From an uncultured Christensenella sp. (GTDB lineage Bacteria > Bacillota > Clostridia > Christensenellales > UBA1242): a stretch of 59,959 bases of DNA. The notes below the pieces were generated by a model. That model was not told where the DNA came from. It was given only the letters and a program-made list of their open reading frames with translations, and ran no database searches. The stretch covers positions 1-59,959 of the forward strand of contig CAYSUG010000004.1 of NCBI GenBank assembly GCA_964434145.1, read 5' to 3'. This document shows positions 1 through 59,959 of the stretch, one piece after another (positions within the stretch are counted from its first letter, which is position 1; each line of letters begins with the position of its first letter). A program made the position numbers and the translations under genes.

Positions 1-216
1 ATAATATTGCCAGAATCAGCCGATGAGCGGAGTGAAATGTCTATAGTAGAAGAAATAGGCACAGGTGGAATTATTGATGGCAACGAGATAGACTGGGTAG
101 TAAAAAAAGGCGACAGAGTAATATATAACAAGTATTCCGCGCACGAATTCGTAGTAGACGGAGAGCCATTCATTATTATTAGCCAGCAAGATATATTAGG
201 AATAATTGAGGATTAA
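1..216 (+). CDS. groES: co-chaperonin GroES (Cpn10), 5' end cut by the window edge
   Basis: The frame-1 translation IILPESADERSEMS...GDRVIYNKYSAHEFVVDGEPFIIISQQDILGIIED looks like the mobile loop to C-terminus of Cpn10. It lies 15 nt upstream of groEL with an AAGGAGG SD between them. Confidence 0.9.
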   Translation: MILPESADERSEMSIVEEIGTGGIIDGNEIDWVVKKGDRVIYNKYSAHEFVVDGEPFIIISQQDILGIIED

Positions 217-1827
<1,611 letters not shown>

Positions 1828-1832
1828 AAAAA

Positions 1833-1878
1833 GACTATTGTTATGTGCCAACTGCACTATACAATAGTCAATTTTTTT
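1833..1878. terminator. bidirectional rho-independent terminator between groEL and the convergent membrane-protein gene
   Basis: A 9-bp perfect stem (GACTATTGT, 1833-1841, and ACAATAGTC, 1861-1869) is flanked by an A7 run upstream and a T7 run downstream. Confidence 0.7.
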
Positions 1879-2725
1879 AATTATCTTTCTTTGTTGTATT
1901 TCTAACAGTTTTCTTTTCTTCTACTGCTTGCACTTTTTCCAATTTCTCTTCTTCAGGCTTTACATCTGTCCTAGGTGCTACAATGTTTGTAGCGGCCTTT
2001 CTAGCAGCACGTCTTTCTGCATAATCTAGAACTTCTGCAAAGAAATTGTGATTGCACATACTATATATTGCAGTAACTAGGCTAAACAATACATAGAATA
2101 GAACACAAGTTATAATATTAAGTAGTACCATAACCATAGTAGCCTCAATTCTGGAAATGAACACAAGAGCAATAGCAAGTACAACAAATGCTAGCAAATA
2201 GACAATATAGAATATACCCTTGTAAGCAAACATATTGCCCTTCTGCCTTCTCATCCTCTTCTCGCTAGTAGACAATGCGTCTAGGAAATTGTCATAATCA
2301 TGATGCTCTACGAAATAGAATACCATAGAGAATGCTCCTATTGCAAAGAATACTGGCACTACAAATAAAATAGTAGAGAATAGATAGATCACAAATAGTA
2401 CAATGCCTAAGAATAGATACATCAGCATATTCTTGCCAGTGAATCCACTAAACAGCAGTCCATAATTAGGGCGAGAATCACTACTTGACAGCTCCCTCAT
2501 AAATCTAATATGACCTACTTGCATATTTCCAAATATAACCAATGCTACAATTGCTACAACTGCAAATAGCCCATGAACCACCGCAGATAGCCACGCAGCA
2601 CCAATTAGGATAACCGCAAATGGGAATACAGATATCAATGTAGCTAAGAACGCTGTACCCAACTTGCCTCTGAACCTTGCCTTGGTATTAGCAAAGAATT
2701 CTTTAAGATTTTTACTATTATTCAT
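1877..2725 (-). CDS. multi-pass integral membrane protein, DUF975-like, with a K/E-rich C-terminal tail
   Basis: 282 aa. The N-terminus MNNSKNLKEFFANTKARFRGKLGTAFLATLI plus 5-6 hydrophobic segments resembles the DUF975 family. This call is from memory of the family pattern only. Confidence 0.55.
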   Translation of the reverse strand: MNNSKNLKEFFANTKARFRGKLGTAFLATLISVFPFAVILIGAAWLSAVVHGLFAVVAIVALVIFGNMQVGHIRFMRELSSSDSRPNYGLLFSGFTGKNMLMYLFLGIVLFVIYLFSTILFVVPVFFAIGAFSMVFYFVEHHDYDNFLDALSTSEKRMRRQKGNMFAYKGIFYIVYLLAFVVLAIALVFISRIEATMVMVLLNIITCVLFYVLFSLVTAIYSMCNHNFFAEVLDYAERRAARKAATNIVAPRTDVKPEEEKLEKVQAVEEKKTVRNTTKKDN

Positions 2726-2812
2726 ACATTTCTCCTTATTTGATTATTTACATAATTATACAAGTTAGGCTGTTTTTTTCAAAATATTTTTGATATAGTT
2801 CTGAATTATTCA

Positions 2813-2848
2813 ACAAAAATATATGCCAAGGAGAATCTTGGCATATAT
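2813..2848 (-). terminator. rho-independent terminator of the 1975-aa surface protein gene
   Basis: A 12-bp perfect stem (2819-2830 and 2837-2848) lies directly after the stop at 2852 and is followed on the minus strand by a T-run. Confidence 0.75.
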
Positions 2849-2851
2849 TAC

Positions 2852-5800
2852 TTAATTACTACTGGTTGAGGCTAGAATATTAACAACAAAATCCTGTGTC
2901 CTAATCTGACCATCTGATCCAACAAAACTAATGGTTAGATCGACATCAGAGATTGCGTTTGCTACAAATTTCTTGCCAGATACTTCTATAACTTCTTGAT
3001 CAAACAAGAATATTATCTTGACCCCATTACTGTTATCTAGTGTATAAGAGAATGAATTAGTAGTAATATCTGCGATATTGTTCTCATTAAGAGTAACAAG
3101 CGTAGTATTGTTATTATTGGAATCTATAGAATATACAGTTAAATAAGTAGTTAACATATCAATAATAGTTGTACTAGTTAGTATGTTGGCACCACCAGTC
3201 ACACTCAGTTCTCTACTTACTGCTATAATATTACTTCCCATATCTAGTTCAATATTTTTCTTTATTGCAATAGGAATATTGATATTTATAGATTGTTCAC
3301 TGCCAAAGATTGCAGGAATACTATACTGCACTAATTCCAGGGTTATAGGAATGTTGTAGCTGCCACCACCTACCAGGTCTGACAATATCAGTGTATATCC
3401 AAGATCATCAACAGATGCTAGCATAGAATTACCGCCAGATACACTAAACTCTAACATATTTCCAGAGATTTCCGAAGATGTAATAGTTGTAATAATATCA
3501 TTGCCAGCAAAACGCAGTTTGAAATATTCATTCAGAGCATAAGTATTATCCGCATTCCATAAGGTATCAATATTGGCAAATTCATACTTGCAATTGATAT
3601 AGTCATATGGGACTAACGCTCCTCTATAATACAGCTCATAACCAGCTATCGGAGTTAGTATAGTTATAGTATTATTAGTAGCACCCACAAGGCCACTAGT
3701 GATAGTAAATTTAATAGGCAATACAAATGAACGACCAATAGGAATTGTTGAAAGAGTCTTTCCAACTTTGACTTCTGTAGAAACTAAAGTACCAAATGTT
3801 GCATTGCCGCCTACAAATTGATTCTTTACAGAATATGAATTTGTTTGATTTTGGTCATCATTCTCATGCCAGCTATGTGAAAAGTCCAGATTTTTATCAA
3901 TTGACAATACTGAGCTAATCTTGTCATACTCAATGCTAGAATATGTTGAATAACCATTAGCATAGGAGTTAAGCATCTTCATTGTCAGCAGATTGCCGTA
4001 TATATTATCACCGTTCTCAAGCAAACCATTATTCATATGAGTGAAGTAGTCTCCGCCCCTAATATCTCGTGATACACGATTGGACAGCGATACAGTAACT
4101 AACGGCTGTATGGTAATCTCATAGACCTTGCTAAGCACGCTATCAGCAAAACTAAATACTCCCGCAACATCAATAGTAAATGATACATATATTTGGGTAT
4201 ATATATCGCCTATAACTTTTAACTTGCAATCGTCTATACCAATATAATTAGCATAGGAAGATAAATTCGCAATCTCGCCATATATATTTCTATATTTTAC
4301 AGACTGGATTGTTACACCTGTAACACCATTAATTAATGAAGAGATATCATAAAAAATTGTCTTTGTTTTTGTATCTACAGTATATCCTTGTACAGCTATA
4401 GAAATATCATCAGTATTATCTGTAGTAAAGTTGTTGTGAGTAATGGTAGTATTATTTGCAAAGCCATATCCATCAGCATATGCTACGTATGGCTTGGAAT
4501 TTAATGCACTAGTATCTATTGTCATATTAGCTTTAACCAAGAATGTCAGAACCAGACTCTGATCTCCTAGAGTACAAGTAACATTAACAATTTTGTCTTC
4601 AAACTGATCATAGAAGTATATGGTTGGAGAATTTGCTCCTGCATATGTCTGTCCCTTCTCACCAAAATATGCATAGTTGGTATTATCTATAGAGAAGACA
4701 ATCTGTTTCTTTAAATTATCATCAGTAGTTGTACCATTAGTAATAGTAAAGTATTGGAACAAATCTGAATGAGATCTAGCAATACGTGTGTTTCCTTTAG
4801 TTGGTTTACCTTCACTACCTTCACCGCTTATTTCAATTTTTTCCAATATTCCGTCATTATTAGTCTTGGAATCATTAAAAGCAAAAGTAGGCATTGTACC
4901 AATTGCTGTAACTGCGAATTTAACTTCCTTTGTTACATCATCGCTACTACTACTTCTAAATGTCCATATCATGGAGTAGGATATAACAAATTTCCCCTCT
5001 ACTGCTGCTAGTGGTAGAGTTCCGTCGCTATTCAATTTTACTAAGAATGTCTCGTCGTCAACTATGGTCTCGTCGTCAACTATGATAAATGTATCTTTTA
5101 GGAAATATTTGGAATAAGAGTCTATCGATTCTTTAACTGGACCTTTATCACCATGATAAGTTATATCAGTAACCTTTACATAAATTGCACTAGCATCTTG
5201 GATAGATGTACTAGATACAGAATACGATATATTGTCCATGTTATACAGATTTGTTGTTGCAGGATCAGCATATATAAGAGAGTTAATATAATCAACAATA
5301 GACGACGTCGTAGTATCCATTCCACCAAGGTTAAATATATAATTATTCAGGCATTCCTCGACATAAGTATTAGACAACAACGAAATATCTACTATCGATT
5401 CTGCCTTATTTGTCATTTGATATACACCATTATCAAGGAATAAGCCTGCAGTAATATTGCCAGACATATTACCTGTCAATGTCGCAAATTTGCCGCTAGC
5501 ATCCAAAGCAAATATAAGCGGCCTATAATAAACTAAAGTATCACTACCTTCAGCAACACTAAGTTTTGCAAATGTATAGTTGTTGCTCCACAACCAGCTA
5601 TAACCATTCGCTGTCATGCTACCACTTGTCGTCAAATCTATTATTCCTGTCGTATTAGTATTAGCATCTACAACAGCATTAGTACCAGTGTACATATTAG
5701 AAAAGTCTGTAACTTTAACCTCATTAACCTCTACATACATAGAATCTGACGACAAATAGTCTACTTCTTTGATCAGAGATTGAGCTATTCCTAACAATGG

Positions 5801-8779
5801 TTTATCGTCAGGAGACGTAACTTTATTGGCTGCAAGTGATAGTATGATTGGGTGAATTGTCATTCCATCAATTATATTTTGTGTCCCTTTTTTTGCTATA
5901 TTCACATCTGTAGTTATTGTAGATCCACCAATTGTTATAGTTTGTTGTTGTATGTATGTAGCATCTATTGATATGTGTTCCGCTGCAGATATTGATACAG
6001 CTTCGAAGACAACTCCATCACTCTTACTTTCTACTTGGTCTATAAATTTATGCCAAGCAAGCAGCCTATTGGTTAGAGACTGAGCTAATTCGCTGGATTT
6101 GTTACTATTATACTCTAATAAATCAGTAAACGAATATGGCAAAACATATATAACATTATCATATTCCAAGCCCTTGATCAACTTTAGATATTCACCATTT
6201 CTTAGTAGCAAATCACCCTTGTTATATGTTTGATCAGCAACAAATTTATCTATCTTTATGCCATTTTCTTCCGTGGTTTCTACATGCCCAATTCTTATTG
6301 TCTCATCAAACTGCGTATAATAATATACATTTTCTAGCAGACTGCTTACTTCTATCATATTCTCAGAGAAATCAATGTCATTGATAGTAATATATTCTAC
6401 AGCAGATACATTGCTACCATTTAGAGTAATTATATTATGAGTTTTATCTTCATCATATACCTTGTTTCCCTCTCTATCCAGAGGATTGGCATTTATATCA
6501 CTGAATATATATGCTGCTGCTATTGCAACCTTGTTGTTACTAGCTGCCAATGCCTGTAATTCTCCCCAAGACAACTCATAGGCATACACCGTACCTACAA
6601 TGGAGTCCGTAGTAGTTGCAGTAGATGCAGTTGATTTAGTGTCCATATACTCATAATAATACTTTCCGTCACTTGTTATCTTCTGAACCAATACCTTGCC
6701 GTTCAAGTCTCTGAACTGGAATATCTTAGAGAACATATCAGAGTTCTCACTTGTATCTTTAAAAATTGGATACAGACTATTGCCATCAAAGGATGATGTA
6801 ATGATAGAATTATCCCCAAATGTCCATCCGGAACTGCCGTATGCACCTATATATGCAAATAGTTTGTATGAGGCTGGGTCAAATGTAACGGTAGTGTGTT
6901 TATCCCTCTGTCCTGCTGGGTTAGTTATAGTTTGCGTATTATATACTGATCCAACAATTTCTTTTAACTTCTCCATTACAGCGTCATTGGCTGTATAATA
7001 CATTGACTCTGATATAACATCAGACAATGCACTATTTAATTCCGTTCCATTCTCTCTGGTACTAGAAGTATCTTTTATTAACACCTTGGCATAATCATAG
7101 AATGTCTTCTTACCATCCTCACCCGCTACGTCTATGGAGAATCTTAAGTATATCTGGAAATCTTTAGACTTGCTAGGCACAAGGGTCGAAAACTTCCAAT
7201 ACGAATCCTCTGAATTATCATATTGCAATTTCTCTACATTTAGATACTTGTTATTAGCACCAAGCAATCCAGACCATACACCCTCTTTTGTATACAGCTC
7301 ATCTATATCGCTTTTGTAATTTACGTCACTCACATTATTAGCATTCTTAGGAAATTCAATCTTTGTAAGAGAACTCTTGCTGACAATAACATCAGCGCCA
7401 GAGGAATCCTTGATCGTCTTGGTCTCTGCATCATATACCAAGACTTCAATATCTAGATCATTTAATAGTTCTAACTTCACAGCCTCAGATATTGCGGCAT
7501 TCTCGTTAGAATTGGTTCCATCTATACGTATGTCAAAGACATCAATTATGTTTTCGCCATAGTCATAGTTGTCATCATTGTTATACAGATAGAAATAGTG
7601 ATCTCTTGTAATAATATTGTCATCTCCAACCAATTGAGCCAAATCTAACTCTACCACATCCGATTTTACACTAAAACTATTGACCTTAACATCAGATACA
7701 TAAAAATCTATAAACGTGGACACTAATACAAAATCCAAGGTTGTGGCAATCTTCTCTACAATATTAGAATCAGACACCTGTAGAGGTAATTCTTTTTCAA
7801 AAAATTCTGCCGCAGTAGGACTCTCTACAAAATACGTTCTATATTTCTGCAAGAACGCATTGTATGACTGCAACAACGATGCAAATGCTGTATCTGTAGC
7901 CAATTGCGATTGATTCTTTGTCAAATATTGCGACTCAAACTGACCGAAACCAGAATTCTTGAATTCTTCTTGGATAGTGTATGTCCTATGCACCTTAGAG
8001 ATAACTCTAATAGTATTAGATGAGATGCTAGCCGGATAGAAATTTAACTGATATCTATCATCGTCTATGTCATATTTGCAGTCTACAGGAATTCCCGCTG
8101 CAGCAGTCTGGCCTATAGTTATAGGCTGGAGACTAGAATTGGTGCTATCTGTAAGCTGATAATAGAAATATGTCTCTTTGTTCTGAGTACTGGACCATTG
8201 GTTAATATCGAATATATTATCCTTGTTACCTTCTAGATAGAATGATGTACTGGCCTTATTCTTGGATATTATGTACTGATTGGTCGATCCAGTACTAGAA
8301 TCCATCTTCAGATTAGTGCTGAAAACCAAGTCATTATCCTCTACTGGCACATCGACAATAATTTGCATTTTGCATGGAGTTATGAGATTACTCTCGCTCT
8401 CCTTTGATTTGCTAACGAATTCTAACTGGACATTTCCACCAACATTTCTACCATTTACATCTTTTTTGACAGATATAGTGAATGGTGTACCTGCCTTGAT
8501 ATTCTCTGGCACAATGACAGCATCGCCGTCTTGGATACATTTCAATTCTATGTCCGTAGCATCTTCTGGCAAATATTTGATAACAACATCTTTCATGTCG
8601 TCCTCTATTATGATAGGCTCTGTAACCCTTACACCTTCTGCGTTCTCATAATATATCTCAGTCATACCTATCCTGACCTCGTTAAAGCCACCAGTCAACG
8701 CGTAAACACCCACAGATACCAGCACTACACCCAAAACTGCAGCGATACTGATAGCGAAAATTATCCAAAACTTTTTCAT
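2852..8779 (-). CDS. giant N-terminally anchored surface protein (about 1975 aa), Ig-like/beta-rich repeats, N/S/T/Y-rich
   Basis: An uninterrupted 5.9-kb ORF. The likely start is the ATG at 8779 (MKKFWIIFAISIAAVLGVVLV, a signal anchor) with a GAGGAA SD 8 nt upstream. The ORF track's TTG at 8794 is probably not used. The first domain has a Big_2-like YLPEDAT motif. I saw no LPXTG, SLH or choline-binding repeats. Confidence 0.85.
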   Translation of the reverse strand: MKKFWIIFAISIAAVLGVVLVSVGVYALTGGFNEVRIGMTEIYYENAEGVRVTEPIIIEDDMKDVVIKYLPEDATDIELKCIQDGDAVIVPENIKAGTPFTISVKKDVNGRNVGGNVQLEFVSKSKESESNLITPCKMQIIVDVPVEDNDLVFSTNLKMDSSTGSTNQYIISKNKASTSFYLEGNKDNIFDINQWSSTQNKETYFYYQLTDSTNSSLQPITIGQTAAAGIPVDCKYDIDDDRYQLNFYPASISSNTIRVISKVHRTYTIQEEFKNSGFGQFESQYLTKNQSQLATDTAFASLLQSYNAFLQKYRTYFVESPTAAEFFEKELPLQVSDSNIVEKIATTLDFVLVSTFIDFYVSDVKVNSFSVKSDVVELDLAQLVGDDNIITRDHYFYLYNNDDNYDYGENIIDVFDIRIDGTNSNENAAISEAVKLELLNDLDIEVLVYDAETKTIKDSSGADVIVSKSSLTKIEFPKNANNVSDVNYKSDIDELYTKEGVWSGLLGANNKYLNVEKLQYDNSEDSYWKFSTLVPSKSKDFQIYLRFSIDVAGEDGKKTFYDYAKVLIKDTSSTRENGTELNSALSDVISESMYYTANDAVMEKLKEIVGSVYNTQTITNPAGQRDKHTTVTFDPASYKLFAYIGAYGSSGWTFGDNSIITSSFDGNSLYPIFKDTSENSDMFSKIFQFRDLNGKVLVQKITSDGKYYYEYMDTKSTASTATTTDSIVGTVYAYELSWGELQALAASNNKVAIAAAYIFSDINANPLDREGNKVYDEDKTHNIITLNGSNVSAVEYITINDIDFSENMIEVSSLLENVYYYTQFDETIRIGHVETTEENGIKIDKFVADQTYNKGDLLLRNGEYLKLIKGLEYDNVIYVLPYSFTDLLEYNSNKSSELAQSLTNRLLAWHKFIDQVESKSDGVVFEAVSISAAEHISIDATYIQQQTITIGGSTITTDVNIAKKGTQNIIDGMTIHPIILSLAANKVTSPDDKPLLGIAQSLIKEVDYLSSDSMYVEVNEVKVTDFSNMYTGTNAVVDANTNTTGIIDLTTSGSMTANGYSWLWSNNYTFAKLSVAEGSDTLVYYRPLIFALDASGKFATLTGNMSGNITAGLFLDNGVYQMTNKAESIVDISLLSNTYVEECLNNYIFNLGGMDTTTSSIVDYINSLIYADPATTNLYNMDNISYSVSSTSIQDASAIYVKVTDITYHGDKGPVKESIDSYSKYFLKDTFIIVDDETIVDDETFLVKLNSDGTLPLAAVEGKFVISYSMIWTFRSSSSDDVTKEVKFAVTAIGTMPTFAFNDSKTNNDGILEKIEISGEGSEGKPTKGNTRIARSHSDLFQYFTITNGTTTDDNLKKQIVFSIDNTNYAYFGEKGQTYAGANSPTIYFYDQFEDKIVNVTCTLGDQSLVLTFLVKANMTIDTSALNSKPYVAYADGYGFANNTTITHNNFTTDNTDDISIAVQGYTVDTKTKTIFYDISSLINGVTGVTIQSVKYRNIYGEIANLSSYANYIGIDDCKLKVIGDIYTQIYVSFTIDVAGVFSFADSVLSKVYEITIQPLVTVSLSNRVSRDIRGGDYFTHMNNGLLENGDNIYGNLLTMKMLNSYANGYSTYSSIEYDKISSVLSIDKNLDFSHSWHENDDQNQTNSYSVKNQFVGGNATFGTLVSTEVKVGKTLSTIPIGRSFVLPIKFTITSGLVGATNNTITILTPIAGYELYYRGALVPYDYINCKYEFANIDTLWNADNTYALNEYFKLRFAGNDIITTITSSEISGNMLEFSVSGGNSMLASVDDLGYTLILSDLVGGGSYNIPITLELVQYSIPAIFGSEQSININIPIAIKKNIELDMGSNIIAVSRELSVTGGANILTSTTIIDMLTTYLTVYSIDSNNNNTTLVTLNENNIADITTNSFSYTLDNSNGVKIIFLFDQEVIEVSGKKFVANAISDVDLTISFVGSDGQIRTQDFVVNILASTSSN
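5050..5085 (-). repeat. 18-nt in-frame tandem duplication (17/18 identical) inside the 1975-aa gene, encoding IVDDET-IVDDET
   Basis: The plus strand reads tctcgtcgtcaactatgg at 5050-5067, followed by tctcgtcgtcaactatga at 5068-5085. The protein reads ...FIIVDDETIVDDETFLV... Confidence 0.9.
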
Positions 8780-8891
8780 AATTCCATTCCTCAATTATAT
8801 AGATTAACAAAGCAAATCTTTTTCAACATTTCTTGACAAGTTACCATCGTCCCTCAATTCAAGGATAGTATCTGCAATATAATATATTTGT

Positions 8892-8920
8892 ATTATATAA
8901 ATAAGACATTTTTTTGTCAA
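8892..8920 (-). promoter_or_regulatory. consensus sigma-A type promoter (TTGACA-17 nt-TATAAT) for the 1975-aa surface protein gene
   Basis: On the minus strand, TTGACA is at 8920-8915, the spacer is exactly 17 nt, and TATAAT is at 8897-8892. This is about 110 nt upstream of the ATG at 8779. Confidence 0.7.
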
Positions 8921-8956
8921 ACAAATACATATTGATACAAAAATCGCATAATAGTA

Positions 8957-8991
8957 CAAAAAAAATAGGCTATGGTTTTGCCAATAGCCTA
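8957..8991 (-). terminator. rho-independent terminator after pflA
   Basis: The minus strand reads TAGGCTATTGGCAAAACCATAGCCTA followed by T8. Confidence 0.75.
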
Positions 8992-8998
8992 AATATTT

Positions 8999-9736
8999 TT
9001 ATTTTAACTTCTTCTCAAACTCAAATTTTTCTTTTAAAATATTGAATCTTGACATATCCAGGTCTGGAAGATTAACACACCTATTCTCAACACCTAACTC
9101 AGTATATTTGTGAAATCCCAATTTGGAGAACGGCAATAGTTCCCACCTAAATATATTGTCATGTCTTGACACAATATCTTGGACCTTGGTCAGATACTCC
9201 TCATTGTCACTAATGCTAGGCACAACCACTGTCCTAACCCAAGTCGGTATATTGTTACGCTGAAGATAGTCTAAGAAATCAATAGTATAATTGAGACTGC
9301 CTAACACATACGCTTTGTAATCCTCATTTGTTGCGTATTTGATATCACATATCACAAAATCCAGATTACGCAAAATCTCTGCTATCGTATCATCAATCTT
9401 CACGTTACCAGAAGTCTCAATGGCGGATTTAACACTAATATCCTTTAATCTCTTGATACACTCTAATACAAATTCTGACTGTAGCAAAGGCTCTCCACCG
9501 CTAAAAGTAACTCCACCGCTATCTCCATAATATGTTTTGTAATTCGACAATTTTTTAACTACTTCATCTGCAGTCATTTGTCTGCCATTCGTTTTATCCC
9601 AAGTATCTGGATTGTGACAGATCATACATCTAAGGTGACATCCTTGCAAAAACACAACACTACGAATGCCATAACCGTCTAAGGTCGAGTATGTATCTAG
9701 GCTATGAATATAGCCAACCGGATTACATCTTCTCAT
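8999..9736 (-). CDS. pflA: pyruvate formate-lyase activating enzyme (radical SAM)
   Basis: 245 aa with the CX3CX2C cluster motif ([15 protein letters not shown]) and the [13 protein letters not shown] motif. It overlaps the pflB stop by 14 nt. Confidence 0.95.
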
Positions 9737-11948
9737 GGAATGTCCTGTTAATAATCTCTGTCTGTTGTTCTTTATTCAATTTGTTGAAATTAACTGCGTA
9801 ACCACTGATTCTAATAGTCAGATTAGGATATTTCTTAGGGTTATTCATAGCATCAATTAACATATCCTTGTTCAATACATTGACATTGATATGTTGTGCA
9901 TCCTTAGCAAAATATCCATCTAGCAAGCTAGTCAAGTTAGCAACCTTCTCTGGCATCTTGCCACCTAGAGCAGATGGAATGATACTAAATGTATTGGATA
10001 TACCGTCTCTACAAGTATCGTACTTCAGCTTACATACGCTATTAAGACTAGCTAACGCACCATTCTTGTCCCTTCCATGCATTGGGTTGGCACCTGGAGC
10101 AAATGGCTCGCCCTTCTTTCTTCCGTCTGGAGTATCGCCAGTCTTCTTGCCATACGCGATGTTACTAGTAATTGTAAGTACTGAAAGAGTAGGAGTAGCA
10201 TCTCTATAGCATCTATTAGCCTTCAGATTAGCATAGAAGTTCTCAACAATCCACTTCGCAATCTCATCTACTCTGTCATCATCGTTGCCATATTTAGGGA
10301 AGTCACCCTCGACATCGAAGTGAGTAATTAGGCCTCTCTCATCTTTTCTAGCATACACCTTGGCATACTTAATAGCACTAAGGCTATCTGCCAATACACT
10401 AAGGCCGCAGATTCCAAACGCCATTAGCCTACCCACCTTGGTGTCGTGCAAAGACATCATCAATCTCTCGTATGCATATCTATCGTGCATATAGTGGATG
10501 CAATTAAGTGTATCTACATATAACTTTGCTACCATCTTGCTGCATTTCTTGTACGCCTTTAGCACCTTCTCATAGTCTAGCAAACCTTCATCAAATATAT
10601 CACCTAGACCCTCAAATACTTTATCGCCCTTAACCTCGTCATAACCGCCATTTAGAGCCATTAGTAACATCTTAGCAATATTGCATCTAGCACCAAAGAA
10701 CTGCATTTGCTTACCTATCTTCATAGCTGATACGCAGCAAGCAATACCGTAGTCGTCGCCAAATCTCTCTCTCATAAGGTCGTCATTCTCGTACTGAATG
10801 CTATCTGTATCAATAGATACCTTAGCACAGAAATCCTTGTAATTCTGAGGCAAATACTTGCTCCAAAGAATAGTAATGTTAGGCTCTGCAGAAGGCTTCA
10901 ATGTATATAGTGTGTTAAGAATTCTATAAGAAGTCTTAGTTACCATATGCCTACCGTCCTCTGTTACGCCACCCTCTGACAATGTAACCCAAGTAGGATC
11001 ACCTGCAAACATTTCGTTATATTCTGGAGTCCTAAGGTGTCTAACCATTCTTAGTTTGATAACAAAGTCATCAATAATCTCTTGTGCCTCAGATTCTGTC
11101 AATCTACCTTTCTTAATATCCTTTTGGAAATAGATATCTAGGAATGTAGAGATTCTGCCTAGTGAGTTAGCAGCACCAGTCTGCTCCTTTACTGCACCTA
11201 GGTATCCAAAATACAACCATTGAACAGCCTCTCTAGCATTGGTTGCTGGACGAGAAATATCGTAGCCATATCTCTTTGCCATAGCCTTCAGGCACTCTAG
11301 TCCTTCGATCTGCTTCTGTACATCTTCTATTAGCATCAGATTAGACTCATTAATGCCGTCATTGTACAATTTTAGCTTATCTTCCTTCTTCTTCGCAATA
11401 AGAAAATCTACACCATACAGTGCTACTCTACGATAGTCACCTATGATTCTACCTCTGCTATATGCGTCTGGAAGACCAGTAATGATACCACAGTGTCTAG
11501 CCTTTCTCATAAGTGGACTATATACTCTAAATACTCCGTCATTGTGAGTAGTTCTGTACTGGAATTGCTTCAGCACCTCGTCAGACAACTTGTAATTATA
11601 TGCCTTGCAAGCATTCTTTACATTATTAAGACCTGAGAATGGGCTAACCAATCTAACAAGTGGCTTGTCAGACTGCAAACCAACTATTATCTCATTCTTC
11701 TTGTCTAGATATCCTGCTGGATGAGAGTTGATGGATGCAGCCCTCTTAGTGTCTACGCCCAACACTCCCTTCTTCTGTTCCTTTGCCAACAATTTCTCTA
11801 ACTTTGCTAAGACCTTGTTAGTTCTATCTGTAGCACCAGCAAGGAAGCTTGCATCACCATTGTATTGCGTATAGTTATGTAGAATAAAATCCTCTACATT
11901 AATGTCTTTTTTCCATTTAGTTCCTTTAAAACTTTCCCAAACTGACAT
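9723..11948 (-). CDS. pflB: pyruvate formate-lyase (formate C-acetyltransferase), glycyl radical enzyme
   Basis: 741 aa with the glycyl-radical fingerprint RISGYAVNF near the C-terminus and the active-site CC (GIACCVSAM). Confidence 0.98.
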
Positions 11949-12006
11949 ATGTTTTTTCTCCCTTTGTATATTACATATTACTTAATCTTTTATTTTAGCG
12001 TCAATC

Positions 12007-12035
12007 ATTGTAACACAAAGATATCCAAATGTAAA
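12007..12035 (-). promoter_or_regulatory. candidate promoter of pflB (TTTACA-17 nt-TGtTACAAT, extended -10)
   Basis: On the minus strand, TTTACA is at 12035-12030, the spacer is 17 nt, and TACAAT at 12012-12007 is preceded by TGT. Confidence 0.5.
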
Positions 12036-12060
12036 TAGTATTTAAGCAATTTTTAAAATA

Positions 12061-12109
12061 AAAAAAGTTATGGCAAAAATTGGGAAATTTCACAATTTTC
12101 TGCCATAAC
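12061..12109 (-). terminator. rho-independent terminator after spoIVA
   Basis: A 9-bp stem (GTTATGGCA, 12067-12075, and TGCCATAAC, 12101-12109) has a large loop and is followed on the minus strand by T6-7. Confidence 0.6.
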
Positions 12110-12117
12110 AAAAATAT

Positions 12118-13593
12118 TTATAACAATATGCAGATTACTCCACCCTTACCTTCATTGACTATCCTCTTCATAGTTTTTGTCATCTTCTTCATTGCCTCTT
12201 GAGGTATGGATGACAGCTTGGTGTGCAGTCCTTCATTTACCAAATGATGCAGGCTGGTTCCAAATAATTTGGTATCCCAAATACTAGCTGGATCACTCTC
12301 GAACTGTCCTAACATATTTTTCACCAATTCTTCTGACTGTTGCTCTGTACCTACCAACGAATTAACCTCTGTATCCAGATCTATCTGCATAATGTGCAGA
12401 CTAGGTGCACTGGCACGTAATTTTACGCCATATTTGCCACCTTGCTTTATTATCTGTGGTGTCTCTAGCGTCATCTCGTCTAGCGTTGGCTGAACCACAC
12501 CATAGCCAGTCTCTCTTACTTGGTCTATAGCTTCCTTGAATTTGTCATACTGCTTCTTGGCTACAGACAGTTGCTTGATATACGACACCAATTGATAATC
12601 ATCCTTGATCTCCATATCGCATTGCTCTGACAGTACTTTGTAGAACAATTCTGGTTTTGGCTTGACAACAATCTCTACCTTACCCTCACCCAAAGAAACA
12701 TCTACGCTATTGACTATTTCTAAATCTTCATTGTCTGCAAATAATGTGATATCTTGCGGAATTTCGCCTATTTTTACAAAATCTGCAGTCTTTTCCTTTA
12801 CCTCATTAACGATTGCTGTAATGATCTGAGAATCAAACGGCAAAGCATTCATCCAGTTAGGCAATTTTACAGCAATCTTCGTTATAGGGAATGCCTTCAA
12901 GACCTCTGCAAATATCCAATTGATATCTTCCTCATTTATAGAACTAATATCCATAGGCATTACACTCGCACCATATTTTTCTTTCAGACTAGACGCCAAT
13001 GTCACAGTCTCTGGGCTGGCTGGATGAGAGGAATTAAGCAAAATAACGAATGGCTTGTTTGTCTGCTGCAATTGAGCTACGACACGCTCTTCTGCATCCA
13101 GATAGTCCTCTCTAGGAATACCCGTAATACTGCCGTCGGTTGTCACCATTATACCAATAGTAGAGTGCTGGGTAATAACCTTGTCAGTGCCTATCTCTGC
13201 TGCTTTTTCAAACGGCATTGGCTCTTCTGACCAAGGAGTATTCACCATTCTAGGCTTGTCATTTTCAACGTGTCCAATAGCACCCTTGACCATATATCCT
13301 ACGCAGTCTATCATACGCACATTGAATGTGATATTGCCATCCAATGTGACTGAGACTGCCTCATTAGGTAAGAATTTGGGCTGAGTAGTCATAATAGTCT
13401 TGCCGTCACCAGATACAGGCATCTCATCTATAGTCCTTTCTAATTCATAGCCGTCGGCAATATTAGGCAACACCAATGTGTTCAAAAACTTAGTGATAAA
13501 GGTGCTTTTGCCAGTTCTGACAGGTCCTACCACCCCCAAATATATGTCGCCCTTGGTCCTCAAGGCTATATCTTGATATACATCATAGTCCAT
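12118..13593 (-). CDS. spoIVA: stage IV sporulation protein A (spore coat morphogenetic ATPase)
   Basis: 491 aa. The N-terminus MDYDVYQDIALRTKGDIYLGVVGPVRTGKSTFI (Walker A) and the overall length are typical of SpoIVA. Confidence 0.95.
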   Translation of the reverse strand: MDYDVYQDIALRTKGDIYLGVVGPVRTGKSTFITKFLNTLVLPNIADGYELERTIDEMPVSGDGKTIMTTQPKFLPNEAVSVTLDGNITFNVRMIDCVGYMVKGAIGHVENDKPRMVNTPWSEEPMPFEKAAEIGTDKVITQHSTIGIMVTTDGSITGIPREDYLDAEERVVAQLQQTNKPFVILLNSSHPASPETVTLASSLKEKYGASVMPMDISSINEEDINWIFAEVLKAFPITKIAVKLPNWMNALPFDSQIITAIVNEVKEKTADFVKIGEIPQDITLFADNEDLEIVNSVDVSLGEGKVEIVVKPKPELFYKVLSEQCDMEIKDDYQLVSYIKQLSVAKKQYDKFKEAIDQVRETGYGVVQPTLDEMTLETPQIIKQGGKYGVKLRASAPSLHIMQIDLDTEVNSLVGTEQQSEELVKNMLGQFESDPASIWDTKLFGTSLHHLVNEGLHTKLSSIPQEAMKKMTKTMKRIVNEGKGGVICILL

Positions 13594-13745
13594 TATATCT
13601 TTCTCCTTATCAAACTTTTAAAACTTAGCGTTTACACTATTACTATTCGCATACATTCCCTTTTATGCTATTAGCAAAAATATTCTTGCTATAATCGACA
13701 AAAAAATAGCTACTAATGTATATAACACAGTAACTATCTATATGA

Positions 13746-14969
13746 CTAATCTAATTTCTTTCTAAATATATCTCCAGCACGCAGCCCTGACAGATCTCCT
13801 ACATACAGTCTCAATCTCTGCTGCACCCTAAGAGCGTCTTCTACCTCTACACCAGTCTCGTCCAGCATCTGCGACACCACAATGACTTTATTAAAATTAT
13901 CACTTGGAGACAATATCTCCAGCGTATCTCCTATCTTAAATCTATTACGCTGCTCTATCTCTACCCATTCGTCGTCTTGGTCGGATGTAACAATTGCCAT
14001 GAACTCATGTGTCTGAATAGGCATAGACGTTTCTAAAAACTCCTTGTCCTTCTCGTGAAAATAAAATCCTGTAGAGAATCTCCTGTGACTAGTCTTCTCA
14101 CACTCTTCATATAGATACTCTGGACAAATAAAGTTATCTGGAGCAATAGAATACATATCTATGGCACGCCTATATGCATTTACAACCGTAGCTACATAAT
14201 ATGGACTTTTCATTCTGCCCTCTATCTTGAAGCTAGTTATCCCCGCATCGACCAGCTCCTTGATATGCCTAATCAGGCACATATCCTTGCTATTAAGGAT
14301 ATATGTTCCACGCTCGTCCTCTTGGATCTCATACTCATTACCACCTACTCTAGATTTCTCTCTAATAGTATACTCAAACCTACAAGCCTGCACACACGCA
14401 CCCCTATTGGAGTCTCTACCACATAGATAATTGGATAGCAAGCATCTGCCAGAATAGGATATACACATAGCACCATGAACAAAGCATTCTATCTCTATAT
14501 CTCTAGGAATATACTCTCTGATCTCTTTAATCTCTTCTATAGACAGCTCCCTTGCCAAGACAAGCCTCTTAGCACCCATTTTGACATATTCCATTGCAGA
14601 GTATTTATTAGTTATATTGCTCTGAGTTGATACATGGATATCTAGTCCTGGCGCGTACTCTCTGACATACGCCATTATGCCAAAATCACTGACAATTACC
14701 GCATCTACAGATATTTCTTGCAAGAATTCTAAATATTCCTTTAAGCCTGCAAAATCTGCATTGTGTGCCAGAATATTGACAGTAATATAGCACTTTTTGC
14801 CCAACGAATGAGCAAAGGCAACCGCCTCTCTTAGCTCTTCGTTAGTGAAATTGCCACTCATTGCACGCATTCCAAATTGGCGACCTGCAAAATAGCAAGC
14901 ATCTGCTCCGTAATATAGTGCTGTCTTCAATTTCTCCATATTGCCCGCTGGGGCAAGCAACTCTATCAT
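13746..14969 (-). CDS. peptidase U32 family protein (YrrN/YrrO / TrhP-like, tRNA ho5U-associated family)
   Basis: 407 aa. MIELLAPAGNMEKLKTALYYGADACYF is the typical U32 N-terminus. The start overlaps the upstream methyltransferase stop as ATGA. Confidence 0.9.
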   Translation of the reverse strand: MIELLAPAGNMEKLKTALYYGADACYFAGRQFGMRAMSGNFTNEELREAVAFAHSLGKKCYITVNILAHNADFAGLKEYLEFLQEISVDAVIVSDFGIMAYVREYAPGLDIHVSTQSNITNKYSAMEYVKMGAKRLVLARELSIEEIKEIREYIPRDIEIECFVHGAMCISYSGRCLLSNYLCGRDSNRGACVQACRFEYTIREKSRVGGNEYEIQEDERGTYILNSKDMCLIRHIKELVDAGITSFKIEGRMKSPYYVATVVNAYRRAIDMYSIAPDNFICPEYLYEECEKTSHRRFSTGFYFHEKDKEFLETSMPIQTHEFMAIVTSDQDDEWVEIEQRNRFKIGDTLEILSPSDNFNKVIVVSQMLDETGVEVEDALRVQQRLRLYVGDLSGLRAGDIFRKKLD

Positions 14970-15571
14970 TTTAATCCTCCCTTGTAATATGTTATGGCAT
15001 AGCCATCGTCTATATCTAGCTGTATCTCTGACTCAAATGGAGTATGTGATACCTCATTCAGATAATTCTGCAGGCTAGTCACTATAGTCTTGTGCCTATG
15101 CGGATACACCCCACTAGCCACCATGCCAAAGAATCCTACATTGTCTGCAAATATACAAGAGTCATCCGCAAGCATACTTTTGACAATCTGCAGATATCTA
15201 TAATAATAACCTTTGGGCCCATCAATGAACACAAAGTCAAACCTCTCTCCACTATCACGCAATTGCGACAGAATCTCATATGCGTCACCCAGTATACACT
15301 GCACACCACTAATGCCAGCCCGATCTATATTACTAACAGCCTCGTTATATCTAGCCTCATCCTTCTCTATTGTAACGACCTGAGATTCGGCAGCAGCACA
15401 TTTCATCAACATTGCAGAGTAACCTATGGCTGTACCTATCTCTAGTATCCTCTTAGGCCTTCTATCCTTTATCAGCTGATACAGTCGCCTAGCTGTCTCA
15501 TCACGAACAATAGGTACTCTATTATCTCTAGCGTAATCGTGCAATTGCACCAATAAACCCTTCAAATCCAC
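14966..15571 (-). CDS. class I SAM-dependent O-methyltransferase (YrrM/TrmR-like)
   Basis: 201 aa with the SAM motif ILEIGTAIGYSA and the FVFIDGPK motif. It is translationally coupled to the U32 gene, as in the B. subtilis yrrM-yrrN-yrrO locus. Confidence 0.85.
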   Translation of the reverse strand: MDLKGLLVQLHDYARDNRVPIVRDETARRLYQLIKDRRPKRILEIGTAIGYSAMLMKCAAAESQVVTIEKDEARYNEAVSNIDRAGISGVQCILGDAYEILSQLRDSGERFDFVFIDGPKGYYYRYLQIVKSMLADDSCIFADNVGFFGMVASGVYPHRHKTIVTSLQNYLNEVSHTPFESEIQLDIDDGYAITYYKGGLK

Positions 15572-15693
15572 AACTAATTATCATTCCTTCTGATATAATC
15601 ATGGCATATTCTAACACAAAACAAAACAAAAGTACAGACTAAATACAAGAAAAAAAGAATAATTAGCCTAAACTAATTATCCTTATGAGTAGA

Positions 15694-16185
15694 TTAATCA
15701 ATCTTACTATACACTGCCCTATATATCTGCATAACCACATTTGCCTCATCTGTATCTGATGCATTCTGTATTGACATAGTGTCACCCTCTACATCATCAA
15801 CAATCTTACCTATCATTGCCTCATATGGTTCATCCTCTGTCATTAATACTACATACAGATCATTCTGGTAAGGAATGTAAGCTAATATCACAAACTCCCT
15901 ATCCCTTAACTCTAATACAGTTCCAGCCTGCGGCAATATTTTACTATAATCCTCTAATACATTATGAGACAATATCTCTAATACACTCGCTAATTCATGC
16001 TCATCATCAATAAGGGTCAATGTATCTTCGCCATCTTCAAATAATCTCTTGAAAAGACTATAATTAGATGATAATTCATCTCCAACCATCTCTACACAAC
16101 TATAATAAGTAATACCATTATTCTCTATCATATCTACAACTAGATATTTCTTGTCTGCCACATTTAATACAAAATTCTTTTCCAT
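15694..16185 (-). CDS. acidic cytoplasmic protein with two DUF1292-like repeats (paralog of 17194..17682)
   Basis: 163 aa. Both halves fit the DUF1292/YrzB pattern as I remember it: KYLVVD..YY...LIDDEHELASVLEIL, and EFVILAYIPYQNDLYVVLMTEDE...DEANVVMQIY. Confidence 0.6.
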   Translation of the reverse strand: MEKNFVLNVADKKYLVVDMIENNGITYYSCVEMVGDELSSNYSLFKRLFEDGEDTLTLIDDEHELASVLEILSHNVLEDYSKILPQAGTVLELRDREFVILAYIPYQNDLYVVLMTEDEPYEAMIGKIVDDVEGDTMSIQNASDTDEANVVMQIYRAVYSKID

Positions 16186-16207
16186 TTCTTTCTCATCCTT
16201 ATCTTTG

Positions 16208-17095
16208 TTATGGTGTAGACATAGCAGCAGCTTTTGCTCTGCTAAATTCCTTTCCTACCCATTTGGTCAATGCAATTGCACCTACAGCAGCTGCAACTAC
16301 TGGAGCTGCACCTGCAGCAAATGTACCAACAGCCGCCCAAGTAGCAGGATTGGTCACTGCTGCGATAACACCAGCACCTAGTGCCGTGCCTTTGGTTGCA
16401 AGAATTCCTGCACCTGCACCAATAACGCCCAATTTCACTGCATTGTTCTTAATCATTCCGCCTACACTACGAGCAAATATTCCTAGCTTGGTATCAGAAA
16501 AGTTAGGCACCTCTTCTACAGTAAAGCTATTACCTTTGAAATAATCTCTCTGTGCAGCTGTACCTAAGAACGCTCTCTTGATATCATCATTGGCCTCGAC
16601 CTCCGCATCGTTATAGACATTATGTCTAGTACCTCCAGATACAGACTGAGTTGCTGTCATTATGTTGAGTTTGTCTGCACCTGCGTCTGTCACCCTTGCC
16701 ATATCACAATTCTCGAACATGAATTCATGCATTTGTCTAAGTTTGGAATTTGGAGTAATCTCGCCAGCCTTTATCTTCGTAGTATATACCGCACCATTAT
16801 CAGCCACGATCTTTACTTTTACTTTTTTGTTCTTAGCAGTTAATTTCTTTTCATTTAAATAAGCTTGAAACGCATCAAATGACTTATAACTACCATCTGC
16901 CAGGTCTACTGTAGCAGTAACAATGTCCGACTCATTGGAATCAACCCTCAGATTCCTGTCATTACGTGCAATAGTAGTATCAAACTCTACCTTCTGCCTA
17001 CCAGAGCTATCCCTAACAATGTTAATAGCCTTATCTGCCGCAGATCTAACATCCTTATTATTAGTCAACGTTTTATTTTTTTTCGTAATTGCCAT
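16208..17095 (-). CDS. unknown protein with a C-terminal Gly/Ala-zipper membrane segment
   Basis: 295 aa with no signal peptide. The C-terminus GVIGAGAGILATKGTALGAGVIAAVTNPATWAAVGTFAAGAAPVVAAAVGAIALTKW carries repeated GxxxG/A motifs, and the tail is SRAKAAAMSTP. Confidence 0.6.
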   Translation of the reverse strand: MAITKKNKTLTNNKDVRSAADKAINIVRDSSGRQKVEFDTTIARNDRNLRVDSNESDIVTATVDLADGSYKSFDAFQAYLNEKKLTAKNKKVKVKIVADNGAVYTTKIKAGEITPNSKLRQMHEFMFENCDMARVTDAGADKLNIMTATQSVSGGTRHNVYNDAEVEANDDIKRAFLGTAAQRDYFKGNSFTVEEVPNFSDTKLGIFARSVGGMIKNNAVKLGVIGAGAGILATKGTALGAGVIAAVTNPATWAAVGTFAAGAAPVVAAAVGAIALTKWVGKEFSRAKAAAMSTP

Positions 17096-17193
17096 TCTTA
17101 CAATCTCCTATAAAAAATTTCCTTTGTAATTGTACCAGATTTAATAGTAATAGTCAATACTAAAACAGCACAACAAAAAGGAAATTATAATTA

Positions 17194-17682
17194 TTAGCTA
17201 TTCAAATCTGCATATATTCTTAGTGCTAATATACCCTCATCATGAGATGAGACATCTCTCAACTCAATATCTCCAACCACATCTACTGATATTAATCTAC
17301 AAACTTTTACTTCTACAGGCTTGCTAACAGACAACAAAATCATATATGCATTGTTATTATATGCAATGTATTGCATAAGAATAAATTCTTTGTCGCCAAT
17401 TGGCATAACAGTGCCTTCTTCTGGCAAACCTTCAGTTGATTTTTGCATATACATTGCTGCAAAAATACCCATTAGATCTCTACATAATTGTTTATCTTCA
17501 ACTATCTCATAGAATTCTTTGCCACCTTCTACAGTTTGCCTTAGTGCAGCATATTCTCCGACAAAATTATTCGTCTCATCTAGTTTTGCTGCTTGATAAT
17601 ATATATTTCCCTTGTATTTTACTGGTTCGGTAATTAAATACTTATCCCCAGTCACACTAGTAATTATATAACTTTCTGCCAT
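17194..17682 (-). CDS. acidic cytoplasmic protein with two DUF1292-like repeats (paralog of 15694..16185)
   Basis: 162 aa. It shares KYLITE..GNIYYQ and GDKEFILMQYIAYNNNAYMILLS with the paralog. It lies 11 nt downstream of the 506-aa gene. Confidence 0.6.
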   Translation of the reverse strand: MAESYIITSVTGDKYLITEPVKYKGNIYYQAAKLDETNNFVGEYAALRQTVEGGKEFYEIVEDKQLCRDLMGIFAAMYMQKSTEGLPEEGTVMPIGDKEFILMQYIAYNNNAYMILLSVSKPVEVKVCRLISVDVVGDIELRDVSSHDEGILALRIYADLNS

Positions 17683-17693
17683 TTTTCACTCCT

Positions 17694-19214
17694 CTATTCT
17701 CTATCCATATCTGGACCTGAAGATTCAGCTGCCTTTGCAGCCTTTTTTGCTTGATGTATATTATGAATTGTCTTGCCTATCTTATAAATACCATACACAG
17801 CACCTGCCACTGCAATACCCTTGCCAACAAAGTTCATTACATCCGCAGCCTTTTCCAAGAACTCAAAATTAGAAATAATGTTATCAGCTGTCGCATCTGT
17901 CATACCATCCGCACCAGCAGTAAGGTTATCGCCATGTCCGGTTGTTGTCATACCATTATCAGGATTAAAGTTCTTAATACCGCCATACTCTTTCAATCCA
18001 TCACCATATTGTCCCCTAATTCTAGCAGCTTCTGTCTCTGCCAAATCCTGAACTGGATTATCTTTTACCTCTGAAATAAAACTACCATCTGGGCCTTTTA
18101 CACTATTAGCATTGTATACATTAAGCCATTTCGCTCCATATGCTGTAAGGACTGAAGGAACAGCTCTCATAATCATTTTGCCAGCAAGCATTGGGATACC
18201 CACACCGCCAATTAGTCCTGTAGCCAAGGTTACTCCCAATCCTACCGCCAACGGCGCCCATTTTTTGATATTAGCTTTTTGTTTATCAGTCAAGCCAAAT
18301 TTCTTCTTCTCCGCACCTCTAACAGCATTGATTCTTATATACTGCGTTGGGTCATTTGCACTTACAAAGTCTTCCCTATTAGCTTCACCAAGTTGAGTCT
18401 TTCCTTTGAATTCAGAGTGATCACCAGATTGCATATTATCTGCTTGGAACCCAAACCAGCCTCCACCTTTGCTACTATCTTTTATTTCTTTCTCTGATGG
18501 CAACGTTATAGCCGCTTCTTTTGCTAGAGCTTCATTTAACTTTTTTAGACTACCTTTTGAGATTTTCTTTCTAAACAAAGCTTTCTTTAACTTGATTACT
18601 TCGCCGCTACCCAGCTCTATTTCGCCTCTTTTGTTCTGTTTAATTAAATTTTCTATTGCTTTGTCAATATCTTCCCTTGCAAAATATGAACCTTCGTCCA
18701 GCATTCCTGCCGTCTTCTTGCCCTTGTCGTTTTCCTTCTTCTCACCGTAGGCATTTCTAGGATTTTTAACTTCCTTACCATCTTCTGTCTTAACAAAAGC
18801 AACTCTATTCTTGTCCTCTACTATAATCTTTTTATCAATATCACCTAAATAGTTTTTAGTATTTGCTTGATTCTTGTTTTGCTTTGGCTTTTCATTTTCA
18901 TTTTTACTGTTCTCTTTTTTTGTTCTCTCTGCCAGTTCTTTTTTTCTGTCTGGTTTTTCTCTCTTTCTGAATGCCTCTTCCAATCTTGTACGCAAGCCCT
19001 TTCTTTCTCTTTTTACTTCTGGCTTTGCGTTCTCAGCATTATCATTTTGATGTTCAGCACCCCATGCGCTAATAATCTGACTAGCGTGATTACCTGCAAC
19101 TTCACCTATATTAGTTCTATACCAATTAGCCAATTCTGCAGGATCTGCCCCGCCATTCAATTGCGCAATGATAGAATCTTCAAAATCTTGTGTCCATACT
19201 GCCATAAAATCCAC
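17694..19214 (-). CDS. unknown 506-aa protein: K/E-rich N-terminal half, internal Gly-zipper hydrophobic segment, C-terminal amphipathic Gly/Ala helix
   Basis: An uninterrupted ORF with no signal peptide. It contains WAPLAVGLGVTLATGLIGGVGIPMLAGKMIM and FVGKGIAVAGAVYGIYKIG, and the tail is AKKAAKAAESS. Confidence 0.6.
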   Translation of the reverse strand: MDFMAVWTQDFEDSIIAQLNGGADPAELANWYRTNIGEVAGNHASQIISAWGAEHQNDNAENAKPEVKRERKGLRTRLEEAFRKREKPDRKKELAERTKKENSKNENEKPKQNKNQANTKNYLGDIDKKIIVEDKNRVAFVKTEDGKEVKNPRNAYGEKKENDKGKKTAGMLDEGSYFAREDIDKAIENLIKQNKRGEIELGSGEVIKLKKALFRKKISKGSLKKLNEALAKEAAITLPSEKEIKDSSKGGGWFGFQADNMQSGDHSEFKGKTQLGEANREDFVSANDPTQYIRINAVRGAEKKKFGLTDKQKANIKKWAPLAVGLGVTLATGLIGGVGIPMLAGKMIMRAVPSVLTAYGAKWLNVYNANSVKGPDGSFISEVKDNPVQDLAETEAARIRGQYGDGLKEYGGIKNFNPDNGMTTTGHGDNLTAGADGMTDATADNIISNFEFLEKAADVMNFVGKGIAVAGAVYGIYKIGKTIHNIHQAKKAAKAAESSGPDMDRE

Positions 19215-19643
19215 TCCTTAACCTATATAAAACTGATAATAGTTTACCAAATTAAAGCAAAATTACCAAACAATCTACACAAAATATTATTTAAATCGCC
19301 AAAAACACACTTTATTTACAAAAAAGTGTAATAATTTCTATTGATTTTTGGATAAAAATAGTGTAAGATAATATTAGTTTGATTAGATATTGTATGAATT
19401 GATAAAGAGTCATAGGTTAGAGTTCTGATGCAAGGACTCATTGTTATAGTATGATTAATTCATTGATTCGAGGCGGAAAAATATAGCCATTTATTTTTGA
19501 CTTGCTATTATGTGGTCAAAGGTTTGTTTTTGTATGCTATTGTGTTGCAAATAGTTTTTTTGCAATAATTTATGCCGTTTATAGCGGCCATATATCGTTA
19601 TCTAATAAATACATAAAAAATTTAAAGTAAATAAGGAGAAAAA

Positions 19644-21305
19644 ATGAGAAGCAATTCACAATTAAAACTGTCATTCCTTGGCGGTGTCGGTGAAGTAGGA
19701 AAGAACATGATGTGCATGGAGTATGGCGACGATATGATTATCGTAGACTGCGGCGTATCATTTCCTTCTAACAATATGCCAGGAATAGACCTAGTTATAC
19801 CAGATTTTAGCTACGTAATGAAGAATAGACACAAGGTAAGAGCTGTGGTTATTACCCACGGACACGAGGACCATATAGGAGCATTACCATATCTGATGCA
19901 AGAATTATCTTGTCCAGTATATGCCTCTAGACTATCTGCTGCCCTAATAGACAACAAGCTAAGAGAGCATAAGAAAAAGTTCAAGACCACAACTGTGAAG
20001 AACGGCAGCATTATCAAGGCAGGAGTATTTACGATAGAATTCGTAAAAGTAACACATAGTATATCTGGCAGCATGGCTATAGCAGTGACTACCCCTTGTG
20101 GTGTATGGTTTCATACGGGGGATTTCAAAATGGACTTTACTCCTATAGATGGTCAACCTATAGACCTGATAAGATTAGCTGAGATTAGCAAAAAAGGTGT
20201 GCTACTACTAACCGCCGACTCTACTAATGCAGAGAGACCTGGGTTCAGTATGAGTGAGAAAAAAGTAGGAGCAACACTGGACGGATTGTTCGCCCAAAAC
20301 AAGCAAAAAAGAATAATTATAGCCACATTTGCATCCAATGTACACAGAATACAGCAAATACTGGATCTATGCGAAAAATATGGAAGAAAGACAGTATTTA
20401 CTGGCAGAAGTATGCAGAATGTGTGCGAGACTGCTAGCAAGATTGGAGAGTTAAGATACAATCGTGATAACATAACCGATGTAGGATCTCTGAACAAATA
20501 TGACGATGACAAGATATGTATACTTTGCACAGGTAGCCAAGGTGAACCTAATAGTGCATTATCCAGAATGGCAAATGGCGAATTCCCAAAAGTAGAGATA
20601 ACCAACAACGACTATGTTATATTCTCTGCATCCGCTATCCCTGGCAATGAGAAGGAAATAGGCGAAGTTATTAACCTATTATACAAGAAAGGTGCTAGCG
20701 TAATATACGAGTCACTGGCAGAAGTCCACGTATCTGGACACGCATACCAAGAGGAATTGAAGACTATCCAGAGCATAATCAAGCCAAAATTCTTCGTACC
20801 TTGTCATGGCGAATTCAGACACCTAAAGGCTCATGCCAATATCTCTATGGATCTAGGCAAGCCAGAGCGTAATATAGTTATTCCAGATCTGGGCGACAGC
20901 ATCACAATCACACCTAATTCCATCAAGAAGTCTGGCACTGTACCTTCTGGCATCAAGCTAATAGACGGACTGGATATTAGTAGTGCTAATGGCGTGGTCC
21001 AAAGAGACAGAATGCAACTGGCAACCGAGGGACTATGTGTGGTCGTACTTACTATATCTAGCAGAAATTACACCCTAACATCGAAGCCAGATATTGTAAC
21101 AAAGGGATTCATATACGCCAATGATAACGCCAATATCATAGAAGAGGCCAAGGATCTAGTCATCAATACCATAATCAATGCAAACTTCAAACAAAACGAC
21201 TGGAACCTAATCAAGGAGACTATAAGAAAGACACTGGGCAATCTATTCTTCAAGACACTAAAGCGTAGACCTATTATTATCCCAATTATAGTTCCTACTA
21301 TGTAA
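19644..21305 (+). CDS. rnj: ribonuclease J (beta-CASP metallo-beta-lactamase RNase)
   Basis: 553 aa with the HxHxDH motif (ITHGHEDHIGALPY) and beta-CASP motifs. The SD is AAGGAG. Confidence 0.95.
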   Translation: MRSNSQLKLSFLGGVGEVGKNMMCMEYGDDMIIVDCGVSFPSNNMPGIDLVIPDFSYVMKNRHKVRAVVITHGHEDHIGALPYLMQELSCPVYASRLSAALIDNKLREHKKKFKTTTVKNGSIIKAGVFTIEFVKVTHSISGSMAIAVTTPCGVWFHTGDFKMDFTPIDGQPIDLIRLAEISKKGVLLLTADSTNAERPGFSMSEKKVGATLDGLFAQNKQKRIIIATFASNVHRIQQILDLCEKYGRKTVFTGRSMQNVCETASKIGELRYNRDNITDVGSLNKYDDDKICILCTGSQGEPNSALSRMANGEFPKVEITNNDYVIFSASAIPGNEKEIGEVINLLYKKGASVIYESLAEVHVSGHAYQEELKTIQSIIKPKFFVPCHGEFRHLKAHANISMDLGKPERNIVIPDLGDSITITPNSIKKSGTVPSGIKLIDGLDISSANGVVQRDRMQLATEGLCVVVLTISSRNYTLTSKPDIVTKGFIYANDNANIIEEAKDLVINTIINANFKQNDWNLIKETIRKTLGNLFFKTLKRRPIIIPIIVPTM

Positions 21306-21363
21306 AAAAACAGGCAAATTTGAGATTTCTTTCCACAGAAATTTAGAATTTGTCTGTTTTTTT
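21304..21363. terminator. bidirectional terminator between rnj and the convergent surface-protein gene
   Basis: The sequence is A7-ACAGGCAAATT...AATTTGTCTGT-T7. The stem is 11 bp with one G-U pair and a structured loop. Confidence 0.65.
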
Positions 21364-21377
21364 ATTGCAAATAAATG

Positions 21378-23213
21378 TTAACTGCTAGTATCAATTTCTA
21401 CCATATACCAATAATATTCATACATTGCAGATTGAATTGTCTCCGAGTATAACTGGATTCCATCGTCAGAATAAGCCCAATCTTGGTTAGCATGAAAGGC
21501 ACTGCTCATATCTCCTTGTGGCATAACAACTACATTAGATGCAATATTATCCAATAAATAATGCCATGGGCCCCACTTAGAAGTATCAGCTTCACTTGAT
21601 TTATCCTTTAAGAAATTGGCCGTTGTTGAACCTTCAATCTTGCCATAACTAAATGTTCCATGACCTACTATTGCACCAGTGTTACTGAATGTAGAATCTA
21701 AAAATACATAACTATCTGTTATTGAACAATTTGAAACTTTTGATATAGAAGCATATCCACATACGCCACCAACACTATTTTGATCGCTATATACATTGAC
21801 GTTAACAACATCACAGTTCTTTACTTCTGCCAATTCAAATGTAATCCAACCTGTAGAATAACTATCTTTATACTGATAATGTGATATAGTATTGTGAAGA
21901 TAACCAACTACTGAACCAACATAGTAACCACCCTCAACTGTGGCAGAATTGATGTTAATATTCTCTATAACACCACATCTAACATAACCAAATAGTCCTA
22001 TTCCTGCAGAATAATTTCCTTCAGCTTCGCCATTCTTGTTTCCTACCCCAGTACCCACTTCTTGGATATTTAGATTATATATTGTTTTTTCTCCTTCACA
22101 GCCAAAACCTGCACTTGTTGTAGTGAAATATCCAGAGAAACATCTATAATTACCAGTCCATCCATAGCCACTACCAATAGGCTCAAACTTGTATCCACCT
22201 AGATCTATATCGCATCCCAATACAAAAGTAGTTCTCACAATATTATTTGCACCTTGATCATTCGTTCGGAACGCCACATTACTCTCTGTATATTCAGAAT
22301 GGTTAATATAATCAGCAAGGGCAATCAGATCCGCAGCGGACTGTATTAGTACAGTTCTATCAATCTTTGCCACTCTATCATCAATAGTCTCATTACCAGT
22401 TAATTCAAAATCACTAAGTGTAACAAAGTCTAAATTACCATAACCCGCAAGAGGATTATCTGTATACACCGCAAAAACGTGCGAATCACCATCTACAAAC
22501 GAACCATCCCATGTACTTAACGCAATCTCATTATGTTGCCATTCAGCTGCTGTGGCTAAATTTAGCTGAATATAGTCTTCGTCATATATATCATAACTAA
22601 TTAATATTATTAATTCCATCTTATAATTGTCAATATCTATAGTTGCATCATTAACCTCTAATACAACAAAAAAGTCTGTACTATTCTGTGATGTTGTATT
22701 AGCAGCAATAGATGCAAAATGCACACCTTTGTAGCTTTGAGCTTCTGCAATCGTTGCTCCCATACTTACCTTGACGTTAGATTGCTTATTTACGCCCTTT
22801 GCCTCTGCCTTGATCTGTAATTGTCTAGTATTAGACTCGTTTGGTGTTGCGGTGTTTAGAATATTAAATTTATATACAGCCTTATCTGTAGCATCTAATA
22901 TTACCTTGTCAAATTCTGCACCACTCTTAGTTGCTACTCCATTAGTACCAGAGTCAGATGCCTTGAATTCTATCTTATGCTCAGTCTCAGATGTACCATT
23001 AATTATTGATATATCTTCTATCTTATCACTGCTATGCAATTGTCCACTAGCTGTTACAATACAATCTACATTATTAGCAGTATAGGATACTGTCATTGTG
23101 TTGTTAAGGTTTGCTTGGCTAGCAACCAATACTATCCCAACAGCTAGGCCAATGATAACAAGAACCATTACCGAAATTATAGTAATAATGGCTATTTTTT
23201 GTTTTGATTTCAC
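21378..23213 (-). CDS. N-terminally anchored surface protein: family-specific beta-rich N-domain plus C-terminal GLUG-like parallel beta-helix region
   Basis: The likely start is the GTG at 23213 (VKSKQKIAIITIISVMVLVIIGL) with an AAGGAG SD 7 nt upstream. The C-terminal half has IQSAADLIALADYIN...LGCDIDLGGYKFEPIG...FSGYF...GIGLFGYV...YVGSVVGYL, typical of GLUG-motif adhesin or protease-associated repeats. Confidence 0.8.
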   Translation of the reverse strand: MKSKQKIAIITIISVMVLVIIGLAVGIVLVASQANLNNTMTVSYTANNVDCIVTASGQLHSSDKIEDISIINGTSETEHKIEFKASDSGTNGVATKSGAEFDKVILDATDKAVYKFNILNTATPNESNTRQLQIKAEAKGVNKQSNVKVSMGATIAEAQSYKGVHFASIAANTTSQNSTDFFVVLEVNDATIDIDNYKMELIILISYDIYDEDYIQLNLATAAEWQHNEIALSTWDGSFVDGDSHVFAVYTDNPLAGYGNLDFVTLSDFELTGNETIDDRVAKIDRTVLIQSAADLIALADYINHSEYTESNVAFRTNDQGANNIVRTTFVLGCDIDLGGYKFEPIGSGYGWTGNYRCFSGYFTTTSAGFGCEGEKTIYNLNIQEVGTGVGNKNGEAEGNYSAGIGLFGYVRCGVIENININSATVEGGYYVGSVVGYLHNTISHYQYKDSYSTGWITFELAEVKNCDVVNVNVYSDQNSVGGVCGYASISKVSNCSITDSYVFLDSTFSNTGAIVGHGTFSYGKIEGSTTANFLKDKSSEADTSKWGPWHYLLDNIASNVVVMPQGDMSSAFHANQDWAYSDDGIQLYSETIQSAMYEYYWYMVEIDTSS

Positions 23214-23273
23214 CTCTTTTCTCCTTATCTTTATATTATTATACGCAATTAATACCCCCATAATCCTATAGTG

Positions 23274-23306
23274 ATTATACCATCCCCCCCCCCCCCCCAG
23301 GTGCAA
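23274..23306 (-). promoter_or_regulatory. candidate promoter TTGCAC-(21 nt spacer containing G15)-TGgTATAAT
   Basis: On the minus strand, TTGCAC is at 23306-23301, followed by CTG, G15 at 23298-23284, ATGG, and TATAAT at 23279-23274 (TGn extended -10). Confidence 0.6.
23284..23298 (-). repeat. homopolymeric G15 tract (C15 on the plus strand)
   Basis: Counted directly: 15 consecutive C at 23284-23298. Confidence 0.95.
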
Positions 23307-23450
23307 CTAAATAAGCGGCATAATCTATAATTTTGCGACAATTAGCCGTATTCCATTGTTAATTTTGCACGATTATTATACTACAAAGACTCCAATATTA
23401 ACACATGTATATACACACAGATGACTTGTCTAAATATAATCTATGTGTTA

Positions 23451-23500
23451 TTGCAACTAGCGTTGCAAAGTGCTATCGCACTGCAGCCATTGGCAATGGC
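23451..23500. repeat. cluster of three adjacent palindromes in an orphan intergenic region
   Basis: TTGCAACTAGCGTTGCAA at 23451-23468, AGTGCTATCGCACT at 23469-23482 and GCCATTGGCAATGGC at 23486-23500. The cluster is flanked by the direct 11-mer TACACACAGAT at 23412-23422 and 23501-23511. Confidence 0.8.
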
Positions 23501-23719
23501 TACACACAGATTGAATGAACATCAGTTTTGCTTGAACATGTCTAGCAACACTTTCAGACAAAACTTTCGATAAAATTAATAATAGTGTGCTAATATAATC
23601 TGATATTCGCATATATATTATTAGTGACTTAATTATACTGAAATATTGACATTAATTACAAAAGCAATCGACTATTTTCAACAAAAAAATCAATAATATA
23701 TAAAATTTAGAAAATATGT

Positions 23720-23747
23720 TTGTAATTTTTCCGAGTTTAAGTATAAT
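23720..23747 (+). promoter_or_regulatory. candidate promoter (TTGTAA-16 nt-TATAAT) of the 73-aa membrane protein gene
   Basis: TTGTAA is at 23720-23725 and TATAAT at 23742-23747, about 33 nt upstream of the ATG at 23780. Confidence 0.5.
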
Positions 23748-23779
23748 ATAGGTATATAAAACAAGAAGGAGAAAAAAAT

Positions 23780-24001
23780 ATGGCAAAGAATTCTGATTAT
23801 TTTGGTTTGAGTAGAATTATTAGCTTGATCCTAGCAATCATTCCAGTTACATCATGGATCTGTGGTGCTGTAACAAGATTTGCGGAAGGCAAGATTGTTG
23901 CTGGTCTAATCAGATTAATCTTTGGTTTCACTATTGTGTGGATCCTAGACTTAATCTTCATGATTTTGAACGGCAAGATTTGCAGACTACTTAACGTTTA
24001 A
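23780..24001 (+). CDS. small two-TM membrane protein (73 aa), unknown function
   Basis: A strong SD (AAGGAG), two hydrophobic helices, and its own terminator. Confidence 0.65.
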   Translation: MAKNSDYFGLSRIISLILAIIPVTSWICGAVTRFAEGKIVAGLIRLIFGFTIVWILDLIFMILNGKICRLLNV

Positions 24002-24016
24002 TTTGTTTTATTGTAT

Positions 24017-24044
24017 GAGTCAGGCGATGCCTGACTCTTCTTTT
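24017..24044 (+). terminator. rho-independent terminator of the 73-aa gene
   Basis: GAGTCAGGC-GAT-GCCTGACTC forms a 9-bp perfect stem, followed by TTCTTTT. Confidence 0.85.
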
Positions 24045-24080
24045 AAAAAACGACTATATTGAAAACAATTCAATATAGTC
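24045..24080 (-). terminator. rho-independent terminator after fhs
   Basis: A 12-bp perfect stem (GACTATATTGAA and TTCAATATAGTC) with a 5-nt loop is followed on the minus strand by a T-run. Confidence 0.8.
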
Positions 24081-24093
24081 ATTTTTTTCATAA

Positions 24094-25740
24094 TCAATAT
24101 AAACCAGAGATATCGCCATCTTTGGTTATAGTCATCCCCTCATATGCAGGTGTTTTGTTTAGTCCTGGCATTAGGAGCATCTTACCCAGCAGCACAACCA
24201 CAAACCCAGCCCCTGTTCGTACCTCTATATCCTTCACTGTTATCTCAAAATCTTTTGGAGCACCCAGGGCATTCTTATCATCTGTTAGGCTATACTGTGT
24301 CTTTGCCACAATTATAGGAAGATTGTCCAGCCCCAATTTCTTTATCATATTAATACTAGCATTTGCTTCCTTAGTATATAGCACCTTTTTGGCCCCATAC
24401 ACTCTTCTTGCTACACTCTTGACCTTGTCCTTAATAGACGATTCTATATCGTAGGCGTAGCCCATATCATACGATATATTACACTCCGCCATAACCATAC
24501 TAGCCAAACCTATGGCTCCCTTGCCACCCATTGCCCATACATCATTTACTGCAAATGGAGTATTGGTCTGACGCACCAAATTAGCTACCATCTCTATCTC
24601 GCTATCTGTATCAGAGGTATATCTATTGAGTGTAACAACTACTGGAGTATGGAAAATATCCTTGATATTATCAATATGTTTCTTTAGATTAGTAAATCCG
24701 ATACCTACAGCATCAACATTCTCTTTCTTTAGATCTTCTTTTGCTACTCCACCATGCAATTTCAATGCAGGAATAGTTGCTACTATCACTACACAATTAG
24801 GCTTCAGCCCAGCTATCTTACACTTGTAATCAAAGAACTTCTCAGCACCCAAGTCTGCTCCAAAGCCTGCCTCTGTAATAGTATATTTTGCATGGGACAT
24901 ACCTAGTCTTGTAGCCCTAACACTGCTACAACCATGTGCAATATTGGCAAATGGCCCACAATGGATAAGAGCTGGTGTACCAGCCAGAGTCTGTACCAGA
25001 TTGGGCATAATTGCATCCTGCAATAGTATTGTACACGCATCCTCTACCTTCAGATCCCTGGCATATACAGCCTTACCAGACTTATCCAGAGCTATCATAA
25101 TGTTGCCTATCCTACGCTTTAAGTCATCCAAGTCTGATGTAACAGACAGAATTGCCATAATCTCGCTAGCTGCAGTAATATTGAATCTATCTTCCCTGCT
25201 AGTCTTGCTATCTATCTTAATAGTTATATCCCTCAAAGCACGATCATTAAGGTCTAGGCATCTATTGAATAATATCTTTTTAGGATTGATATTAAGGGAA
25301 TTGCCTTGGAATATATGATTGTCTATAGCACTACAGATCAAATTATTAGCAGTTGTTATAGCATGGAAATCTCCTGTAAAATGAAGATTGATATCCTCCA
25401 TAGGTATAACCTGTGAGTAACCACCGCCTGTAGCGCCACCTTTCATGCCAAACACTGGTCCCATAGAAGGCTCTCTTAATGCCAAACATACAGATTGTTT
25501 CGCCATAGACATTGCATCAGCAAGGCCAATAGAGACTGTTGTCTTACCATTACCTGCAGCAGTAGGATTGATAGAGGTAACCAGAATCAACTTGGCATCT
25601 TCTCTAACACTAGGCTCTTTTGCCACCTTTGCCACATTCTTGCCATATAGCCTTAAATCTTTCTTAGAAATTCTTAATTTTTTAGCCACTTTTGTAATAT
25701 CCAGTGGTCTTACGCTATGTGCTATCTCTATATCTGTCAT
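24094..25740 (-). CDS. fhs: formate--tetrahydrofolate ligase
   Basis: 548 aa. MTDIEIA...ILVTSINPTAAGNGKTT and the overall pattern are typical of FTHFS. Confidence 0.97.
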   Translation of the reverse strand: MTDIEIAHSVRPLDITKVAKKLRISKKDLRLYGKNVAKVAKEPSVREDAKLILVTSINPTAAGNGKTTVSIGLADAMSMAKQSVCLALREPSMGPVFGMKGGATGGGYSQVIPMEDINLHFTGDFHAITTANNLICSAIDNHIFQGNSLNINPKKILFNRCLDLNDRALRDITIKIDSKTSREDRFNITAASEIMAILSVTSDLDDLKRRIGNIMIALDKSGKAVYARDLKVEDACTILLQDAIMPNLVQTLAGTPALIHCGPFANIAHGCSSVRATRLGMSHAKYTITEAGFGADLGAEKFFDYKCKIAGLKPNCVVIVATIPALKLHGGVAKEDLKKENVDAVGIGFTNLKKHIDNIKDIFHTPVVVTLNRYTSDTDSEIEMVANLVRQTNTPFAVNDVWAMGGKGAIGLASMVMAECNISYDMGYAYDIESSIKDKVKSVARRVYGAKKVLYTKEANASINMIKKLGLDNLPIIVAKTQYSLTDDKNALGAPKDFEITVKDIEVRTGAGFVVVLLGKMLLMPGLNKTPAYEGMTITKDGDISGLY

Positions 25741-25741
25741 A

Positions 25742-26347
25742 CTATTTCCTCCAATTACCTTTCTGTATATTATCTAGTAAATCCACCAAAGCTCTCTTTC
25801 TATGCGATACGCTATTCTTTTCCTCAACAGTCGCTTCACCAAATGTCTTAGCTAAGTCAAAGCTATAGAATATACAATCGTAGCCAAAGCTGGTATCTCC
25901 TCTGTAGCTAGTTGTAACCTCGCCATATGTCTTGCCCACTCCATACAGATATGAGCCGTCTGGTCTAATACACGCTATGACACTAGCAAAATACGCATTC
26001 CTATTAGATTGGTCTGCCAAATCCTTGAGTAATTTCTGCCTATTAGCCTCGTCATCACTATCGAATCCTGCATATCTGGCAGAATACACGCCCGGAGCAC
26101 CATTCAACGCCTCGCAGCATATCCCGCTATCATCCGCCATTACCCAGTAGTCAAGACTTTTCTCATTCAGATACTCTCTAATTGCTCTAGCCTTAATCAG
26201 AGAATTGGCATAGAAATCCGAGCCATTCTCCTCTATATCGCCTACAAATCCTACATCCTTCATACTAATAACATTGTAGTCGGTCAATATCTCTCTAAAC
26301 TCTCGCAATTTGTGCATATTGCCAGTAGCTAGAACTATAGTCTGCAT
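25742..26347 (-). CDS. rdgB: non-canonical purine NTP pyrophosphatase (RdgB/HAM1 family)
   Basis: 201 aa with the motifs LATGNMHKLREF, GAPGVYSARY and FGYDCIF. Confidence 0.9.
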   Translation of the reverse strand: MQTIVLATGNMHKLREFREILTDYNVISMKDVGFVGDIEENGSDFYANSLIKARAIREYLNEKSLDYWVMADDSGICCEALNGAPGVYSARYAGFDSDDEANRQKLLKDLADQSNRNAYFASVIACIRPDGSYLYGVGKTYGEVTTSYRGDTSFGYDCIFYSFDLAKTFGEATVEEKNSVSHRKRALVDLLDNIQKGNWRK

Positions 26348-26439
26348 ATATCTCTCACCCCCATATTATCAGTTTCATTGTAGCACAAATGAGATAAAAT
26401 ACGCAATCAAACAGCTATCCAATAGCAAAATATAACAAT

Positions 26440-26474
26440 AAAAAATAGAGAAATGATAAAAGCATCACTTCTCT
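26440..26474 (-). terminator. rho-independent terminator after tsaD
   Basis: On the minus strand, AGAGAAGTGAT-GCTTTT-ATCATTTCTCT (11 bp, 1 mismatch) is followed by ATTTTTT. Confidence 0.7.
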
Positions 26475-26486
26475 TTGCTTTGAATT

Positions 26487-27566
26487 TTATTTTGTTGTAT
26501 ATTTCAGATTCATTAACGAATTTGGTGTTAAATCAAGGTCGCTTAATCCTTCTCCAGACCTTATCAAATAATATGCCTCTGCACCCACCATGCCAGCATT
26601 GTCTGTACAAAGAATTGGCGTTGGATAGTATAATTGCAACTTGTTAAGGCTAGCTTCATCTCCCAGACGCTGTCTAAGGTGTGAGTTACAAGCCACACCA
26701 CCTGCCATAACTACTTTTGCTATCTTATACCTCTTCGCTGCATTAATTGCCTTGATCACAACCTCGTCCACTGCTTGCTCTTGGAACGATGCACACACAT
26801 CCTCCACCACGGGCTTCTCACCTTTTTGCTCTAGCTTGTGGATATAATTAATAACGGCAGTCTTCAGCCCACTATAGCTGAAGTTAGTCTCTTTCTTATT
26901 ATAATTAGGCTTTACGAACTGGATACTGTTCTTGCCTTGTTTTGCCAGTCTATCCACAACAGGACCTCCAGGATAGCCTAGTCCAAGAACCTTAGCAACC
27001 TTGTCATAAGCCTCGCCTATCGCATCGTCATGGGTTGTGCCAAGCACATTGTATCTGTTGTATGACTGCACATGAATCAGTGCAGTATGTCCACCAGACA
27101 CCACTAGTGCCAAGAATGGCGGAGTCAAATCTGGACTAGAAATATAGTTGGCAGAAATATGTGCCTTGATATGATTAACCTTGATTAGTGGCACATTTAG
27201 GGCAAATGCTAGTGACTTAGCATAATTAACCCCCACCATAAGAGAACCTACCAACCCCGCACCATAGGTTACCGCCACAGCATCTATATCAGACAGTGTC
27301 AGCTTAGACTCTAGCAATGCTCTATCCACTATATTGGATATTGCCAGCAAGTGATTCCTACTAGCAACTTCTGGGACAACCCCACCAAACTTCGCATGGA
27401 TATCTATTTGGCTAGAAATAACATTAGATAGCACCTCTCTGCCATTTCTAACAATCGCAACGCTAGTATCATCACAACTACTCTCGATTGCCAGTATTGT
27501 GATATCACTCTTGGTCATCAATTTATTGAATTTTTCCTTTGCAAGATCTATATACATCATATCCAC
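26487..27566 (-). CDS. tsaD: tRNA N6-adenosine threonylcarbamoyltransferase TsaD
   Basis: ILAIESSCDDTSVAIV, VSGGHT and the MAGGVACN motifs are present. The exact start is ambiguous: GTG at 27566, or the ATGs 6-9 nt downstream after AGGTGG. Confidence 0.93.
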   Translation of the reverse strand: MDMMYIDLAKEKFNKLMTKSDITILAIESSCDDTSVAIVRNGREVLSNVISSQIDIHAKFGGVVPEVASRNHLLAISNIVDRALLESKLTLSDIDAVAVTYGAGLVGSLMVGVNYAKSLAFALNVPLIKVNHIKAHISANYISSPDLTPPFLALVVSGGHTALIHVQSYNRYNVLGTTHDDAIGEAYDKVAKVLGLGYPGGPVVDRLAKQGKNSIQFVKPNYNKKETNFSYSGLKTAVINYIHKLEQKGEKPVVEDVCASFQEQAVDEVVIKAINAAKRYKIAKVVMAGGVACNSHLRQRLGDEASLNKLQLYYPTPILCTDNAGMVGAEAYYLIRSGEGLSDLDLTPNSLMNLKYTTK

Positions 27567-27570
27567 CTAC

Positions 27571-28672
27571 TTATTTGATATATAGCAAGTATTTCTCTAT
27601 AAAATCAGCTAAGCTGCCATTCATAACGCCATCTATATCACTAGTCTCACAACCCGTCCTTAAGTCCTTAACCAATGTATATGGACAGAAGACATAGCTA
27701 CGTATCTGACTACCCCATTCTATCTTCTTCGACTCACCTTTCAGGCTCATAGCACGTTCCATATTTTTTTGAATCTCTAATTGAGTCAATTTGGACACCA
27801 GCATCCTCATTGCCACCTCTCTATTCTGAGTCTGAGACCTCTCGTTTTGACACGTAACCACTATTCCTGTAGGGAAATGTGTAATTCTAATAGCACTATC
27901 AGTCGTATTAACGTGCTGACCACCAGCTCCGCTAGCACGATATGTGTCTATTCTAATATCTTCTGGATTAATAGCAATATTAACATTATTATCAATCTCT
28001 GGCATTACCTCTACGCTGGCAAAGGATGTATGCCTACGCTTGTTGGCATCAAATGGAGATATCCTAACCAATCTATGCACACCCATCTCACCCTTGAGAT
28101 AACCATAGGCATTATCACCTATGACTGCAAATGTTACACTCTTGTATCCCGCACCATCTCCGTCTAGACTATCATATTCCTTGATCTTATACCCATTCTT
28201 CGTAGCATACGCCTGATACATCCTATACAGCATCTCTACCCAATCGCAAGACTCTGTGCCGCCAGCACCACTATGTATCTTGATAATTGCATTAGAGTTG
28301 TCGTATTCGCCAGTCAGTAGCGTCTTGAGATATAGCGCCTTCACCTTATCTGCTGTATCATCCAGCAGATTATCAACGTGTGCTATATACGATTCGTCGT
28401 CCTCCATCTCCGTTATCTCTATATAATCCTTGCATGACTCCAGACTACTCTTTACATCCAGATACTCTAATTTCTTTCCCACTAATTCCTTTTGCCTTTT
28501 TGAGAGTCTCTGCAGTTCTGCCATATTGCCATATATATCTGGATTCTCTAGATCCTTAGCAACAGCATCAATATCCTTGTCCAAAGCATCTATGTCAAAG
28601 ACAGTCGGTGATTAATGCAAAGTTACCGACCAAACTCTTTAATTTATCTTTTTGATTATTAAGTATTAACAT
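27571..28672 (-). CDS. prfB: peptide chain release factor 2, requiring a programmed +1 frameshift
   Basis: Frame 0 runs from the ATG at 28672 for 25 codons ([25 protein letters not shown]) to an in-frame TGA at 28597-28595. The +1 frame continues [12 protein letters not shown]... and contains the SPF-type region and [11 protein letters not shown] (the GGQ motif). Confidence 0.95.
28594..28600 (-). promoter_or_regulatory. prfB: RF2 autoregulatory +1 frameshift site CTT TGA C
   Basis: The heptamer CTTTGAC was read directly on the minus strand. Confidence 0.9.
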
Positions 28673-28683
28673 ATCAATTTTCC

Positions 28684-29373
28684 TTATTTCTCATTATTTT
28701 GCATTTCATATTCTCTAGGAGTAAAGAAGAATGTATCATAACCTTCTGTATTGAAATATCTACTAGGCACCAATTTCTTGAACTTATTCTTCAGCATCGC
28801 CTTCTGACTAGCAATATTCCTACCATGTACAAATGCCATAACAGTACTAATATCTTTAGCCGTGGTGAAATATTCTAGATTCTCCGTTATAGACCTTATC
28901 ACCCTAGTGCCAACTCCTTGATTTTGGAACTGAGGATTGACTATTAGATAATTGATGTCAACTGCATTCTCGCCATTATCCCTTGCCAGAATCTCCTCGG
29001 CATCAGAGATTGTCACATACTCTACACCCTCACCTACCTCTATATTCTGGATATATCTCTCCAAAGCATACTTTGGCACCAAATACTCCCTGGCGGTAAT
29101 GTATGCCGTAGCAACCATGTCAGAGCCCTGCATAGCACAATACAGATACTGATTGCCATATGGCAGACTTTTGTTAAATTCCTTCAAGTAATCACCAAGA
29201 TTTTCACCCCTTATGATATATTCCCCGATATTGTGACTATGCCATGTATTAAGTGTATCTATACAGCTATCAAATTCCTTCAAGTCTCCATCCAATAACA
29301 CCTCATCTGAGTCTACCGCCAAATGAAAACCTTTCCATAACAACTCATTGTCTTTGTCTTCTAATACTCTCAT
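28684..29373 (-). CDS. GNAT-family N-acetyltransferase with a family-specific N-terminal domain of about 100 aa (paralog 1 of 3)
   Basis: 229 aa with the acetyl-CoA motif IVNPQFQNQGVGTRVI and NIASQKAMLKNKF. The N-terminus MRVLEDKDNELLWKG is shared with the two upstream paralogs. Confidence 0.8.
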   Translation of the reverse strand: MRVLEDKDNELLWKGFHLAVDSDEVLLDGDLKEFDSCIDTLNTWHSHNIGEYIIRGENLGDYLKEFNKSLPYGNQYLYCAMQGSDMVATAYITAREYLVPKYALERYIQNIEVGEGVEYVTISDAEEILARDNGENAVDINYLIVNPQFQNQGVGTRVIRSITENLEYFTTAKDISTVMAFVHGRNIASQKAMLKNKFKKLVPSRYFNTEGYDTFFFTPREYEMQNNEK

Positions 29374-29497
29374 TATATTACACCTTGTAACTTATATATT
29401 CTAACACACGCCAATTAATAAACCAAATATTGATATAACTAAATTATATTTTTTATTTTAAGATTTTTCATTTTTATGGCAGATATTCTTTTCTTCT

Positions 29498-30190
29498 TTA
29501 TAATTCTTTGTCCTCTATCACATGATAATACATATCGAATCCGTCAGGAATATTAAATTCGTCAAAATCGGGATCCTTGTATATAGGTAGCCAACCACTA
29601 CGCTGAAATGCTACCTTGCTGGCAGTATTACAATTGTGTATCCCTGCACTCATATATCTAATATCTGGACTGCCAGTAAAGAACTCTGGATTAGTATTGA
29701 TAGAACTTATCGCCCTAGTTCCTATCCTTTTACCCTTACCTAGCATATGTGGTGCTGCCACTATATAGTCTAGGTACGCACTATTGTGTACAGTGGAATT
29801 GTCCAATACATCAATAGCATCGTTAAGTGACAAACACCTCTCTACGCCATTAATGCCATATTTTTCACAGTACTCTATATAACGTTGCAGATCCATCATT
29901 TCAATTACACTACCATTTTCCAACATAACCACTGCAGCTAAATCACCAGAATCGTACGCAAAATATGAGCAACTAGTATAACAAAATGATAAAAAATCAC
30001 CTAATAAAGCTCTTCGTGTAATATACCGTTCAATATCTTCAGACTGCCACGAGTTTAACTCTAACCTCAGCTCATTCAATTGCTTGATATCCTCTGATGC
30101 AAACACCTTTTCGCCATTGATTGTGTCTATATATTGAGCAGTATACCATACTAGCTCATTTACACTATCCTCGAACATTTTCATTGACAT
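29498..30190 (-). CDS. GNAT-like acetyltransferase (paralog 2 of 3)
   Basis: The likely start is the ATG at 30190 (MSMKMFEDSVNELVWYT) after a GGAAGGAAA SD. VAAPHMLGKGKRIGTRAI occupies the P-loop-like position. It overlaps the end of paralog 3 by 26 nt. Confidence 0.7.
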   Translation of the reverse strand: MSMKMFEDSVNELVWYTAQYIDTINGEKVFASEDIKQLNELRLELNSWQSEDIERYITRRALLGDFLSFCYTSCSYFAYDSGDLAAVVMLENGSVIEMMDLQRYIEYCEKYGINGVERCLSLNDAIDVLDNSTVHNSAYLDYIVAAPHMLGKGKRIGTRAISSINTNPEFFTGSPDIRYMSAGIHNCNTASKVAFQRSGWLPIYKDPDFDEFNIPDGFDMYYHVIEDKEL

Positions 30191-30875
30191 GATTTCCTTC
30201 CATAACCTTGTGATACAAATCAAATGATGTATGATACTGGCTGTAATCATACCCTATTACTGAATAATAACCATGACTATTGAATAATTTGATACAAGGT
30301 TTGTTCTGGTCATTGATCTGGGCAGACACTAGATTGATATCTTTCTTGCCCGCAAAGAACTCTATGTTGTTATTAAGAGATGTTACTATCCTATTGCCAT
30401 AGCCTCTTCCTTGATGATTCTGCGGCACAACCAAATAATCAATCATATAGTTGTCCAGATCAGATTGGGTCAAAGCCCTCTTGGCATCTGCGAGTAGCAT
30501 ATATTTATCAATTCTGTCTACATCTCTCTCCTCGCACATTGCTACATAATCTTTAAACTCCGAATATGTCACCTTAAGAACATTGCGTTTCATCATCATT
30601 GCACCTACACATACACCACCATCGAAGGCGTAATATGCCTGAGAATGAATATGATTACTCCTAGAGCGAAATAAGTCACCCAACAACATCTTACCACCAG
30701 TAATAAAAGTAGCAACATTACCAGTATTCCACTGGGTCTGGTTCAACCTATCCCTAAACTCGTCCAATGTCTTCATATCATCTATATCGAAATTCATATT
30801 GCCATCTATTGCTGTCAACATCTTCTGTGGTGCATACCACTTCAGTCCCGTATCCTTGTCCAAAAACTCTCTCAT
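30165..30875 (-). CDS. GNAT-family N-acetyltransferase (paralog 3 of 3)
   Basis: 236 aa with VVPQNHQGRGYGNRIV and NKPCIKLFNSHGY. The N-terminus is MREFLDKDTGLKWYA. Confidence 0.8.
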   Translation of the reverse strand: MREFLDKDTGLKWYAPQKMLTAIDGNMNFDIDDMKTLDEFRDRLNQTQWNTGNVATFITGGKMLLGDLFRSRSNHIHSQAYYAFDGGVCVGAMMMKRNVLKVTYSEFKDYVAMCEERDVDRIDKYMLLADAKRALTQSDLDNYMIDYLVVPQNHQGRGYGNRIVTSLNNNIEFFAGKKDINLVSAQINDQNKPCIKLFNSHGYYSVIGYDYSQYHTSFDLYHKVMEGNHVNENVRG

Positions 30876-30971
30876 ATCTTTACCTCATTATAAATATACT
30901 ACAAAATAAATATATATTTCAAGAGGCAATGTAAAATTTAGTAAAATTTAATACAAAAATTATAGTTGCAA

Positions 30972-31130
30972 AACACCCACACCCAACACATATATAGAGG
31001 AAACGATAACTCCCCACCCACTCACTCAACACATATATATTAGAGAGTACGACACCCGACCGCCTAACACATATATAGTGTAGGGAGTACGATATAGCAA
31101 GTGCTAGACCGAACACCTAACACAATATAG
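30972..31130. repeat. degenerate tandem repeat array: four copies of the core AACACA(T)ATATAG with C-rich left flanks and AG(R)GAGTACGATA right flanks
   Basis: Cores start at 30985, 31028, 31066 and 31119, giving spacings of 43, 38 and 53 nt. The array lies in the divergent intergenic region between GNAT paralog 3 and the 124-aa ORF. Confidence 0.8.
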
Positions 31131-31248
31131 CGTGAAAAGAAAATTTATACAAAGGAAAAAAGATATGTTATACAAACCAATAATACAAATCTAACCATCA
31201 TAAAAACAATTAAAAAAATAAAACAAAATAAAAAAGAGGAATAAACAA

Positions 31249-31623
31249 ATGAATAGAATCAACAAAATAAACAATAATAACATTATCACATTAATAGGAA
31301 AAGAAATAATTAAAGAAGAACAAAATAAACATCATAATTTAGTAAAAAATAATACAAATATGCAAATTTTTCAATTTGTAAAAAACAAACTACAACTTAT
31401 AGCAAAAAAGAATATAAATACAAGAATAATATTAGACACTAAAGGCAATCACGGATATATAACCCTGCTAATGAATATATTAACAAAAGAAGATATAATT
31501 AATCTATCTAAGCTATCAAATCTGTGCAGCGAAATAACGATAGATGCTAATCTGAAAGGCCAAATAGAAATAAGTGCAGTAATCCCAAACATAAAAAACA
31601 ATCTTAGTCATTGTTCTGTCTAA
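31249..31623 (+). CDS. hypothetical N/K/I-rich small protein (124 aa) in an extremely A-rich segment
   Basis: The SD is AGAGGA, 9 nt upstream. An open frame of 124 codons is unlikely by chance in sequence this AT-rich, because stop codons are AT-rich. I recognised no family. Confidence 0.45.
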   Translation: MNRINKINNNNIITLIGKEIIKEEQNKHHNLVKNNTNMQIFQFVKNKLQLIAKKNINTRIILDTKGNHGYITLLMNILTKEDIINLSKLSNLCSEITIDANLKGQIEISAVIPNIKNNLSHCSV

Positions 31624-31679
31624 GATTGTATTTTTAACATATCAAATAGAGTGTATGAAGAAAATCTTTTAATGGTTAT

Positions 31680-33104
31680 TTAATCACCTAATTGTTGACC
31701 TTCAGCTACTTTATTTAGAAAATCAGCTGTAGTATAACCTTTGTTTGATAAACTTTGTTGCAAGGACGGAGAATCACTCACTTCTATCTCTGTCATACTT
31801 AAAGTATGGCCATTCTTTTCAATTTCGGATTTATTCAGACAAAAATTACTATATCTCTTTTCACCTAAATCCCATGTAGGGTCACAATAAAACATATCTC
31901 CGTTTTTATTCTTTATTCTAGAAATACAATGATTAGAATCTTTAAAAACTTTATCAGATTCGCCACCACCATAACAAATAACAGGTACTGATTCAAAGCC
32001 CATTGAATTTAACATATAATTAAACAAATTGCTTATCCCTACACACACGCCTTTTTGTTCCATTATTGTATGATAAGAAGATCGCATTGTATTAACTTTA
32101 CCAAATGTTCCTTTTTCAACTTTTTTTAGAAATTTATTTGTATCATTTAAAATTTCATCATTTTCTCTATCATAACCATCATTATCATAAGAGATATTCT
32201 GACAAATCCAATCATATACTTTTGTTATTCGTTGCAAATTACTTACATTATCTCCTTGATCTATTGTTTTTAAAACTCGATCAACACGATCTTGCAGCAC
32301 TTTCATTTGACCACTATTATGCTTAGCACGCACACGCGATTCATTAGCCTCTACCCATTCTATAGATTTGTCATACATTTTTGTATGCATATATGTCAAC
32401 TTATCTGATAGACCAGGATACTTTTTACATAAATGAGGATATGTAGTCGTTGGTAGAGAAATCAGAGCTTCTCCAATTCCAATATTATTTGCTATAGAAT
32501 CAACTACTTTTGTAACATTCATTATATCCTTTAGTACACAGCAATTATTAAAACAAAATGATGCAAAGACTATATCATCACCTTTGAATATAGGTAACTC
32601 ATCCATACCCTGTACTGTAGTTAAAGCTGTACAATTTGCCATATTTAACTCTTGTAATGCTTTATTCCCAGACAAATCAATAGAAGTAATATGTCTCTGG
32701 TTTGCCAAATTCAGAGATTTCAACTTCTTACATTCAGACAAACCTGATAGATCTTCTAATTGACCAAGATTAAATAGATTTTTTAAATTAGTTTTTTCTT
32801 CTTCTACGTTCCTAATGCGGCCAGTTTTAACTCTTTCTTCAAAATCTTGTATATATTCACGAAAACTTATTTCACTATTACCTACAACACTTAATGATTC
32901 GAGATTGGCTAGTTTTTCAATGCCTTTTAAGCTTTTTAGCGCTGTCAATCCTTCTGGTTTTACAGATAGCTTTGTTATAGATTCTAGTACATCATCATCA
33001 ATAACGCCACGATTTAATGAATCAAAAATATCCGACCCAGTCTGTCTCTGGTATTGAAATAATATTGCATTAAATAATTGCTCATTATCCTTTTTGTAAA
33101 ACAT
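31680..33104 (-). CDS. leucine-rich-repeat protein with a C-terminal transglutaminase-like (Cys-His-Asp) domain
   Basis: 474 aa. The LRR units are LKSLKGIEKLANLESLSVVGN and LSECKKLKSLNLANQRHITSIDLSGNKALQELNMANCTALTTV. The transglutaminase core is KGVCVGISNLFNYML...NHCISRI...YCDPTWD. There is no N-terminal signal peptide. Confidence 0.75.
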   Translation of the reverse strand: MFYKKDNEQLFNAILFQYQRQTGSDIFDSLNRGVIDDDVLESITKLSVKPEGLTALKSLKGIEKLANLESLSVVGNSEISFREYIQDFEERVKTGRIRNVEEEKTNLKNLFNLGQLEDLSGLSECKKLKSLNLANQRHITSIDLSGNKALQELNMANCTALTTVQGMDELPIFKGDDIVFASFCFNNCCVLKDIMNVTKVVDSIANNIGIGEALISLPTTTYPHLCKKYPGLSDKLTYMHTKMYDKSIEWVEANESRVRAKHNSGQMKVLQDRVDRVLKTIDQGDNVSNLQRITKVYDWICQNISYDNDGYDRENDEILNDTNKFLKKVEKGTFGKVNTMRSSYHTIMEQKGVCVGISNLFNYMLNSMGFESVPVICYGGGESDKVFKDSNHCISRIKNKNGDMFYCDPTWDLGEKRYSNFCLNKSEIEKNGHTLSMTEIEVSDSPSLQQSLSNKGYTTADFLNKVAEGQQLGD

Positions 33105-33287
33105 TAATTTTTTCCTTGTATTTTAATATTAAAAACATCGCCATAACAACTGGTTTATCTGCAATTTTCTTAATAATCAACTTTAGTTAAGCAAGGCAAT
33201 CATACTGATAATACAAATCTGCCATTAATTCATCAAGTCAATATAAAAATTTTCTAAATCATTTTTTTATTTTTTGTTGCATATATC

Positions 33288-35978
33288 TTATTTGTCTTTT
33301 CCGCAGCACGCTTTATACTTCTTGCCACTACCGCAACTGCACAGATCATTTCTACCTATTGCTCTACCTTTTTTCTTAGTAGGAGTATTTCCTTCTGGAG
33401 CGTTAGTTTGTAACTCACTTGGCTTTACAGCAGGCTTTACCTGAGTTCTAAGATTAATCTTGTAATTAAGAAGGAATGTTGCAGTCTCTCTTCTTATCTT
33501 CATTATCATATTCTCGAACATTGCCGAGCTCTCTTTCTTATACGCAATAATTGGATCTTGGTTACCATAAGCACGCAGACCTATCTCATTACGCAACATC
33601 TCCATATAATCTATATGGTCCATCCATAGCGAATCTACAACCCTCAACAAGATATCGCCCTCTATCTTAGAAGGGTTAATTCCTATAGCTTGAACACCCT
33701 TACATTTTAGCTCATACAATTTGATACACTCTTCTGCTATTTTGTCAGCAAGTTCATCTATATCTAGGTCCTCAACCAGCATTTCTGTCACGAAGTTGGC
33801 ATCTTCTGGCAATATCTTTCCATTTAACTCTTCATTTAATTTATCTAAATCCCATTCATCAAATGTCTTAGATTCATCAATATTGTTATAGACAGTCTCT
33901 TTTGCTAGTTGCTCTATCATACCTACAGCCTCGGCATGAATGTCTGCACCATCTAACACCTTGTTACGCTCATTGTATATAATTATTCTCTGAGTATTAT
34001 TGACATCATCGAACTTCAATACATTGTGTCTAGCGCCGAAGTTGTAGCCCTCTATCTTCCTCTGAGCCTTCTCAATTTGCTTTGATATCATTCCTACTTG
34101 GAAGGAGAATGTCTCTTCTATCTTGAAGAAACTAAGGATACCCTTCATCTTATCTCCACCAAATCTTCGCATCAACTCATCTTCCATACTAACATAGAAT
34201 ACGGAGCTACCTGGGTCACCCTGTCTACCAGCACGACCACGCAACTGATTATCTATTCTTCTACTCTCGTGTCTCTCTGTGCCAATAATATGCAGACCGC
34301 CCAGAGTTATTACTTGTTTTTTCTCCTCATCGGTTACTTTCTTATACTCTGCACATAGTTCTCTATATTTAGTTCTTAAATCTTCTAACTTCTGATCATC
34401 GGTAGCTAGATATGAAGTACAGAACTCTATCTCTTCTTCTGTCGAGCCCATCTCTCTTAGCTTTGCCTTTGCCATATATTCTGGGTTACCGCCCAGCATG
34501 ATATCTGTTCCACGACCAGCCATATTGGTAGCAATAGTAACCGCATCCAGCCTACCAGCCTGTGCTACTATATCACTCTCCCTTTGGTGGTTCTTAGCAT
34601 TCAATACATTATGAGGAATCTTAGCCAATTTCAACATCTTGGACAATTCTTCACTCTTCTCAATTGTCACTGTACCTACTAGAATTGGTCTATGTTCTTC
34701 GTGTATCTTCCTTACCTCTTCTACTATTGCATCCATTTTTGCTCTCTCTGTCTGGAACACAATATCTGGATAATCCTTCCTTCTAATAGGCAGATTGGTA
34801 GGGATTGTCACTACGTCTAGTCCATATATCTTATTGAACTCTATCTCTTCAGTCTTTGCGGTACCAGTCATACCACTCAGTCTATTATATATACGGAAGA
34901 AATTCTGGAATGTAATAGTAGCAAGAGTCTTGTTCTCATCTCTGATTTCTACACCCTCTTTTGCCTCAATTGCTTGGTGCAAGCCGTTGGAATACTTTCT
35001 ACCCTCCATCAGACGACCTGTGAACTCATCTACTATCAATATCTCGCCATCACGCACGATATAATTAGCATCCTTCTTCATTATGAACTGTGCCCTAATC
35101 GCGTTATTAATATGGTGGTTCAACTCAATATGCTCTATATCACTTAGATTCTCTACGCCAAAGAACTTCTCAGCCTTCGCCACACCGCTATCGGTTAGTC
35201 TAATAGCCTTATCTTGTTCTTCTATCTCATAATCGTCTTTCTTCAGATTCTTCGCAAATCTAGCTGCGGACTTGTACGTCTCATTACTCTTCATTCCTCT
35301 GCCAGAAATGATTAGTGGTGTTCTTGCCTCATCTATCAAGATACTATCCACCTCATCCACTATAGCAAAGTGATAACCTCTGGTCACAACTCTGTCTTGT
35401 GCCCTAGTCACCATATTATCCCTCAGATAATCAAAGCCTAATTCGTTATTGGTAGAATAAGTAATATCGCAGTTGTATGCGTCACGCTTCTCCTGAGGAG
35501 ACATATTGTGCAAAGATATACCTACAGTCAGTCCCAAGTACTTGAATATCTTACCCATCCACTCTGCATCACGAGATGTCAAATATTCGTTAACAGTAAC
35601 AATATGCACACCCTTACCCTCTAGCGCCATTAGATACGCAGGCAGAGTCTCTACCAATGTCTTACCTTCACCAGTCCTCATCTCTGCAATACGGCCTTGG
35701 TATAATGCAATTCCACCTAATATCTGAACATGGAAATGCCTTAGCCCCATTACACGGCTACTAGCCTCTCTGACACAAGCATATGCATCTGGCAAGATAT
35801 CCAAGGTAGTCTCGCCGTGCGCTAATCTATCTTTTAACACAGCGGTAGTACCCTTCAATTCTTCTTCATTCATTGCCTTATATTTATCTGACAAAGCCTC
35901 CACTTTGACAGCAATTTTTTCCAATTTTTCAATACTTCTTGCATTGTCTGATGCAAAAATTCTCTTAAAAAAATTCAT
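33288..35978 (-). CDS. secA: preprotein translocase ATPase SecA
   Basis: The likely start is the ATG at 35978 (MNFFKRIFASDNARSIEKL). The DEAD-like motor motifs MRTGEGKT and VDEVDSILIDEARTPLII are present, as is the C-terminal zinc finger CSCGSGKKYKACCG. Confidence 0.98.
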   Translation of the reverse strand: MNFFKRIFASDNARSIEKLEKIAVKVEALSDKYKAMNEEELKGTTAVLKDRLAHGETTLDILPDAYACVREASSRVMGLRHFHVQILGGIALYQGRIAEMRTGEGKTLVETLPAYLMALEGKGVHIVTVNEYLTSRDAEWMGKIFKYLGLTVGISLHNMSPQEKRDAYNCDITYSTNNELGFDYLRDNMVTRAQDRVVTRGYHFAIVDEVDSILIDEARTPLIISGRGMKSNETYKSAARFAKNLKKDDYEIEEQDKAIRLTDSGVAKAEKFFGVENLSDIEHIELNHHINNAIRAQFIMKKDANYIVRDGEILIVDEFTGRLMEGRKYSNGLHQAIEAKEGVEIRDENKTLATITFQNFFRIYNRLSGMTGTAKTEEIEFNKIYGLDVVTIPTNLPIRRKDYPDIVFQTERAKMDAIVEEVRKIHEEHRPILVGTVTIEKSEELSKMLKLAKIPHNVLNAKNHQRESDIVAQAGRLDAVTIATNMAGRGTDIMLGGNPEYMAKAKLREMGSTEEEIEFCTSYLATDDQKLEDLRTKYRELCAEYKKVTDEEKKQVITLGGLHIIGTERHESRRIDNQLRGRAGRQGDPGSSVFYVSMEDELMRRFGGDKMKGILSFFKIEETFSFQVGMISKQIEKAQRKIEGYNFGARHNVLKFDDVNNTQRIIIYNERNKVLDGADIHAEAVGMIEQLAKETVYNNIDESKTFDEWDLDKLNEELNGKILPEDANFVTEMLVEDLDIDELADKIAEECIKLYELKCKGVQAIGINPSKIEGDILLRVVDSLWMDHIDYMEMLRNEIGLRAYGNQDPIIAYKKESSAMFENMIMKIRRETATFLLNYKINLRTQVKPAVKPSELQTNAPEGNTPTKKKGRAIGRNDLCSCGSGKKYKACCGKDK

Positions 35979-35997
35979 ATCCTTATACCTTTTATAC

Positions 35998-36032
35998 AAA
36001 AAAATAGAAAATAGACTCTCGTCTATCTTCTA
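35998..36032 (-). terminator. rho-independent terminator downstream of the 4148-aa gene, immediately upstream of the secA RBS
   Basis: On the minus strand, TAGAAGATAGAC-GAGA-GTCTATTTTCTA (12 bp, 1 mismatch) is followed by T7. Confidence 0.75.
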
Positions 36033-36060
36033 TTCTACACTATTTTTCTTGGTTTTCCAA
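36032..36060 (-). promoter_or_regulatory. candidate secA promoter TTGGAA-17 nt-TAGAAT overlapping the 5' arm of the terminator
   Basis: On the minus strand, TTGGAA is at 36060-36055, the spacer is 17 nt, and TAGAAT is at 36037-36032. Confidence 0.4.
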
Positions 36061-36117
36061 CCAAATTGCCGTAATACCGGCACACTTTGTAGATAAATAC
36101 AAGACTTTTTGTAACAT

Positions 36118-39100
36118 CTACTCTTGTGTTCCCATACCATTCATTGTCCTATATACAACTTTGATATTGCTTGATAACGGATCCAAATCCCAAATCGAAG
36201 GATTAGTTGCATTTCCTAAGACATTATCAAAGATATCATAAGGATTCGCTGAGTCATAAGAGTATGCACTGTCTGGCATATCACCAGTATATGTTCCTAT
36301 GCCAGAAGGTGTAGTCGTATATTGTTTGAATACATTGCTATTATAATATACTCTATCAAATGTAACACCACCAGCGTTATTCGCATATACGCCACCTATT
36401 GTAGCGGAATCGTCTATGGAACTATTTTGCGAATCTAAATCTATAGTGGTATATATATTGGACAATTCACAAGAACTACTTCCATTCTCATACTTGGCAT
36501 ATACAGCACCAAACTTAGCATTGCTGGTAATTTTTAATCCAGCCAATTCCACATAACTATTGGATATTGTTACACTCATCTGTGGTTTGATATAACATAC
36601 CAGTCCACCAATATAATAATCTGACGTTCCGCTGCCACTCATAGTACCAGTATTATAACATCTATCAACAGTGCCCGCATATACAAATGCTGCAATTACG
36701 CCCATATTACGTCCTGTCATTATTCCACTATAAGAGCTAACATAAATACCTGCATTAGCATAATTAATATTATCATATCCGTTGTATACAGCAATGCCTG
36801 CTAATCTAGCATTCGCAGCCCCAGTAGTCTCTGTAATATTGGCAGAGACATTAGCATATGCAATTGTGCCCATATTACTATACACAACACCACCAATATA
36901 CGCATTTGCATTGCTTGTTATTCTTGCCACCAAATCACCAGACACATTCACATTGGCAATCAAACCGTAGTTATATATAGCCACAACACCAACATAAGTA
37001 GGCACCGTTCTATCAATAACATTGTCATCATTATTAGTTAGAACAATATTCATATTTATAACCGCTGCAGTGCTTGCGATATTATAGAACAATCCAGCAT
37101 AATATGCACTGCCCGCCTCATCTATAGAACTGCTAGATATCAATACGTTAAATGAATAATTGCCACCATCTAACACACCATTGAATGCCTTCTGATTATT
37201 TAGTCCCAATGTAGCAGATACAGTCTCTGTAATATCAGTATTTACCACAAAATGGCAGCTTTCGTCAATATAATACTCTATACTATTTAGACTCTTGATT
37301 ACAAATGGTGTATCCTTACTACCATCACCACCGGCAAACAACGTAAAGCTTAATTTTTCCAACATTGTAGGTTTGGATATAAATGATGATGTATTGTCAC
37401 CTGAACTTGTATTACCTGAACCTACAGACATATTACCTATCGCCCTTATTGTCACATTGGTAATATTGTTGGACAAATAACGCAATTTGTAATAAGCATA
37501 TATTGTCTCATCATTTGACTCATCTATAACACTGTATGTAATTACATCTTTGCTATTAATTGTAATAATATCTACATAATATACATTCTCCGTATTCTGG
37601 AAATCAAATACATCTCTATTATTATAATCATTTGCATTTAGACCTAATAGATTGATAACTTGCAGTCTTAGTTTGTCTATTTCTGCCCTCTTGTCTCCAA
37701 AATAATTACCTGAATGAATACTGAAATTATCATAATTTATTATCAATCTAGTAATATTGTTATAATGACTTGTTGCCTCAGTTGCATCTTCCCTTTGATA
37801 AGCTACTACAATCTCATAATTAACATTTCTAACATATTCCCATGATAACGTTCCGTTATTATCATAGCTAAGACTTTCTGGCGTACTAGGCAGCGATATC
37901 TCCATTGCTTGTGCTAACTTCGTCTCTGTAGCAAGGTGATATGTCAAATAATATGTATCGTTGATACTATCCTTAGCTATAGAAGATTCTATTGTATCAC
38001 CTATTGATTGCAGATATATATAGATACTAGAAGAATCCAAAGTATTAAGAGTTCTATCCATTGCAAAATATATATTGTCGTCACTGATGCTAAGGCAAGT
38101 ATTGTAATCACCCTCCATAGCCACAAGATCTCCATTATTATCTATCTGATATAGTGTAACGATAGAACCACGTATCTTATAGATATAACGCAATACCGCA
38201 CCCTCCAATACATCACTATGACTAGTATATATCTCTATATTATAACTCACAACATTATCATTCGGCTTTTCCCAATAAATATAGTTACTATATTTGTATT
38301 CTGAAGGAATGCCACTAAATATACTTTGTTCTTTCGCATCTGTAGAAGCCTCGTATTGTCTAGGATTAACTGCTGTATCTGGATTGTTTAGCATAACAAA
38401 ATTCGTCATTACAGCCTCGCTAGATATCACATACTCTGTATTCTCACCAAATGCGATATTGTATCTGTTTTCATTCGCAAAGAATCTAATAGATACCTCA
38501 TAGTTCTGGCCTTCTATGAATTGAATCGTTGATGATCCATGACCATTTGGATTATCATTAGTAAATTTTGCCTTGTAGTGATCTGCAGAACTAGTTCCGT
38601 CAATCTCTATAGAAATTTTTTCTGCTAATATTTTCTGGAACTGGAAGCTAGATATATCATAGCCAAATTCTAACTTAAGCGTAGTATCTACCTCAGTCTC
38701 TACATCCCCTACATAGACCTTTCCCTTAATCGTGATTCTGGTTGCAGCTAGCTCGCTGCCCATTACACTTGTAGTTGTATTCCAACTAATATCTCCGTCT
38801 GTTACCCTAACCTCAGGATAATGAATAGTCCTAATATAGAAGTCTGCAGTGTATACGCTACGCAATATTGCATCCTTAACCTCTGGAGACGTATCTGAGA
38901 AATTGGTTTTGTCTATAGACTTGATCTTGATTGTATAGGAACCTGCATTTGGAACAAACTTGTCGCCAATACCTACACCATCAGAATCGTATTGTGGATA
39001 CAAACTGTATATATTTAGGCTCTTAGACTTTAATACACCTGATGTATATACAAGATTACCACTAGAGTAGATGAATACAATATAGTCATTATTATAACTA

Positions 39101-42100
39101 TCTGTCCACGATATATTTCCGTCCTCTCCTATAGAGATAGTTCCACTAATCTTATCTGACCTGTATCTATCTATATCGGTATGTATGTCATTAGGTAGAA
39201 GATAATTAATACCGGATGTATTACTATACACCTTGATTGTATATTCATTCTGAGCCCCCGTCTCTGCACTTCTACTTAGATACTTCTCTGGCAATTCAAA
39301 AATTGTCTTTGTTGCATTACTATTAGATGTAATCCAATATCTGTCTTGTGCCTCATTAAAATTACCATTGTGATACACGTCAACGATATAATTGCCATAA
39401 TATAATGCATCACCAGTATGATAAGCATTGCTACGTAATATATAAGTTGCATTATCCCAAGTATATAATCCATTCTCTACACTAACTTGGATCTTTGCTA
39501 ACTTCTCAGCAAAGAAATCACTACTATCGCTAAGTCTAGATGACAACATATTTTTACCATTGCCAATTGCTCTAACTTTGATATTATATATTCCTGCTCC
39601 CAAGTTGGAATTATCGCGAATGTCACTAAATGTATAAAGTTCCTTGCCATCTACATCAGTTAAAGTCTGTCTAGCGTCTACAATTTCTTCGCCAGCCTCA
39701 TTATAGAAATATATGATATATTCCTCTACATTAGCCTCAATCTGCCATGTAATTGCCTCGTTACCAATCTGCAATATAGGAGCAGAAATCACCTTGAATG
39801 AAGTCGAGGAATTAGAATAGTCAGAATTCAAGAATGTGCTACCACCTAACGCCTTGACACTAATCTTGTAATTAACACCGGCAGTAAGAGGTATAAAATC
39901 CTCAAATCCACCCTCTGCAACAAACAAATCATATATGTCTACCACTACCAGATTGTTAATTGTATCAAGAGACACACCAGAAGTTGTTAATGTGCTAATA
40001 ACAGCATTCTGGATAGCCACGCTGCTAATAGAAGGACTGAATGTCAGCATATAACTGGTCACGTTGTTACTGTTTGAATCTACGCTAGGAGCAAAGACTA
40101 ATTTATCATCATGTATCAATATATCGCTTGATTCCACCCTAGGAACTCCTGGTCTAGTCAATTTGAATGCATCGGTTACAGATTGTGACTGCAATGAAGC
40201 AAGTTGTGGAATGTCACCAATCGTATCATTGAATGTATTGCCATTGACCGACAAACTGATAGTATATTTTCCACTAGGGAATGATTCTGACAGAACGAAT
40301 TCTACTTTGATTCTATTGCAATCTGTCCAGTCCTCTTCTGCAATATTTCCAATCTGTGTTATATCAAAAGACTTACTTCCGCCATCAGTAGTCTTCAGTA
40401 TAATACTATAATTAGCAAACATACTATCCCCTAGCTGATACTTAACATTATTGATAGTAACATTCGGAGTAATAAATGAATACAAGAATGATTCGCTATT
40501 TAGTACATCTCTAATCGTATAATCAAGATTTACCCCAAGTGCATAATTGGCTACGCTAACCATTGCGGCTACATTATCTGCCCATATATTGTACACTATC
40601 ATTCCATTCTCTATCTTCAATCCACTGAAGATTTTATCTTGTAATGTATTAATTGCAACAAAATTATTTAATGGATGGGTTTCCGTCGTTGCTTTGACCA
40701 AGAATTTATTAGACACTGTCTTATTCTCTATCTCTACCTTGATATACTCCGCAGTCTGGATACTACCATTATCAATGGTCTTGATATCAAAGGTATTACC
40801 AGTCGTACTGGTTATGTACTGGATTCCTGCCTCATATTCTTCTGCATCGCTATCGAATGTATAAGGAGTAAATATAAGTTTGTAATAATCTATATTTGCT
40901 ACTGTATCCCAAGTAAGAATACCACCCTCTAACCTAATATTCTCTACAGTATTGGTCAGAATCTGTGCTACAGCAACTTTGGTTGTATCTGGATTATTAG
41001 AACCATTGGAACTATTAAGATAATATGATTCGCCCTCTGCCAAATTTCTAGAATCTAGGGTTCCTCCGGCCATAACGTAATATTTGTGCTGTCCTAACAT
41101 CACATTCAGATCAACAGCATATCTATACACAGCTTCACCAGATACTAATATTGTGTCTGTAGTGTAGCTAACATTAGCGGAATAATCATATACATAATAC
41201 TTTGACGCATTCCTAATCTCTTTCCACTCTAAATATGCAACTCTATCGAATGTTAGTTCACCCTTGCCATTAATCACATTATTGATTGTAGGACTATCTA
41301 GCTTGGTCGCAGATAGTGTCTGACTAACCGAACTAGTGATTGCATTATCCTTCTTCGCTCTAATGGAGAAGATATATGTTCCAGCATCAAAGTCTAGAGA
41401 CGACATATCGAAATAATACTGGCTAGATTGTCCCTCTCTGGATATAAGTGTCGAATTGGCATTAATATTTTTGCCACTAGGATCTACATAAGACAAGTTA
41501 TATCTAGTAGCCGATACATCATTCCATTTGATAACTCCATTCTCTACAAACAGTATTGGCGTCTCTACAATGCTTGCATTTTCTACGATTGCGTCCGCAT
41601 CAATATATCCACTACCATTATCACCAACTAAATTAACAACCACTAAGTAATCACCAGCTGGAATATTTGCCACATCTACTGTCAAATCCTTGATATAATC
41701 AGCGTCAAACAGCAAGTCCGCGTTAGCATTTATCTGCCACGTATATTGATGAGTATATGTATTATCGCCATTATCCTGATAGAAGTAAATATTAGCTTCT
41801 TTTAGACCAGCCACATCATCTAGCCCAGTCACATTCACCTTACCGTCGTCAATTGAGAACTCTACATTAGAATTGTCTAATTTATTAAGTTCAATAGAAT
41901 ATTCAGTTATATCCCTTGTAGATACAGACAGTACTCCATTAGTTTTATCGCTAGTATAATTAGTGTTGTTGTAACCCAATGCATTATTTAAGGTTATTGT
42001 GATAGATGATATATCTTGATCATGAATATATACCTTTCCACCACCACTAACTAGAGCATCACCATCATCAACAACATCCACGACATCTATATCAAGACGG

Positions 42101-45100
42101 ATGATATATGTATAGTTGTCATAAATTACATTGATATTACCGCCAGTATTGTTGCCAGAAGGAGATATAGCTCCAGATTGATTAGCCAGGATTGTGTAAG
42201 AATGCAAGCCAATTGTCATACTATATGATTGTGCCAAATCTTTGCCAGTCGTTGTGTCCCTATTAGGCTCTGGCACAGCCATGGATATCTGTATATAATA
42301 ATCAGACTCACCCCTAACAATCTCAGCGTCAAATAATACAGCGCTTAATTTCATGAATGTAAAATTTTCACTATAATTACTCTTTAATGCACCACTATTT
42401 GGTTGGCTCTGAATAGATATAGTATATATTCCAGATTCTTTGCCAGCAAAGTTAATAGCACCGCTATGTTCATCACTAGGCTCATTATTGATAATATAAT
42501 TGTACACATATCCAGCATTATCATTACCACACCAAATGGTTGTAGCATTATTAATTATCTGGATGCTGGATATCGCCGTAGCCTTCGATATATTGTTTAC
42601 GCCGCTAACGCTATCCAATATTGCCGAACTATTTGCCATATAGTATATATTAAATTTAAAGTCTCCACTAGGCAATAGTACCTCTTCTCCCAACTCATTC
42701 ATTACCATGACACTAGCAAAATCTATAATAATATTGTCACTGACTGTGCCTGACTGGAAGTCATGTGTATAGATATATGTATTCTCGCCTTGGACAAAGT
42801 GTAACTCGATTGCTTGTGTATTGTTATCCGCCTTAGTAGGATCCAGCGTCAACTTCAAATTGCCATTATAATAACTAACCCCGTACTGATCATTAGCAAG
42901 CTTGGACAATGTATCCTTGTTACGACCTTCTATAATGGCCATATTAGAGATATAATCATCACCTACGACTTGGATAGTTGCTACGATATTATTGGTCTGC
43001 CATGTCGCCATTAGTGTACCAATAGCCTCTATTGTGATAACATATTTGCCACCTTCTAATATTAAGTCACTAGAATCCTTAATTAACTCTTTTGAATTAT
43101 TACTATTGGAGGCGTCTGTCAATGTAACGATATACTGACTAACTTTGTCTACACCACCAACCATATTATTGGCTGTAAATGAAAGTTTTAGATTCTCTGT
43201 CGCATTAGCACCGGTAATAATATCTATAGTCGCACTCAAGTCGGCAACATCCGATAATTTGTGGAATATATACTCTGTTGCCTTGCTATTCAACTTACCA
43301 CTCTCTACCGCAGTCAGAATCATTGTATGCTGACCAGCAGACAAGGATGTCGTATCTATTACTCCACCTTCTCCATTGTATTTGATAGCAGAGCCAGAAT
43401 CTATTGTGTATGTATACTCTACGCCATCAGCGACTGAGATGCTTAGTGCCCCATCACTAACTGATGCTGTAGGTGCAGTAGACAACCTAATATCTGTTAG
43501 TTCTGAGACTGACTGATTAGTCACAAGTAGGTCACCGCCAATATAACGTAGCGTTGCTGTGTATATCTTGACTTCTTCTAAGGCTGTTGGAGCATAAGAA
43601 TAACCATTCTTCAGGTCGGTTGGAGTGATTATCTTACTTTCTACAACTTTGCCTTCTGCATCATATATTATTAACTCCGCAGTCGCCTTAGTATCAATTT
43701 TATCTTTTGGCAATTGTATCTTGCCACCCACTATAGACATAGCATTAGGCTGAGCTAAGAAGTTGATTGTTACAGTACTAGTTGTATTATTAGTAATGTA
43801 GCCAATCTGGTCTGTAGACAATTCTTCTATAGTACTACCCACAACAGATGCCATCGTAATAGTAGCATCGTCACCAGTTATTCCTAATCCGCTATGATCT
43901 ATGATCAGAGTATATGTGCCAGCACTATATGTTATGCTGTAACCTTCTGCTGAAAGAGCGCTATTGGCTACAACCACATATTCTTTTGTTACATTATCAC
44001 TAGTCAATCTAATTATATACTTGCTAGCCAGATCTGTGTCTGTATCGTATTTGTTCTTCGCATCCCAAGTAATGACATATTGCGATATCTGATATTTATC
44101 ATTCGTATCATAAACTATAGATGCAGATATGGTAGAACTAGCCAACTTCTGCAACGTATACACATCAGACTCATCACTAATTAATGCACCAACCTTGCTA
44201 ACACGAATTGCGAACTGCTGTTCGCCAGTAATATTATTTATGTTAGCTAGCTTTTTGCCGCCCTTGTTATATGCTGTATATGTATAGCCTTCTCTTCCTA
44301 CTATCTCTGCCAAACCATCACTTAATACAATTTTTTCTGCTATATCAGTTCCAAATACAGCATTCTTAGTAATTGTCATATCTGTTGTCGCTGCACTAAC
44401 CACCCCTAATCTTCCTGTTTTATTTAGCTTGATAGTATAGCTATAGGTGCCAGCATCAAATGCTGCAAAATCCAGAATCAGCTTGCCGCTAGTCTTTGAT
44501 ACGCCTAGCACGCTATTGTTGGTTCCTGTAATAGCGGACTGAATATTGTTAGTATCAACAACAAATTCTTCGTTATTGATGTCTAGGATAACTAAAGTAT
44601 ATCCACTAGGCAATGCACCTAGATCCAATTGCATTGTATCATTTATGGCAATCTTGCTTGTATCAAATGCATTGTGATATGTAAATGTAGCAGTCATACC
44701 ACCTGTGCTATTATACGCCACATCGTTGGCATCATCTATTATTCCTACTGCATGGATATTAAGCTCACAAGTTTGCCCAGCCGTAACAAAGCCTATTTCT
44801 TTCAATTTTGCAATATCCAGTGTATATACGCCATTACTTGCAGCCAGTGCATATTCCGCCACATCATTCTTAACTGCATCGTTATACAACACTGAAGTAA
44901 TAGTAGAACTAACCCCATCGATATTATAAATCAATGTGTTATTATTAGATTTGTTAGTAATAGTCAACACATATATACTAGTTACATTGACGCCATCCAT
45001 CTTGTGGTTATAGAATGTTAATTCATCTTCGCTGACGAATGTTAAACCTGCAGTAAAAGCCGTATTCCTAATCTCGACTATATTACTTGCTCCTGAAGAC

Positions 45101-48100
45101 AAGTAATAGTTGTCTCTACTAGATGCAGCACTGCAGACTACATAGTATGAGTAATTACCAGAGGTGATATTATCAGCAATGACCACTCTGCCCTCTGACT
45201 CGCCTAAATCTATATCTTGCTTAGAGTAAATTGCACTTGTAGTTAACTTCCTATACACATCATACTGAATACCAGATATTTCTGTATTTACCTTTGCAAA
45301 GGTAGGCCTATTGACTCCTTCAATACTAGTTATACTTAGTTCCACTGGAGCCAATTTGGTTAGTACAAACACTTTTGTTTGGCTATCTAGCACGAATCTT
45401 GTGGTTAATTCATTGAAGTCTGATGAGATATTACCAGAAGCCATCACACTGGCATTATATTCACCTGCAGATACAATTACATTCTTAGTATCATATATAG
45501 CATTCAGAGGATTAGTGAACTGTGCCAAGATATCAGAAGATCCCGCTGGCATATCTATGCCCAGTGTTATCTTGGACATATCAGACGAAGTAACATTGTT
45601 TAATCTTATCTGATAGTCTACAACCTCCACGCTAGGCTGAGCCAATCTTACTATTGTAATCTGGCTAGCAGTGCTACTAAGATACGCCATATCGCTCGAT
45701 TGAGTATATGTAGCATTAGTATATGACGACATCTCAAAAAGATATTCGCCAACACCTGTAATCCCCAGTCCGCTTTCTCCTATAGCAATATCTGCGATAT
45801 TGTAACCATAATACAAGTTGTTGATATTAGTGTTAAGAATAGCAGAATTACCCACGCTATTTATTGCATTGACGACATAGCGGATATTGTCCACATCCTC
45901 TATTTTGGATTTCTCCCACACAATATATTGTGCATCATTCAAATCTATAACAGAGAGTATTGTCTTAGCCAATTTCTTGAACTTGATTGCTGCACTATAC
46001 TCGCTATCAAATGCACCAACCTTCCTTACCTTGACCCTAGCAGAATATTCTATTCCGTCTAATATATTGTAGTCTGCCAAATCTAACAAATCCAACTTGT
46101 TAACACTACCACTAATGTTTGATACATTGAATTCTTTTTTAGTAGATGCAGAAGATATCTCTACAACATAGTTACCAATGATACTATCTGCAAAATACAT
46201 TGTATCGTCTGTAATAGTTATATCAGATATTGCAGATAGTTTCACAATAGTGCCAGAATTAAAATTAGATTGCAGGATCGTTGAACCACTAACCAATCCC
46301 ATTACAGACAGTGTGATAGTATTATCACCTGAAACCAAAGCCTCCTCTATCTCTGTGCCAATATAGCTTAGATAATTCTCTCCATTATTAACTATAACAC
46401 TAGCACCGCCCACTGAGACCTTGTAGGATATAGCACTATCTACGCTATCCCATACTATCTTGTCTCCAGCATCGTTCAGTTTGATATTATCAGTCTCCGC
46501 GAATTTATAGAACCCAATTGTTGTTGCTGCACCAAATACGCCTCCGACACTAGACACTGACTCAATGGTTATGACATATGCATCGCCACCTACATTGCTA
46601 GCAATCTTGTGATAACCCACGAAATTATCTAGCTTATCAATAACATTAATATTGTCATTGGTTGTAACAACATCTGAATATGTGGATGCCCCTATTTGAT
46701 ATGTAACGTTATAAGATGTAGCACCTGCGACCGCGTCAAATGATAGAATGCCGTCTTTGCTCAAGCTCACCCTAGTAGGTGCACCTATTGTCTGATAAAC
46801 TCCACTCTTTTTAATAGTAGTTGTCTCATGATTGATAGTATTATTGTGACCCTTGGAGAAAATATATAGGTCATAAGTACCAGACTCTGTAATAATACTC
46901 TGCAGATCTACCTGAGAAGAAGTAGTTGCTGTCTTTGTAATAATATTTTTGTCAGATACGAACACTAACTCTATCTCTTCAATATATTTTTCTGATGTCG
47001 CCTTAGTAGGAATTGTATACGACAAAATACTACCGTTGATAGTTATGCCAAATGCATCTACAGATGGCGTATATTCACTTAAATCCACCTTGCTACTAGC
47101 CGCCACACCACTATCTATGACCAAGACATTGTCTATAGCCGCATTGCTATCCGCCCCCAGATCACTACTATTCATAGGCATAAATGCGGATACTGTCACA
47201 ACATATTGATTGAAGTCCCCATTACTCCTAAGATCGGATAATACACTAGATGTAAGGTCAAAAATTGGTGTATTGTCTAATCCACCAAAGTCATTATAGT
47301 CTACAACATAATTCTTAGACAATGATCCGCTAACAATATTGACCAAATAACTAATCTTTCTACGCACGGACGCATCGTCTATAGCATGACTCCATGATAT
47401 CCTCGTTGGACCATATGTAGTTACACTATTTGATCCAATTACAACATTCGCAGTAGTCTCGTTGGTGTATGTTACTGATACCGGGTCTAGAATTGCCACC
47501 TTAGTAACATTAGTAACTGGACTATCGAAAAACTCTATATCGTCCTCTACCACACTATTAAGGATGTTTGTATAATTAGCCCCTTTGTCCACAATTGTGG
47601 CACGGAACGATATGTCATATATCTTATCATCACTTCCTAGAGACGCCAGAGACCATGAATCTATTGCCGAGGTCTGCCTATACAGATAATCTGTGTTATC
47701 ATCTATCGCCTTGAACGCCACAACAGCCTTAGCATTGGAGTCTATACCTTTTAGCTTAATTTCTCTATCCTTGAAAGAATATGTAGGAGTGTCTAATATA
47801 TAGAACTTGTACTTATCACTCTTCTCACCACTGGTTGTGAGTGTATTATCCCCTAGTGCTTGTATAGTAATCTCATTAATAGTACCAGTATAGAATCCAC
47901 CAGCAACATCTTCTAACTTGAATGACGACACACCCGCCATAGTTGTATAATTGATACTCTCGCTCTTACCGTTAATAGTGTATTGCAGCTGAACTGCATA
48001 TTTGATCTTGCTAGCATCTATTGCCACATTCTCAGTATTGCTAGTAACAGGCAACCACGAAATTTCACTGCCATTATATTTCACATTGGTCACTTTGTTC

Positions 48101-48564
48101 AAGGTAGATGGCTGAGTCACAACGACCTTGACACTGCTAGACACGATTGTATCACCGCCAGATTTATCTGACACTGCCGCAAAAGTAATAGTCACAGGAG
48201 TATTACCACTAGGCATACTATTCACGCTAAATCTAACAACCCCAGTCTGCTCGCCATTAACATTATCTTCCGCCTTGGCTGTAATAGCCGAATCGCTAGT
48301 GGTTACCACTATATAATATTGATCCAGATTGATTGGACTAGCGACATATTTCAAAGAAAACTCATTGACATTATTTAGGTTAACCACAAATGTCTTGTCC
48401 TCTCCGTCAGATATATCCACCAGATTGTCGTCATTGGCCATTACATCTATACTCTCTACAGTATAGTTGGGTGGCTGCTTCATCAAAGACGCGACTAAGC
48501 CAATCGTTAACCCTACTATCGTTATACTCATGATAATCAAAATTATTTTTACAGATTTTTTCAT
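36118..48564 (-). CDS. giant N-terminally anchored surface protein (4148 aa): many FN3/Ig-like modules plus a C-terminal GLUG-like beta-helix domain
   Basis: A single 12.4-kb ORF with SD GGTAGGTGAG and signal anchor MKKSVKIILIIMSITIVGLTIGLVASL. It has at least 14 modules with a recurring [IL]xW..V..A..Y signature, for example ISWLPVTS, KIVWDSVDSAISYKV, VIKWNDVSATRYNL, ILTWDTVANIDYYKL and TLSWEYVRNVNYEI. Confidence 0.9.
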   Translation of the reverse strand: MKKSVKIILIIMSITIVGLTIGLVASLMKQPPNYTVESIDVMANDDNLVDISDGEDKTFVVNLNNVNEFSLKYVASPINLDQYYIVVTTSDSAITAKAEDNVNGEQTGVVRFSVNSMPSGNTPVTITFAAVSDKSGGDTIVSSSVKVVVTQPSTLNKVTNVKYNGSEISWLPVTSNTENVAIDASKIKYAVQLQYTINGKSESINYTTMAGVSSFKLEDVAGGFYTGTINEITIQALGDNTLTTSGEKSDKYKFYILDTPTYSFKDREIKLKGIDSNAKAVVAFKAIDDNTDYLYRQTSAIDSWSLASLGSDDKIYDISFRATIVDKGANYTNILNSVVEDDIEFFDSPVTNVTKVAILDPVSVTYTNETTANVVIGSNSVTTYGPTRISWSHAIDDASVRRKISYLVNIVSGSLSKNYVVDYNDFGGLDNTPIFDLTSSVLSDLRSNGDFNQYVVTVSAFMPMNSSDLGADSNAAIDNVLVIDSGVAASSKVDLSEYTPSVDAFGITINGSILSYTIPTKATSEKYIEEIELVFVSDKNIITKTATTSSQVDLQSIITESGTYDLYIFSKGHNNTINHETTTIKKSGVYQTIGAPTRVSLSKDGILSFDAVAGATSYNVTYQIGASTYSDVVTTNDNINVIDKLDNFVGYHKIASNVGGDAYVITIESVSSVGGVFGAATTIGFYKFAETDNIKLNDAGDKIVWDSVDSAISYKVSVGGASVIVNNGENYLSYIGTEIEEALVSGDNTITLSVMGLVSGSTILQSNFNSGTIVKLSAISDITITDDTMYFADSIIGNYVVEISSASTKKEFNVSNISGSVNKLDLLDLADYNILDGIEYSARVKVRKVGAFDSEYSAAIKFKKLAKTILSVIDLNDAQYIVWEKSKIEDVDNIRYVVNAINSVGNSAILNTNINNLYYGYNIADIAIGESGLGITGVGEYLFEMSSYTNATYTQSSDMAYLSSTASQITIVRLAQPSVEVVDYQIRLNNVTSSDMSKITLGIDMPAGSSDILAQFTNPLNAIYDTKNVIVSAGEYNASVMASGNISSDFNELTTRFVLDSQTKVFVLTKLAPVELSITSIEGVNRPTFAKVNTEISGIQYDVYRKLTTSAIYSKQDIDLGESEGRVVIADNITSGNYSYYVVCSAASSRDNYYLSSGASNIVEIRNTAFTAGLTFVSEDELTFYNHKMDGVNVTSIYVLTITNKSNNNTLIYNIDGVSSTITSVLYNDAVKNDVAEYALAASNGVYTLDIAKLKEIGFVTAGQTCELNIHAVGIIDDANDVAYNSTGGMTATFTYHNAFDTSKIAINDTMQLDLGALPSGYTLVILDINNEEFVVDTNNIQSAITGTNNSVLGVSKTSGKLILDFAAFDAGTYSYTIKLNKTGRLGVVSAATTDMTITKNAVFGTDIAEKIVLSDGLAEIVGREGYTYTAYNKGGKKLANINNITGEQQFAIRVSKVGALISDESDVYTLQKLASSTISASIVYDTNDKYQISQYVITWDAKNKYDTDTDLASKYIIRLTSDNVTKEYVVVANSALSAEGYSITYSAGTYTLIIDHSGLGITGDDATITMASVVGSTIEELSTDQIGYITNNTTSTVTINFLAQPNAMSIVGGKIQLPKDKIDTKATAELIIYDAEGKVVESKIITPTDLKNGYSYAPTALEEVKIYTATLRYIGGDLLVTNQSVSELTDIRLSTAPTASVSDGALSISVADGVEYTYTIDSGSAIKYNGEGGVIDTTSLSAGQHTMILTAVESGKLNSKATEYIFHKLSDVADLSATIDIITGANATENLKLSFTANNMVGGVDKVSQYIVTLTDASNSNNSKELIKDSSDLILEGGKYVITIEAIGTLMATWQTNNIVATIQVVGDDYISNMAIIEGRNKDTLSKLANDQYGVSYYNGNLKLTLDPTKADNNTQAIELHFVQGENTYIYTHDFQSGTVSDNIIIDFASVMVMNELGEEVLLPSGDFKFNIYYMANSSAILDSVSGVNNISKATAISSIQIINNATTIWCGNDNAGYVYNYIINNEPSDEHSGAINFAGKESGIYTISIQSQPNSGALKSNYSENFTFMKLSAVLFDAEIVRGESDYYIQISMAVPEPNRDTTTGKDLAQSYSMTIGLHSYTILANQSGAISPSGNNTGGNINVIYDNYTYIIRLDIDVVDVVDDGDALVSGGGKVYIHDQDISSITITLNNALGYNNTNYTSDKTNGVLSVSTRDITEYSIELNKLDNSNVEFSIDDGKVNVTGLDDVAGLKEANIYFYQDNGDNTYTHQYTWQINANADLLFDADYIKDLTVDVANIPAGDYLVVVNLVGDNGSGYIDADAIVENASIVETPILFVENGVIKWNDVSATRYNLSYVDPSGKNINANSTLISREGQSSQYYFDMSSLDFDAGTYIFSIRAKKDNAITSSVSQTLSATKLDSPTINNVINGKGELTFDRVAYLEWKEIRNASKYYVYDYSANVSYTTDTILVSGEAVYRYAVDLNVMLGQHKYYVMAGGTLDSRNLAEGESYYLNSSNGSNNPDTTKVAVAQILTNTVENIRLEGGILTWDTVANIDYYKLIFTPYTFDSDAEEYEAGIQYITSTTGNTFDIKTIDNGSIQTAEYIKVEIENKTVSNKFLVKATTETHPLNNFVAINTLQDKIFSGLKIENGMIVYNIWADNVAAMVSVANYALGVNLDYTIRDVLNSESFLYSFITPNVTINNVKYQLGDSMFANYSIILKTTDGGSKSFDITQIGNIAEEDWTDCNRIKVEFVLSESFPSGKYTISLSVNGNTFNDTIGDIPQLASLQSQSVTDAFKLTRPGVPRVESSDILIHDDKLVFAPSVDSNSNNVTSYMLTFSPSISSVAIQNAVISTLTTSGVSLDTINNLVVVDIYDLFVAEGGFEDFIPLTAGVNYKISVKALGGSTFLNSDYSNSSTSFKVISAPILQIGNEAITWQIEANVEEYIIYFYNEAGEEIVDARQTLTDVDGKELYTFSDIRDNSNLGAGIYNIKVRAIGNGKNMLSSRLSDSSDFFAEKLAKIQVSVENGLYTWDNATYILRSNAYHTGDALYYGNYIVDVYHNGNFNEAQDRYWITSNSNATKTIFELPEKYLSRSAETGAQNEYTIKVYSNTSGINYLLPNDIHTDIDRYRSDKISGTISIGEDGNISWTDSYNNDYIVFIYSSGNLVYTSGVLKSKSLNIYSLYPQYDSDGVGIGDKFVPNAGSYTIKIKSIDKTNFSDTSPEVKDAILRSVYTADFYIRTIHYPEVRVTDGDISWNTTTSVMGSELAATRITIKGKVYVGDVETEVDTTLKLEFGYDISSFQFQKILAEKISIEIDGTSSADHYKAKFTNDNPNGHGSSTIQFIEGQNYEVSIRFFANENRYNIAFGENTEYVISSEAVMTNFVMLNNPDTAVNPRQYEASTDAKEQSIFSGIPSEYKYSNYIYWEKPNDNVVSYNIEIYTSHSDVLEGAVLRYIYKIRGSIVTLYQIDNNGDLVAMEGDYNTCLSISDDNIYFAMDRTLNTLDSSSIYIYLQSIGDTIESSIAKDSINDTYYLTYHLATETKLAQAMEISLPSTPESLSYDNNGTLSWEYVRNVNYEIVVAYQREDATEATSHYNNITRLIINYDNFSIHSGNYFGDKRAEIDKLRLQVINLLGLNANDYNNRDVFDFQNTENVYYVDIITINSKDVITYSVIDESNDETIYAYYKLRYLSNNITNVTIRAIGNMSVGSGNTSSGDNTSSFISKPTMLEKLSFTLFAGGDGSKDTPFVIKSLNSIEYYIDESCHFVVNTDITETVSATLGLNNQKAFNGVLDGGNYSFNVLISSSSIDEAGSAYYAGLFYNIASTAAVINMNIVLTNNDDNVIDRTVPTYVGVVAIYNYGLIANVNVSGDLVARITSNANAYIGGVVYSNMGTIAYANVSANITETTGAANARLAGIAVYNGYDNINYANAGIYVSSYSGIMTGRNMGVIAAFVYAGTVDRCYNTGTMSGSGTSDYYIGGLVCYIKPQMSVTISNSYVELAGLKITSNAKFGAVYAKYENGSSSCELSNIYTTIDLDSQNSSIDDSATIGGVYANNAGGVTFDRVYYNSNVFKQYTTTPSGIGTYTGDMPDSAYSYDSANPYDIFDNVLGNATNPSIWDLDPLSSNIKVVYRTMNGMGTQE
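36121..37347 (-). other. C-terminal 409-aa GLUG-like / parallel beta-helix domain of the 4148-aa protein
   Basis: GDGSKDTPFVIKSLNSIEYY...FNGVLDGGNYSF...YAGLFYNI...YVGVVAIYNYGLIANVNV...YIGGVVYSNMGTI...YIGGLVCYI. The same module type is found at about 21627-22355 in the 611-aa protein. Confidence 0.65.
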
Positions 48565-48871
48565 TTCTCACCTACCACATATCATATGGCTATTCATCAA
48601 TTTATGATCTAGACCAAAACACAATACCTTTCCCTTTAGTCTAGACACACATAATTTCCAGAGATATTTTATCATAACGACATATTTAGACAAAATATTT
48701 ACCGATATATAAAAAAATAATAAAATTATATACATTTATTATCATTAATTGAGAGATTTTTTATTCTAGCAGCCGTACAAAAGAAGAAAATACTACAAAA
48801 CATTAAAAAAATGCTTGGCAAAAGCAACCATTTTGTACTATCCTTTATACAACAAAATAATGGAGAAAAAT

Positions 48872-49363
48872 ATGTTAAATATTGTATTAGTAGAACCAGA
48901 AATCCCTCAGAACGCAGGCAATATTGTGCGTACTTGTGCAGCAACGGGAGCAAAACTATATATGGTACGGCCACTAGGATTTGAGCTAAGTGACAAATAT
49001 TACAAGCGTGCCGGTCTAGATTATTTTGACCTAAGCAGTATTGAGGTTGTAGATTCTTTTGAAGAAATATATGAGAAAAACAAGGACAAACAATTTTATT
49101 TTGCCAGCACCAAATCTGCTAAGACATATGCAGATGTATCGTATTCAGACGGAGCATTTATCGTATTTGGCAAAGAGAGCTTTGGACTAAGAGAATCGTT
49201 ACTAAAGGAACATTACAACGACTGTATCAGAATCCCTATGCTACCAGGAACAAGGAGCCTTAACCTGTCCAACTCCGTCGCAATAATTGTATACGAGGCG
49301 TTAAGGCAACAAGGGTTCAATAATATGCAAAACACTGGACAACTAACCAATAGAAAAGATTAA
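48872..49363 (+). CDS. trmL: tRNA (cytidine/uridine-2'-O-)-methyltransferase TrmL (SpoU/TrmH family)
   Basis: The likely start is the ATG at 48872 (MLNIVLVEPEIPQNAGNIVRTCAATG) after a GGAG SD. The C-terminal knot motif is IPMLPGTRSLNLSNSVAIIVYEALRQ. Confidence 0.9.
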   Translation: MLNIVLVEPEIPQNAGNIVRTCAATGAKLYMVRPLGFELSDKYYKRAGLDYFDLSSIEVVDSFEEIYEKNKDKQFYFASTKSAKTYADVSYSDGAFIVFGKESFGLRESLLKEHYNDCIRIPMLPGTRSLNLSNSVAIIVYEALRQQGFNNMQNTGQLTNRKD

Positions 49364-49392
49364 AAAAAATGTCTAAATATAGACATTTTTTT
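49362..49392. terminator. bidirectional terminator between trmL and the SSB-like gene
   Basis: A8-ATGTCTA-AATA-TAGACAT-T7. Confidence 0.7.
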
Positions 49393-49402
49393 GTTTTCTA
49401 TT

Positions 49403-50083
49403 TTATGAATAATAATTGATCAATTCTCCCATTTTGGCGGTCCTGATAACATCTTCCTTAATGGTGTTGTTCTCGCATTCTAGCACCACCTTGGATAGCG
49501 ACACCTCATAGGCTGTCTTGGTAATCACCTCACCATTATCCAGTTTCTTCTGATACACTCTGCTCTGGATCCTACCAGACACACTTACCTTGTCGCCAAT
49601 TTTGAAATTCTTGACATATCTAGCATTTCTGCCCCATGCTATACATGGGATATAGTCGCTCTTGTTATAACTACGATTGACAGCCAATAACACATCACAT
49701 ATCTCTCTATTGAATGGTGTAGTCCTATAGATAGGCTCCTTGCATACATAACCTACTATATCCACCTCATTTTCATCCTCTTCCACTTCTTCCAAGAACT
49801 CTCTAACAAATATTGTAAGTAGCAGCTTCGACTTATTATCCACTAATTTATTATAACTTCTGTATTGTCCTAGGAAGTGCACTTTCTGACCAATTGTAAG
49901 CCGCTCATTGTCTATCAATCTCTCAGAAATAGTAACTGGGATGATATCGTAAATATCCGACAACCTCTTAATCTTGATACTAAATTCATAGAATCCTTCA
50001 CCAAATATTTCATGGCTAAATGTAGGCTCCTTTGTTATTTCTCCAGACACCCTTACTGTGTTATTGTTTTCAATTTCGTTCAT
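49403..50083 (-). CDS. single-stranded DNA-binding-like protein with two tandem OB folds and no acidic C-terminal tail
   Basis: 226 aa. The second half, VGYVCKEPIYRTT...IPCIAWGRNARYVKNFKIGDKVSVSGRIQSRVY, fits the SSB OB-fold pattern. The first half is a divergent copy. Confidence 0.7.
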   Translation of the reverse strand: MNEIENNNTVRVSGEITKEPTFSHEIFGEGFYEFSIKIKRLSDIYDIIPVTISERLIDNERLTIGQKVHFLGQYRSYNKLVDNKSKLLLTIFVREFLEEVEEDENEVDIVGYVCKEPIYRTTPFNREICDVLLAVNRSYNKSDYIPCIAWGRNARYVKNFKIGDKVSVSGRIQSRVYQKKLDNGEVITKTAYEVSLSKVVLECENNTIKEDVIRTAKMGELINYYS

Positions 50084-50111
50084 TACTCTTTTTACCTCTT
50101 TTTATTAGTTT

Positions 50112-50885
50112 CTATTCATTTTCTCTTTGGATACCTAAATTATCAATATAATAGTTATCGTGCATAATCAGCTCGCCCACAGACACTATATCGTAGCCCG
50201 CATTTATTACACTCTCTATAATTAGCGGCAATGCATCTAATATATGGTCAGAATTGTTATGGCATAGTATAATGGAGCCACTAGTCAGCCTTGTCATCAC
50301 CCTATCACAGATCTCTACTCCACTCAACCCCTTCCAGTCTAGGGTATCAATATTCCACTGAATAGTCTTCAGCCCAAACTCGCTGCTGGCAATATTGAGA
50401 AGATTGTTATTGTATGCTCCATATGGGGCACGGAACAACTCTACCTTATCTTGTCCAATAATATCCTCTATTAGGTCTATACTGGTAGACAACTCTAGTC
50501 TCATATTGTCAGTGCTAAGTGACGTCATATCTGGATGCGTGTTACTATGTGTACCTATCTCTAACCCATTGTCATAGATATATCTCACCATATCTGGATA
50601 TTCTTCTACCCAAAACCCTACTAAGAAGAATGTAGCATTGATTCCGTATTCTTTCACCATATCCACTATCTGAGTCGTCTTGTCAGCACCCCACGCACTA
50701 TCAAATGTTATTGCAACTTTTTTCTCCGTAGTGTCCACATTGTATATAGGAACCAGCCTAATGTTGCTTCCCAGATACACAGCAGAGATGGGCGTACCAT
50801 ATATACTAAGTGAGAGTATACACGCACATAATATAATTACCATTAGTAATAACAGATACTTTTTCTTAACTATTAAGTATTGCAT
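50112..50885 (-). CDS. polysaccharide deacetylase (NodB homology domain), membrane-anchored/secreted
   Basis: 257 aa with an N-terminal hydrophobic anchor and the motifs TFDSAWGA and THSNTHPDM. Confidence 0.85.
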   Translation of the reverse strand: MQYLIVKKKYLLLLMVIILCACILSLSIYGTPISAVYLGSNIRLVPIYNVDTTEKKVAITFDSAWGADKTTQIVDMVKEYGINATFFLVGFWVEEYPDMVRYIYDNGLEIGTHSNTHPDMTSLSTDNMRLELSTSIDLIEDIIGQDKVELFRAPYGAYNNNLLNIASSEFGLKTIQWNIDTLDWKGLSGVEICDRVMTRLTSGSIILCHNNSDHILDALPLIIESVINAGYDIVSVGELIMHDNYYIDNLGIQRENE

Positions 50886-51046
50886 AATTTATTACCTTTT
50901 CTATTTTATAAGATCCGCGAAATTTAGGGAAAAATATTCTTTAGCATATTTTGTCGGATAAGTACGACTTTTGCCAAGTTATGTCCACCAGACCAACATG
51001 TTCCCTCATTCATAATACAATATGCTAAAAAGTTCTCATTTAGACC

Positions 51047-51083
51047 AAAAAAAATGCTATTGACTTAATCATAATCAATAGCA
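51047..51083 (-). terminator. rho-independent terminator after the pseudouridine synthase gene
   Basis: A 9-bp stem (TGCTATTGA and TCAATAGCA) is followed on the minus strand by T8. Confidence 0.75.
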
Positions 51084-51101
51084 TTCTTCTAACATTCAAT
51101 A

Positions 51102-51791
51102 TTACATTTGTAAATTATTAAGATTGAACACACTCCAAGGGACAGCATCCTCTGGAGGCATAGAGACGAATGTCATAACCTTCTTTGTCGTAGGGTGAAC
51201 AAATCTAATCCTATACGCCCATAGTGCCAAATTGTGTCCCTTAGCAAGAATAGCTCCGCCATATCTGACATCGCCGTACACGGGATGACCAATATGTTTC
51301 ATTTGCACCCTAATCTGGTGACTCCTACCCGTAACCAAATCAACCTTTACTAAAGAAACCTTCTCCTTAGACTGCAGCACTTCGTAACTCAACTCTGCAT
51401 ACTTGGCACCGGTAGTCAGTTCTGGCACAACCGCCACTGTATTGGTCCTAGCATTCTTCTTTAGATGATTCCTTAGTGTAGCCACCCTCTCCTTAGGCTT
51501 ACCATTAACCACCGCCAGATAGCTCTTCTCAAATTCTTTCGTCTTAATGCTCTCTGACAGTCTTCCTGCCGCCTTATCTGTCTTGGCAAATATCATTAGC
51601 CCACCGGTAGGCCTATCCAACCTATGCACTAGCCCCACATACACCCTACCCGGCTTAGAATACTTCTCTCTCAAGTAATTCTCTACCAATTCAACCATGC
51701 AAGTATCGCCAGTAATATCCCCTTGGGTAGGAATATTCTGTGGTTTGATCACAACCAGTATATGATTGTCTTCATATATAACATTTAGCAT
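51102..51791 (-). CDS. RluA-family pseudouridine synthase (no S4 domain)
   Basis: 229 aa with the catalytic motif HRLDRPTGGLMIFAKT and the HQIRVQ motif. Confidence 0.9.
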   Translation of the reverse strand: MLNVIYEDNHILVVIKPQNIPTQGDITGDTCMVELVENYLREKYSKPGRVYVGLVHRLDRPTGGLMIFAKTDKAAGRLSESIKTKEFEKSYLAVVNGKPKERVATLRNHLKKNARTNTVAVVPELTTGAKYAELSYEVLQSKEKVSLVKVDLVTGRSHQIRVQMKHIGHPVYGDVRYGGAILAKGHNLALWAYRIRFVHPTTKKVMTFVSMPPEDAVPWSVFNLNNLQM

Positions 51792-51828
51792 AAATATATC
51801 CTTTGTAAATTAATATACCATTAGTATG

Positions 51829-52083
51829 TTACATTTCCGCATCTTTGTCAACCAAAAACTTGATATCTCCACAGAGAATATCCGAATAACTGAAGCTAGT
51901 CCTATCCAGCATAGTTGCTTCGTCTGGCTTGATAATGAACATACTAGGATATACCTGATCTATAGTTGCATTTAACGTAATTAACTTGTTCCTTCCTCGA
52001 TTTATCACCATTTTTGTAGACTTGCCTTGCAAGCTTCTAACAATCGATTTTACTTCATTTAACTTGATACTACCCACTCTCAC
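51829..52083 (-). CDS. veg: Veg protein (DUF1021)
   Basis: 84 aa. ...VINRGRNKLITLNATIDQVYPSMFII...SFSYSDIL... matches the B. subtilis Veg pattern. The start is GTG. Confidence 0.85.
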   Translation of the reverse strand: MRVGSIKLNEVKSIVRSLQGKSTKMVINRGRNKLITLNATIDQVYPSMFIIKPDEATMLDRTSFSYSDILCGDIKFLVDKDAEM

Positions 52084-52257
52084 AATAACTTAACCACCCT
52101 CCTAATATTAAAATGTGTCAACAAATATACTAAAAACACACTTTTAATATAAATACAAAATTTAGTGCCAAAATATGCCATAATTTAACCAGACAATTAC
52201 TATTGCAACCACAAAAACATACCATTTACGACAAAAAACAAGACTAGAAATCTAGCC

Positions 52258-53298
52258 TTATGTTATATCTTCTAGCCTAATACTCTCGCCAGTCTCTGCG
52301 TCTTGGAACATTACAAAGTATCCCTCACCATTTGGTTTGGTAACATCAATCGGAACCCACTGACTATACCCATCCAACCCATCTGGAACATTGTCCTCCG
52401 CATATGCTGGCACACCATATGCTACATATCTAACAACCTCTAATTCATATATCAGACCTACTACATACACCCTGCCGTTGCCCTCGTAGTCTACTCTGAC
52501 CCACCTAGAATTGGGCACAACAGCGGCTAACCTAGATTCTTCTGGATATGCATCAAATAGTGCATCCAGCTGATCTGCTATCATTTCATAAAAATTAGCA
52601 TCGTCAGTCGCAAGTAGTGAGTCTATCTGCCTATCCACCTCTTCATCACTAGCATCAAATAGTTCTTCCTTGCTCAAGAACTTCACCTCGTCTGAATCCC
52701 TTACGGCAAAGACTTCGTTGCGATCAACAGAAGTGCTCACCCTCTCACCTACTGCATTATCAATACCTAGTTCTGTGTTGACCTCGCCTATATCTTCCTT
52801 TGCCTCTTCTACCTCTTCCATAGATACCGATTCAAACAACGTATCTGTATTCTCTGTAGAATCTTCTACCAATTCCACATCAGCCTTCACACTGTCTAAA
52901 CTTACATCCTTCTTAGCCTCTACCATAGTCGCCTTAGCACGCTGGGTACTCTCTATATACCCCAAAATTGTGGACTTGTAATTAGCAGTCTTGCCAGACT
53001 CCCCCCAGACTATAGCATTTGTATCATTTATTAATACACACGCTATGTCAGAATTTAAATCAAAGTCTGCAGCTAACTTGAAATCATAACCACTAGATTT
53101 TCCACAAATAACGCTCTGCTTGTACACCTTGCCAGCGGCCAATATCCCAAGTGTCATATCTCCTACAAATCTGCTATAATCTCTGAAATTAGCAAACACA
53201 CCAGTTCTGGTGCTAACAATATTAAGAACACAAATATCTTTCTTATCATTAGTCAATAATATTGTCTTCTTGATATAATCCAAGACCAAATCCTCCAA
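52258..53298 (-). CDS. hypothetical protein with a very acidic central linker and a conserved-looking C-terminal beta domain
   Basis: 346 aa. The C-terminus is RWVRVDYEGNGRVYVVGLIY...YVAYGVPAYAE...GYFVMFQDAETGESI. I could not assign a family from memory. Confidence 0.6.
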   Translation of the reverse strand: MEDLVLDYIKKTILLTNDKKDICVLNIVSTRTGVFANFRDYSRFVGDMTLGILAAGKVYKQSVICGKSSGYDFKLAADFDLNSDIACVLINDTNAIVWGESGKTANYKSTILGYIESTQRAKATMVEAKKDVSLDSVKADVELVEDSTENTDTLFESVSMEEVEEAKEDIGEVNTELGIDNAVGERVSTSVDRNEVFAVRDSDEVKFLSKEELFDASDEEVDRQIDSLLATDDANFYEMIADQLDALFDAYPEESRLAAVVPNSRWVRVDYEGNGRVYVVGLIYELEVVRYVAYGVPAYAEDNVPDGLDGYSQWVPIDVTKPNGEGYFVMFQDAETGESIRLEDIT

Positions 53299-53362
53299 AT
53301 CGCAAAAAATTACTACTTTAGATATATTCTATCTTATACAAAAATGTGCTAACAACGAATAA

Positions 53363-53438
53363 AACTCACAACAAAAAGACAATATCCTCTGTCAAATATT
53401 GTCGAAAATAAAAAAAGCTAAGAGCAACAACCCCTAGC
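53363..53438 (-). terminator. two tandem rho-independent terminators after the 196-aa gene
   Basis: Hairpin 1 spans 53417-53438 (8 bp including 2 G-U pairs) followed by T7. Hairpin 2, GACAATAT and ATATTGTC, spans 53368-53393 followed by T5. Confidence 0.65.
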
Positions 53439-53450
53439 ATTTCCTAATAA

Positions 53451-54041
53451 TCAAATACCAGCATAACTAATATTAATAACCACATCCGCAGTAAGTATCG
53501 CATCTAATGACGCATCTGTCACAGACATAATGACAACAAATGTATGACTAGCACCATCCTTTCCCACACTATACCATGCAGAATCCTTCTCACTAGCGCT
53601 ATCCTCACTCACGCCCAGCTTAACAGTAATATTGTCATCCTCTGTCATTCCACTGATGTCTACAGAATAGCACAACCAATCACTGCTTTTCTCTGACAGA
53701 TTAGTAATAGTAAATGAATATACCGCTCTGCCAGTAGATGTAAGAGCCACGTCACTAAATCTAATATAGCCATTATCATTCCTATCTTTGGAAAAAGATA
53801 CATTGCCACTATACCCTTCTACAAAAGGAATCTCTACCCCTTCCATATCACTAGGACTAGCATACTGTCTGCCGTGCGCCACAATTGAACAAGCCGTTCT
53901 ATTACTCTTATAACCAATAGCCATAGATGTAGGTTCGTTCATACTGGATGCAGCTAAGACTAACCCAGCAGTCAAGGACACTACTGCCAATATCAAAACT
54001 ATGCCAACTACACTTATGAGAATCTTATATCTATTACTCAT
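53451..54041 (-). CDS. N-terminally anchored protein consisting only of the family N-domain (stand-alone paralog of the N-terminal modules of 21378..23213 and 58510..59829)
   Basis: 196 aa with signal anchor MSNRYKILISVVGIVLILAVVSLTAGLVLAA. The shared motifs are SM(A/T)(I/V)(G/S)Y, F.DV.L....AVY.F.I.N, NI.VK.G and the terminal I.ISY. Confidence 0.75.
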   Translation of the reverse strand: MSNRYKILISVVGIVLILAVVSLTAGLVLAASSMNEPTSMAIGYKSNRTACSIVAHGRQYASPSDMEGVEIPFVEGYSGNVSFSKDRNDNGYIRFSDVALTSTGRAVYSFTITNLSEKSSDWLCYSVDISGMTEDDNITVKLGVSEDSASEKDSAWYSVGKDGASHTFVVIMSVTDASLDAILTADVVINISYAGI

Positions 54042-54083
54042 AACTCATCCTCTCCCTTACCCAAAAAAATAAACACTACGCAT

Positions 54084-54112
54084 AGTATAGCACAATAATA
54101 TCTAATTTGCAA
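54084..54112 (-). promoter_or_regulatory. promoter TTGCAA-17 nt-TGcTATACT of the 196-aa gene
   Basis: On the minus strand, TTGCAA is at 54112-54107, the spacer is exactly 17 nt, and TATACT at 54089-54084 is preceded by TGC. Confidence 0.65.
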
Positions 54113-54144
54113 CCCCTAATTTAGCCGTATTAGAATGTTGACCA

Positions 54145-54171
54145 GAAAAAGCGGTTTCAATAAAACCGCTT
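54145..54171 (-). terminator. rho-independent terminator after typA
   Basis: On the minus strand, AAGCGGTTT-TATTG-AAACCGCTT is followed by a T-run. Confidence 0.8.
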
Positions 54172-54176
54172 ATAAA

Positions 54177-56012
54177 TCATTCAACATCGATATTATTTTT
54201 CTTTCTAAAATCCGCCCTGCCTCTAAGTGTATGGTCTAGAATAATTTTTCTTATTCTTAGACTTGTAGGAGTAACCTCTAACAACTCGTCATCGTTAAGG
54301 AATTCTAGACTCTCTTCCAAAGTCAGCTTCCTTACTGGCTCCAATCTTAGAGCCTCGTCACTGGCACTAGAACGCATATTGGTCAATTGCTTTCTTTTGC
54401 ACACATTGACAACAATATCATCCATTTTAGGATTAATGCCTACAACCATTCCGCCATAGACCTTGTCGCCAACCGTTACCAGCAATCTACCCCTCTGCTG
54501 AGAATTGAACAAGCCATATTGAATGCATTCGCCATTCTCGTAGGCAATTAGTGTGCCAAAGTTCCTTCTATCTATGTGTCCCTTGTATGGCTCGTATCTC
54601 TCAAAAATTGTGTTCATGATACCCTCACCATTAGTGTCGGTCAAGAATTGCCCCTTGTATCCAAATAGTCCTCTCGTAGGAATCAAGAACTCCAGCTTCA
54701 TTCTGCTACCAGCGTTGGTCATTGTCACCAATTCACCCTTTCTAGAACCCATTGCATTGATAATAGTTCCCGCACAACCCTCTGGAACATCGATAAATAG
54801 CCTATCTATAGGCTCGTGCTTCACACCATCTATCTCTTTGATCAGAACTTTCGGCATACTTACTTGGAATTCATATCCATCTCTACGCATATTCTCTATC
54901 AGTATTGATATATGCATCTCGCCTCTGCCTAGAACCTTGAACGTATCTGCACTCTCAGTCTCCAGAACCTTTAGACTCAAATCCTTAGTAGCTTCTTTTA
55001 AAAGTCTCTCTCTCAGGTGCCTACTAGTACTATATTTTCCTTCCTTTCCACAGAATGGACTATTATTGACCATGAATAGCATCTCCATGCTAGGCTCAGA
55101 TATTTTAACAAATGGAATGGTTGTCACATTATCCTTGTCTGATACTGTGTCACCAATAGCGACCTCTGTACTGCCAGCAATACATACTATATCACCCGCA
55201 ACAGCCTCCTCTACAGGAGTCCTCTTCAATCCGTCGAAGACGAATATACCTGTTACTCTGAATGCTGGCTTTGAAGCCATGCTATCATGATAATTAGTAA
55301 TAGCTAGGTTTTGTCCTACTTTTAGCTTCCCATTCTCTATCTTACCGATAGCAAGTTTTCCTAGATAATCATTCTGCTCTGCAGAACTAACCAACATAGC
55401 AAATGGCTTGGTCTCATCACCCTGTGGCGCATCTATATAGGATATAATAGTGTCAAACAAAGGCTTGAAATCTGTGCCTTGCTGATTAGGATCCTTGGAG
55501 CTAAAGCCATATCTGCTGGATGCAAATACAAATGGGCTGTCCAGCTGCTCTTCATTAGCATTAAGATCCATAAACAGCTCCAATACCTCATCCATTACTT
55601 CCTTGACACGAGCATCCTTCCTATCAATCTTGTTAATAACAACGATGACCTTGTGATTCAACTCCAATGCCTTCTGTAGTACAAATCTGGTCTGTGCCAT
55701 TGGTCCTTCGAACGAGTCTACGACAAGTAACACGCCATCTACCATCTTCAGCACTCTCTCTACCTCTCCGCCGAAGTCCGCGTGTCCTGGAGTATCAATA
55801 ATATTGATCTTCACACCCTCATATGTCACTGCTGTATTCTTGCTAAGGATAGTAATGCCACGCTCACGCTCTAGCGCATTGCTGTCCATTACTCTGTCCG
55901 CAACCTCTTGATTCTGCCTAAACGCCCCGCCTTGCTTCAACAATTCATTAACCAGACTAGTCTTGCCATGGTCTACGTGGGCAATTATCGCAATATTTCT
56001 AATATCTGTCAT
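54177..56012 (-). CDS. typA: translational GTPase TypA/BipA
   Basis: 611 aa. [28 protein letters not shown] and NKIDR are the G-motifs, and the EF-G-like domain order is typical of BipA. Confidence 0.97.
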
Positions 56013-56196
56013 ACAACACCTCGAATTTTTTTGGGAACAAAAAATATTTAAAACAAATATTTCGTCTCCAAACTATAAAAACTGCAATATTTTAGCACAA
56101 GATAATCCAAAAATCAAGATTTATTAGCAAGTAATTCACTTTGTGCCAGCATTATATCAGATTTTTTCAATTTTTAATTTTTTTTGGAAAAAACTC

Positions 56197-56223
56197 TTGA
56201 CAATATATATATATATATATAAT
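56197..56223 (+). promoter_or_regulatory. promoter TTGACA-(AT)n spacer-TATAAT upstream of the 217-aa gene
   Basis: TTGACA is at 56197-56202, (AT)9 at 56203-56220, and TATAAT at 56218-56223. The spacer is 15 nt as assembled. A T-rich UP-like region lies upstream. Confidence 0.6.
56203..56220. repeat. dinucleotide repeat (AT)9
   Basis: Counted directly. Confidence 0.95.
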
Positions 56224-56258
56224 TTTCATATAACCACTATAATAAAGGAGAATAACAT

Positions 56259-56912
56259 ATGGGAATTATAGACAAAGTATCTAACTTCATTGATGACAAA
56301 ATGCATGATGCGGCATTAAAGAAAGACGCAGCAACATATGGGCTAAGTGACACTCACTTCATAGACGGTGACTTTATGAAAAACATTGTTGGTTGGGAGC
56401 CCCTAACATATACTAACGAAAAGGGTACCGCAACAGTGGGCGACGGAATAAGATTCTATAGAGAAAATGCAGAAGGAAAGATGCAGGTCGTTACACTACC
56501 TGGTCTAAGCTCTAGACAGAATGCACCAAAGGCTTCTGGCTGTGCCAGAATGGGAATATCTTATGTCCTAGAGGGTCATGAAGATAAGCTAAAATCCAGT
56601 GCAGATTATCACAAAGTAGAGAACGAAGGCGATGTAATGGACGCCCTAGTCAGCGGAATACACTCTGGAGGAGAACAAATCATTACAGATTACTTCAATC
56701 CAGAATTTGCATCAGCACCACAGACCAAGGCTTTGTTACAGAAATCATGCGAAAAACATCTAGAACAGGCTCAAACGCACAATGAAGAGGCTAAAAAGCA
56801 AGGTAGAAAGCAAGTGTCAATAGAGTCCATCAAGGCACATGGCAAGAAAATCATGGATACACTTGCTAATATCGCCTCCAGATTCCGCCAACACGAGGAA
56901 ATGGGAGAATAA
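56259..56912 (+). CDS. hypothetical soluble protein (217 aa)
   Basis: The SD is AAAGGAG. There is no TM segment or signal peptide, and I recognised no family. Confidence 0.65.
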   Translation: MGIIDKVSNFIDDKMHDAALKKDAATYGLSDTHFIDGDFMKNIVGWEPLTYTNEKGTATVGDGIRFYRENAEGKMQVVTLPGLSSRQNAPKASGCARMGISYVLEGHEDKLKSSADYHKVENEGDVMDALVSGIHSGGEQIITDYFNPEFASAPQTKALLQKSCEKHLEQAQTHNEEAKKQGRKQVSIESIKAHGKKIMDTLANIASRFRQHEEMGE

Positions 56913-56936
56913 CAAAACAAAATAGTTAGGACAAAC

Positions 56937-57749
56937 CTAACTATTTTTCTTTTCTGCTATCTTTTTGGCAAAATCCAACTCCCAGTCGTACGTCTCTGAC
57001 TTCTTGTATTTTGCATATTTGTCTGCAAAATCCCTCTTCGTGTCCTTAGTTATTGCTAAGATATGAGTGTCATATTTCTCCTTATTCGCTGCCAATATTG
57101 CGTCCTTTGCTGCAATATCTTCTGCTGACCCCTGTAGCAGCGTTGCAGTCATATCCTCGTGATAATCCTCTAGTATCTCCATTAACTCACTCTCTGTCAA
57201 CCTTGCCAAATCCCTGAAATCATACTCATCTGTCTTCTCCATGACAGATTTGATAACCACCAACTTCTCAATACTAGACACACCCTTTTCCTTCTTCTGA
57301 TTATATAATGCCAGATCAGCATCACTCTCCGCAATTACGCAATATATCTCGTTATCTAGAAAATACTTACTGCACGCCACATATATCTCATTTTCTATGG
57401 CTTGGGTAAAAGTAGATGAGACAGATATCTGTACGCCGTTATTATCACCATCCACATCTATATATCCCATACTCGCACACAGCTGCAGATACTTTGGCAC
57501 AGCCTCCTCTATGTTTAATCCAACGAATTCCTCACCCGCTAGCATTACCCTAGCCCTGTCATCCACAGGATATATAGTGTCTACTATGTTATTGCTATCT
57601 GTCAAGAACTCTACAGCCACCCCTACATCCAGCCTATAATATCTAGAAGACCGCATAGCTACACCTTCGCTAAAATATACAACTAGTGCCATTATAACAA
57701 AGACTAATATACTGGCAGAAATAAATATAATTTGATGAGATTTTTTCAT
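56937..57749 (-). CDS. single-pass N-terminally anchored membrane protein, unknown function
   Basis: The likely start is the ATG at 57749 (MKKSHQIIFISASILVFVIMALVVYF) after an AGGGGA SD. The extracytoplasmic part is YYRLDVGVAVEFLTDSNNIVDTIYPVDD.... Confidence 0.65.
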   Translation of the reverse strand: MKKSHQIIFISASILVFVIMALVVYFSEGVAMRSSRYYRLDVGVAVEFLTDSNNIVDTIYPVDDRARVMLAGEEFVGLNIEEAVPKYLQLCASMGYIDVDGDNNGVQISVSSTFTQAIENEIYVACSKYFLDNEIYCVIAESDADLALYNQKKEKGVSSIEKLVVIKSVMEKTDEYDFRDLARLTESELMEILEDYHEDMTATLLQGSAEDIAAKDAILAANKEKYDTHILAITKDTKRDFADKYAKYKKSETYDWELDFAKKIAEKKNS

Positions 57750-57841
57750 AAAAATGTCCCCTTTGTATCTCATATTCTTCCCCAAAACAAGGCAATATAA
57801 TCAAACAAGTAATAAAAATGAAATTTTATCAACAATACATA

Positions 57842-57870
57842 TTGACAAATTAAAAATATGCTGATAAAAT
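57842..57870 (+). promoter_or_regulatory. promoter TTGACA-17 nt-TGaTAAAAT for the 179-aa gene
   Basis: TTGACA is at 57842-57847, the spacer is 17 nt, and TAAAAT at 57865-57870 is preceded by TGA. Confidence 0.6.
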
Positions 57871-57904
57871 GCCTCTGTAAAAGACTAATAAAAGGAATGG
57901 AAAA

Positions 57905-58444
57905 ATGAGTAAAATAGTAGAAAAGATAAAGGAACAAATCGCATTAAGAAAAAAAGCGAAAGAATTAAAACTCGAAATCTCTGACCTAAAAAATGCTGAG
58001 AGTGATGCATTTATAGGTTATGTACAGTTTGCAACAAAGCACGAAAATGAGCATGGCAAAGGAAAAAACATCACCGAACGCGAAGAGAAAAAACTAAAAA
58101 AGGCTCGAAAAATTAACGAGAAATTAAGCAAAGCTGAAAAAAAATTGCATGATGTAGAGGAACATATCAGACATCCTTTTGCACCTGAGACCAGCCCAAT
58201 CGACGATGTTTTCATTCCATCAGACGGAGAAAAAAGCAGGTTCTTTCCAATACACGTATCTGCTAACGATGTTTTTATCCCCACAGAGGATAGTGAGAAC
58301 GAGTTAAATGGTGATGGCGAATATGACACATATCTAGATGAGGATGGAAAGCCACTGATTTCTGAAAAGGATTGGAAAGATATCAAACAAGGAAAGAAAC
58401 TACCACTGCCTCCTCACGAACATATAGATACGCCAGAGAAATAA
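57905..58444 (+). CDS. hypothetical K/E-rich protein (179 aa) with an internal DVFIP(S/T) repeat
   Basis: The N-terminal half looks like a coiled coil. The repeats are DDVFIPSDGE and NDVFIPTEDSE. Confidence 0.6.
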   Translation: MSKIVEKIKEQIALRKKAKELKLEISDLKNAESDAFIGYVQFATKHENEHGKGKNITEREEKKLKKARKINEKLSKAEKKLHDVEEHIRHPFAPETSPIDDVFIPSDGEKSRFFPIHVSANDVFIPTEDSENELNGDGEYDTYLDEDGKPLISEKDWKDIKQGKKLPLPPHEHIDTPEK

Positions 58445-58471
58445 AAAAGCCAAAGACAAATTGCCTTTGGC
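58443..58471. terminator. hairpin terminator shared by the convergent 179-aa and 439-aa genes (T-run only on the minus strand)
   Basis: GCCAAAG at 58449-58455 pairs with CTTTGGC at 58465-58471. An A6 run lies upstream on the plus strand, which is a T6 run on the minus strand. Confidence 0.55.
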
Positions 58472-58509
58472 ATATAGTACCTATAAAGATTGGGTACTTT
58501 TTTTATTTA

Positions 58510-59829
58510 CTATGCACTATAGAATCCCCACAAATCAAAAGACACACTAAGGCCTGTAACAGCATTGGGTGTCGAACCAGACACAGCTATAACGAATGTT
58601 ACACTATTCTCAATAAATTCTGAATCGTCAAGACTGTAATAATCAGTAAATTCACTACTATAATTCTCACGAAGTTCGCCATATGTTACAGTCTTGTTAC
58701 TAGATGAGTACGTGGTCAAATCTGCACTATTAGTACTAGTACCTATCTTATATGTATAACCAGAGGTTATAGAAGATAGTGTCATCGATGCCATATCTAG
58801 ACACTTGTTACTAGTCAGTGTATATACATAATAAGTTGTATTATAATAATCAGACTCTGATGAATATATATCATCTTGCAAGATATCTAATGTCTGTGCA
58901 ATAACGGTAGAACCTGGCCAATTGGGATATGTTTCCTTTGCATACATATCTATATATTTAGAATCCAATAAGGTAGTTGGGCTATTATAACCGCCGTATA
59001 CATCAAGAGTAAGCTTAGCAGAGGTATTTAATATATAAATATTTTGACCTACAATACTGGTGGTTAGTGACTTTGTTTTACTCTCCTCAAATGTATTAGA
59101 ATATATATCTTTGCCCAGTTGGATATTGAATCCAACAGAAAGGTCAGCATCCATAGACAAATCATCTGGCTCTAGCCTTAGGATAATAGTTGCAGACTCG
59201 TCCGCTGGTCGAATAGATACATATTCTGAACTTCTCTCTGACAGACAATATTGATAATGTCCACAAACTCCCTCAAAAGTATCAGTATCTGAATTGTAAA
59301 GATAACCATCGACATCATTAAACTCTTTTCCAATACTTACCTTGATGTTATCATCCGCTGTCTCGCCAATTGTATTAACTAGTACACCTAATGCTGGCGC
59401 CTCATCAGTATGCGTATGAGCATAATTCGATGCCAAAGATCCATCATAATCTCCCGCTACCAGATTAGGTGTATCTAGGTTACTGATCTTGAAGCGATAC
59501 TCTACGTATTCACCAGCACCTAACTCAACATCCTCGAATGTAAAGCCACCCTCTACAGACTCATCTGCAGGATGGAATTGTACACTGCCAGATGCTACTC
59601 CATCTGCTCCGTCATCTATTAATACTGTCGTACTTGTACCGCTTGGATTCACTACCTTGGCACTAGCTTCAATCTTCGCATTCACATTAACAGCCTTGTA
59701 TGACACGGTCATGCTATTGGAAACAGTAACACGTGTAGCCACCAGAACCAGTGCAATAGTTGCTCCTATTAACGCAAGAGCCATAATCGCAATAATGCTA
59801 ATTATTATAACTTTTTGTTTTGTTTTCAT
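58510..59829 (-). CDS. N-terminally anchored surface protein, paralog of the N-domain family (439 aa)
   Basis: The likely start is the ATG at 59829 (MKTKQKVIIISIIAIMALALIGATIALVLVA) with AAAGGAG 7 nt upstream. This is the same start context as 21378..23213. The motifs SMTVSYKAVNV and YVEYRFKISNLDTPN are shared with the paralogs. Confidence 0.8.
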   Translation of the reverse strand: MKTKQKVIIISIIAIMALALIGATIALVLVATRVTVSNSMTVSYKAVNVNAKIEASAKVVNPSGTSTTVLIDDGADGVASGSVQFHPADESVEGGFTFEDVELGAGEYVEYRFKISNLDTPNLVAGDYDGSLASNYAHTHTDEAPALGVLVNTIGETADDNIKVSIGKEFNDVDGYLYNSDTDTFEGVCGHYQYCLSERSSEYVSIRPADESATIILRLEPDDLSMDADLSVGFNIQLGKDIYSNTFEESKTKSLTTSIVGQNIYILNTSAKLTLDVYGGYNSPTTLLDSKYIDMYAKETYPNWPGSTVIAQTLDILQDDIYSSESDYYNTTYYVYTLTSNKCLDMASMTLSSITSGYTYKIGTSTNSADLTTYSSSNKTVTYGELRENYSSEFTDYYSLDDSEFIENSVTFVIAVSGSTPNAVTGLSVSFDLWGFYSA

Positions 59830-59892
59830 TCGTTTTCTCCTTTTTTTCATCATACTGCATGGCTCAAAACCGCACCATACAACTATAGTAGC

Positions 59893-59923
59893 AGTATACA
59901 CTACCCCCCCCCCCCCGGGGGGG
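59893..59923 (-). promoter_or_regulatory. candidate promoter region: C7-G13-TAGTG-TATACT upstream of the 439-aa gene
   Basis: On the minus strand, G13 is at 59916-59904, preceded by C7 at 59923-59917 and followed by TAGTG and TATACT at 59898-59893. The layout mirrors 23274-23306. It lies at the window end, so a possible -35 is not interpretable. Confidence 0.45.
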
Positions 59924-59959
59924 AAGGAACGGGGGGAAGGGGTTAAGTTTTGTGTGGGG

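Follow-up and report, generated by a model that had tools for sequence, protein, structure and literature searches.

A duplicated gene pair encoding a predicted membrane-anchored protein and a tandem DUF1292 protein at a fast-evolving locus of uncultured gut Clostridia

Four minus-strand open reading frames, found in a stretch of 59,959 nucleotides (the whole of the DNA analysed, hereafter the window), form two consecutive pairs, in each of which a large gene is followed by a small one. A preliminary description had given the order and coordinates of the four genes, the gaps of 11 nt (A pair) and 22 nt (B pair) between the large and the small gene, and the trmR-like and U32 genes downstream, all of which were borne out when the reading frames were re-read. 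The genes are as follows:

17694..19205, minus strand: A-type large protein, 503 aa from the ATG start (17694-19214 and 506 aa from the GTG), read from the sequence
17194..17682, minus strand: A-type small protein, tandem DUF1292-like, 162 aa, pI 4.6
16208..17095, minus strand: B-type large protein, 295 aa, pI 9.5
15694..16185, minus strand: B-type small protein, tandem DUF1292, 163 aa, pI 4.1 (Pfam PF06949, AF2)
14966-15571: TrmR-like O-methyltransferase, downstream of the module
13746-14969: U32 peptidase, downstream of the TrmR-like gene
12118-13593: SpoIVA, downstream of the U32 peptidase

The 506-aa reading frame of the preliminary description exists, but its GTG (19214) overlaps the AGGAG ribosome-binding site, while the ATG at 19205 starts 8 nt after AGGAG and appears the likelier start; the database gene call for this protein (P0001) is likewise 503 aa long.

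The small proteins are paralogs as judged by BLASTP (25% identity over 158 aa, E 1e-21), which agrees with the preliminary description, and its view of each as two DUF1292/YrzB-type repeats was confirmed by Pfam, by the scores of the separate halves, by hhalign and by structure prediction. The 163-aa protein matches the Pfam DUF1292 profile (PF06949) over two stretches with 37.7 bits (E 3.9e-9; gathering threshold 24 bits), and each of its halves covers nearly all of the 75 profile positions. The N-terminal half scored alone gave 23.7 bits (E 9e-5, profile positions 7-70 of 75), i.e. 0.3 bits below the threshold. The profile match thus holds for the 163-aa protein but not for the 162-aa protein searched alone, which did not reach the DUF1292 threshold in Pfam and gave no match. 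The latter belongs to the same family, in which 7 of 11 members match DUF1292 at E <= 0.1, and the A-type small proteins (it groups with L001up169, L002up166, L166_173 and L005_163) are assigned as tandem DUF1292 through homology only. In hhalign comparisons the N-terminal halves of the family align with the C-terminal halves (Prob 84-88%, E 3e-6 to 8e-6), and the C-terminal halves with canonical DUF1292 domains of other Firmicutes (E 3e-6). The AF2 model of the 163-aa protein (pLDDT 83.5, pTM 0.73) consists of two beta-sheet-plus-helix units. We conclude that the small proteins are tandem DUF1292 proteins. They share with the DUF1292/UPF0473 family (B. subtilis YrzB) the above-threshold match of the 163-aa protein, an acidic character and the position of the gene upstream of trmR-U32, but carry two domains per chain (162-173 aa across the lineages) instead of one (80-122 aa), and are far less acidic: their pI is 4.1-5.2 and their net charge -4 to -23, as compared to -17 to -38 in half the length for the canonical proteins.

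A solved DUF1292 structure, sought by sequence, was not found, and Foldseek searches of the small-protein model against PDB and BFVD returned nothing significant. The top, non-significant, PDB matches were repeats I-II of PUR-alpha (E 0.018-0.06, TM-score ~0.2, rmsd ~17 Å). The model resembles the PUR-alpha/Whirly-like repeats, which are pairing units of beta-beta-beta-beta-alpha type, in having two units of 4-5 strands and a helix; it differs from them in that the protein is acidic, and therefore unlikely to bind nucleic acids.

Searches of Pfam, NCBIfam, PADLOC, PHROGs and PDB sequences placed the large proteins in no known family, and the preliminary description had likewise been unable to match them to one. 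Both are basic (pI 9.1 and 9.5), and neither has a hydrophobic segment at its N-terminus, in agreement with the earlier statement that signal peptides are absent. The hydrophobic Gly/Ala-rich segments and the basic Ala-rich tails reported earlier are present in both. The A-type protein (503 aa) comprises a basic Lys/Glu-rich N-terminal part, a soluble domain (residues ~117-241) shared with the B-type, a Gly/Ala-rich hydrophobic segment (318-356), a second, weaker one (459-477) and the basic tail. The B-type protein (295 aa) comprises the shared soluble domain (residues ~11-137), a conserved Gly/Ala-rich hydrophobic hairpin (222-282) and the basic tail. The term "glycine zipper" used earlier is approximate: the C-terminal regions are rich in small-xxx-small motifs (18-19) but contain only 2 strict GxxxG motifs each, and Pfam glycine-zipper families (e.g. 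Rick_17kDa_Anti) gave no match at E <= 1. In the B-type family conservation peaks in the hydrophobic region (58-75% identity vs 20-53% elsewhere), and positive charges on both flanks of the hairpin are consistent with an N-in/C-in orientation; it is from hydropathy and charge only that we predict the membrane topology of the large proteins. A Lys/His is conserved mid-way in the first hydrophobic segment, where a plain transmembrane helix would not usually have one. The AF2 model of the 295-aa protein (pLDDT 39) was unreliable and was set aside. The 295-aa family showed a likeness to SUMO2 (E 9e-4), which we rejected, as it sums two weak matches of ~30-residue beta-hairpins on a di-SUMO chain (E 0.8 against a single SUMO2). 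We also considered whether the soluble domain is DUF1292-like, but hhalign gave no alignment.

The preliminary description held that the N-terminal halves of the two large proteins are unrelated. This is contradicted by the family profiles, which align over the ~120-aa soluble domain (hhalign Prob 90%, E 1.5e-6) and by this comparison make the A- and B-type large proteins distant paralogs; therefore both genes of the pair were duplicated together.

Seven lineages carry the pair, each time with a divergently oriented RNase J gene (rnj) on one side and trmR-U32 on the other, and the adjacency of the large and the small gene is conserved in all seven. Four lineages have the double form (the window, L166, L001 and L002; the loci of L001 and L002 are truncated by contig ends) and three a single pair, which is of the B-type in L004 and L164 and of the A-type in L005. 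In double and single loci alike, an A-type large gene is always followed by an A-type small gene, and a B-type by a B-type. Sister genomes lack the pair and have rnj-trmR-U32 with nothing between, and therefore the module looks like a lineage-specific insertion; the idea that the small gene retains an ancestral yrzB position was dropped as uncertain, as these sister genomes have rnj-trmR-U32 without DUF1292. Could the two genes be mere neighbours without a joint function, a fast-evolving gene for a low-complexity membrane protein that lies beside a divergent yrzB-like gene? The large proteins do contain much low-complexity sequence and change very rapidly, and across Firmicutes DUF1292 genes occupy the same general region, upstream of trmR-U32. 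We nevertheless regard this as improbable, since the pair is duplicated as a unit, the A and B types of both genes co-segregate in the seven lineages, the genes of a pair are only 10-36 nt apart and share one promoter ahead of them, and no genome was found that carries either gene without the other.

Further homologs were sought in several collections. The 295-aa protein has only four relatives among 1.84 billion protein representatives (exhaustive search), and its family gave no relatives in a scan of a genome collection. A word-indexed profile search with the small proteins returned only 5 proteins. Two metagenome scans were uninformative, that with the B-type small alignment giving no relatives and that with TrmR only relatives of <=39%. 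A word-indexed search with the 506-aa protein returned only itself. It is not a true orphan, as a look-up of P0010, a protein from the exhaustive search, led to a 561-aa homolog in L166 (L166_561, 33% identity, E 9e-26), which illustrates the limited sensitivity of the word search; L005_443 is another A-type homolog. The operon is restricted to a narrow clade of uncultured Clostridia from the gut.

The signals that flank the genes bear on when the proteins are made. The following elements were found in the window, the promoters being pattern matches on the nucleotide sequence alone:

19241..19269, minus strand: putative sigma-A-type promoter of operon A, TTGGTA-17 nt-TAAACT, with TG before the -10 box
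17129..17157, minus strand: predicted sigma-A-type promoter of operon B, TTGACT-17 nt-TACAAT, with an extended -10 TG
15650..15680, minus strand: predicted intrinsic terminator after operon B, a 13-bp AT-rich hairpin followed by a U-run

The operon B promoter (10/12 consensus matches) lies 33 nt upstream of the ATG and has equivalents in L001, L002 and L166; that of operon A, ~35 nt before the ATG, is the weakest of those compared (8/12). Each of the nine large genes has a sigma-A-like promoter 30-39 nt ahead of its start codon, and eight of these promoters are near the consensus TTGACA-17-TATAAT (10-12 of 12 positions); the proteins are therefore probably produced during growth. A promoter of the sigma-E, K, F or G kind precedes none of the nine. 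The terminator (-11.6 kcal/mol, z = -4.7; 0/200 shuffles fold as well) stands between operon B and trmR. These observations argue against the proposal, put forward in the preliminary description, of a sporulation-associated membrane scaffold; such a scaffold could be, for instance, an anchor that works with SpoIVA in spore coat assembly. It is true that the distance from the module down to spoIVA is 2-5 kb in the window, L001, L004 and L164, and that the organisms carry this gene and hence are probably spore-formers. However, not only the promoters and the terminator speak against the proposal, but also the tRNA-modification genes trmR and U32 that separate the module from spoIVA (in L164 together with a gene for an LRR protein), and the presence of spoIVA without the module in L024, L025 and L029. 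We consider a sporulation scaffold very improbable.

The locus evolves fast and is far more divergent than its flanks. Across the lineages RNase J is 88-97% and U32 79-98% identical, while the small proteins share only 22-55% identity and the large ones are barely alignable. L001 and L004 have U32 proteins that are 98% identical but non-homologous cassettes, with the breakpoint inside trmR, i.e. one cassette allele has been replaced by another within a housekeeping region that is conserved elsewhere. Such extreme allelic divergence fits a conflict or recognition system better than a housekeeping adaptor. Polymorphic loci of cognate pairs are known, e.g. the agr specificity groups, the comQXP pherotypes and toxin-immunity cassettes. 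Ours resembles them in its hyper-divergent cassette between conserved flanks, its co-diverging partners and the replacement of whole alleles between close relatives; it differs in that it has no sequence or domain similarity to them and no recognised signalling, kinase, peptide or toxin component.

The same divergence could be explained by a membrane effector and its neutraliser, a reading also raised in the preliminary description, in the manner of toxin-antitoxin, abortive-infection or kin-discrimination systems. The cognate acidic partner would then keep the hairpin from damaging or permeabilising the membrane, and diversifying selection would drive the co-evolving A and B alleles. The valley of divergence between RNase J and U32, the L001/L004 exchange, the co-divergence of cognate pairs with their duplications and losses, the acidic small protein encoded directly downstream of a basic hydrophobic one and the constraint on the B-type hairpin would all fit. 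Against this, the four proteins have no significant match to toxin, antitoxin, defence or phage domains in Pfam, NCBIfam, PADLOC and PHROGs. The slot on the chromosome is constant with no mobile-element genes nearby, and the pair is present in every genome with the rnj-inverted arrangement. All copies have a constitutive-looking sigma-A-type promoter, and the large proteins (284-726 aa across the lineages, with long low-complexity N-termini) are unlike small membrane toxins or holins. On balance, we find an effector-neutraliser pair rather unlikely.

We favour, tentatively and as a possible rather than a probable reading, that each operon encodes a specificity-matched complex of a membrane-anchored large protein and a cytoplasmic tandem-DUF1292 partner. 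The large protein would be anchored in the cytoplasmic membrane through its C-terminal hairpin rich in small residues, with the long basic, largely low-complexity N-terminal part and the ~120-aa domain facing the cytoplasm. The small protein would be a cytoplasmic acidic single-chain "pseudo-dimer" of two YrzB-like beta-sheet-plus-helix units. We infer that the two bind each other physically; the small protein would recognise its own large partner and thereby be brought to the membrane. The pair would have been duplicated as a unit before the sampled lineages diverged, giving rise to the A and B types, with subsequent loss of one copy in some lineages and exchange of whole cassettes through recombination between close relatives. 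Transcription would start from the housekeeping sigma-A-type promoters, probably in growing cells. In favour of this reading are the constant pairing with matched A and B types, the short gaps, the soluble domain common to the large proteins, the conserved B-type hairpin and the opposite charges of the partners; the Lys/His in the first hydrophobic segment and the allelic divergence count against it.

A hint as to the cellular role may come from the canonical Firmicutes neighbourhood alaS-ireB-ruvX-DUF1292-mltG-trmR(yrrM)-U32(yrrN/O). In the canonical loci that we retrieved (L030, L033, L036 and L054), a single-domain DUF1292 gene lies directly upstream of the gene for membrane-anchored MltG (YceG matches at E 1e-85 to 1e-94), which is followed by trmR-U32; in Finegoldia (L061) RNase J is also included. 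The likeness to our locus is that a DUF1292 gene stands beside the gene of a membrane-anchored protein, directly upstream of trmR-U32. The differences are that the small gene follows a novel membrane-protein gene instead of neighbouring ireB-ruvX or mltG (alaS, ireB and ruvX genes were not found in the window, where an Rfam search also gave no matches), that the large proteins have no YceG match, that their predicted anchor is C-terminal and that of MltG N-terminal, and that the large gene precedes the DUF1292 gene, while mltG follows it. By this analogy, which is one of gene neighbourhood only, the complex may act as an envelope-associated adaptor.

DUF1292/YrzB is conserved across Firmicutes in the neighbourhood of ruvX, ireB and mltG, and the literature on DUF1292, YrzB and UPF0473 assigns it no function. 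What is new here is a single-chain tandem of DUF1292, strictly coupled to and co-diverging with a previously undescribed family predicted to be membrane-anchored. The operon may thus offer a lead on DUF1292, namely the testable hypothesis that this domain binds other proteins and does so at the membrane. Cassette-like allelic replacement usually marks specificity or conflict functions, and one could go further and suppose that DUF1292 is a specificity-determining module for membrane-anchored partners, the tandem protein holding or regulating a membrane-inserting protein of the new family whose alleles are kept diverse by selection. We think this broader idea unlikely as it stands and offer it as a speculation. 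If true, it would be the first clue to what the widespread YrzB/DUF1292 family does, and would point to the cytoplasmic tail of the neighbouring MltG as the target of canonical YrzB.

The module consists of two minus-strand gene pairs, in each of which a gene for a large protein with a C-terminal hydrophobic region is followed by a gene for a small DUF1292-like protein. ORF reading places all four genes where the preliminary description had them, with the same gaps of 11 and 22 nt within pairs A and B:

17694-19214, minus strand: A-type large protein, 506 aa from GTG
17194-17682, minus strand: A-type small protein, 162 aa
16208-17095, minus strand: B-type large protein, 295 aa
15694-16185, minus strand: B-type small protein, 163 aa
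14966-15571, downstream of the module: TrmR/YrrM-like O-methyltransferase (Methyltransf_3, E 6e-20)
downstream of the module: U32 peptidase (profile match, E 2e-94)
third gene downstream of the module: SpoIVA
upstream of the module, divergently transcribed: RNase J (rnj)

For the first gene the position stands and the start should be revised: GTG 19214 overlaps the AGGAG ribosome-binding site, so ATG 19205, 8 nt past that site and yielding 503 aa, is the likelier start, in agreement with the 503-aa database gene call. In the intergenic stretch that separates RNase J from the module, a 65-nt patch (19335-19399) is 94% identical to positions 3743-3807 of the comparison locus L004, the DNA around it being unalignable; it has no match in Rfam and could represent a leader or a promoter element of rnj.

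Elsewhere in the window, two giant minus-strand ORFs (36118-48564, 4148 aa; 2852-8794, 1980 aa) have no Pfam match at E <= 1e-4. A 642-aa protein (21378-23306, minus strand) with a hydrophobic segment close to its N-terminus likewise has no Pfam match; L004 encodes a 577-aa relative in the same position (~72% nucleotide identity). The gene for a 73-aa hydrophobic protein (23780-24001, plus strand) is conserved in the L005 neighbourhood (4832-5053), and L164 has a 73-aa gene in the same place (7063-7284). An SSB-family protein of 226 aa (49403-50083, minus strand) carries its OB domain at residues 105-196, after an N-terminal extension of ~100 aa.

The small proteins are paralogous, as had been proposed (25% identity, E 1e-21). 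The 163-aa protein exceeds the Pfam threshold for DUF1292 (37.7 bits, in two stretches), and its N-terminal half by itself scores 23.7 bits with near-complete profile coverage. DUF1292 is matched by 7 of the 11 family members; the 162-aa protein itself has no Pfam match. Profiles of the N- and C-terminal halves align with each other (E 3e-6 to 8e-6), the C-halves align with canonical single-domain DUF1292 of other Firmicutes (E 3e-6 to 3e-5), and the confident AF2 model (pLDDT 83.5, pTM 0.73) shows two consecutive units, each of 4-5 strands and a helix. The Pfam matches, half-against-half alignments and model thus support the suggested double DUF1292 architecture, directly for the B-type proteins and by homology for the A-type 162-aa protein. 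The proteins studied here are acidic (pI 4.1-5.2), but canonical DUF1292 is far more so. Foldseek searches with the model gave nothing significant (top: PUR-alpha repeats, E ~0.02, TM ~0.2), and a sequence search for a solved DUF1292 structure found none.

The large proteins, which the preliminary description could not assign to a family, have no significant match in Pfam, NCBIfam, PADLOC, PHROGs or PDB sequences. Their hydrophobic segments and basic Ala-rich tails are present as described, and neither window protein has an N-terminal hydrophobic segment. With the profile of the 295-aa family, HMMER was run exhaustively against 1.84 billion representatives and returned 4 proteins in total; look-up of these recovered further loci, L166 among them. 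The 506-aa protein has a 561-aa homolog in L166 (33% identity, E 9e-26), so on this similarity it is not an orphan. Members of the A type have 506 (window), 561 (L166) and 443 aa (L005); those of the B type have 295 (window), 284 (L001), 285 (L002), 301 (L166), 726 (L164) and 469 aa (L004). The N-terminal halves, formerly regarded as unrelated, turn out to share a domain: the A- and B-type profiles align over ~120 soluble residues (Prob 90%, E 1.5e-6; 117-241 of the 506-aa protein against 11-137 of the 295-aa protein), which identifies the two types, at the profile level, as distant paralogs. In the B type, conservation is highest in the C-terminal hydrophobic region (58-75% identity vs 20-53% elsewhere among closer members), and since both its flanks are positively charged this region fits a putative N-in/C-in membrane hairpin, a topology we infer. 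For the 295-aa protein, AF2 gave no reliable model (pLDDT 39). The 726-aa protein (L164, 10001-12181) has a long acidic/Ser-rich N-terminal extension, in which the basic motif GF[LF]SRFGRKKK is repeated twice.

The adjacency of large and small genes is conserved beyond the window: seven lineages of uncultured Christensenellales-like Clostridia carry the pair, and wherever a contig covers both flanks, RNase J, divergently transcribed, lies on one side and trmR-U32 on the other. The double form (A then B) is found in the window and L166, and also in L001 and L002, whose contigs are cut inside the A pair; L004 and L164/L165 have a single B pair, and L005 a single A pair. The small proteins divide into the same two types, each following a large protein of its own type, so the two-gene unit was apparently duplicated before these lineages split, one copy being lost later in some. 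Sister genomes (U32 65-71% identical) lack the module, and their rnj-trmR-U32 genes are co-directional and closely packed. In the related Clostridia L006-L010, L021, L022, L026 and L027 the three genes run in one direction and nearly abut, which suggests an rnj-trmR-U32 operon tying RNase J to the tRNA mo5U-modification genes (trmR and U32). In distant Firmicutes a canonical single DUF1292 lies directly upstream of MltG-trmR-U32, another order there being DUF1292-Fur-RNase J-YlbF-TrmR-U32.

Amino-acid identity across the clade is 88-97% for RNase J, 79-98% for U32, 71-91% for SpoIVA, 56-72% for TrmR and 22-55% for the small proteins; the large proteins are barely alignable. TrmR (14966-15571 in the window) is far more divergent than the neighbouring U32. 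L001 and L004 have 98% identical U32 proteins and 92-98% nucleotide identity over most of U32 and 5' spoIVA; within the 5' part of trmR (L001, 1961-2400) a nucleotide identity of 86-98% gives way to one of 55-66%, and upstream of it there is no DNA-level homology. L001 contains at least an A-type small gene (at the contig start) and a B pair of 284/163 aa, and L004 a single, different B pair of 469/165 aa. The pattern is one of cassette-like allelic replacement, and the drop within 5' trmR marks a recombination breakpoint at the module edge. Such divergence makes an effector/neutraliser or recognition function of the pair a serious rival to the adaptor role considered below, even though the searches turned up no toxin, defence or mobile-element signal.

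A sigma-A-type promoter precedes all nine large genes examined, its -10 box ending 30-39 nt upstream of the start, and in eight of them 10-12 of the 12 positions agree with the consensus; the window A copy matches 8/12 at the same distance. A strong terminator, a hairpin followed by a U-run (-11.6 kcal/mol, z -4.7), closes operon B; none was found after operon A. This pattern points to two putative housekeeping-type bicistronic operons and argues against sporulation-sigma control. The sporulation-associated membrane scaffold, proposed in view of the nearby spoIVA, is unlikely because of these promoters.

The best-supported reading is that large and small proteins would form a specificity-matched complex, produced in growing cells, in which the large protein would supply a C-terminal membrane anchor and the tandem-DUF1292 partner would be cytoplasmic. 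By analogy with the DUF1292-MltG neighbourhood, there is a modest case that this complex may act as an adaptor at the membrane. No description of the tandem DUF1292, the new membrane-protein family or their pairing, duplicated and co-diverging, came up in the literature searched; the arrangement itself is of an already known kind, that of DUF1292 genes adjoining membrane-protein genes upstream of trmR-U32.

Follow-up and report, generated by a model that had tools for sequence, protein, structure and literature searches.

A pure G15 tract in the promoter spacer of a gene for a predicted exported protein in an uncultured Clostridia lineage: very probably a contingency-type repeat

What is a pure run of fifteen G residues doing in front of a gene in an AT-rich clostridial contig, and could changes in its length set the expression of that gene? 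The question was raised by an earlier note on the stretch of DNA analysed here (hereafter the window), which is a whole contig of 59,959 bp with 37% G+C. A complete SpoIVA with its three Pfam domains is encoded at 12118–13593 (minus strand), and the host is therefore an endospore-forming Firmicute; this finding and the Clostridiales label of the closest genome agree with the spore-forming, Clostridia-like host that the note had named. The host is an uncultured Clostridia lineage of gut or rumen samples. Beyond the initial 2 kb the GC skew is strongly negative, and the long ORFs are almost all encoded on the minus strand, as would fit a single replichore that is read against the leading strand. 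Two giant ORFs (36118–48564, 4,148 aa, and 2852–8794 on the minus strand, 1,980 aa) may encode further large surface proteins. The 1,980-aa ORF has no Pfam match, and near the starts of the two no long repeat was seen in the window.

The G-run is located on the minus strand between a -35-like and a -10 hexamer, and the minus-strand order from 23306 to 23274 is TTGCAC-CT-G15-ATGG-TATAAT. The promoter and its gene are made up of the following elements.

23301–23306, minus strand: -35-like hexamer TTGCAC, a 3/6 match to TTGACA with the TTG kept, aligning with TTGACT of the orthologues
23300–23299, minus strand: CT dinucleotide between TTGCAC and the G-run, as read in the sequence
23284–23298, minus strand: G15 homopolymer, a simple sequence repeat occupying 15 of the 21 spacer positions
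23274–23283, minus strand: ATGG-TATAAT, extended -10 (ATGG 23283–23280, TATAAT 23279–23274)
23282–23281, minus strand: TG of the extended -10 (TGnTATAAT), as read in the sequence
23214–23273, minus strand: predicted 5' leader with a putative start site near 23267, containing AAGGAG
23226–23221, minus strand: AAGGAG ribosome-binding site, 7 nt before GTG 23213
21378–23213, minus strand: putatively regulated gene of 611 aa with a GTG start, at which the orthologue N-termini align

A recount on the minus strand returns the 21-nt spacer between TTGCAC and TATAAT that was reported previously, and also the earlier arithmetic by which G11 corresponds to 17 nt (G12 corresponds to 18 nt, and G15 as assembled to 21 nt). 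The perfect TGn-extended -10 adjoining the tract is likewise found where it had been described. The string CTG-G15, in which the arrangement had been written, gives the correct layout with one G counted twice: the tract after CT is exactly 15 residues long. From the end of the -10 box to GTG 23213 there are 61 nt, and this leader has no Rfam match and showed no structure on folding. The start chosen by the gene caller, ATG 23261 (a 627-aa form, P0001), adds 16 residues that are absent from the orthologues and is probably wrong. GTG 23213 is favored over it because the orthologues start at an aligned MK(A/T)KQK and AAGGAG fits this start; the N-terminal alignment bears out the earlier placement of the start at this GTG, 61 nt further on and with its AAGGAG.

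Is such a run to be expected by chance? The G/C runs of the window have lengths of 1–7 and then 13 and 15, with nothing between, so that no run but G15 and a second tract, G13, exceeds 7 in the 60 kb. Both belong to the homopolymers of about 8 or more residues that are regarded as slippage-prone. The expected number of runs in the window is 8e-6 for a length of 15 or more and 1.5e-4 for 13 or more; the statement that a 15-nt G/C homopolymer is very unexpected here is thereby confirmed. The hexamers behave otherwise. The window contains TGNTATAAT 13 times versus 9.2 expected, hexamers alone occur at chance frequency in AT-rich DNA, and a generic promoter scan of the window stays at background level. 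It is the tract itself, together with a layout conserved as a whole in the orthologues, and not the hexamers, that raises the feature above chance. The G15 feature is real and non-random.

Only two relatives of the window protein were found among 5.8 billion sequences (62% and 59% identity). Synteny is shared between the window and the orthologous loci: formate-tetrahydrofolate ligase, a gene for 73–74 aa on the other strand, the G15-type gene and RNase J. The orthologous promoters read as follows.

L001: TTGACT-AA-G9-TAGATGG-TATCCT, spacer of 18 nt
L002 and L004: the layout of L001 with G10, spacer of 19 nt
L003: TTGACT-AA-G8-TAGATGG-TATCAT, spacer of 17 nt

The layout hexamer-NN-Gn-(TAG)ATGG-TATxxT is thus common to three independent assemblies and the window. 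In the alignment the hexamer-NN-Gn and ATGGTAT survive, the latter being invariant in all three orthologous loci, and the rest of the intergenic DNA has diverged. The window tract is not followed by the TAG that comes after the G-run of the orthologues, and for this reason the optimum of the window would be G11 and not G8. With G8 the L003 promoter is near consensus, having TTGACT (5/6), a 17-nt spacer and TGgTATCAT (-10, 5/6). The comparison of tract length across relatives that the earlier note had proposed finds the G-run kept at the same site, with lengths of 8 and 9–10 in the other species against 15 in the window. L001 and L002, two assemblies of one species from the JGI metagenome samples 3300031555 and 3300029305, are identical along 6,824 bp but for one G of the tract, and this single G9/G10 difference could be a sequencing error, as L002 starts 3 nt before the tract and has an assembly k-mer coverage of ~1.8. 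Judged by these alignments, and with the same caveat for the single G of L001/L002, no feature of the locus is as changeable as tract length: the tract is present, is conserved in position and differs in length between assemblies.

L001 and L003 also carry a second -10-like hexamer (TATAAT within L001 4938–4956 and TATATT within L003 4933–4951), situated 13 nt 3' of the tract-adjacent -10 and better than it as a -10. In both loci ATGGTA, a weak -35 candidate, lies 17 nt 5' of this second -10. The two elements could form a tract-independent promoter in these orthologues; the second -10 has no equivalent in the window.

Exact-protein look-ups returned no record for the window gene as the GTG-start, M-start or 627-aa form, and none for the RNase J of the window. 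The same look-up for the 73-aa neighbor protein yielded only a 1-kb Logan contig ending 444 nt short of the tract. A metagenome protein scan for the window gene gave no match, and a metagenome scan with a degenerate DNA pattern (-35/tract/-10) gave 28 matches, all of them chance ones with non-G filler.

Behind an N-terminal hydrophobic helix the 611-aa protein has the beta-sandwich module of ~170 aa common to the family, and its C-terminal region, which is lineage-specific, contains GLUG-like repeats that are rich in glycine and score below threshold. One stretch of the protein matches Glug (Pfam PF07581) with 16.6 bits versus a cut-off of 20.5 (E = 0.011), and the protein has no NCBIfam match and no PDB sequence match. 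The full-length predicted structure has a pLDDT of 38 and is unusable. The AlphaFold model of the N-terminal ~210 residues presents the hydrophobic helix followed by the beta-sandwich (pLDDT 70, pTM 0.65). Compared with PDB folds, this module matched only weakly, to pilin-like or adhesin-like sandwiches, and no match reached an E of 0.001. The protein had been described as an anchored surface protein of the GLUG/beta-helix type. With Glug below the Pfam cut-off and the full-length model at the above pLDDT, the GLUG/beta-helix label is not upheld; the part of the description that stands is export or anchoring, to which the hydrophobic helix and the beta-sandwich model point. It is reasonable, on these two elements, to consider the product exported or membrane-anchored.

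Searched with HMMER, 1.84 billion representative proteins yielded 83 clusters with the module (representative clusters at 50% identity), and this small family has no Pfam or NCBIfam model. The module is located nearly always at the very N-terminus of proteins of roughly 90–1,240 residues. Its occurrence in proteins of such widely varying size points to a conserved head with variable tails.

The window itself contains further members of the family, one of which is preceded by the second long tract.

59904–59916, minus strand: second tract, G13 (C13 on the plus strand), followed by TAGTG-TATACT (TATACT 59898–59893), AAGGAG, 7 nt and ATG 59829
58510–59829, minus strand: paralogue of 439 aa, 3' of G13, with the same N-terminal module
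53451–54041, minus strand: third paralogue of 196 aa, consisting of the module only, with the promoter TTGCAA-17 nt-TGcTATACT and no repeat

The geometry of the G13 promoter matches that of the G15 locus, and the distance from its gene is the same; the -35 side is lost in the tail of the contig. The last 43 bases (59917–59959) are G-rich, read G7-AAGGAACGGGGGGAAGGGG... and have the appearance of read-end noise, and the contig appears to break at the G13 repeat. As the 439-aa paralogue has no relatives in the search of 5.8 billion proteins, the -35 side of its promoter is not recoverable. The 196-aa paralogue has an orthologue in another species, with TTGCAT-17 nt-TGtTATACT in front of it. A repeat-free paralogue thus keeps the 17-nt spacer and TGnTATACT in two species, which shows the -35/17/-10 rule, TGn included, to be valid for this lineage.

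Five more paralogues are found in the MAG 'Clostridiales bacterium SIG400', the only genome with the family in a scan of genome contigs. Three of them (L006–L008) have clean TTGACA-17 nt-TATAAT promoters. The remaining two, L005 (3874–3904) and L009 (3861–3891), have 19-nt spacers of (TA)8 and (TA)10, which are the only long repeats in these loci. One more paralogue contig (L039, run SRR14307658) begins inside (TA)n-TATAAT (L039 1–10), and the same run contains a Logan contig 100% identical to window 23742–24745. Three of these repeats lie on or next to a contig break, namely at the end of the window, at the start of L002 and at the start of L039, as heterogeneity of the reads or poor read quality there would produce.

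A candidate promoter-spacer repeat of the second type can also be seen on the window contig. At 56197–56223 (plus strand) TTGACA and TATAAT are separated by a 15-nt spacer made up entirely of AT repeats, upstream of ORF 56259–56912 (217 aa), which has no Pfam or NCBIfam match. One TA unit more would bring this spacer to 17 nt.

The best reading of the G15 locus is transcriptional phase variation, or graded variation, by slipped-strand mispairing in the promoter spacer, and we hold it to be moderately probable from the comparison of sequences. G15 would be a slippage-prone homopolymer within the -35/-10 spacer of a sigma-A-type promoter belonging to an exported-protein gene. Gain or loss of G at replication would change the length of the spacer and hence the strength of the promoter. 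The assembled G15 (21 nt) would then represent a low or off state resting on the extended -10 alone, and the orthologues, having spacers of 17–19 nt, would be at or near the optimum. In this reading three elements are inferred: where transcription starts, that its level depends on how long the tract is, and that the change is reversible within a population. Given the perfect extended -10, "switch" could overstate the case, and either "tuning" or a neutral expansion is possible.

The best surviving alternative takes the tract to be real and mutable and at the same time functionally near-neutral in this genome: TGnTATAAT would drive transcription independently of the -35, and the tract would have drifted to G15 with no effect, as the relic of a switch that works in the orthologues. 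An extended -10 can suffice for promoter activity in the absence of a -35 box. Since TGnTATAAT of the window is perfect and can act in this way, tract length may matter little there. The window combines TGgTATAAT with a degenerate -35 (TTGCAC); in the orthologues it is the -35, TTGACT, that is strong, and the -10 boxes (TATCCT, TATCAT) that are weaker. Moreover, the 21-nt spacer is far off the optimum, with G15 four steps away from it, where the classic switches are usually closer. However, a neutral run is expected to decay or to be interrupted, and the run of 15 is pure and uninterrupted. Two further points speak against neutrality: the same genome keeps another long pure tract (G13) 5' of a paralogue, and the hexamer-NN-Gn layout is preserved. 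We regard near-neutrality as unlikely, with an appreciable chance of being correct.

It is also conceivable that the tract acts other than by the length of the spacer, through melting or bending of the promoter near the -10 or through a regulator binding to the G-run. The tract lies 4–5 nt from the -10 both in the window and in the paralogue, and poly-G effects that are not exerted through spacing have been described, melting or bending having been proposed for T. pallidum tprL (PMC7864442). Nevertheless, the arithmetic of the orthologues fits spacer control exactly, G8 giving 17 nt between a 5/6 -35 and a 5/6 -10, and no regulator or binding motif was identified for the tract. Action of this kind is improbable. 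A G-quadruplex was considered separately and ruled out, because the G8–G10 runs of the orthologues cannot form one.

An artefact of sequencing or assembly, that is, poly-G from two-color chemistry or a false contig join, is very improbable. The G-rich junk that makes up the last 43 bases past C13 is typical of such artefacts, and homopolymer lengths taken from short reads are imprecise. Yet both flanks of G15 are collinear with the orthologous loci, three further independent assemblies have a G-tract at this site, and the Logan assembly of SRR14307658 reproduces the neighboring 1 kb exactly; the uncertain part is the exact number 15. The earlier note had allowed for a tract created by the assembly, and this is not borne out by the other assemblies with their syntenic flanks.

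A translational switch, in which the tract would be part of a longer frame from TTG 23306 and frameshifts would turn the protein on and off, has a next to negligible probability, for although the mechanical ORF is open from TTG 23306 through the tract into the gene, no ribosome-binding site precedes this TTG, in-frame stops lie between the tract and the start codon in the orthologues (by which the idea of a coding frameshift is ruled out), and the strong AAGGAG lies 7 nt before GTG 23213, at which the orthologue N-termini align. From the same stops, the same N-termini and the ribosome-binding site of this start, the G15 tract is judged to be non-coding.

With slipped-strand variation in the spacer as the preferred reading, G15 is very probably a contingency-type promoter repeat. 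Does the same hold for the family? Members having their own promoter repeat, either poly-G or (TA)n, would allow a population to vary which of them are made. The Clostridia lineage would in that case possess a "phasome" in the style of mycoplasmas or Neisseria, in which proteins with the module are switched singly by poly-G or (TA)n spacer repeats. This extension to the family is tentative, plausible and somewhat doubtful in about equal measure.

Repeat-driven promoter switches are textbook knowledge for Neisseria, Haemophilus, Bordetella, Treponema and the mycoplasmas, and the Mollicutes are the nearest phylogenetic neighborhood with such switches. Spacing sets fimbrial expression in Bordetella pertussis fim2/fim3, with poly-C of ~13–15, and in Haemophilus influenzae hifA/hifB, with TA repeats; both organisms are Gram-negative, and the fim promoters of B. 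pertussis also need the activator BvgA. In N. meningitidis porA, a surface-protein gene, poly-G lies between -35 and -10 and expression needs an optimum of ~17 nt, as summarized in PMC7864442. There, as here, a G homopolymer fills the promoter spacer. The porA host is a Gram-negative pathogen and the porA tract was measured experimentally; the window tract is longer (15) and adjoins a perfect extended -10.

In T. pallidum, poly-G between -35 and -10 of tp0126 has a 17-nt optimum, and 8 G's or fewer are permissive in tprE/G/J (PMC7864442). The likeness to tp0126 and tprE/G/J/L consists in variable poly-G in the promoters of several paralogues, the tracts described here ranging from 8 to 15. Unlike the window protein, those of T. 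pallidum are spirochaete outer-membrane proteins, unrelated in sequence; the genome is GC-rich, so that poly-G is less exceptional in it, and tract heterogeneity was shown there by fragment analysis.

The surface-protein families vlp of M. hyorhinis (poly-A) and Vmm of M. mycoides (TA repeats in the spacer) have a repeat in the promoter of each member (PMC10502178). The (TA)n spacers of L005, L009, L039 and window 56197–56223 resemble those of Vmm. In contrast to the present family, vlp and Vmm are lipoproteins of wall-less cells, non-homologous to it, with A/T repeats only; poly-G in an endospore-former of 37% GC is unusual. The statement of the earlier note that promoter-spacer tracts are established in Neisseria and Mycoplasma is in accordance with porA (PMC7864442) and with vlp and Vmm (PMC10502178).

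Phase variation is found within the Clostridia as well. In C. difficile, cwpV, the flagellar genes and cmrRST are controlled by invertible DNA that is flipped by site-specific recombinases. The outcome is alike, surface or behavior being turned on or off in Clostridia, and the mechanism differs from that proposed for G15, being inversion and not slippage. For Clostridia, or for Firmicutes other than the mollicutes, searches of open-access literature returned no switch with a repeat in the spacer, in line with the earlier note, whose writer was aware of no such arrangement in spore-forming, Clostridia-like Firmicutes. The G15 locus represents no new principle but a known one, in a lineage and a protein family that are new to it.

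If the preferred reading is true, slippage-based contingency loci would occur in anaerobic spore-forming commensals also. For an unannotated protein family of 83 clusters, surface exposure and fluctuating selection would become probable. It would be a warning to builders of MAGs as well, in that contigs break at such repeats and an assembled tract length would be one state of a mixed population. If the "phasome" is true, slippage would bring about combinatorial variation of the surface in a group whose known switches are all of the invertible-DNA type.

Follow-up and report, generated by a model that had tools for sequence, protein, structure and literature searches.

The window considered here, which is the whole 59,959-nt stretch of DNA that was analysed (37% GC), appears to be an entire contig. 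Its gene content suggests a spore-forming clostridial host, and its minus strand carries three related genes, referred to below as P0001, P0002 and P0003.

53451-54041, minus strand: P0001, a family member of 196 aa, made up of an anchor and a predicted beta-sandwich module only
21378-23213, minus strand: P0002, 611 aa, start codon GTG; its anchor and module precede a GLUG-like C-terminal domain
58510-59829, minus strand: P0003, 439 aa; anchor and module, followed by a C-terminal region without a known match

When the N-terminal ~200 residues of the encoded proteins were compared by BLASTP, each pair was recovered (P0001 and P0002, E = 2e-9; P0001 and P0003, 6e-6; P0002 and P0003, 2e-14), with the P0001 and P0002 proteins only 26% identical to each other. 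A family HMM searched against all six-frame ORFs of the window matched P0001 to P0003, with the next best hit at E = 0.9, and no fourth family member was found in the window by this search. An initial annotation of this DNA had proposed that the three proteins share a signal anchor and a beta-rich module, and had named a lack of detectable homology among the N-terminal domains as what would speak against this; that homology is clear both in BLASTP and in the profile search, and the three are true paralogs. P0001 is indeed, as was also proposed, the module without anything further C-terminal to it. The shared motifs quoted in support can be read roughly as written in our alignment (A1), except that P0002 has TMTVSY and that the last motif is weak in P0003. 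The description as a three-member family holds within the window but not beyond it, where 226 clusters, counted at 50% identity, belong to the family.

The anchored module: distribution, architecture and predicted fold

These 226 clusters were obtained at E <= 1e-3 from a profile search of 1.84 billion representative proteins, and 72 of them match at E <= 1e-10. Most are 185-230 aa long and, like P0001, comprise anchor and module, while the rest measure 350-1,000 aa or longer. The family has so far been found in uncultured Clostridia from rumen, goat-caecum and other metagenomes. A peptide scan for the family N-terminus in genomes of GTDB species gave at least 13 paralogs in the sister MAG 'Clostridiales bacterium SIG400', one of which is the ortholog of P0002; the MAG 'Clostridia bacterium RGIG1719' from goat caecum has 7, and assembly GCA_054275055.1 at least two. 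No relatives of the family were found in Pfam, in NCBIfam or among PDB sequences. For P0003, a k-mer homolog search returned no ortholog; no other contig encoding P0003, or P0002 from either its 611-aa or its 642-aa start, is on record, and a scan of metagenome contigs with alignment A3 gave no confirmed relatives. Comparison of the window genome with its sister species gives identities of 97% for BipA and 96% for RNase J, against 64-71% for P0001 orthologs and 59-62% for P0002 orthologs; the family proteins diverge faster than the proteins of neighbouring genes.

The N-terminus is strongly conserved family-wide, reading M-(K/S)-x-K-Q-K, followed by a stretch of ~25 hydrophobic residues that closes with ..IGLxIGLVLVA-x-Q-A, and then N-S-M-x-V-x-Y-x-A-x-N-V, and the conserved hydrophobic helix is predicted to be, most likely, an uncleaved N-in signal anchor. 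Lipoproteins were considered and rejected, as no Cys of a lipobox (L-x-x-C) follows the hydrophobic segment in P0001 to P0003 or in the family consensus. Each protein would accordingly be built from a short basic tail (M-K/S-x-K-Q-K), a hydrophobic helix of ~25 residues, a short linker and a 10-strand sandwich of ~160 aa, which would either stand alone, as in P0001 and most clusters, or form a membrane-proximal base for adhesin-type C-terminal domains. In longer members the C-terminal fusions include BspA-type LRRs (LRR_5, E = 1e-110), Big_2 and a pectate-lyase-like adhesive domain, while the GLUG motif in the C-terminal part of P0002 is a weak match; since such domains are of adhesin type, the module probably serves as their extracytoplasmic base. 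Longer members thus resemble the BspA-type LRR and GLUG adhesins of gut Firmicutes and Bacteroidota (PF13306, PF07581) in the domains that they carry C-terminal to the module, by which a shared role in surface adhesion is implied, but the anchor and module belong to no described adhesin architecture and P0001 lacks an adhesin domain altogether. The sequences suggest that the family proteins are displayed at the surface; in a walled monoderm, a stand-alone membrane module of 160 aa may fall short of it.

The AlphaFold2 model of P0001, computed from a 43-sequence alignment (pLDDT 91), consists of a helix at residues 3-32, a disordered linker at residues 33-37 and a 10-strand beta-sandwich, and the module is accordingly modelled as a generic Ig-like beta-sandwich of ~160 aa. 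Structure prediction followed by Foldseek had been suggested as a check for a TasA/camelysin-like or Ig-like fold; the Ig-like sandwich was recovered, whereas a TasA/camelysin-like fold is unsupported. Foldseek against the PDB gave weak matches only, the best being to the type 1 pilus subunit FimA (PDB 6r7e, 2m5g, 5nkt; probability 0.97-1.0, E = 5e-4), which is an Ig-like beta-sandwich of comparable size. These pilin matches, together with an N-terminal helix conserved to a pilin-like degree and a weak, sub-threshold match to the N-terminus of the pseudopilin GspH (E = 3e-4; 20.8 bits against a cutoff of 80), could point to a fibre subunit of the TasA/camelysin or pilin kind, in which case the family would make surface filaments, not anchored monomers; the first strand, N-S-M-T-V-S-Y, also bears what we take, by eye, to be a resemblance to the N-T-F-x-x-G-T motif of the TasA family. 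Such a role is extremely improbable, however, given TM-scores of 0.33-0.42 only, rmsd of 9-12 Å and sequence identities of 8-12% to FimA, a resemblance that is confined to the generic sandwich. No TasA structure is among the best 50 Foldseek PDB matches with either model, no PF12389 (Peptidase_M73) match was found at E <= 1 in P0001 to P0003, the 43 members have no match to Peptidase_M73 or any other Pfam family at E <= 0.01, and there is no PDB sequence match. The N-termini, of the form MKTKQKxxxIxII..IGLxIGLVLVA, also lack the prepilin-peptidase motif of type IV pilins and pseudopilins, having no Gly at -1, hence no junction of Gly with Phe or Met, and no Glu at +5. Finally, the proteins have an N-terminal transmembrane helix and no donor-strand or chaperone-usher context, both unlike FimA; chaperone-usher pili require an outer membrane, and an usher would not be expected in a monoderm host.

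Promoters of the three genes

The promoter features of the three genes are listed below.

54084-54112, minus strand: P0001 promoter, repeat-free and sigma-A-type, with TTGCAA (54112-54107), 17 nt and TG-c-TATACT (54089-54084)
54149-54171, minus strand: intrinsic terminator of the upstream bipA/typA gene, which isolates the P0001 transcription unit; the hairpin is kept in orthologs
53417-53438, minus strand: terminator-like hairpin 3' of P0001
23274-23306, minus strand: P0002 promoter, with TTGCAC (23306-23301), a 21-nt spacer containing G15 (23298-23284) and TG-n-TATAAT (23279-23274)
59893-59916, minus strand: region upstream of P0003, with G13 (59904-59916), TAGTG and TATACT (59898-59893)

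Syntenic orthologs of P0001 are found directly 3' of bipA in at least three further genomes, in the order bipA, P0001, a 346-aa gene and veg. A contig from sequencing run SRR14307658 has a P0001 locus identical to that of the window. When the intergenic regions were aligned (L002, L003/L005), the bipA terminator, the -35 box (TTGCAA, TTGCAT or TTGCCA), the 17-nt spacing and the extended -10 (TGTGnTATACT or TATAAT) were all seen to be kept, and no repeat is present in the P0001 promoter or in the orthologous promoters of three sister species. The assignment of TTGCAA-17-TGcTATACT without a repeat as the P0001 promoter is therefore borne out both by the sequence and by the orthologs. Since a hairpin also follows the gene, P0001 appears to form a monocistronic unit, and the fixed 17-nt spacer, the extended -10 and the flanking terminators together argue that it is stably expressed, with constitutive expression being probable. 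The bipA-linked 196-aa orthogroup would then be the stably wired member of the family.

The P0002 promoter reads TTGCAC-ct-G15-atgg-TATAAT, and the earlier observation that its -35 box stands 21 nt from the -10, with the tract in between, was verified. This spacer is long enough for a promoter scan at 16-18 nt to miss the promoter, and as assembled, with G15 and 21 nt, P0002 would be in a low or off state; its extended -10 (TGnTATAAT) could weaken the dependence on the -35 box and on spacing. The two promoters had been described as being of the same type, which is correct as far as the sigma-A consensus with an extended -10 is concerned; the likeness goes no further than that. In two sister species, syntenic P0002 orthologs lie between the FTHFS and RNase J genes and keep a poly-G tract at the equivalent promoter position, TTGACT-aa-G8/G9/G10-tagatgg-TATC(A/C)T, with G9 and an 18-nt spacer in L010, G10 and 19 nt in L011, and G8 and 17 nt in L012. 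The tract has thus been retained with differing lengths between relatives. L010 and L011 encode one protein in two metagenomes and differ over 1.88 kb by a single G, a difference that may be an assembly error, as both assemblies are of low coverage (~1.8x k-mer coverage). In the orthologs, stop codons (TAA and TAG) stand on either side of the tract, which is therefore non-coding; this, together with the absence of an RBS before the TTG, also led us to reject a longer ORF (the TTG-642 frame) that would run through G15. Upstream of P0003, the sequence up to the contig end is rich in G/C and looks to be of low quality, so that no -35 box can be made out. A (TA)n promoter is also found at the nearest relative of the P0003 module (42% identity), on a contig that begins at the -35 box.

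The 11-mer shared by P0001 and P0002

A further link between the two genes had been seen in an exact 11-mer upstream of both promoters.

54121-54131, minus strand: copy 1 of the 11-mer AATACGGCTAA, 9 nt upstream of the -35 box of P0001
23342-23352, minus strand: copy 2 of AATACGGCTAA, 36 nt upstream of the -35 box of the G15 promoter

The word is indeed exact at both sites and has no third copy in the window. Its chance probability, put earlier at about 1 in 400, was too optimistic, since shuffles of the two real upstream regions (140 nt for P0001 and 200 nt for P0002, counting any shared word of at least 11) give P = 0.018, or roughly 2% for a pair, and of the 630 actual pairings of 150-nt upstream regions from the window, 27 (4.3%) have a word of that length in common, many of these words being AT-rich. 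The 11-mer is also missing in relatives: it was not found in the orthologous intergenic regions of P0001 or P0002 (including L010 and L012), where the adjoining promoter elements are kept, nor in 31 non-identical loci that include more than 20 paralog upstream regions.

These results bear directly on the proposal that AATACGGCTAA is the binding site of a regulator that controls P0001 and P0002 together. The word is exact and not of low complexity, it occurs only twice in 60 kb, each time upstream of a family gene and on the gene strand, and the local alignment that surrounds it has P ~0.001 against plain shuffles. The word is, however, unconserved in orthologs of either gene even though promoters and terminator are, is missing from the paralogs, stands at 9 nt in one case and 36 nt in the other from the -35 box, and is neither palindromic nor repeated; with the frequency of such matches by chance and the lack of significance in the flanks once the 11-mer is fixed, the proposal of a shared regulator site hardly deserves credence and was not upheld.

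The same alignment has been considered as a relic, in which a P0001-like promoter, duplicated along with the gene, would be decaying upstream of a newer poly-G promoter of P0002. The gapped alignment spans ~46 nt, from the 11-mer through TTGCAAATTAGATATTAT against GTCGCAAAATTATAGATTAT, and its score of 29 exceeds that of 99.9% of plain shuffles. When the 11-mer is held fixed, however, the extension into the flanks is not significant (P 0.09-0.12), and in sister genomes the upstream regions of the two orthologs do not resemble each other (P 0.36-0.63). Moreover, with proteins only about a quarter identical, non-coding DNA of equal age should be unrecognisable, which leaves a relic very improbable. 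The 11-mer is most likely a chance match, strain-specific at most, and as a regulator site it is a false lead that is not worth pursuing.

Simple repeats in promoter spacers of the family

Repeats in the promoter spacer recur in the family, as poly-G of 8, 9, 10, 14 and 15 and as (TA)n in at least six paralogs. In the goat-caecum MAG, paralog promoters read TTGACA-N6-G14-TAAACT and TTGACA-N7-G8-TAAACT, with interrupted or short G runs in others. Its stand-alone members L026 and L029 carry G14 and G8, so that stand-alone members are not repeat-free as a rule. The earlier picture of one constitutively wired copy and two stochastically wired ones is backed, as a contrast, by spacer repeats across the family, but cannot be extended to stand-alone members in general. 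In SIG400, nearly every paralog has perfect TTGACA and TATAAT boxes. Six promoters are of the type TTGACA-(TA)n-TATAAT with an uninterrupted repeat, which in one case is (CT)n(TA)n; their spacers measure 17, 19, 17, 19, 19 and 19 nt, as opposed to exactly 17 nt in 5/5 promoters with interrupted repeats or none; the contrast, small in numbers, gives P ~0.045 in a hand-computed Fisher exact test. This is the pattern that would be expected if repeats create off-optimal alleles, and the repeat-free paralogs with spacers fixed at 17 nt may be regarded as an internal control. The SIG400 paralogs also have a homologous block of promoter, 5'UTR and signal, including a TTTTCCACAAAATAT-like motif in the 5'UTR, and at the nucleotide level their codons 1-45 are 70% identical, compared with 55% for the remaining module.

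A mechanism can be proposed in which many paralogs have their own sigma-A promoter with a slippage-prone poly-G or (TA)n tract as the spacer between -35 and -10. Slippage during replication would bring that spacer into or out of the functional 17 +/- 1 nt, thereby turning each gene on or off independently. The alternative is that the repeats are neutral by-products or assembly artefacts at AT- or GC-rich promoters, with conventional expression throughout and no contrast between constitutive and stochastic genes. In keeping with that view, three assemblies of a single strain agree on (TA)10 at paralog L022, giving no sign of within-strain variation in TA length; the G9 and G10 alleles come from the low-coverage assemblies described above, the contig end past G13 resembles sequencing noise, and an extended -10 could make correct spacing dispensable. 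Against it, the G tracts stand at corresponding promoter positions in four or more independent assemblies from three species, at lengths of 8, 9, 10 and 15, and the repeats lie almost exclusively upstream of family genes: the ~100 kb of loci compared contain a single long TA or G repeat that is not 50-115 nt upstream of a family start codon, and in the window both G tracts of at least 9, which make up two of its three long repeats, stand just upstream of family genes. Tracts of at least eight G are very rare in DNA of this GC content, with only these two in 60 kb, and the fixed spacing of repeat-free paralogs beside the 17-19 nt scatter of repeat-bearing ones is a further argument. Neutral or artefactual repeats are thus improbable, and the spacer comparisons suggest that the repeat-bearing paralogs may be switched on and off. 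Taken together, it is likely that the three genes are paralogs of an uncharacterised family of anchored Ig-like proteins, many of whose members would be switched by slippage, with P0001 as a stable member and the 11-mer as a chance match.

Promoter spacers of this kind are known from other bacteria. The spacer between -35 and -10 is poly-A in Mycoplasma hyorhinis Vlp, (TA)n in M. capricolum Vmc and M. mycoides Vmm, and poly-G or poly-C in Neisseria meningitidis porA and opc. The Vlp proteins are variable surface lipoproteins with repeat-bearing promoters (Rosengarten and Wise, 1991, as cited in PMC11868660), and the hifA/hifB promoter of Haemophilus influenzae contains (TA)9-11 (van Ham et al., 1993, as cited in PMC11868660). 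A repeat in the spacer, as in porA, hif and Vlp, is found at P0002, its orthologs and the SIG400 paralogs, and is missing at P0001. The family is like Vlp, Vmc and Vmm in being a multigene family of membrane-anchored proteins, each with its own promoter and simple-repeat spacer, in having a conserved block of promoter, 5'UTR and N-terminal signal with the rest of the protein variable, and in that combinatorial on/off expression would be possible. It is unlike them in that the hosts are walled spore-forming Clostridia instead of Mollicutes, that the transmembrane anchor looks uncleaved and has no lipobox Cys, that the module is conserved, folded and Ig-like where the mycoplasma ectodomains are repetitive and of low complexity, and that poly-G and (TA)n both occur within one protein family. 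With porA/opc and hif it shares a repeat that is the promoter spacer and whose length sets the -35/-10 spacing, as well as products that are surface proteins; those, however, are single loci of Gram-negative pathogens in which switching has been measured, whereas a paralog family known from comparative sequence is described here.

It may tentatively be asked whether the family forms a combinatorial coat like that of Vlp or Vmc, with dozens of paralogs per genome, each switched independently by its poly-G or (TA)n spacer, one stable core formed by the bipA-linked 196-aa orthogroup, and the highly conserved N-terminal helix as a dedicated sorting or assembly signal instead of a generic anchor; through this helix, modules could possibly assemble together in the membrane on a scaffold provided by the stand-alone member. 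This coat is possible, although rather unlikely. The preferred reading of independently switched, anchored paralogs beside a stable P0001 would mean that a known type of switch operates in a lineage and a protein family that are both new for it. No account of the protein family, or of repeat-spacer promoters in Clostridia, was found in the literature. Phase-variable multigene surface families are textbook examples in mycoplasmas and Gram-negative pathogens and are, to our knowledge, essentially undescribed in anaerobic spore-forming gut Firmicutes, for which the literature known to us deals mostly with inversion switches. The analysis defines a new family by a conserved anchor and a predicted Ig-like base module without a Pfam entry, and its spacer repeats would provide a handle on surface variation in uncultured rumen and gut Clostridia, for example in response to phages or host IgA.

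Repeats at family promoters and contig ends

In several independent assemblies, contigs break off exactly at a repeat in the promoter of a family gene or immediately next to one, at the following positions:

L011 and L013, 1-13: break site at or next to a family promoter repeat
L032, 1-30: break site at or next to a family promoter repeat
L035 and L036, position 1: break site at or next to a family promoter repeat

Near such repeats, one contig starts within the poly-G region, another starts at the -35 box preceding (TA)n, and two begin approximately 20 nt past the (TA)10 of a family promoter, a pattern consistent with assembly breakage induced by the repeats or by heterogeneity. The window itself ends shortly beyond the G13 tract of P0003, one of its three family genes:

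59917-59959, + strand: G/C-rich 43 bases past the G13 tract, GGGGGGGAAGGAACGGGGGGAAGGGG...

This stretch has the look of a poor-quality read tail terminating the contig, which makes the P0003 promoter's -35 box unreadable.

An (AT)n promoter outside the family

Another promoter repeat precedes a gene for a 217-aa protein that lies outside the anchored family and has neither a transmembrane segment nor a Pfam match, and whose ortholog in the sister-species locus L003 is 75% identical:

Window 56197-56223, + strand: TTGACA-(AT)9-TATAAT, 15-nt spacer, 5' of the 217-aa gene (56259-56912)
L003 505-525, - strand: (AT)7 counterpart, 11-nt spacer, 5' of the ortholog

Repeat length is therefore not constant between species, and both spacers are under the usual functional range.

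Proteins near or resembling the family

23780-24001, + strand: 73-aa two-transmembrane protein gene, divergent from the family gene P0002
36118-48564, - strand: 4,148-aa giant protein with an N-terminal signal anchor

The 73-aa protein is without a Pfam match, and a 74-aa counterpart is kept at the same position in the sister-species loci L010 and L012. In the giant protein, IVGLTIGLV of the signal anchor resembles the family helix IGLTIGLVLVA; the protein is unmatched by the family profile.

Divergence between sister species is very unequal for the neighbouring genes bipA (54177-56012) and P0001 (53451-54041), with amino-acid identities of 97% for BipA and 64-71% for P0001 orthologs; the 346-aa acidic-linker protein downstream of P0001 shows 49-55%.

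Shared 5'UTR elements of SIG400 paralogs

In the SIG400 paralogs (L014-L025), the motif TT(T/A)TCCACA(A/T)AATAT is conserved in the 5'UTRs, approximately 35-50 nt before the start codons, and a TGTAAATAAA box ahead of the RBS is likewise common to them; none of the three window genes (P0001, P0002, P0003) carries these elements. They may serve as a common element in post-transcriptional control, or be left over from duplication.

Follow-up and report, generated by a model that had tools for sequence, protein, structure and literature searches.

At one end of the window (the whole 59,959-nt stretch of DNA analyzed, which is an entire contig), a run of 13 G residues lies upstream of a putative surface-protein gene, here called gene A, at 44 to 56 nt from the point where the contig stops. 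This position raises the question of whether the run is a genuine part of the gene A promoter or a product of the contig end, and what it might do if it is genuine. Our best reading, to which we assign a probability of about 0.6, is that gene A and its paralog in the window, gene B, both encoding putative surface proteins, carry a homopolymer switch in the promoter spacer of the type found at porA and tp0126. As part of this reading, the G13 tract would be a real homopolymer inside the -35/-10 spacer of a sigma-70-type promoter of gene A, with the -35 element at a presumed position. The features on which the analysis rests are listed in Table 1.

Table 1. Positions of the features described in the window and at related loci
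Feature	Sequence	Positions	Strand	Description
Gene A	Window	58510-59829	minus	439 aa; N-terminal TM/signal helix, beta-sandwich module of ~200 aa, poorly modelled C-terminal part
Start codon of gene A	Window	59827-59829	minus	ATG
Leader of gene A	Window	59830-59892	minus	ACTATAG box at 59883-59889 (common to locus 1 only); SD AAAGGAG at 59837-59843
TAGTG, then -10-like hexamer TATACT	Window	59899-59903, then 59893-59898	minus	Aligns with TAGATGG-TATCAT (L010) and ATGG-TATAAT (locus 1)
G13 homopolymer, coding strand of gene A	Window	59904-59916	minus	C13 on the plus strand; putative variable part of promoter spacer
Terminal 43 nt	Window	59917-59959	plus	G7-AAGGAAC-G6-AA-G4-TTAAGTTTTGTGTGGGG; unreliable
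Gene B (locus 1)	Window	21378-23213	minus	611 aa; paralog of A; starts with GTG
Promoter of gene B, fully resolved	Window	23274-23306	minus	-35 TTGCAC at 23301-23306; CT; G15 at 23284-23298; ATGG; -10 TATAAT at 23274-23279
Paralog C	Window	53451-54041; region with promoter to 54112	minus	196 aa, N-terminal module alone; TTGCAA-17 nt-TATACT; no poly-G; internal negative control
G8 tract of the B ortholog	L010	2910-2917		Spacer of TTGACT-17 nt-TATCAT
Ortholog of C	L008			TTGCAT-17 nt-TATACT; no poly-G; C promoter conserved
Family locus in MAG SIG400	L005			TTGACA-17 nt-TATAAT; no poly-G
Family locus in MAG SIG400	L006			TTGACA-17 nt-TATAAT; no poly-G
P0007-type promoter	L003	1-12		No poly-G; second promoter type
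P0007-type promoter	L004	9877-9912		No poly-G; second promoter type
P0007-type promoter	L009	1-30		No poly-G; second promoter type
P0007-type promoter	L011	2939-2966		No poly-G; second promoter type
P0007-type promoter	L012	3874-3902		No poly-G; second promoter type

On the minus strand, the end of the window reads CCCCTTCCCCCCGTTCCTT-C7-G13-TAGTG-TATACT-GCT-ACTATAG, followed after 39 nt by AAAGGAG-AAAACGA-ATG (MKTKQK...). A preliminary description had reported this layout of G13, -10 box, ACTATAG, SD, and ATG, and rereading the window sequence showed it to be exact; its start coordinate for the tract, 59893, is instead the final base of the -10 box. G13 lies 5 nt from TATACT and 74 nt from the ATG of gene A. 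At locus 1, the minus strand reads TTGCAC-CT-G15-ATGG-TATAAT-C-ACTATAG, followed downstream by AAGGAG, 7 nt, and the GTG start codon of gene B (VKSKQK...). The spacer of this promoter is 21 nt long, G15 lies 4 nt from TATAAT and 70 nt from the start codon, and the -10 box is of the extended (TGn) type, TGgTATAAT. Both tracts are on the same strand, 4 to 5 nt from a -10 box and 70 to 74 nt from the start codons of the paralogs. The order of elements said to be shared by the two loci is present in both, an arrangement accounted for by duplication of the gene together with its promoter. Within the window (60 kb, approximately 37% G+C), G13 and G15 are the only runs of G or C of at least 8 nt, and these two sites are the only runs of 10 or more G residues, compared with 0.01 expected from 100 shuffles. 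The assembled lengths of 13 and 15 may be inaccurate.

Long open reading frames traverse or abut both tracts. A role of the tracts in frameshifting within a coding region was rejected, since strong start codons with properly spaced SD sequences lie 70 to 74 nt downstream and the conserved N terminus begins there in all homologs.

Other features were seen around gene B. Two copies of the 9-mer TACGGCTAA are present in the window, both on the minus strand (23342-23350 and 54121-54129); 0.21 copies were expected, and 1 of 100 shuffles reached 2. The copies precede family promoters, at 36 nt before the -35 hexamer of B and at 9 nt before that of paralog C, and the 9-mer could be an operator or a chance occurrence. 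A 73-aa hydrophobic open reading frame (23780-24001, plus strand) is divergent from B and has a 74-aa counterpart in the same position in contig L010. The 570-nt region between this frame and B contains several palindromes.

Contig L010 (JAZOFN010000127.1 of MAG GCA_054275055.1) encodes P0015, a homolog of B. In L010 and at window locus B, the gene order is the same: TsaD, Ham1, formate-THF ligase (FTHFS, fhs), a small divergent open reading frame, B, and a convergent RNase J. The fhs products of the window and L010 are 74% identical in amino acid sequence, and full-length B and P0015 share 59% identity. As judged from this synteny and these two identities, B and P0015 are orthologs in clearly distinct organisms. 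The L010 promoter reads TTGACT-AA-G8-TAGATGG-TATCAT and has a spacer of exactly 17 nt. Except for a run at the end of an unrelated contig, L007, its G8 is the only G run of at least 7 nt in the related loci that were retrieved. A three-way alignment of the two window upstream regions with that of L010 placed G(n)-TAGATGG-TATCAT of L010 with G(n)-TAGTG-TATACT of A and G(n)-ATGG-TATAAT of B. By this alignment, the promoters of A, B, and L010 are homologous, and the tracts occupy matching positions, which bears out the earlier statement that the two tracts sit in the same place before paralogous genes.

All three tracts are uninterrupted homopolymers of approximately 8 nt or more. At B (TTGCAC-21-TATAAT) and L010 (TTGACT-17-TATCAT), the tract is flanked by hexamers recognizable by consensus as -35 and -10 elements, and in both the -35 hexamer lies 2 nt upstream of the tract. 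At gene A, the -10 side is recognizable and the -35 side falls within the unreliable contig end. The length of the tract differs between related genomes, from G15 in window B to G8 in L010, in what is a single between-species comparison. Since the three promoters are homologous, the tract can be described as located in the -35/-10 spacer, persistent across species, and variable in length. Its retention at the B locus of the syntenic L010 ortholog, as a G8 that gives a 17-nt spacer, argues that it is maintained rather than accidental. The picture suggested by these comparisons is of a spacer G-tract promoter at the B locus that would be older than the split from the organism of L010, with a second copy of that promoter type on the lineage-specific paralog A.

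The sequence beyond G13 has different properties. The last 43 nt of the contig (59917-59959) contain 26 G, 8 A, 8 T, and 1 C on the plus strand, and the maximum in any other 43-mer of the window is 18 G. No TTGNNN hexamer is found in these 43 nt, and one is present in all nine family promoters that were resolved. Because the segment is an outlier in G composition at the contig end and has no TTGNNN hexamer, the most likely explanation is noise from read tails or assembly, set off by the tract. Read outward on the plus strand, normal sequence gives way to C13 and then to G-rich sequence with islands of A and T. In two-colour Illumina chemistry, dark cycles are called as G in the reading direction, and such a pattern is expected upon decay of the signal after a long homopolymer; assemblers leave dead-end extensions of this sort in place at contig tips. 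When the non-G bases of the tail were compared with the upstream region of locus 1 under a model of G overcalling, no significant match emerged (at best, 10 of 17; p ~0.09), and this comparison gave the tail no counterpart. Assembly came to a halt at the tract; the distal 43 nt are untrustworthy and should be neither interpreted nor annotated. The caution given in the preliminary description, that the low-complexity end could be an artefact, is very likely correct.

A more radical explanation is that everything distal to approximately 59903, including C13/G13, is a contig-end artefact, which would leave gene A with no upstream homopolymer. The run does lie near the contig end, the 43 nt next to it stand out as extremely rich in G, and L007, a JGI contig, also ends in G16, an example of a poly-G contig end in a public assembly. 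However, G richness in the outward direction is a property of the last 43 nt and not of the tract: outward on the plus strand, 13 C residues, each requiring real signal, are read before the sequence turns G rich. In addition, the run matches the internal, well-flanked G15 of locus 1 and the G8 of L010, sits beside the homologous TAG(A)TG(G)-TAT motif, and shares a homologous 3' flank with them; the chance that this position is matched by accident is negligible. Two-colour poly-G read tails fit the terminal 43 nt but cannot account for C13 or for its homology to the other tracts. Since C requires real signal and homologs of the tract exist, the C13 run is not a dark-cycle artefact, and we regard an artefactual origin of the entire region as very unlikely.

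The opposite proposal would accept the C7-G13 junction and the G-rich end as real sequence with a function, for instance as a hairpin or cruciform, as a G-quadruplex, or as the C-rich -35 region of a sigma-I-like promoter tied to an RsgI-like gene. The four G runs on the plus strand (7, 6, 4, and 4) could form a quadruplex in principle, and a gene with an RsgI_M domain lies 2 kb away (56937-57785). Nevertheless, C7-G13 and the tail folded no better than composition-matched shuffles (z = -0.46), and a hairpin or cruciform was rejected on this result. At locus 1 and in L010, the corresponding place is ordinary AT-rich DNA that includes a TTGNNN hexamer. Sigma-I promoters carry a CGWA-type -10 box, and none was seen when the minus-strand end sequence was inspected by eye. 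The link to sigma-I and RsgI was rejected, as the syntenic site of contig L008 has the RsgI-like gene but not gene A. A functional contig end is highly improbable in light of these results.

The lengths of the promoter spacers bear on the mechanism. Both hexamers were resolved in nine family promoters, and the spacer is exactly 17 nt in seven of them. The two exceptions are the spacers with a long perfect repeat, namely, that of B with its G15 (+4) and that of L011 with its (TA) run (-2, or one unit); every resolved family promoter without a long repeat has a 17-nt spacer. In L009, whose -35 element is truncated at the contig start, a hand count also gives 17 nt. The confinement of the deviations to repeat-bearing promoters is the pattern that slippage in a spacer repeat would produce, and this arithmetic appears to be the strongest internal support for a slippage mechanism.

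Under the proposed switch, slipped-strand mispairing during replication would lengthen or shorten the presumably hypermutable G run. A change in run length would alter the -35/-10 spacing and, in turn, would be expected to alter transcription. The G8 of L010, with its 17-nt spacer, should be permissive. For gene A, a -35 hexamer placed 2 nt upstream of G13, the distance seen in B and L010, would give a spacer of approximately 20 nt. With spacers of approximately 20 and 21 nt, A and B, as represented in the consensus assembly, would both be expected to be weakly expressed or silent. Either gene could be switched or graded independently of the other, and the presumed exposure of their products would then diversify the cell surface. 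The extended -10 box of B could make transcription less dependent on the -35 spacing and so buffer the effect.

Alternatively, the tracts could be real and yet not act as a switch. They would then be inherited spacer filler or the mutational debris of a duplicated promoter, with expression driven through the -10 or extended -10 element, or from another promoter, whatever the tract length. The TGnTATAAT of B, spacers of 20 to 21 nt that are far from 17, and the fact that most family members manage without a tract are all consistent with this explanation. The promoters of A and B are also common by descent, so that their likeness alone is no proof of selection, and tracts well past the optimum could look the same if they were decaying or neutral. 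On the other hand, perfect runs of 13 to 15 G in DNA of approximately 37% G+C should decay quickly if neutral, and both runs are still perfect despite divergence in the promoter DNA around them and in the proteins (35% amino acid identity between A and B). The ortholog, moreover, retains a G8 that gives exactly the 17-nt spacing. A nonfunctional origin of the tracts is, on this evidence, unlikely.

The products of genes A, B, and C belong to one protein family. The N-terminal part of A is 35% identical to that of B over 127 aa (E = 1e-18), and C, which sits directly downstream of bipA, was found by tblastn of A against the window. Searches of Pfam and NCBIfam gave no match for A, B, or C, and word-indexed protein searches were nearly empty. 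The family emerged from an exhaustive HMMER profile search, which returned 281 cluster representatives (50% clustering) at E <= 1e-3. Among the best 150 of these 281 representatives, the N-terminal module is at the extreme N terminus in nearly all, and the C-terminal extensions of the family range from 0 to more than 600 aa. An AlphaFold2 model of A (mean pLDDT, 57) shows a helix at residues 3 to 31 and a beta-sandwich of moderate confidence at approximately residues 36 to 239; the C-terminal half is poorly modelled. A Foldseek comparison of this model with the PDB gave no meaningful match (TM <= 0.17). From the model, it is reasonable to infer that A is a membrane-anchored extracytoplasmic protein, and it is probably an N-terminally anchored cell-surface protein with a beta-sandwich fold.

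Comparison of L008 5700-6000 with window 58445-59959 showed that the syntenic site in L008 does not contain gene A: pheS-pheT is followed there by a convergent small gene, which is the neighbor of A in the window, and then by the RsgI-like gene. This absence suggests that A arose by an insertion or duplication specific to its lineage, and the gene predicted to lie next to it beyond the window end is pheT. Two giant open reading frames are also present on the minus strand of the window, one of 4148 aa (36118-48564) and one of 1980 aa (2852-8794). Neither has a Pfam match at E <= 1e-5, and they are likely to be large cell-surface proteins of unknown type.

The preliminary description had further argued that the tracts are a conserved and selected feature of the gene family. 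This was upheld for the B locus, where the tract is retained in L010, and not for the family at large, as poly-G was absent at nine other family loci (C, L008, L003, L004, L005, L006, L009, L011, and L012). Among the homologs without poly-G are those in MAG SIG400 and MAG E7361. As far as the compared promoter sequences indicate, the A and B loci have a conserved and probably selected tract, which the family as a whole does not share. ACTATAG was rejected as a conserved element, since it is common to A and B only and absent from L010.

A second type of promoter was observed at the P0007-like loci, approximately 100 nt upstream of the ATG, in the order TTGAC(A/T), a pyrimidine-rich stretch, (TA)n, and TATAAT. 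Spacers of 17 nt occur in L004, L009, and L012, where the repeat is interrupted, and one of 15 nt occurs in L011. Contigs L003 and L009 begin at or within the (TA)n repeat. This repeat may be a dinucleotide form of the same switch or merely a conserved TA-rich spacer. A wider, more doubtful possibility is that the lineage uses simple-sequence repeats in promoter spacers as a general device for a large family of anchored beta-sandwich proteins with variable C termini, with poly-G at A and B and (TA)n at the P0007-type loci. If this were so, a gut or rumen Firmicute would have combinatorial, vlp-like variation of its cell surface, and MAG assemblies would be systematically broken at such promoters.

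Promoter switching mediated by repeats is well documented in a few pathogens, in the genera Neisseria, Haemophilus, Treponema, and Mycoplasma. In Mycoplasma hyorhinis, the vlp lipoprotein genes have poly-A in the -35/-10 spacer and form an independently switching surface multigene family. With spacer homopolymers on a (here putative) surface-protein family, vlp is the closest analogue in the Bacillota/Mollicutes lineage. It differs in having an A-tract, lipoprotein products, and clustered genes, whereas a G-tract, dispersed loci, and an uncleaved-looking N-terminal helix anchor are found here. Literature searches on phase variation yielded no example from uncultured commensal Clostridia. The proposed switch would be of a kind already known, in a lineage and a protein family where it has not been described.

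At porA of Neisseria meningitidis and tp0126 of Treponema pallidum, for which switching by altered spacing is established, poly-G lies between the -35 and -10 elements (PMC7864442). Like those genes, which encode surface or envelope proteins, the putative surface-protein genes A and B have a G homopolymer in the promoter spacer (the presumed spacer in the case of A), with 17 nt as the optimal spacing. Unlike them, A and B belong to an uncultured, low-G+C member of the Clostridiales (Bacillota) rather than to a proteobacterium or spirochaete, and their tracts are 13 to 15 nt long, above the functional range reported for porA and tp0126. The T. pallidum tpr paralogs tprE, tprG, tprJ, tprF, tprI, and tprL each have poly-G in the promoter (PMC7864442). 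There, as here, several putative surface-protein paralogs have a promoter poly-G of their own and other members have none, but the tpr proteins are unrelated to the A/B family. The tprL tract overlaps the -10 element, with the start site 4 nt downstream, and works by a mechanism other than spacing; the tracts of A and B are upstream of the -10 box, in the spacer. In Streptococcus pyogenes M28, a 1-nt indel in the intergenic homopolymer of Spy1336/R28-Spy1337 alters surface-protein transcript levels (PMC7098570). That case resembles A and B as a Firmicutes intergenic homopolymer before a (here putative) surface-protein gene, and it differs in tract composition and promoter geometry and in having been described as strain-to-strain variation in a pathogen (PMC7098570).

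If the tract lengths vary, a family of 281 representatives without a curated domain would become a set of candidate variable surface proteins, possibly helping the cell to escape phage or host. In that case, the breaking of MAG contigs at poly-G runs would point to contingency loci and would be more than a nuisance.

A wider search for poly-G followed by a -10 box had been proposed in the preliminary description. The G10 scan of the window returned the two known sites, and a metagenome scan for G10-N4-5-TATAMT-N1-3-ACTATAG had one match only, at the contig end of L007 (4073-4104). This contig is GC rich, and its G16 end followed by TATAAT-TAC-ACTATAG is a chance match to the pattern. Exact-protein look-ups of A, B, and fhs gave no match, a scan of viral contigs found nothing, and a comparison of the window with Rfam was negative. 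Window 51390-58578 is matched at 100% identity by Logan contigs of SRR14307658, which places the same strain in that sample; these contigs end at 58578, short of the tract. Elsewhere in the window, a perfect (AT)9 lies at 56203-56220, in the divergent intergenic region between bipA (start at 56012, minus strand) and a gene for a 217-aa product (start at 56259, plus strand); it is the sole TA or AT run of at least 5 units in the window.
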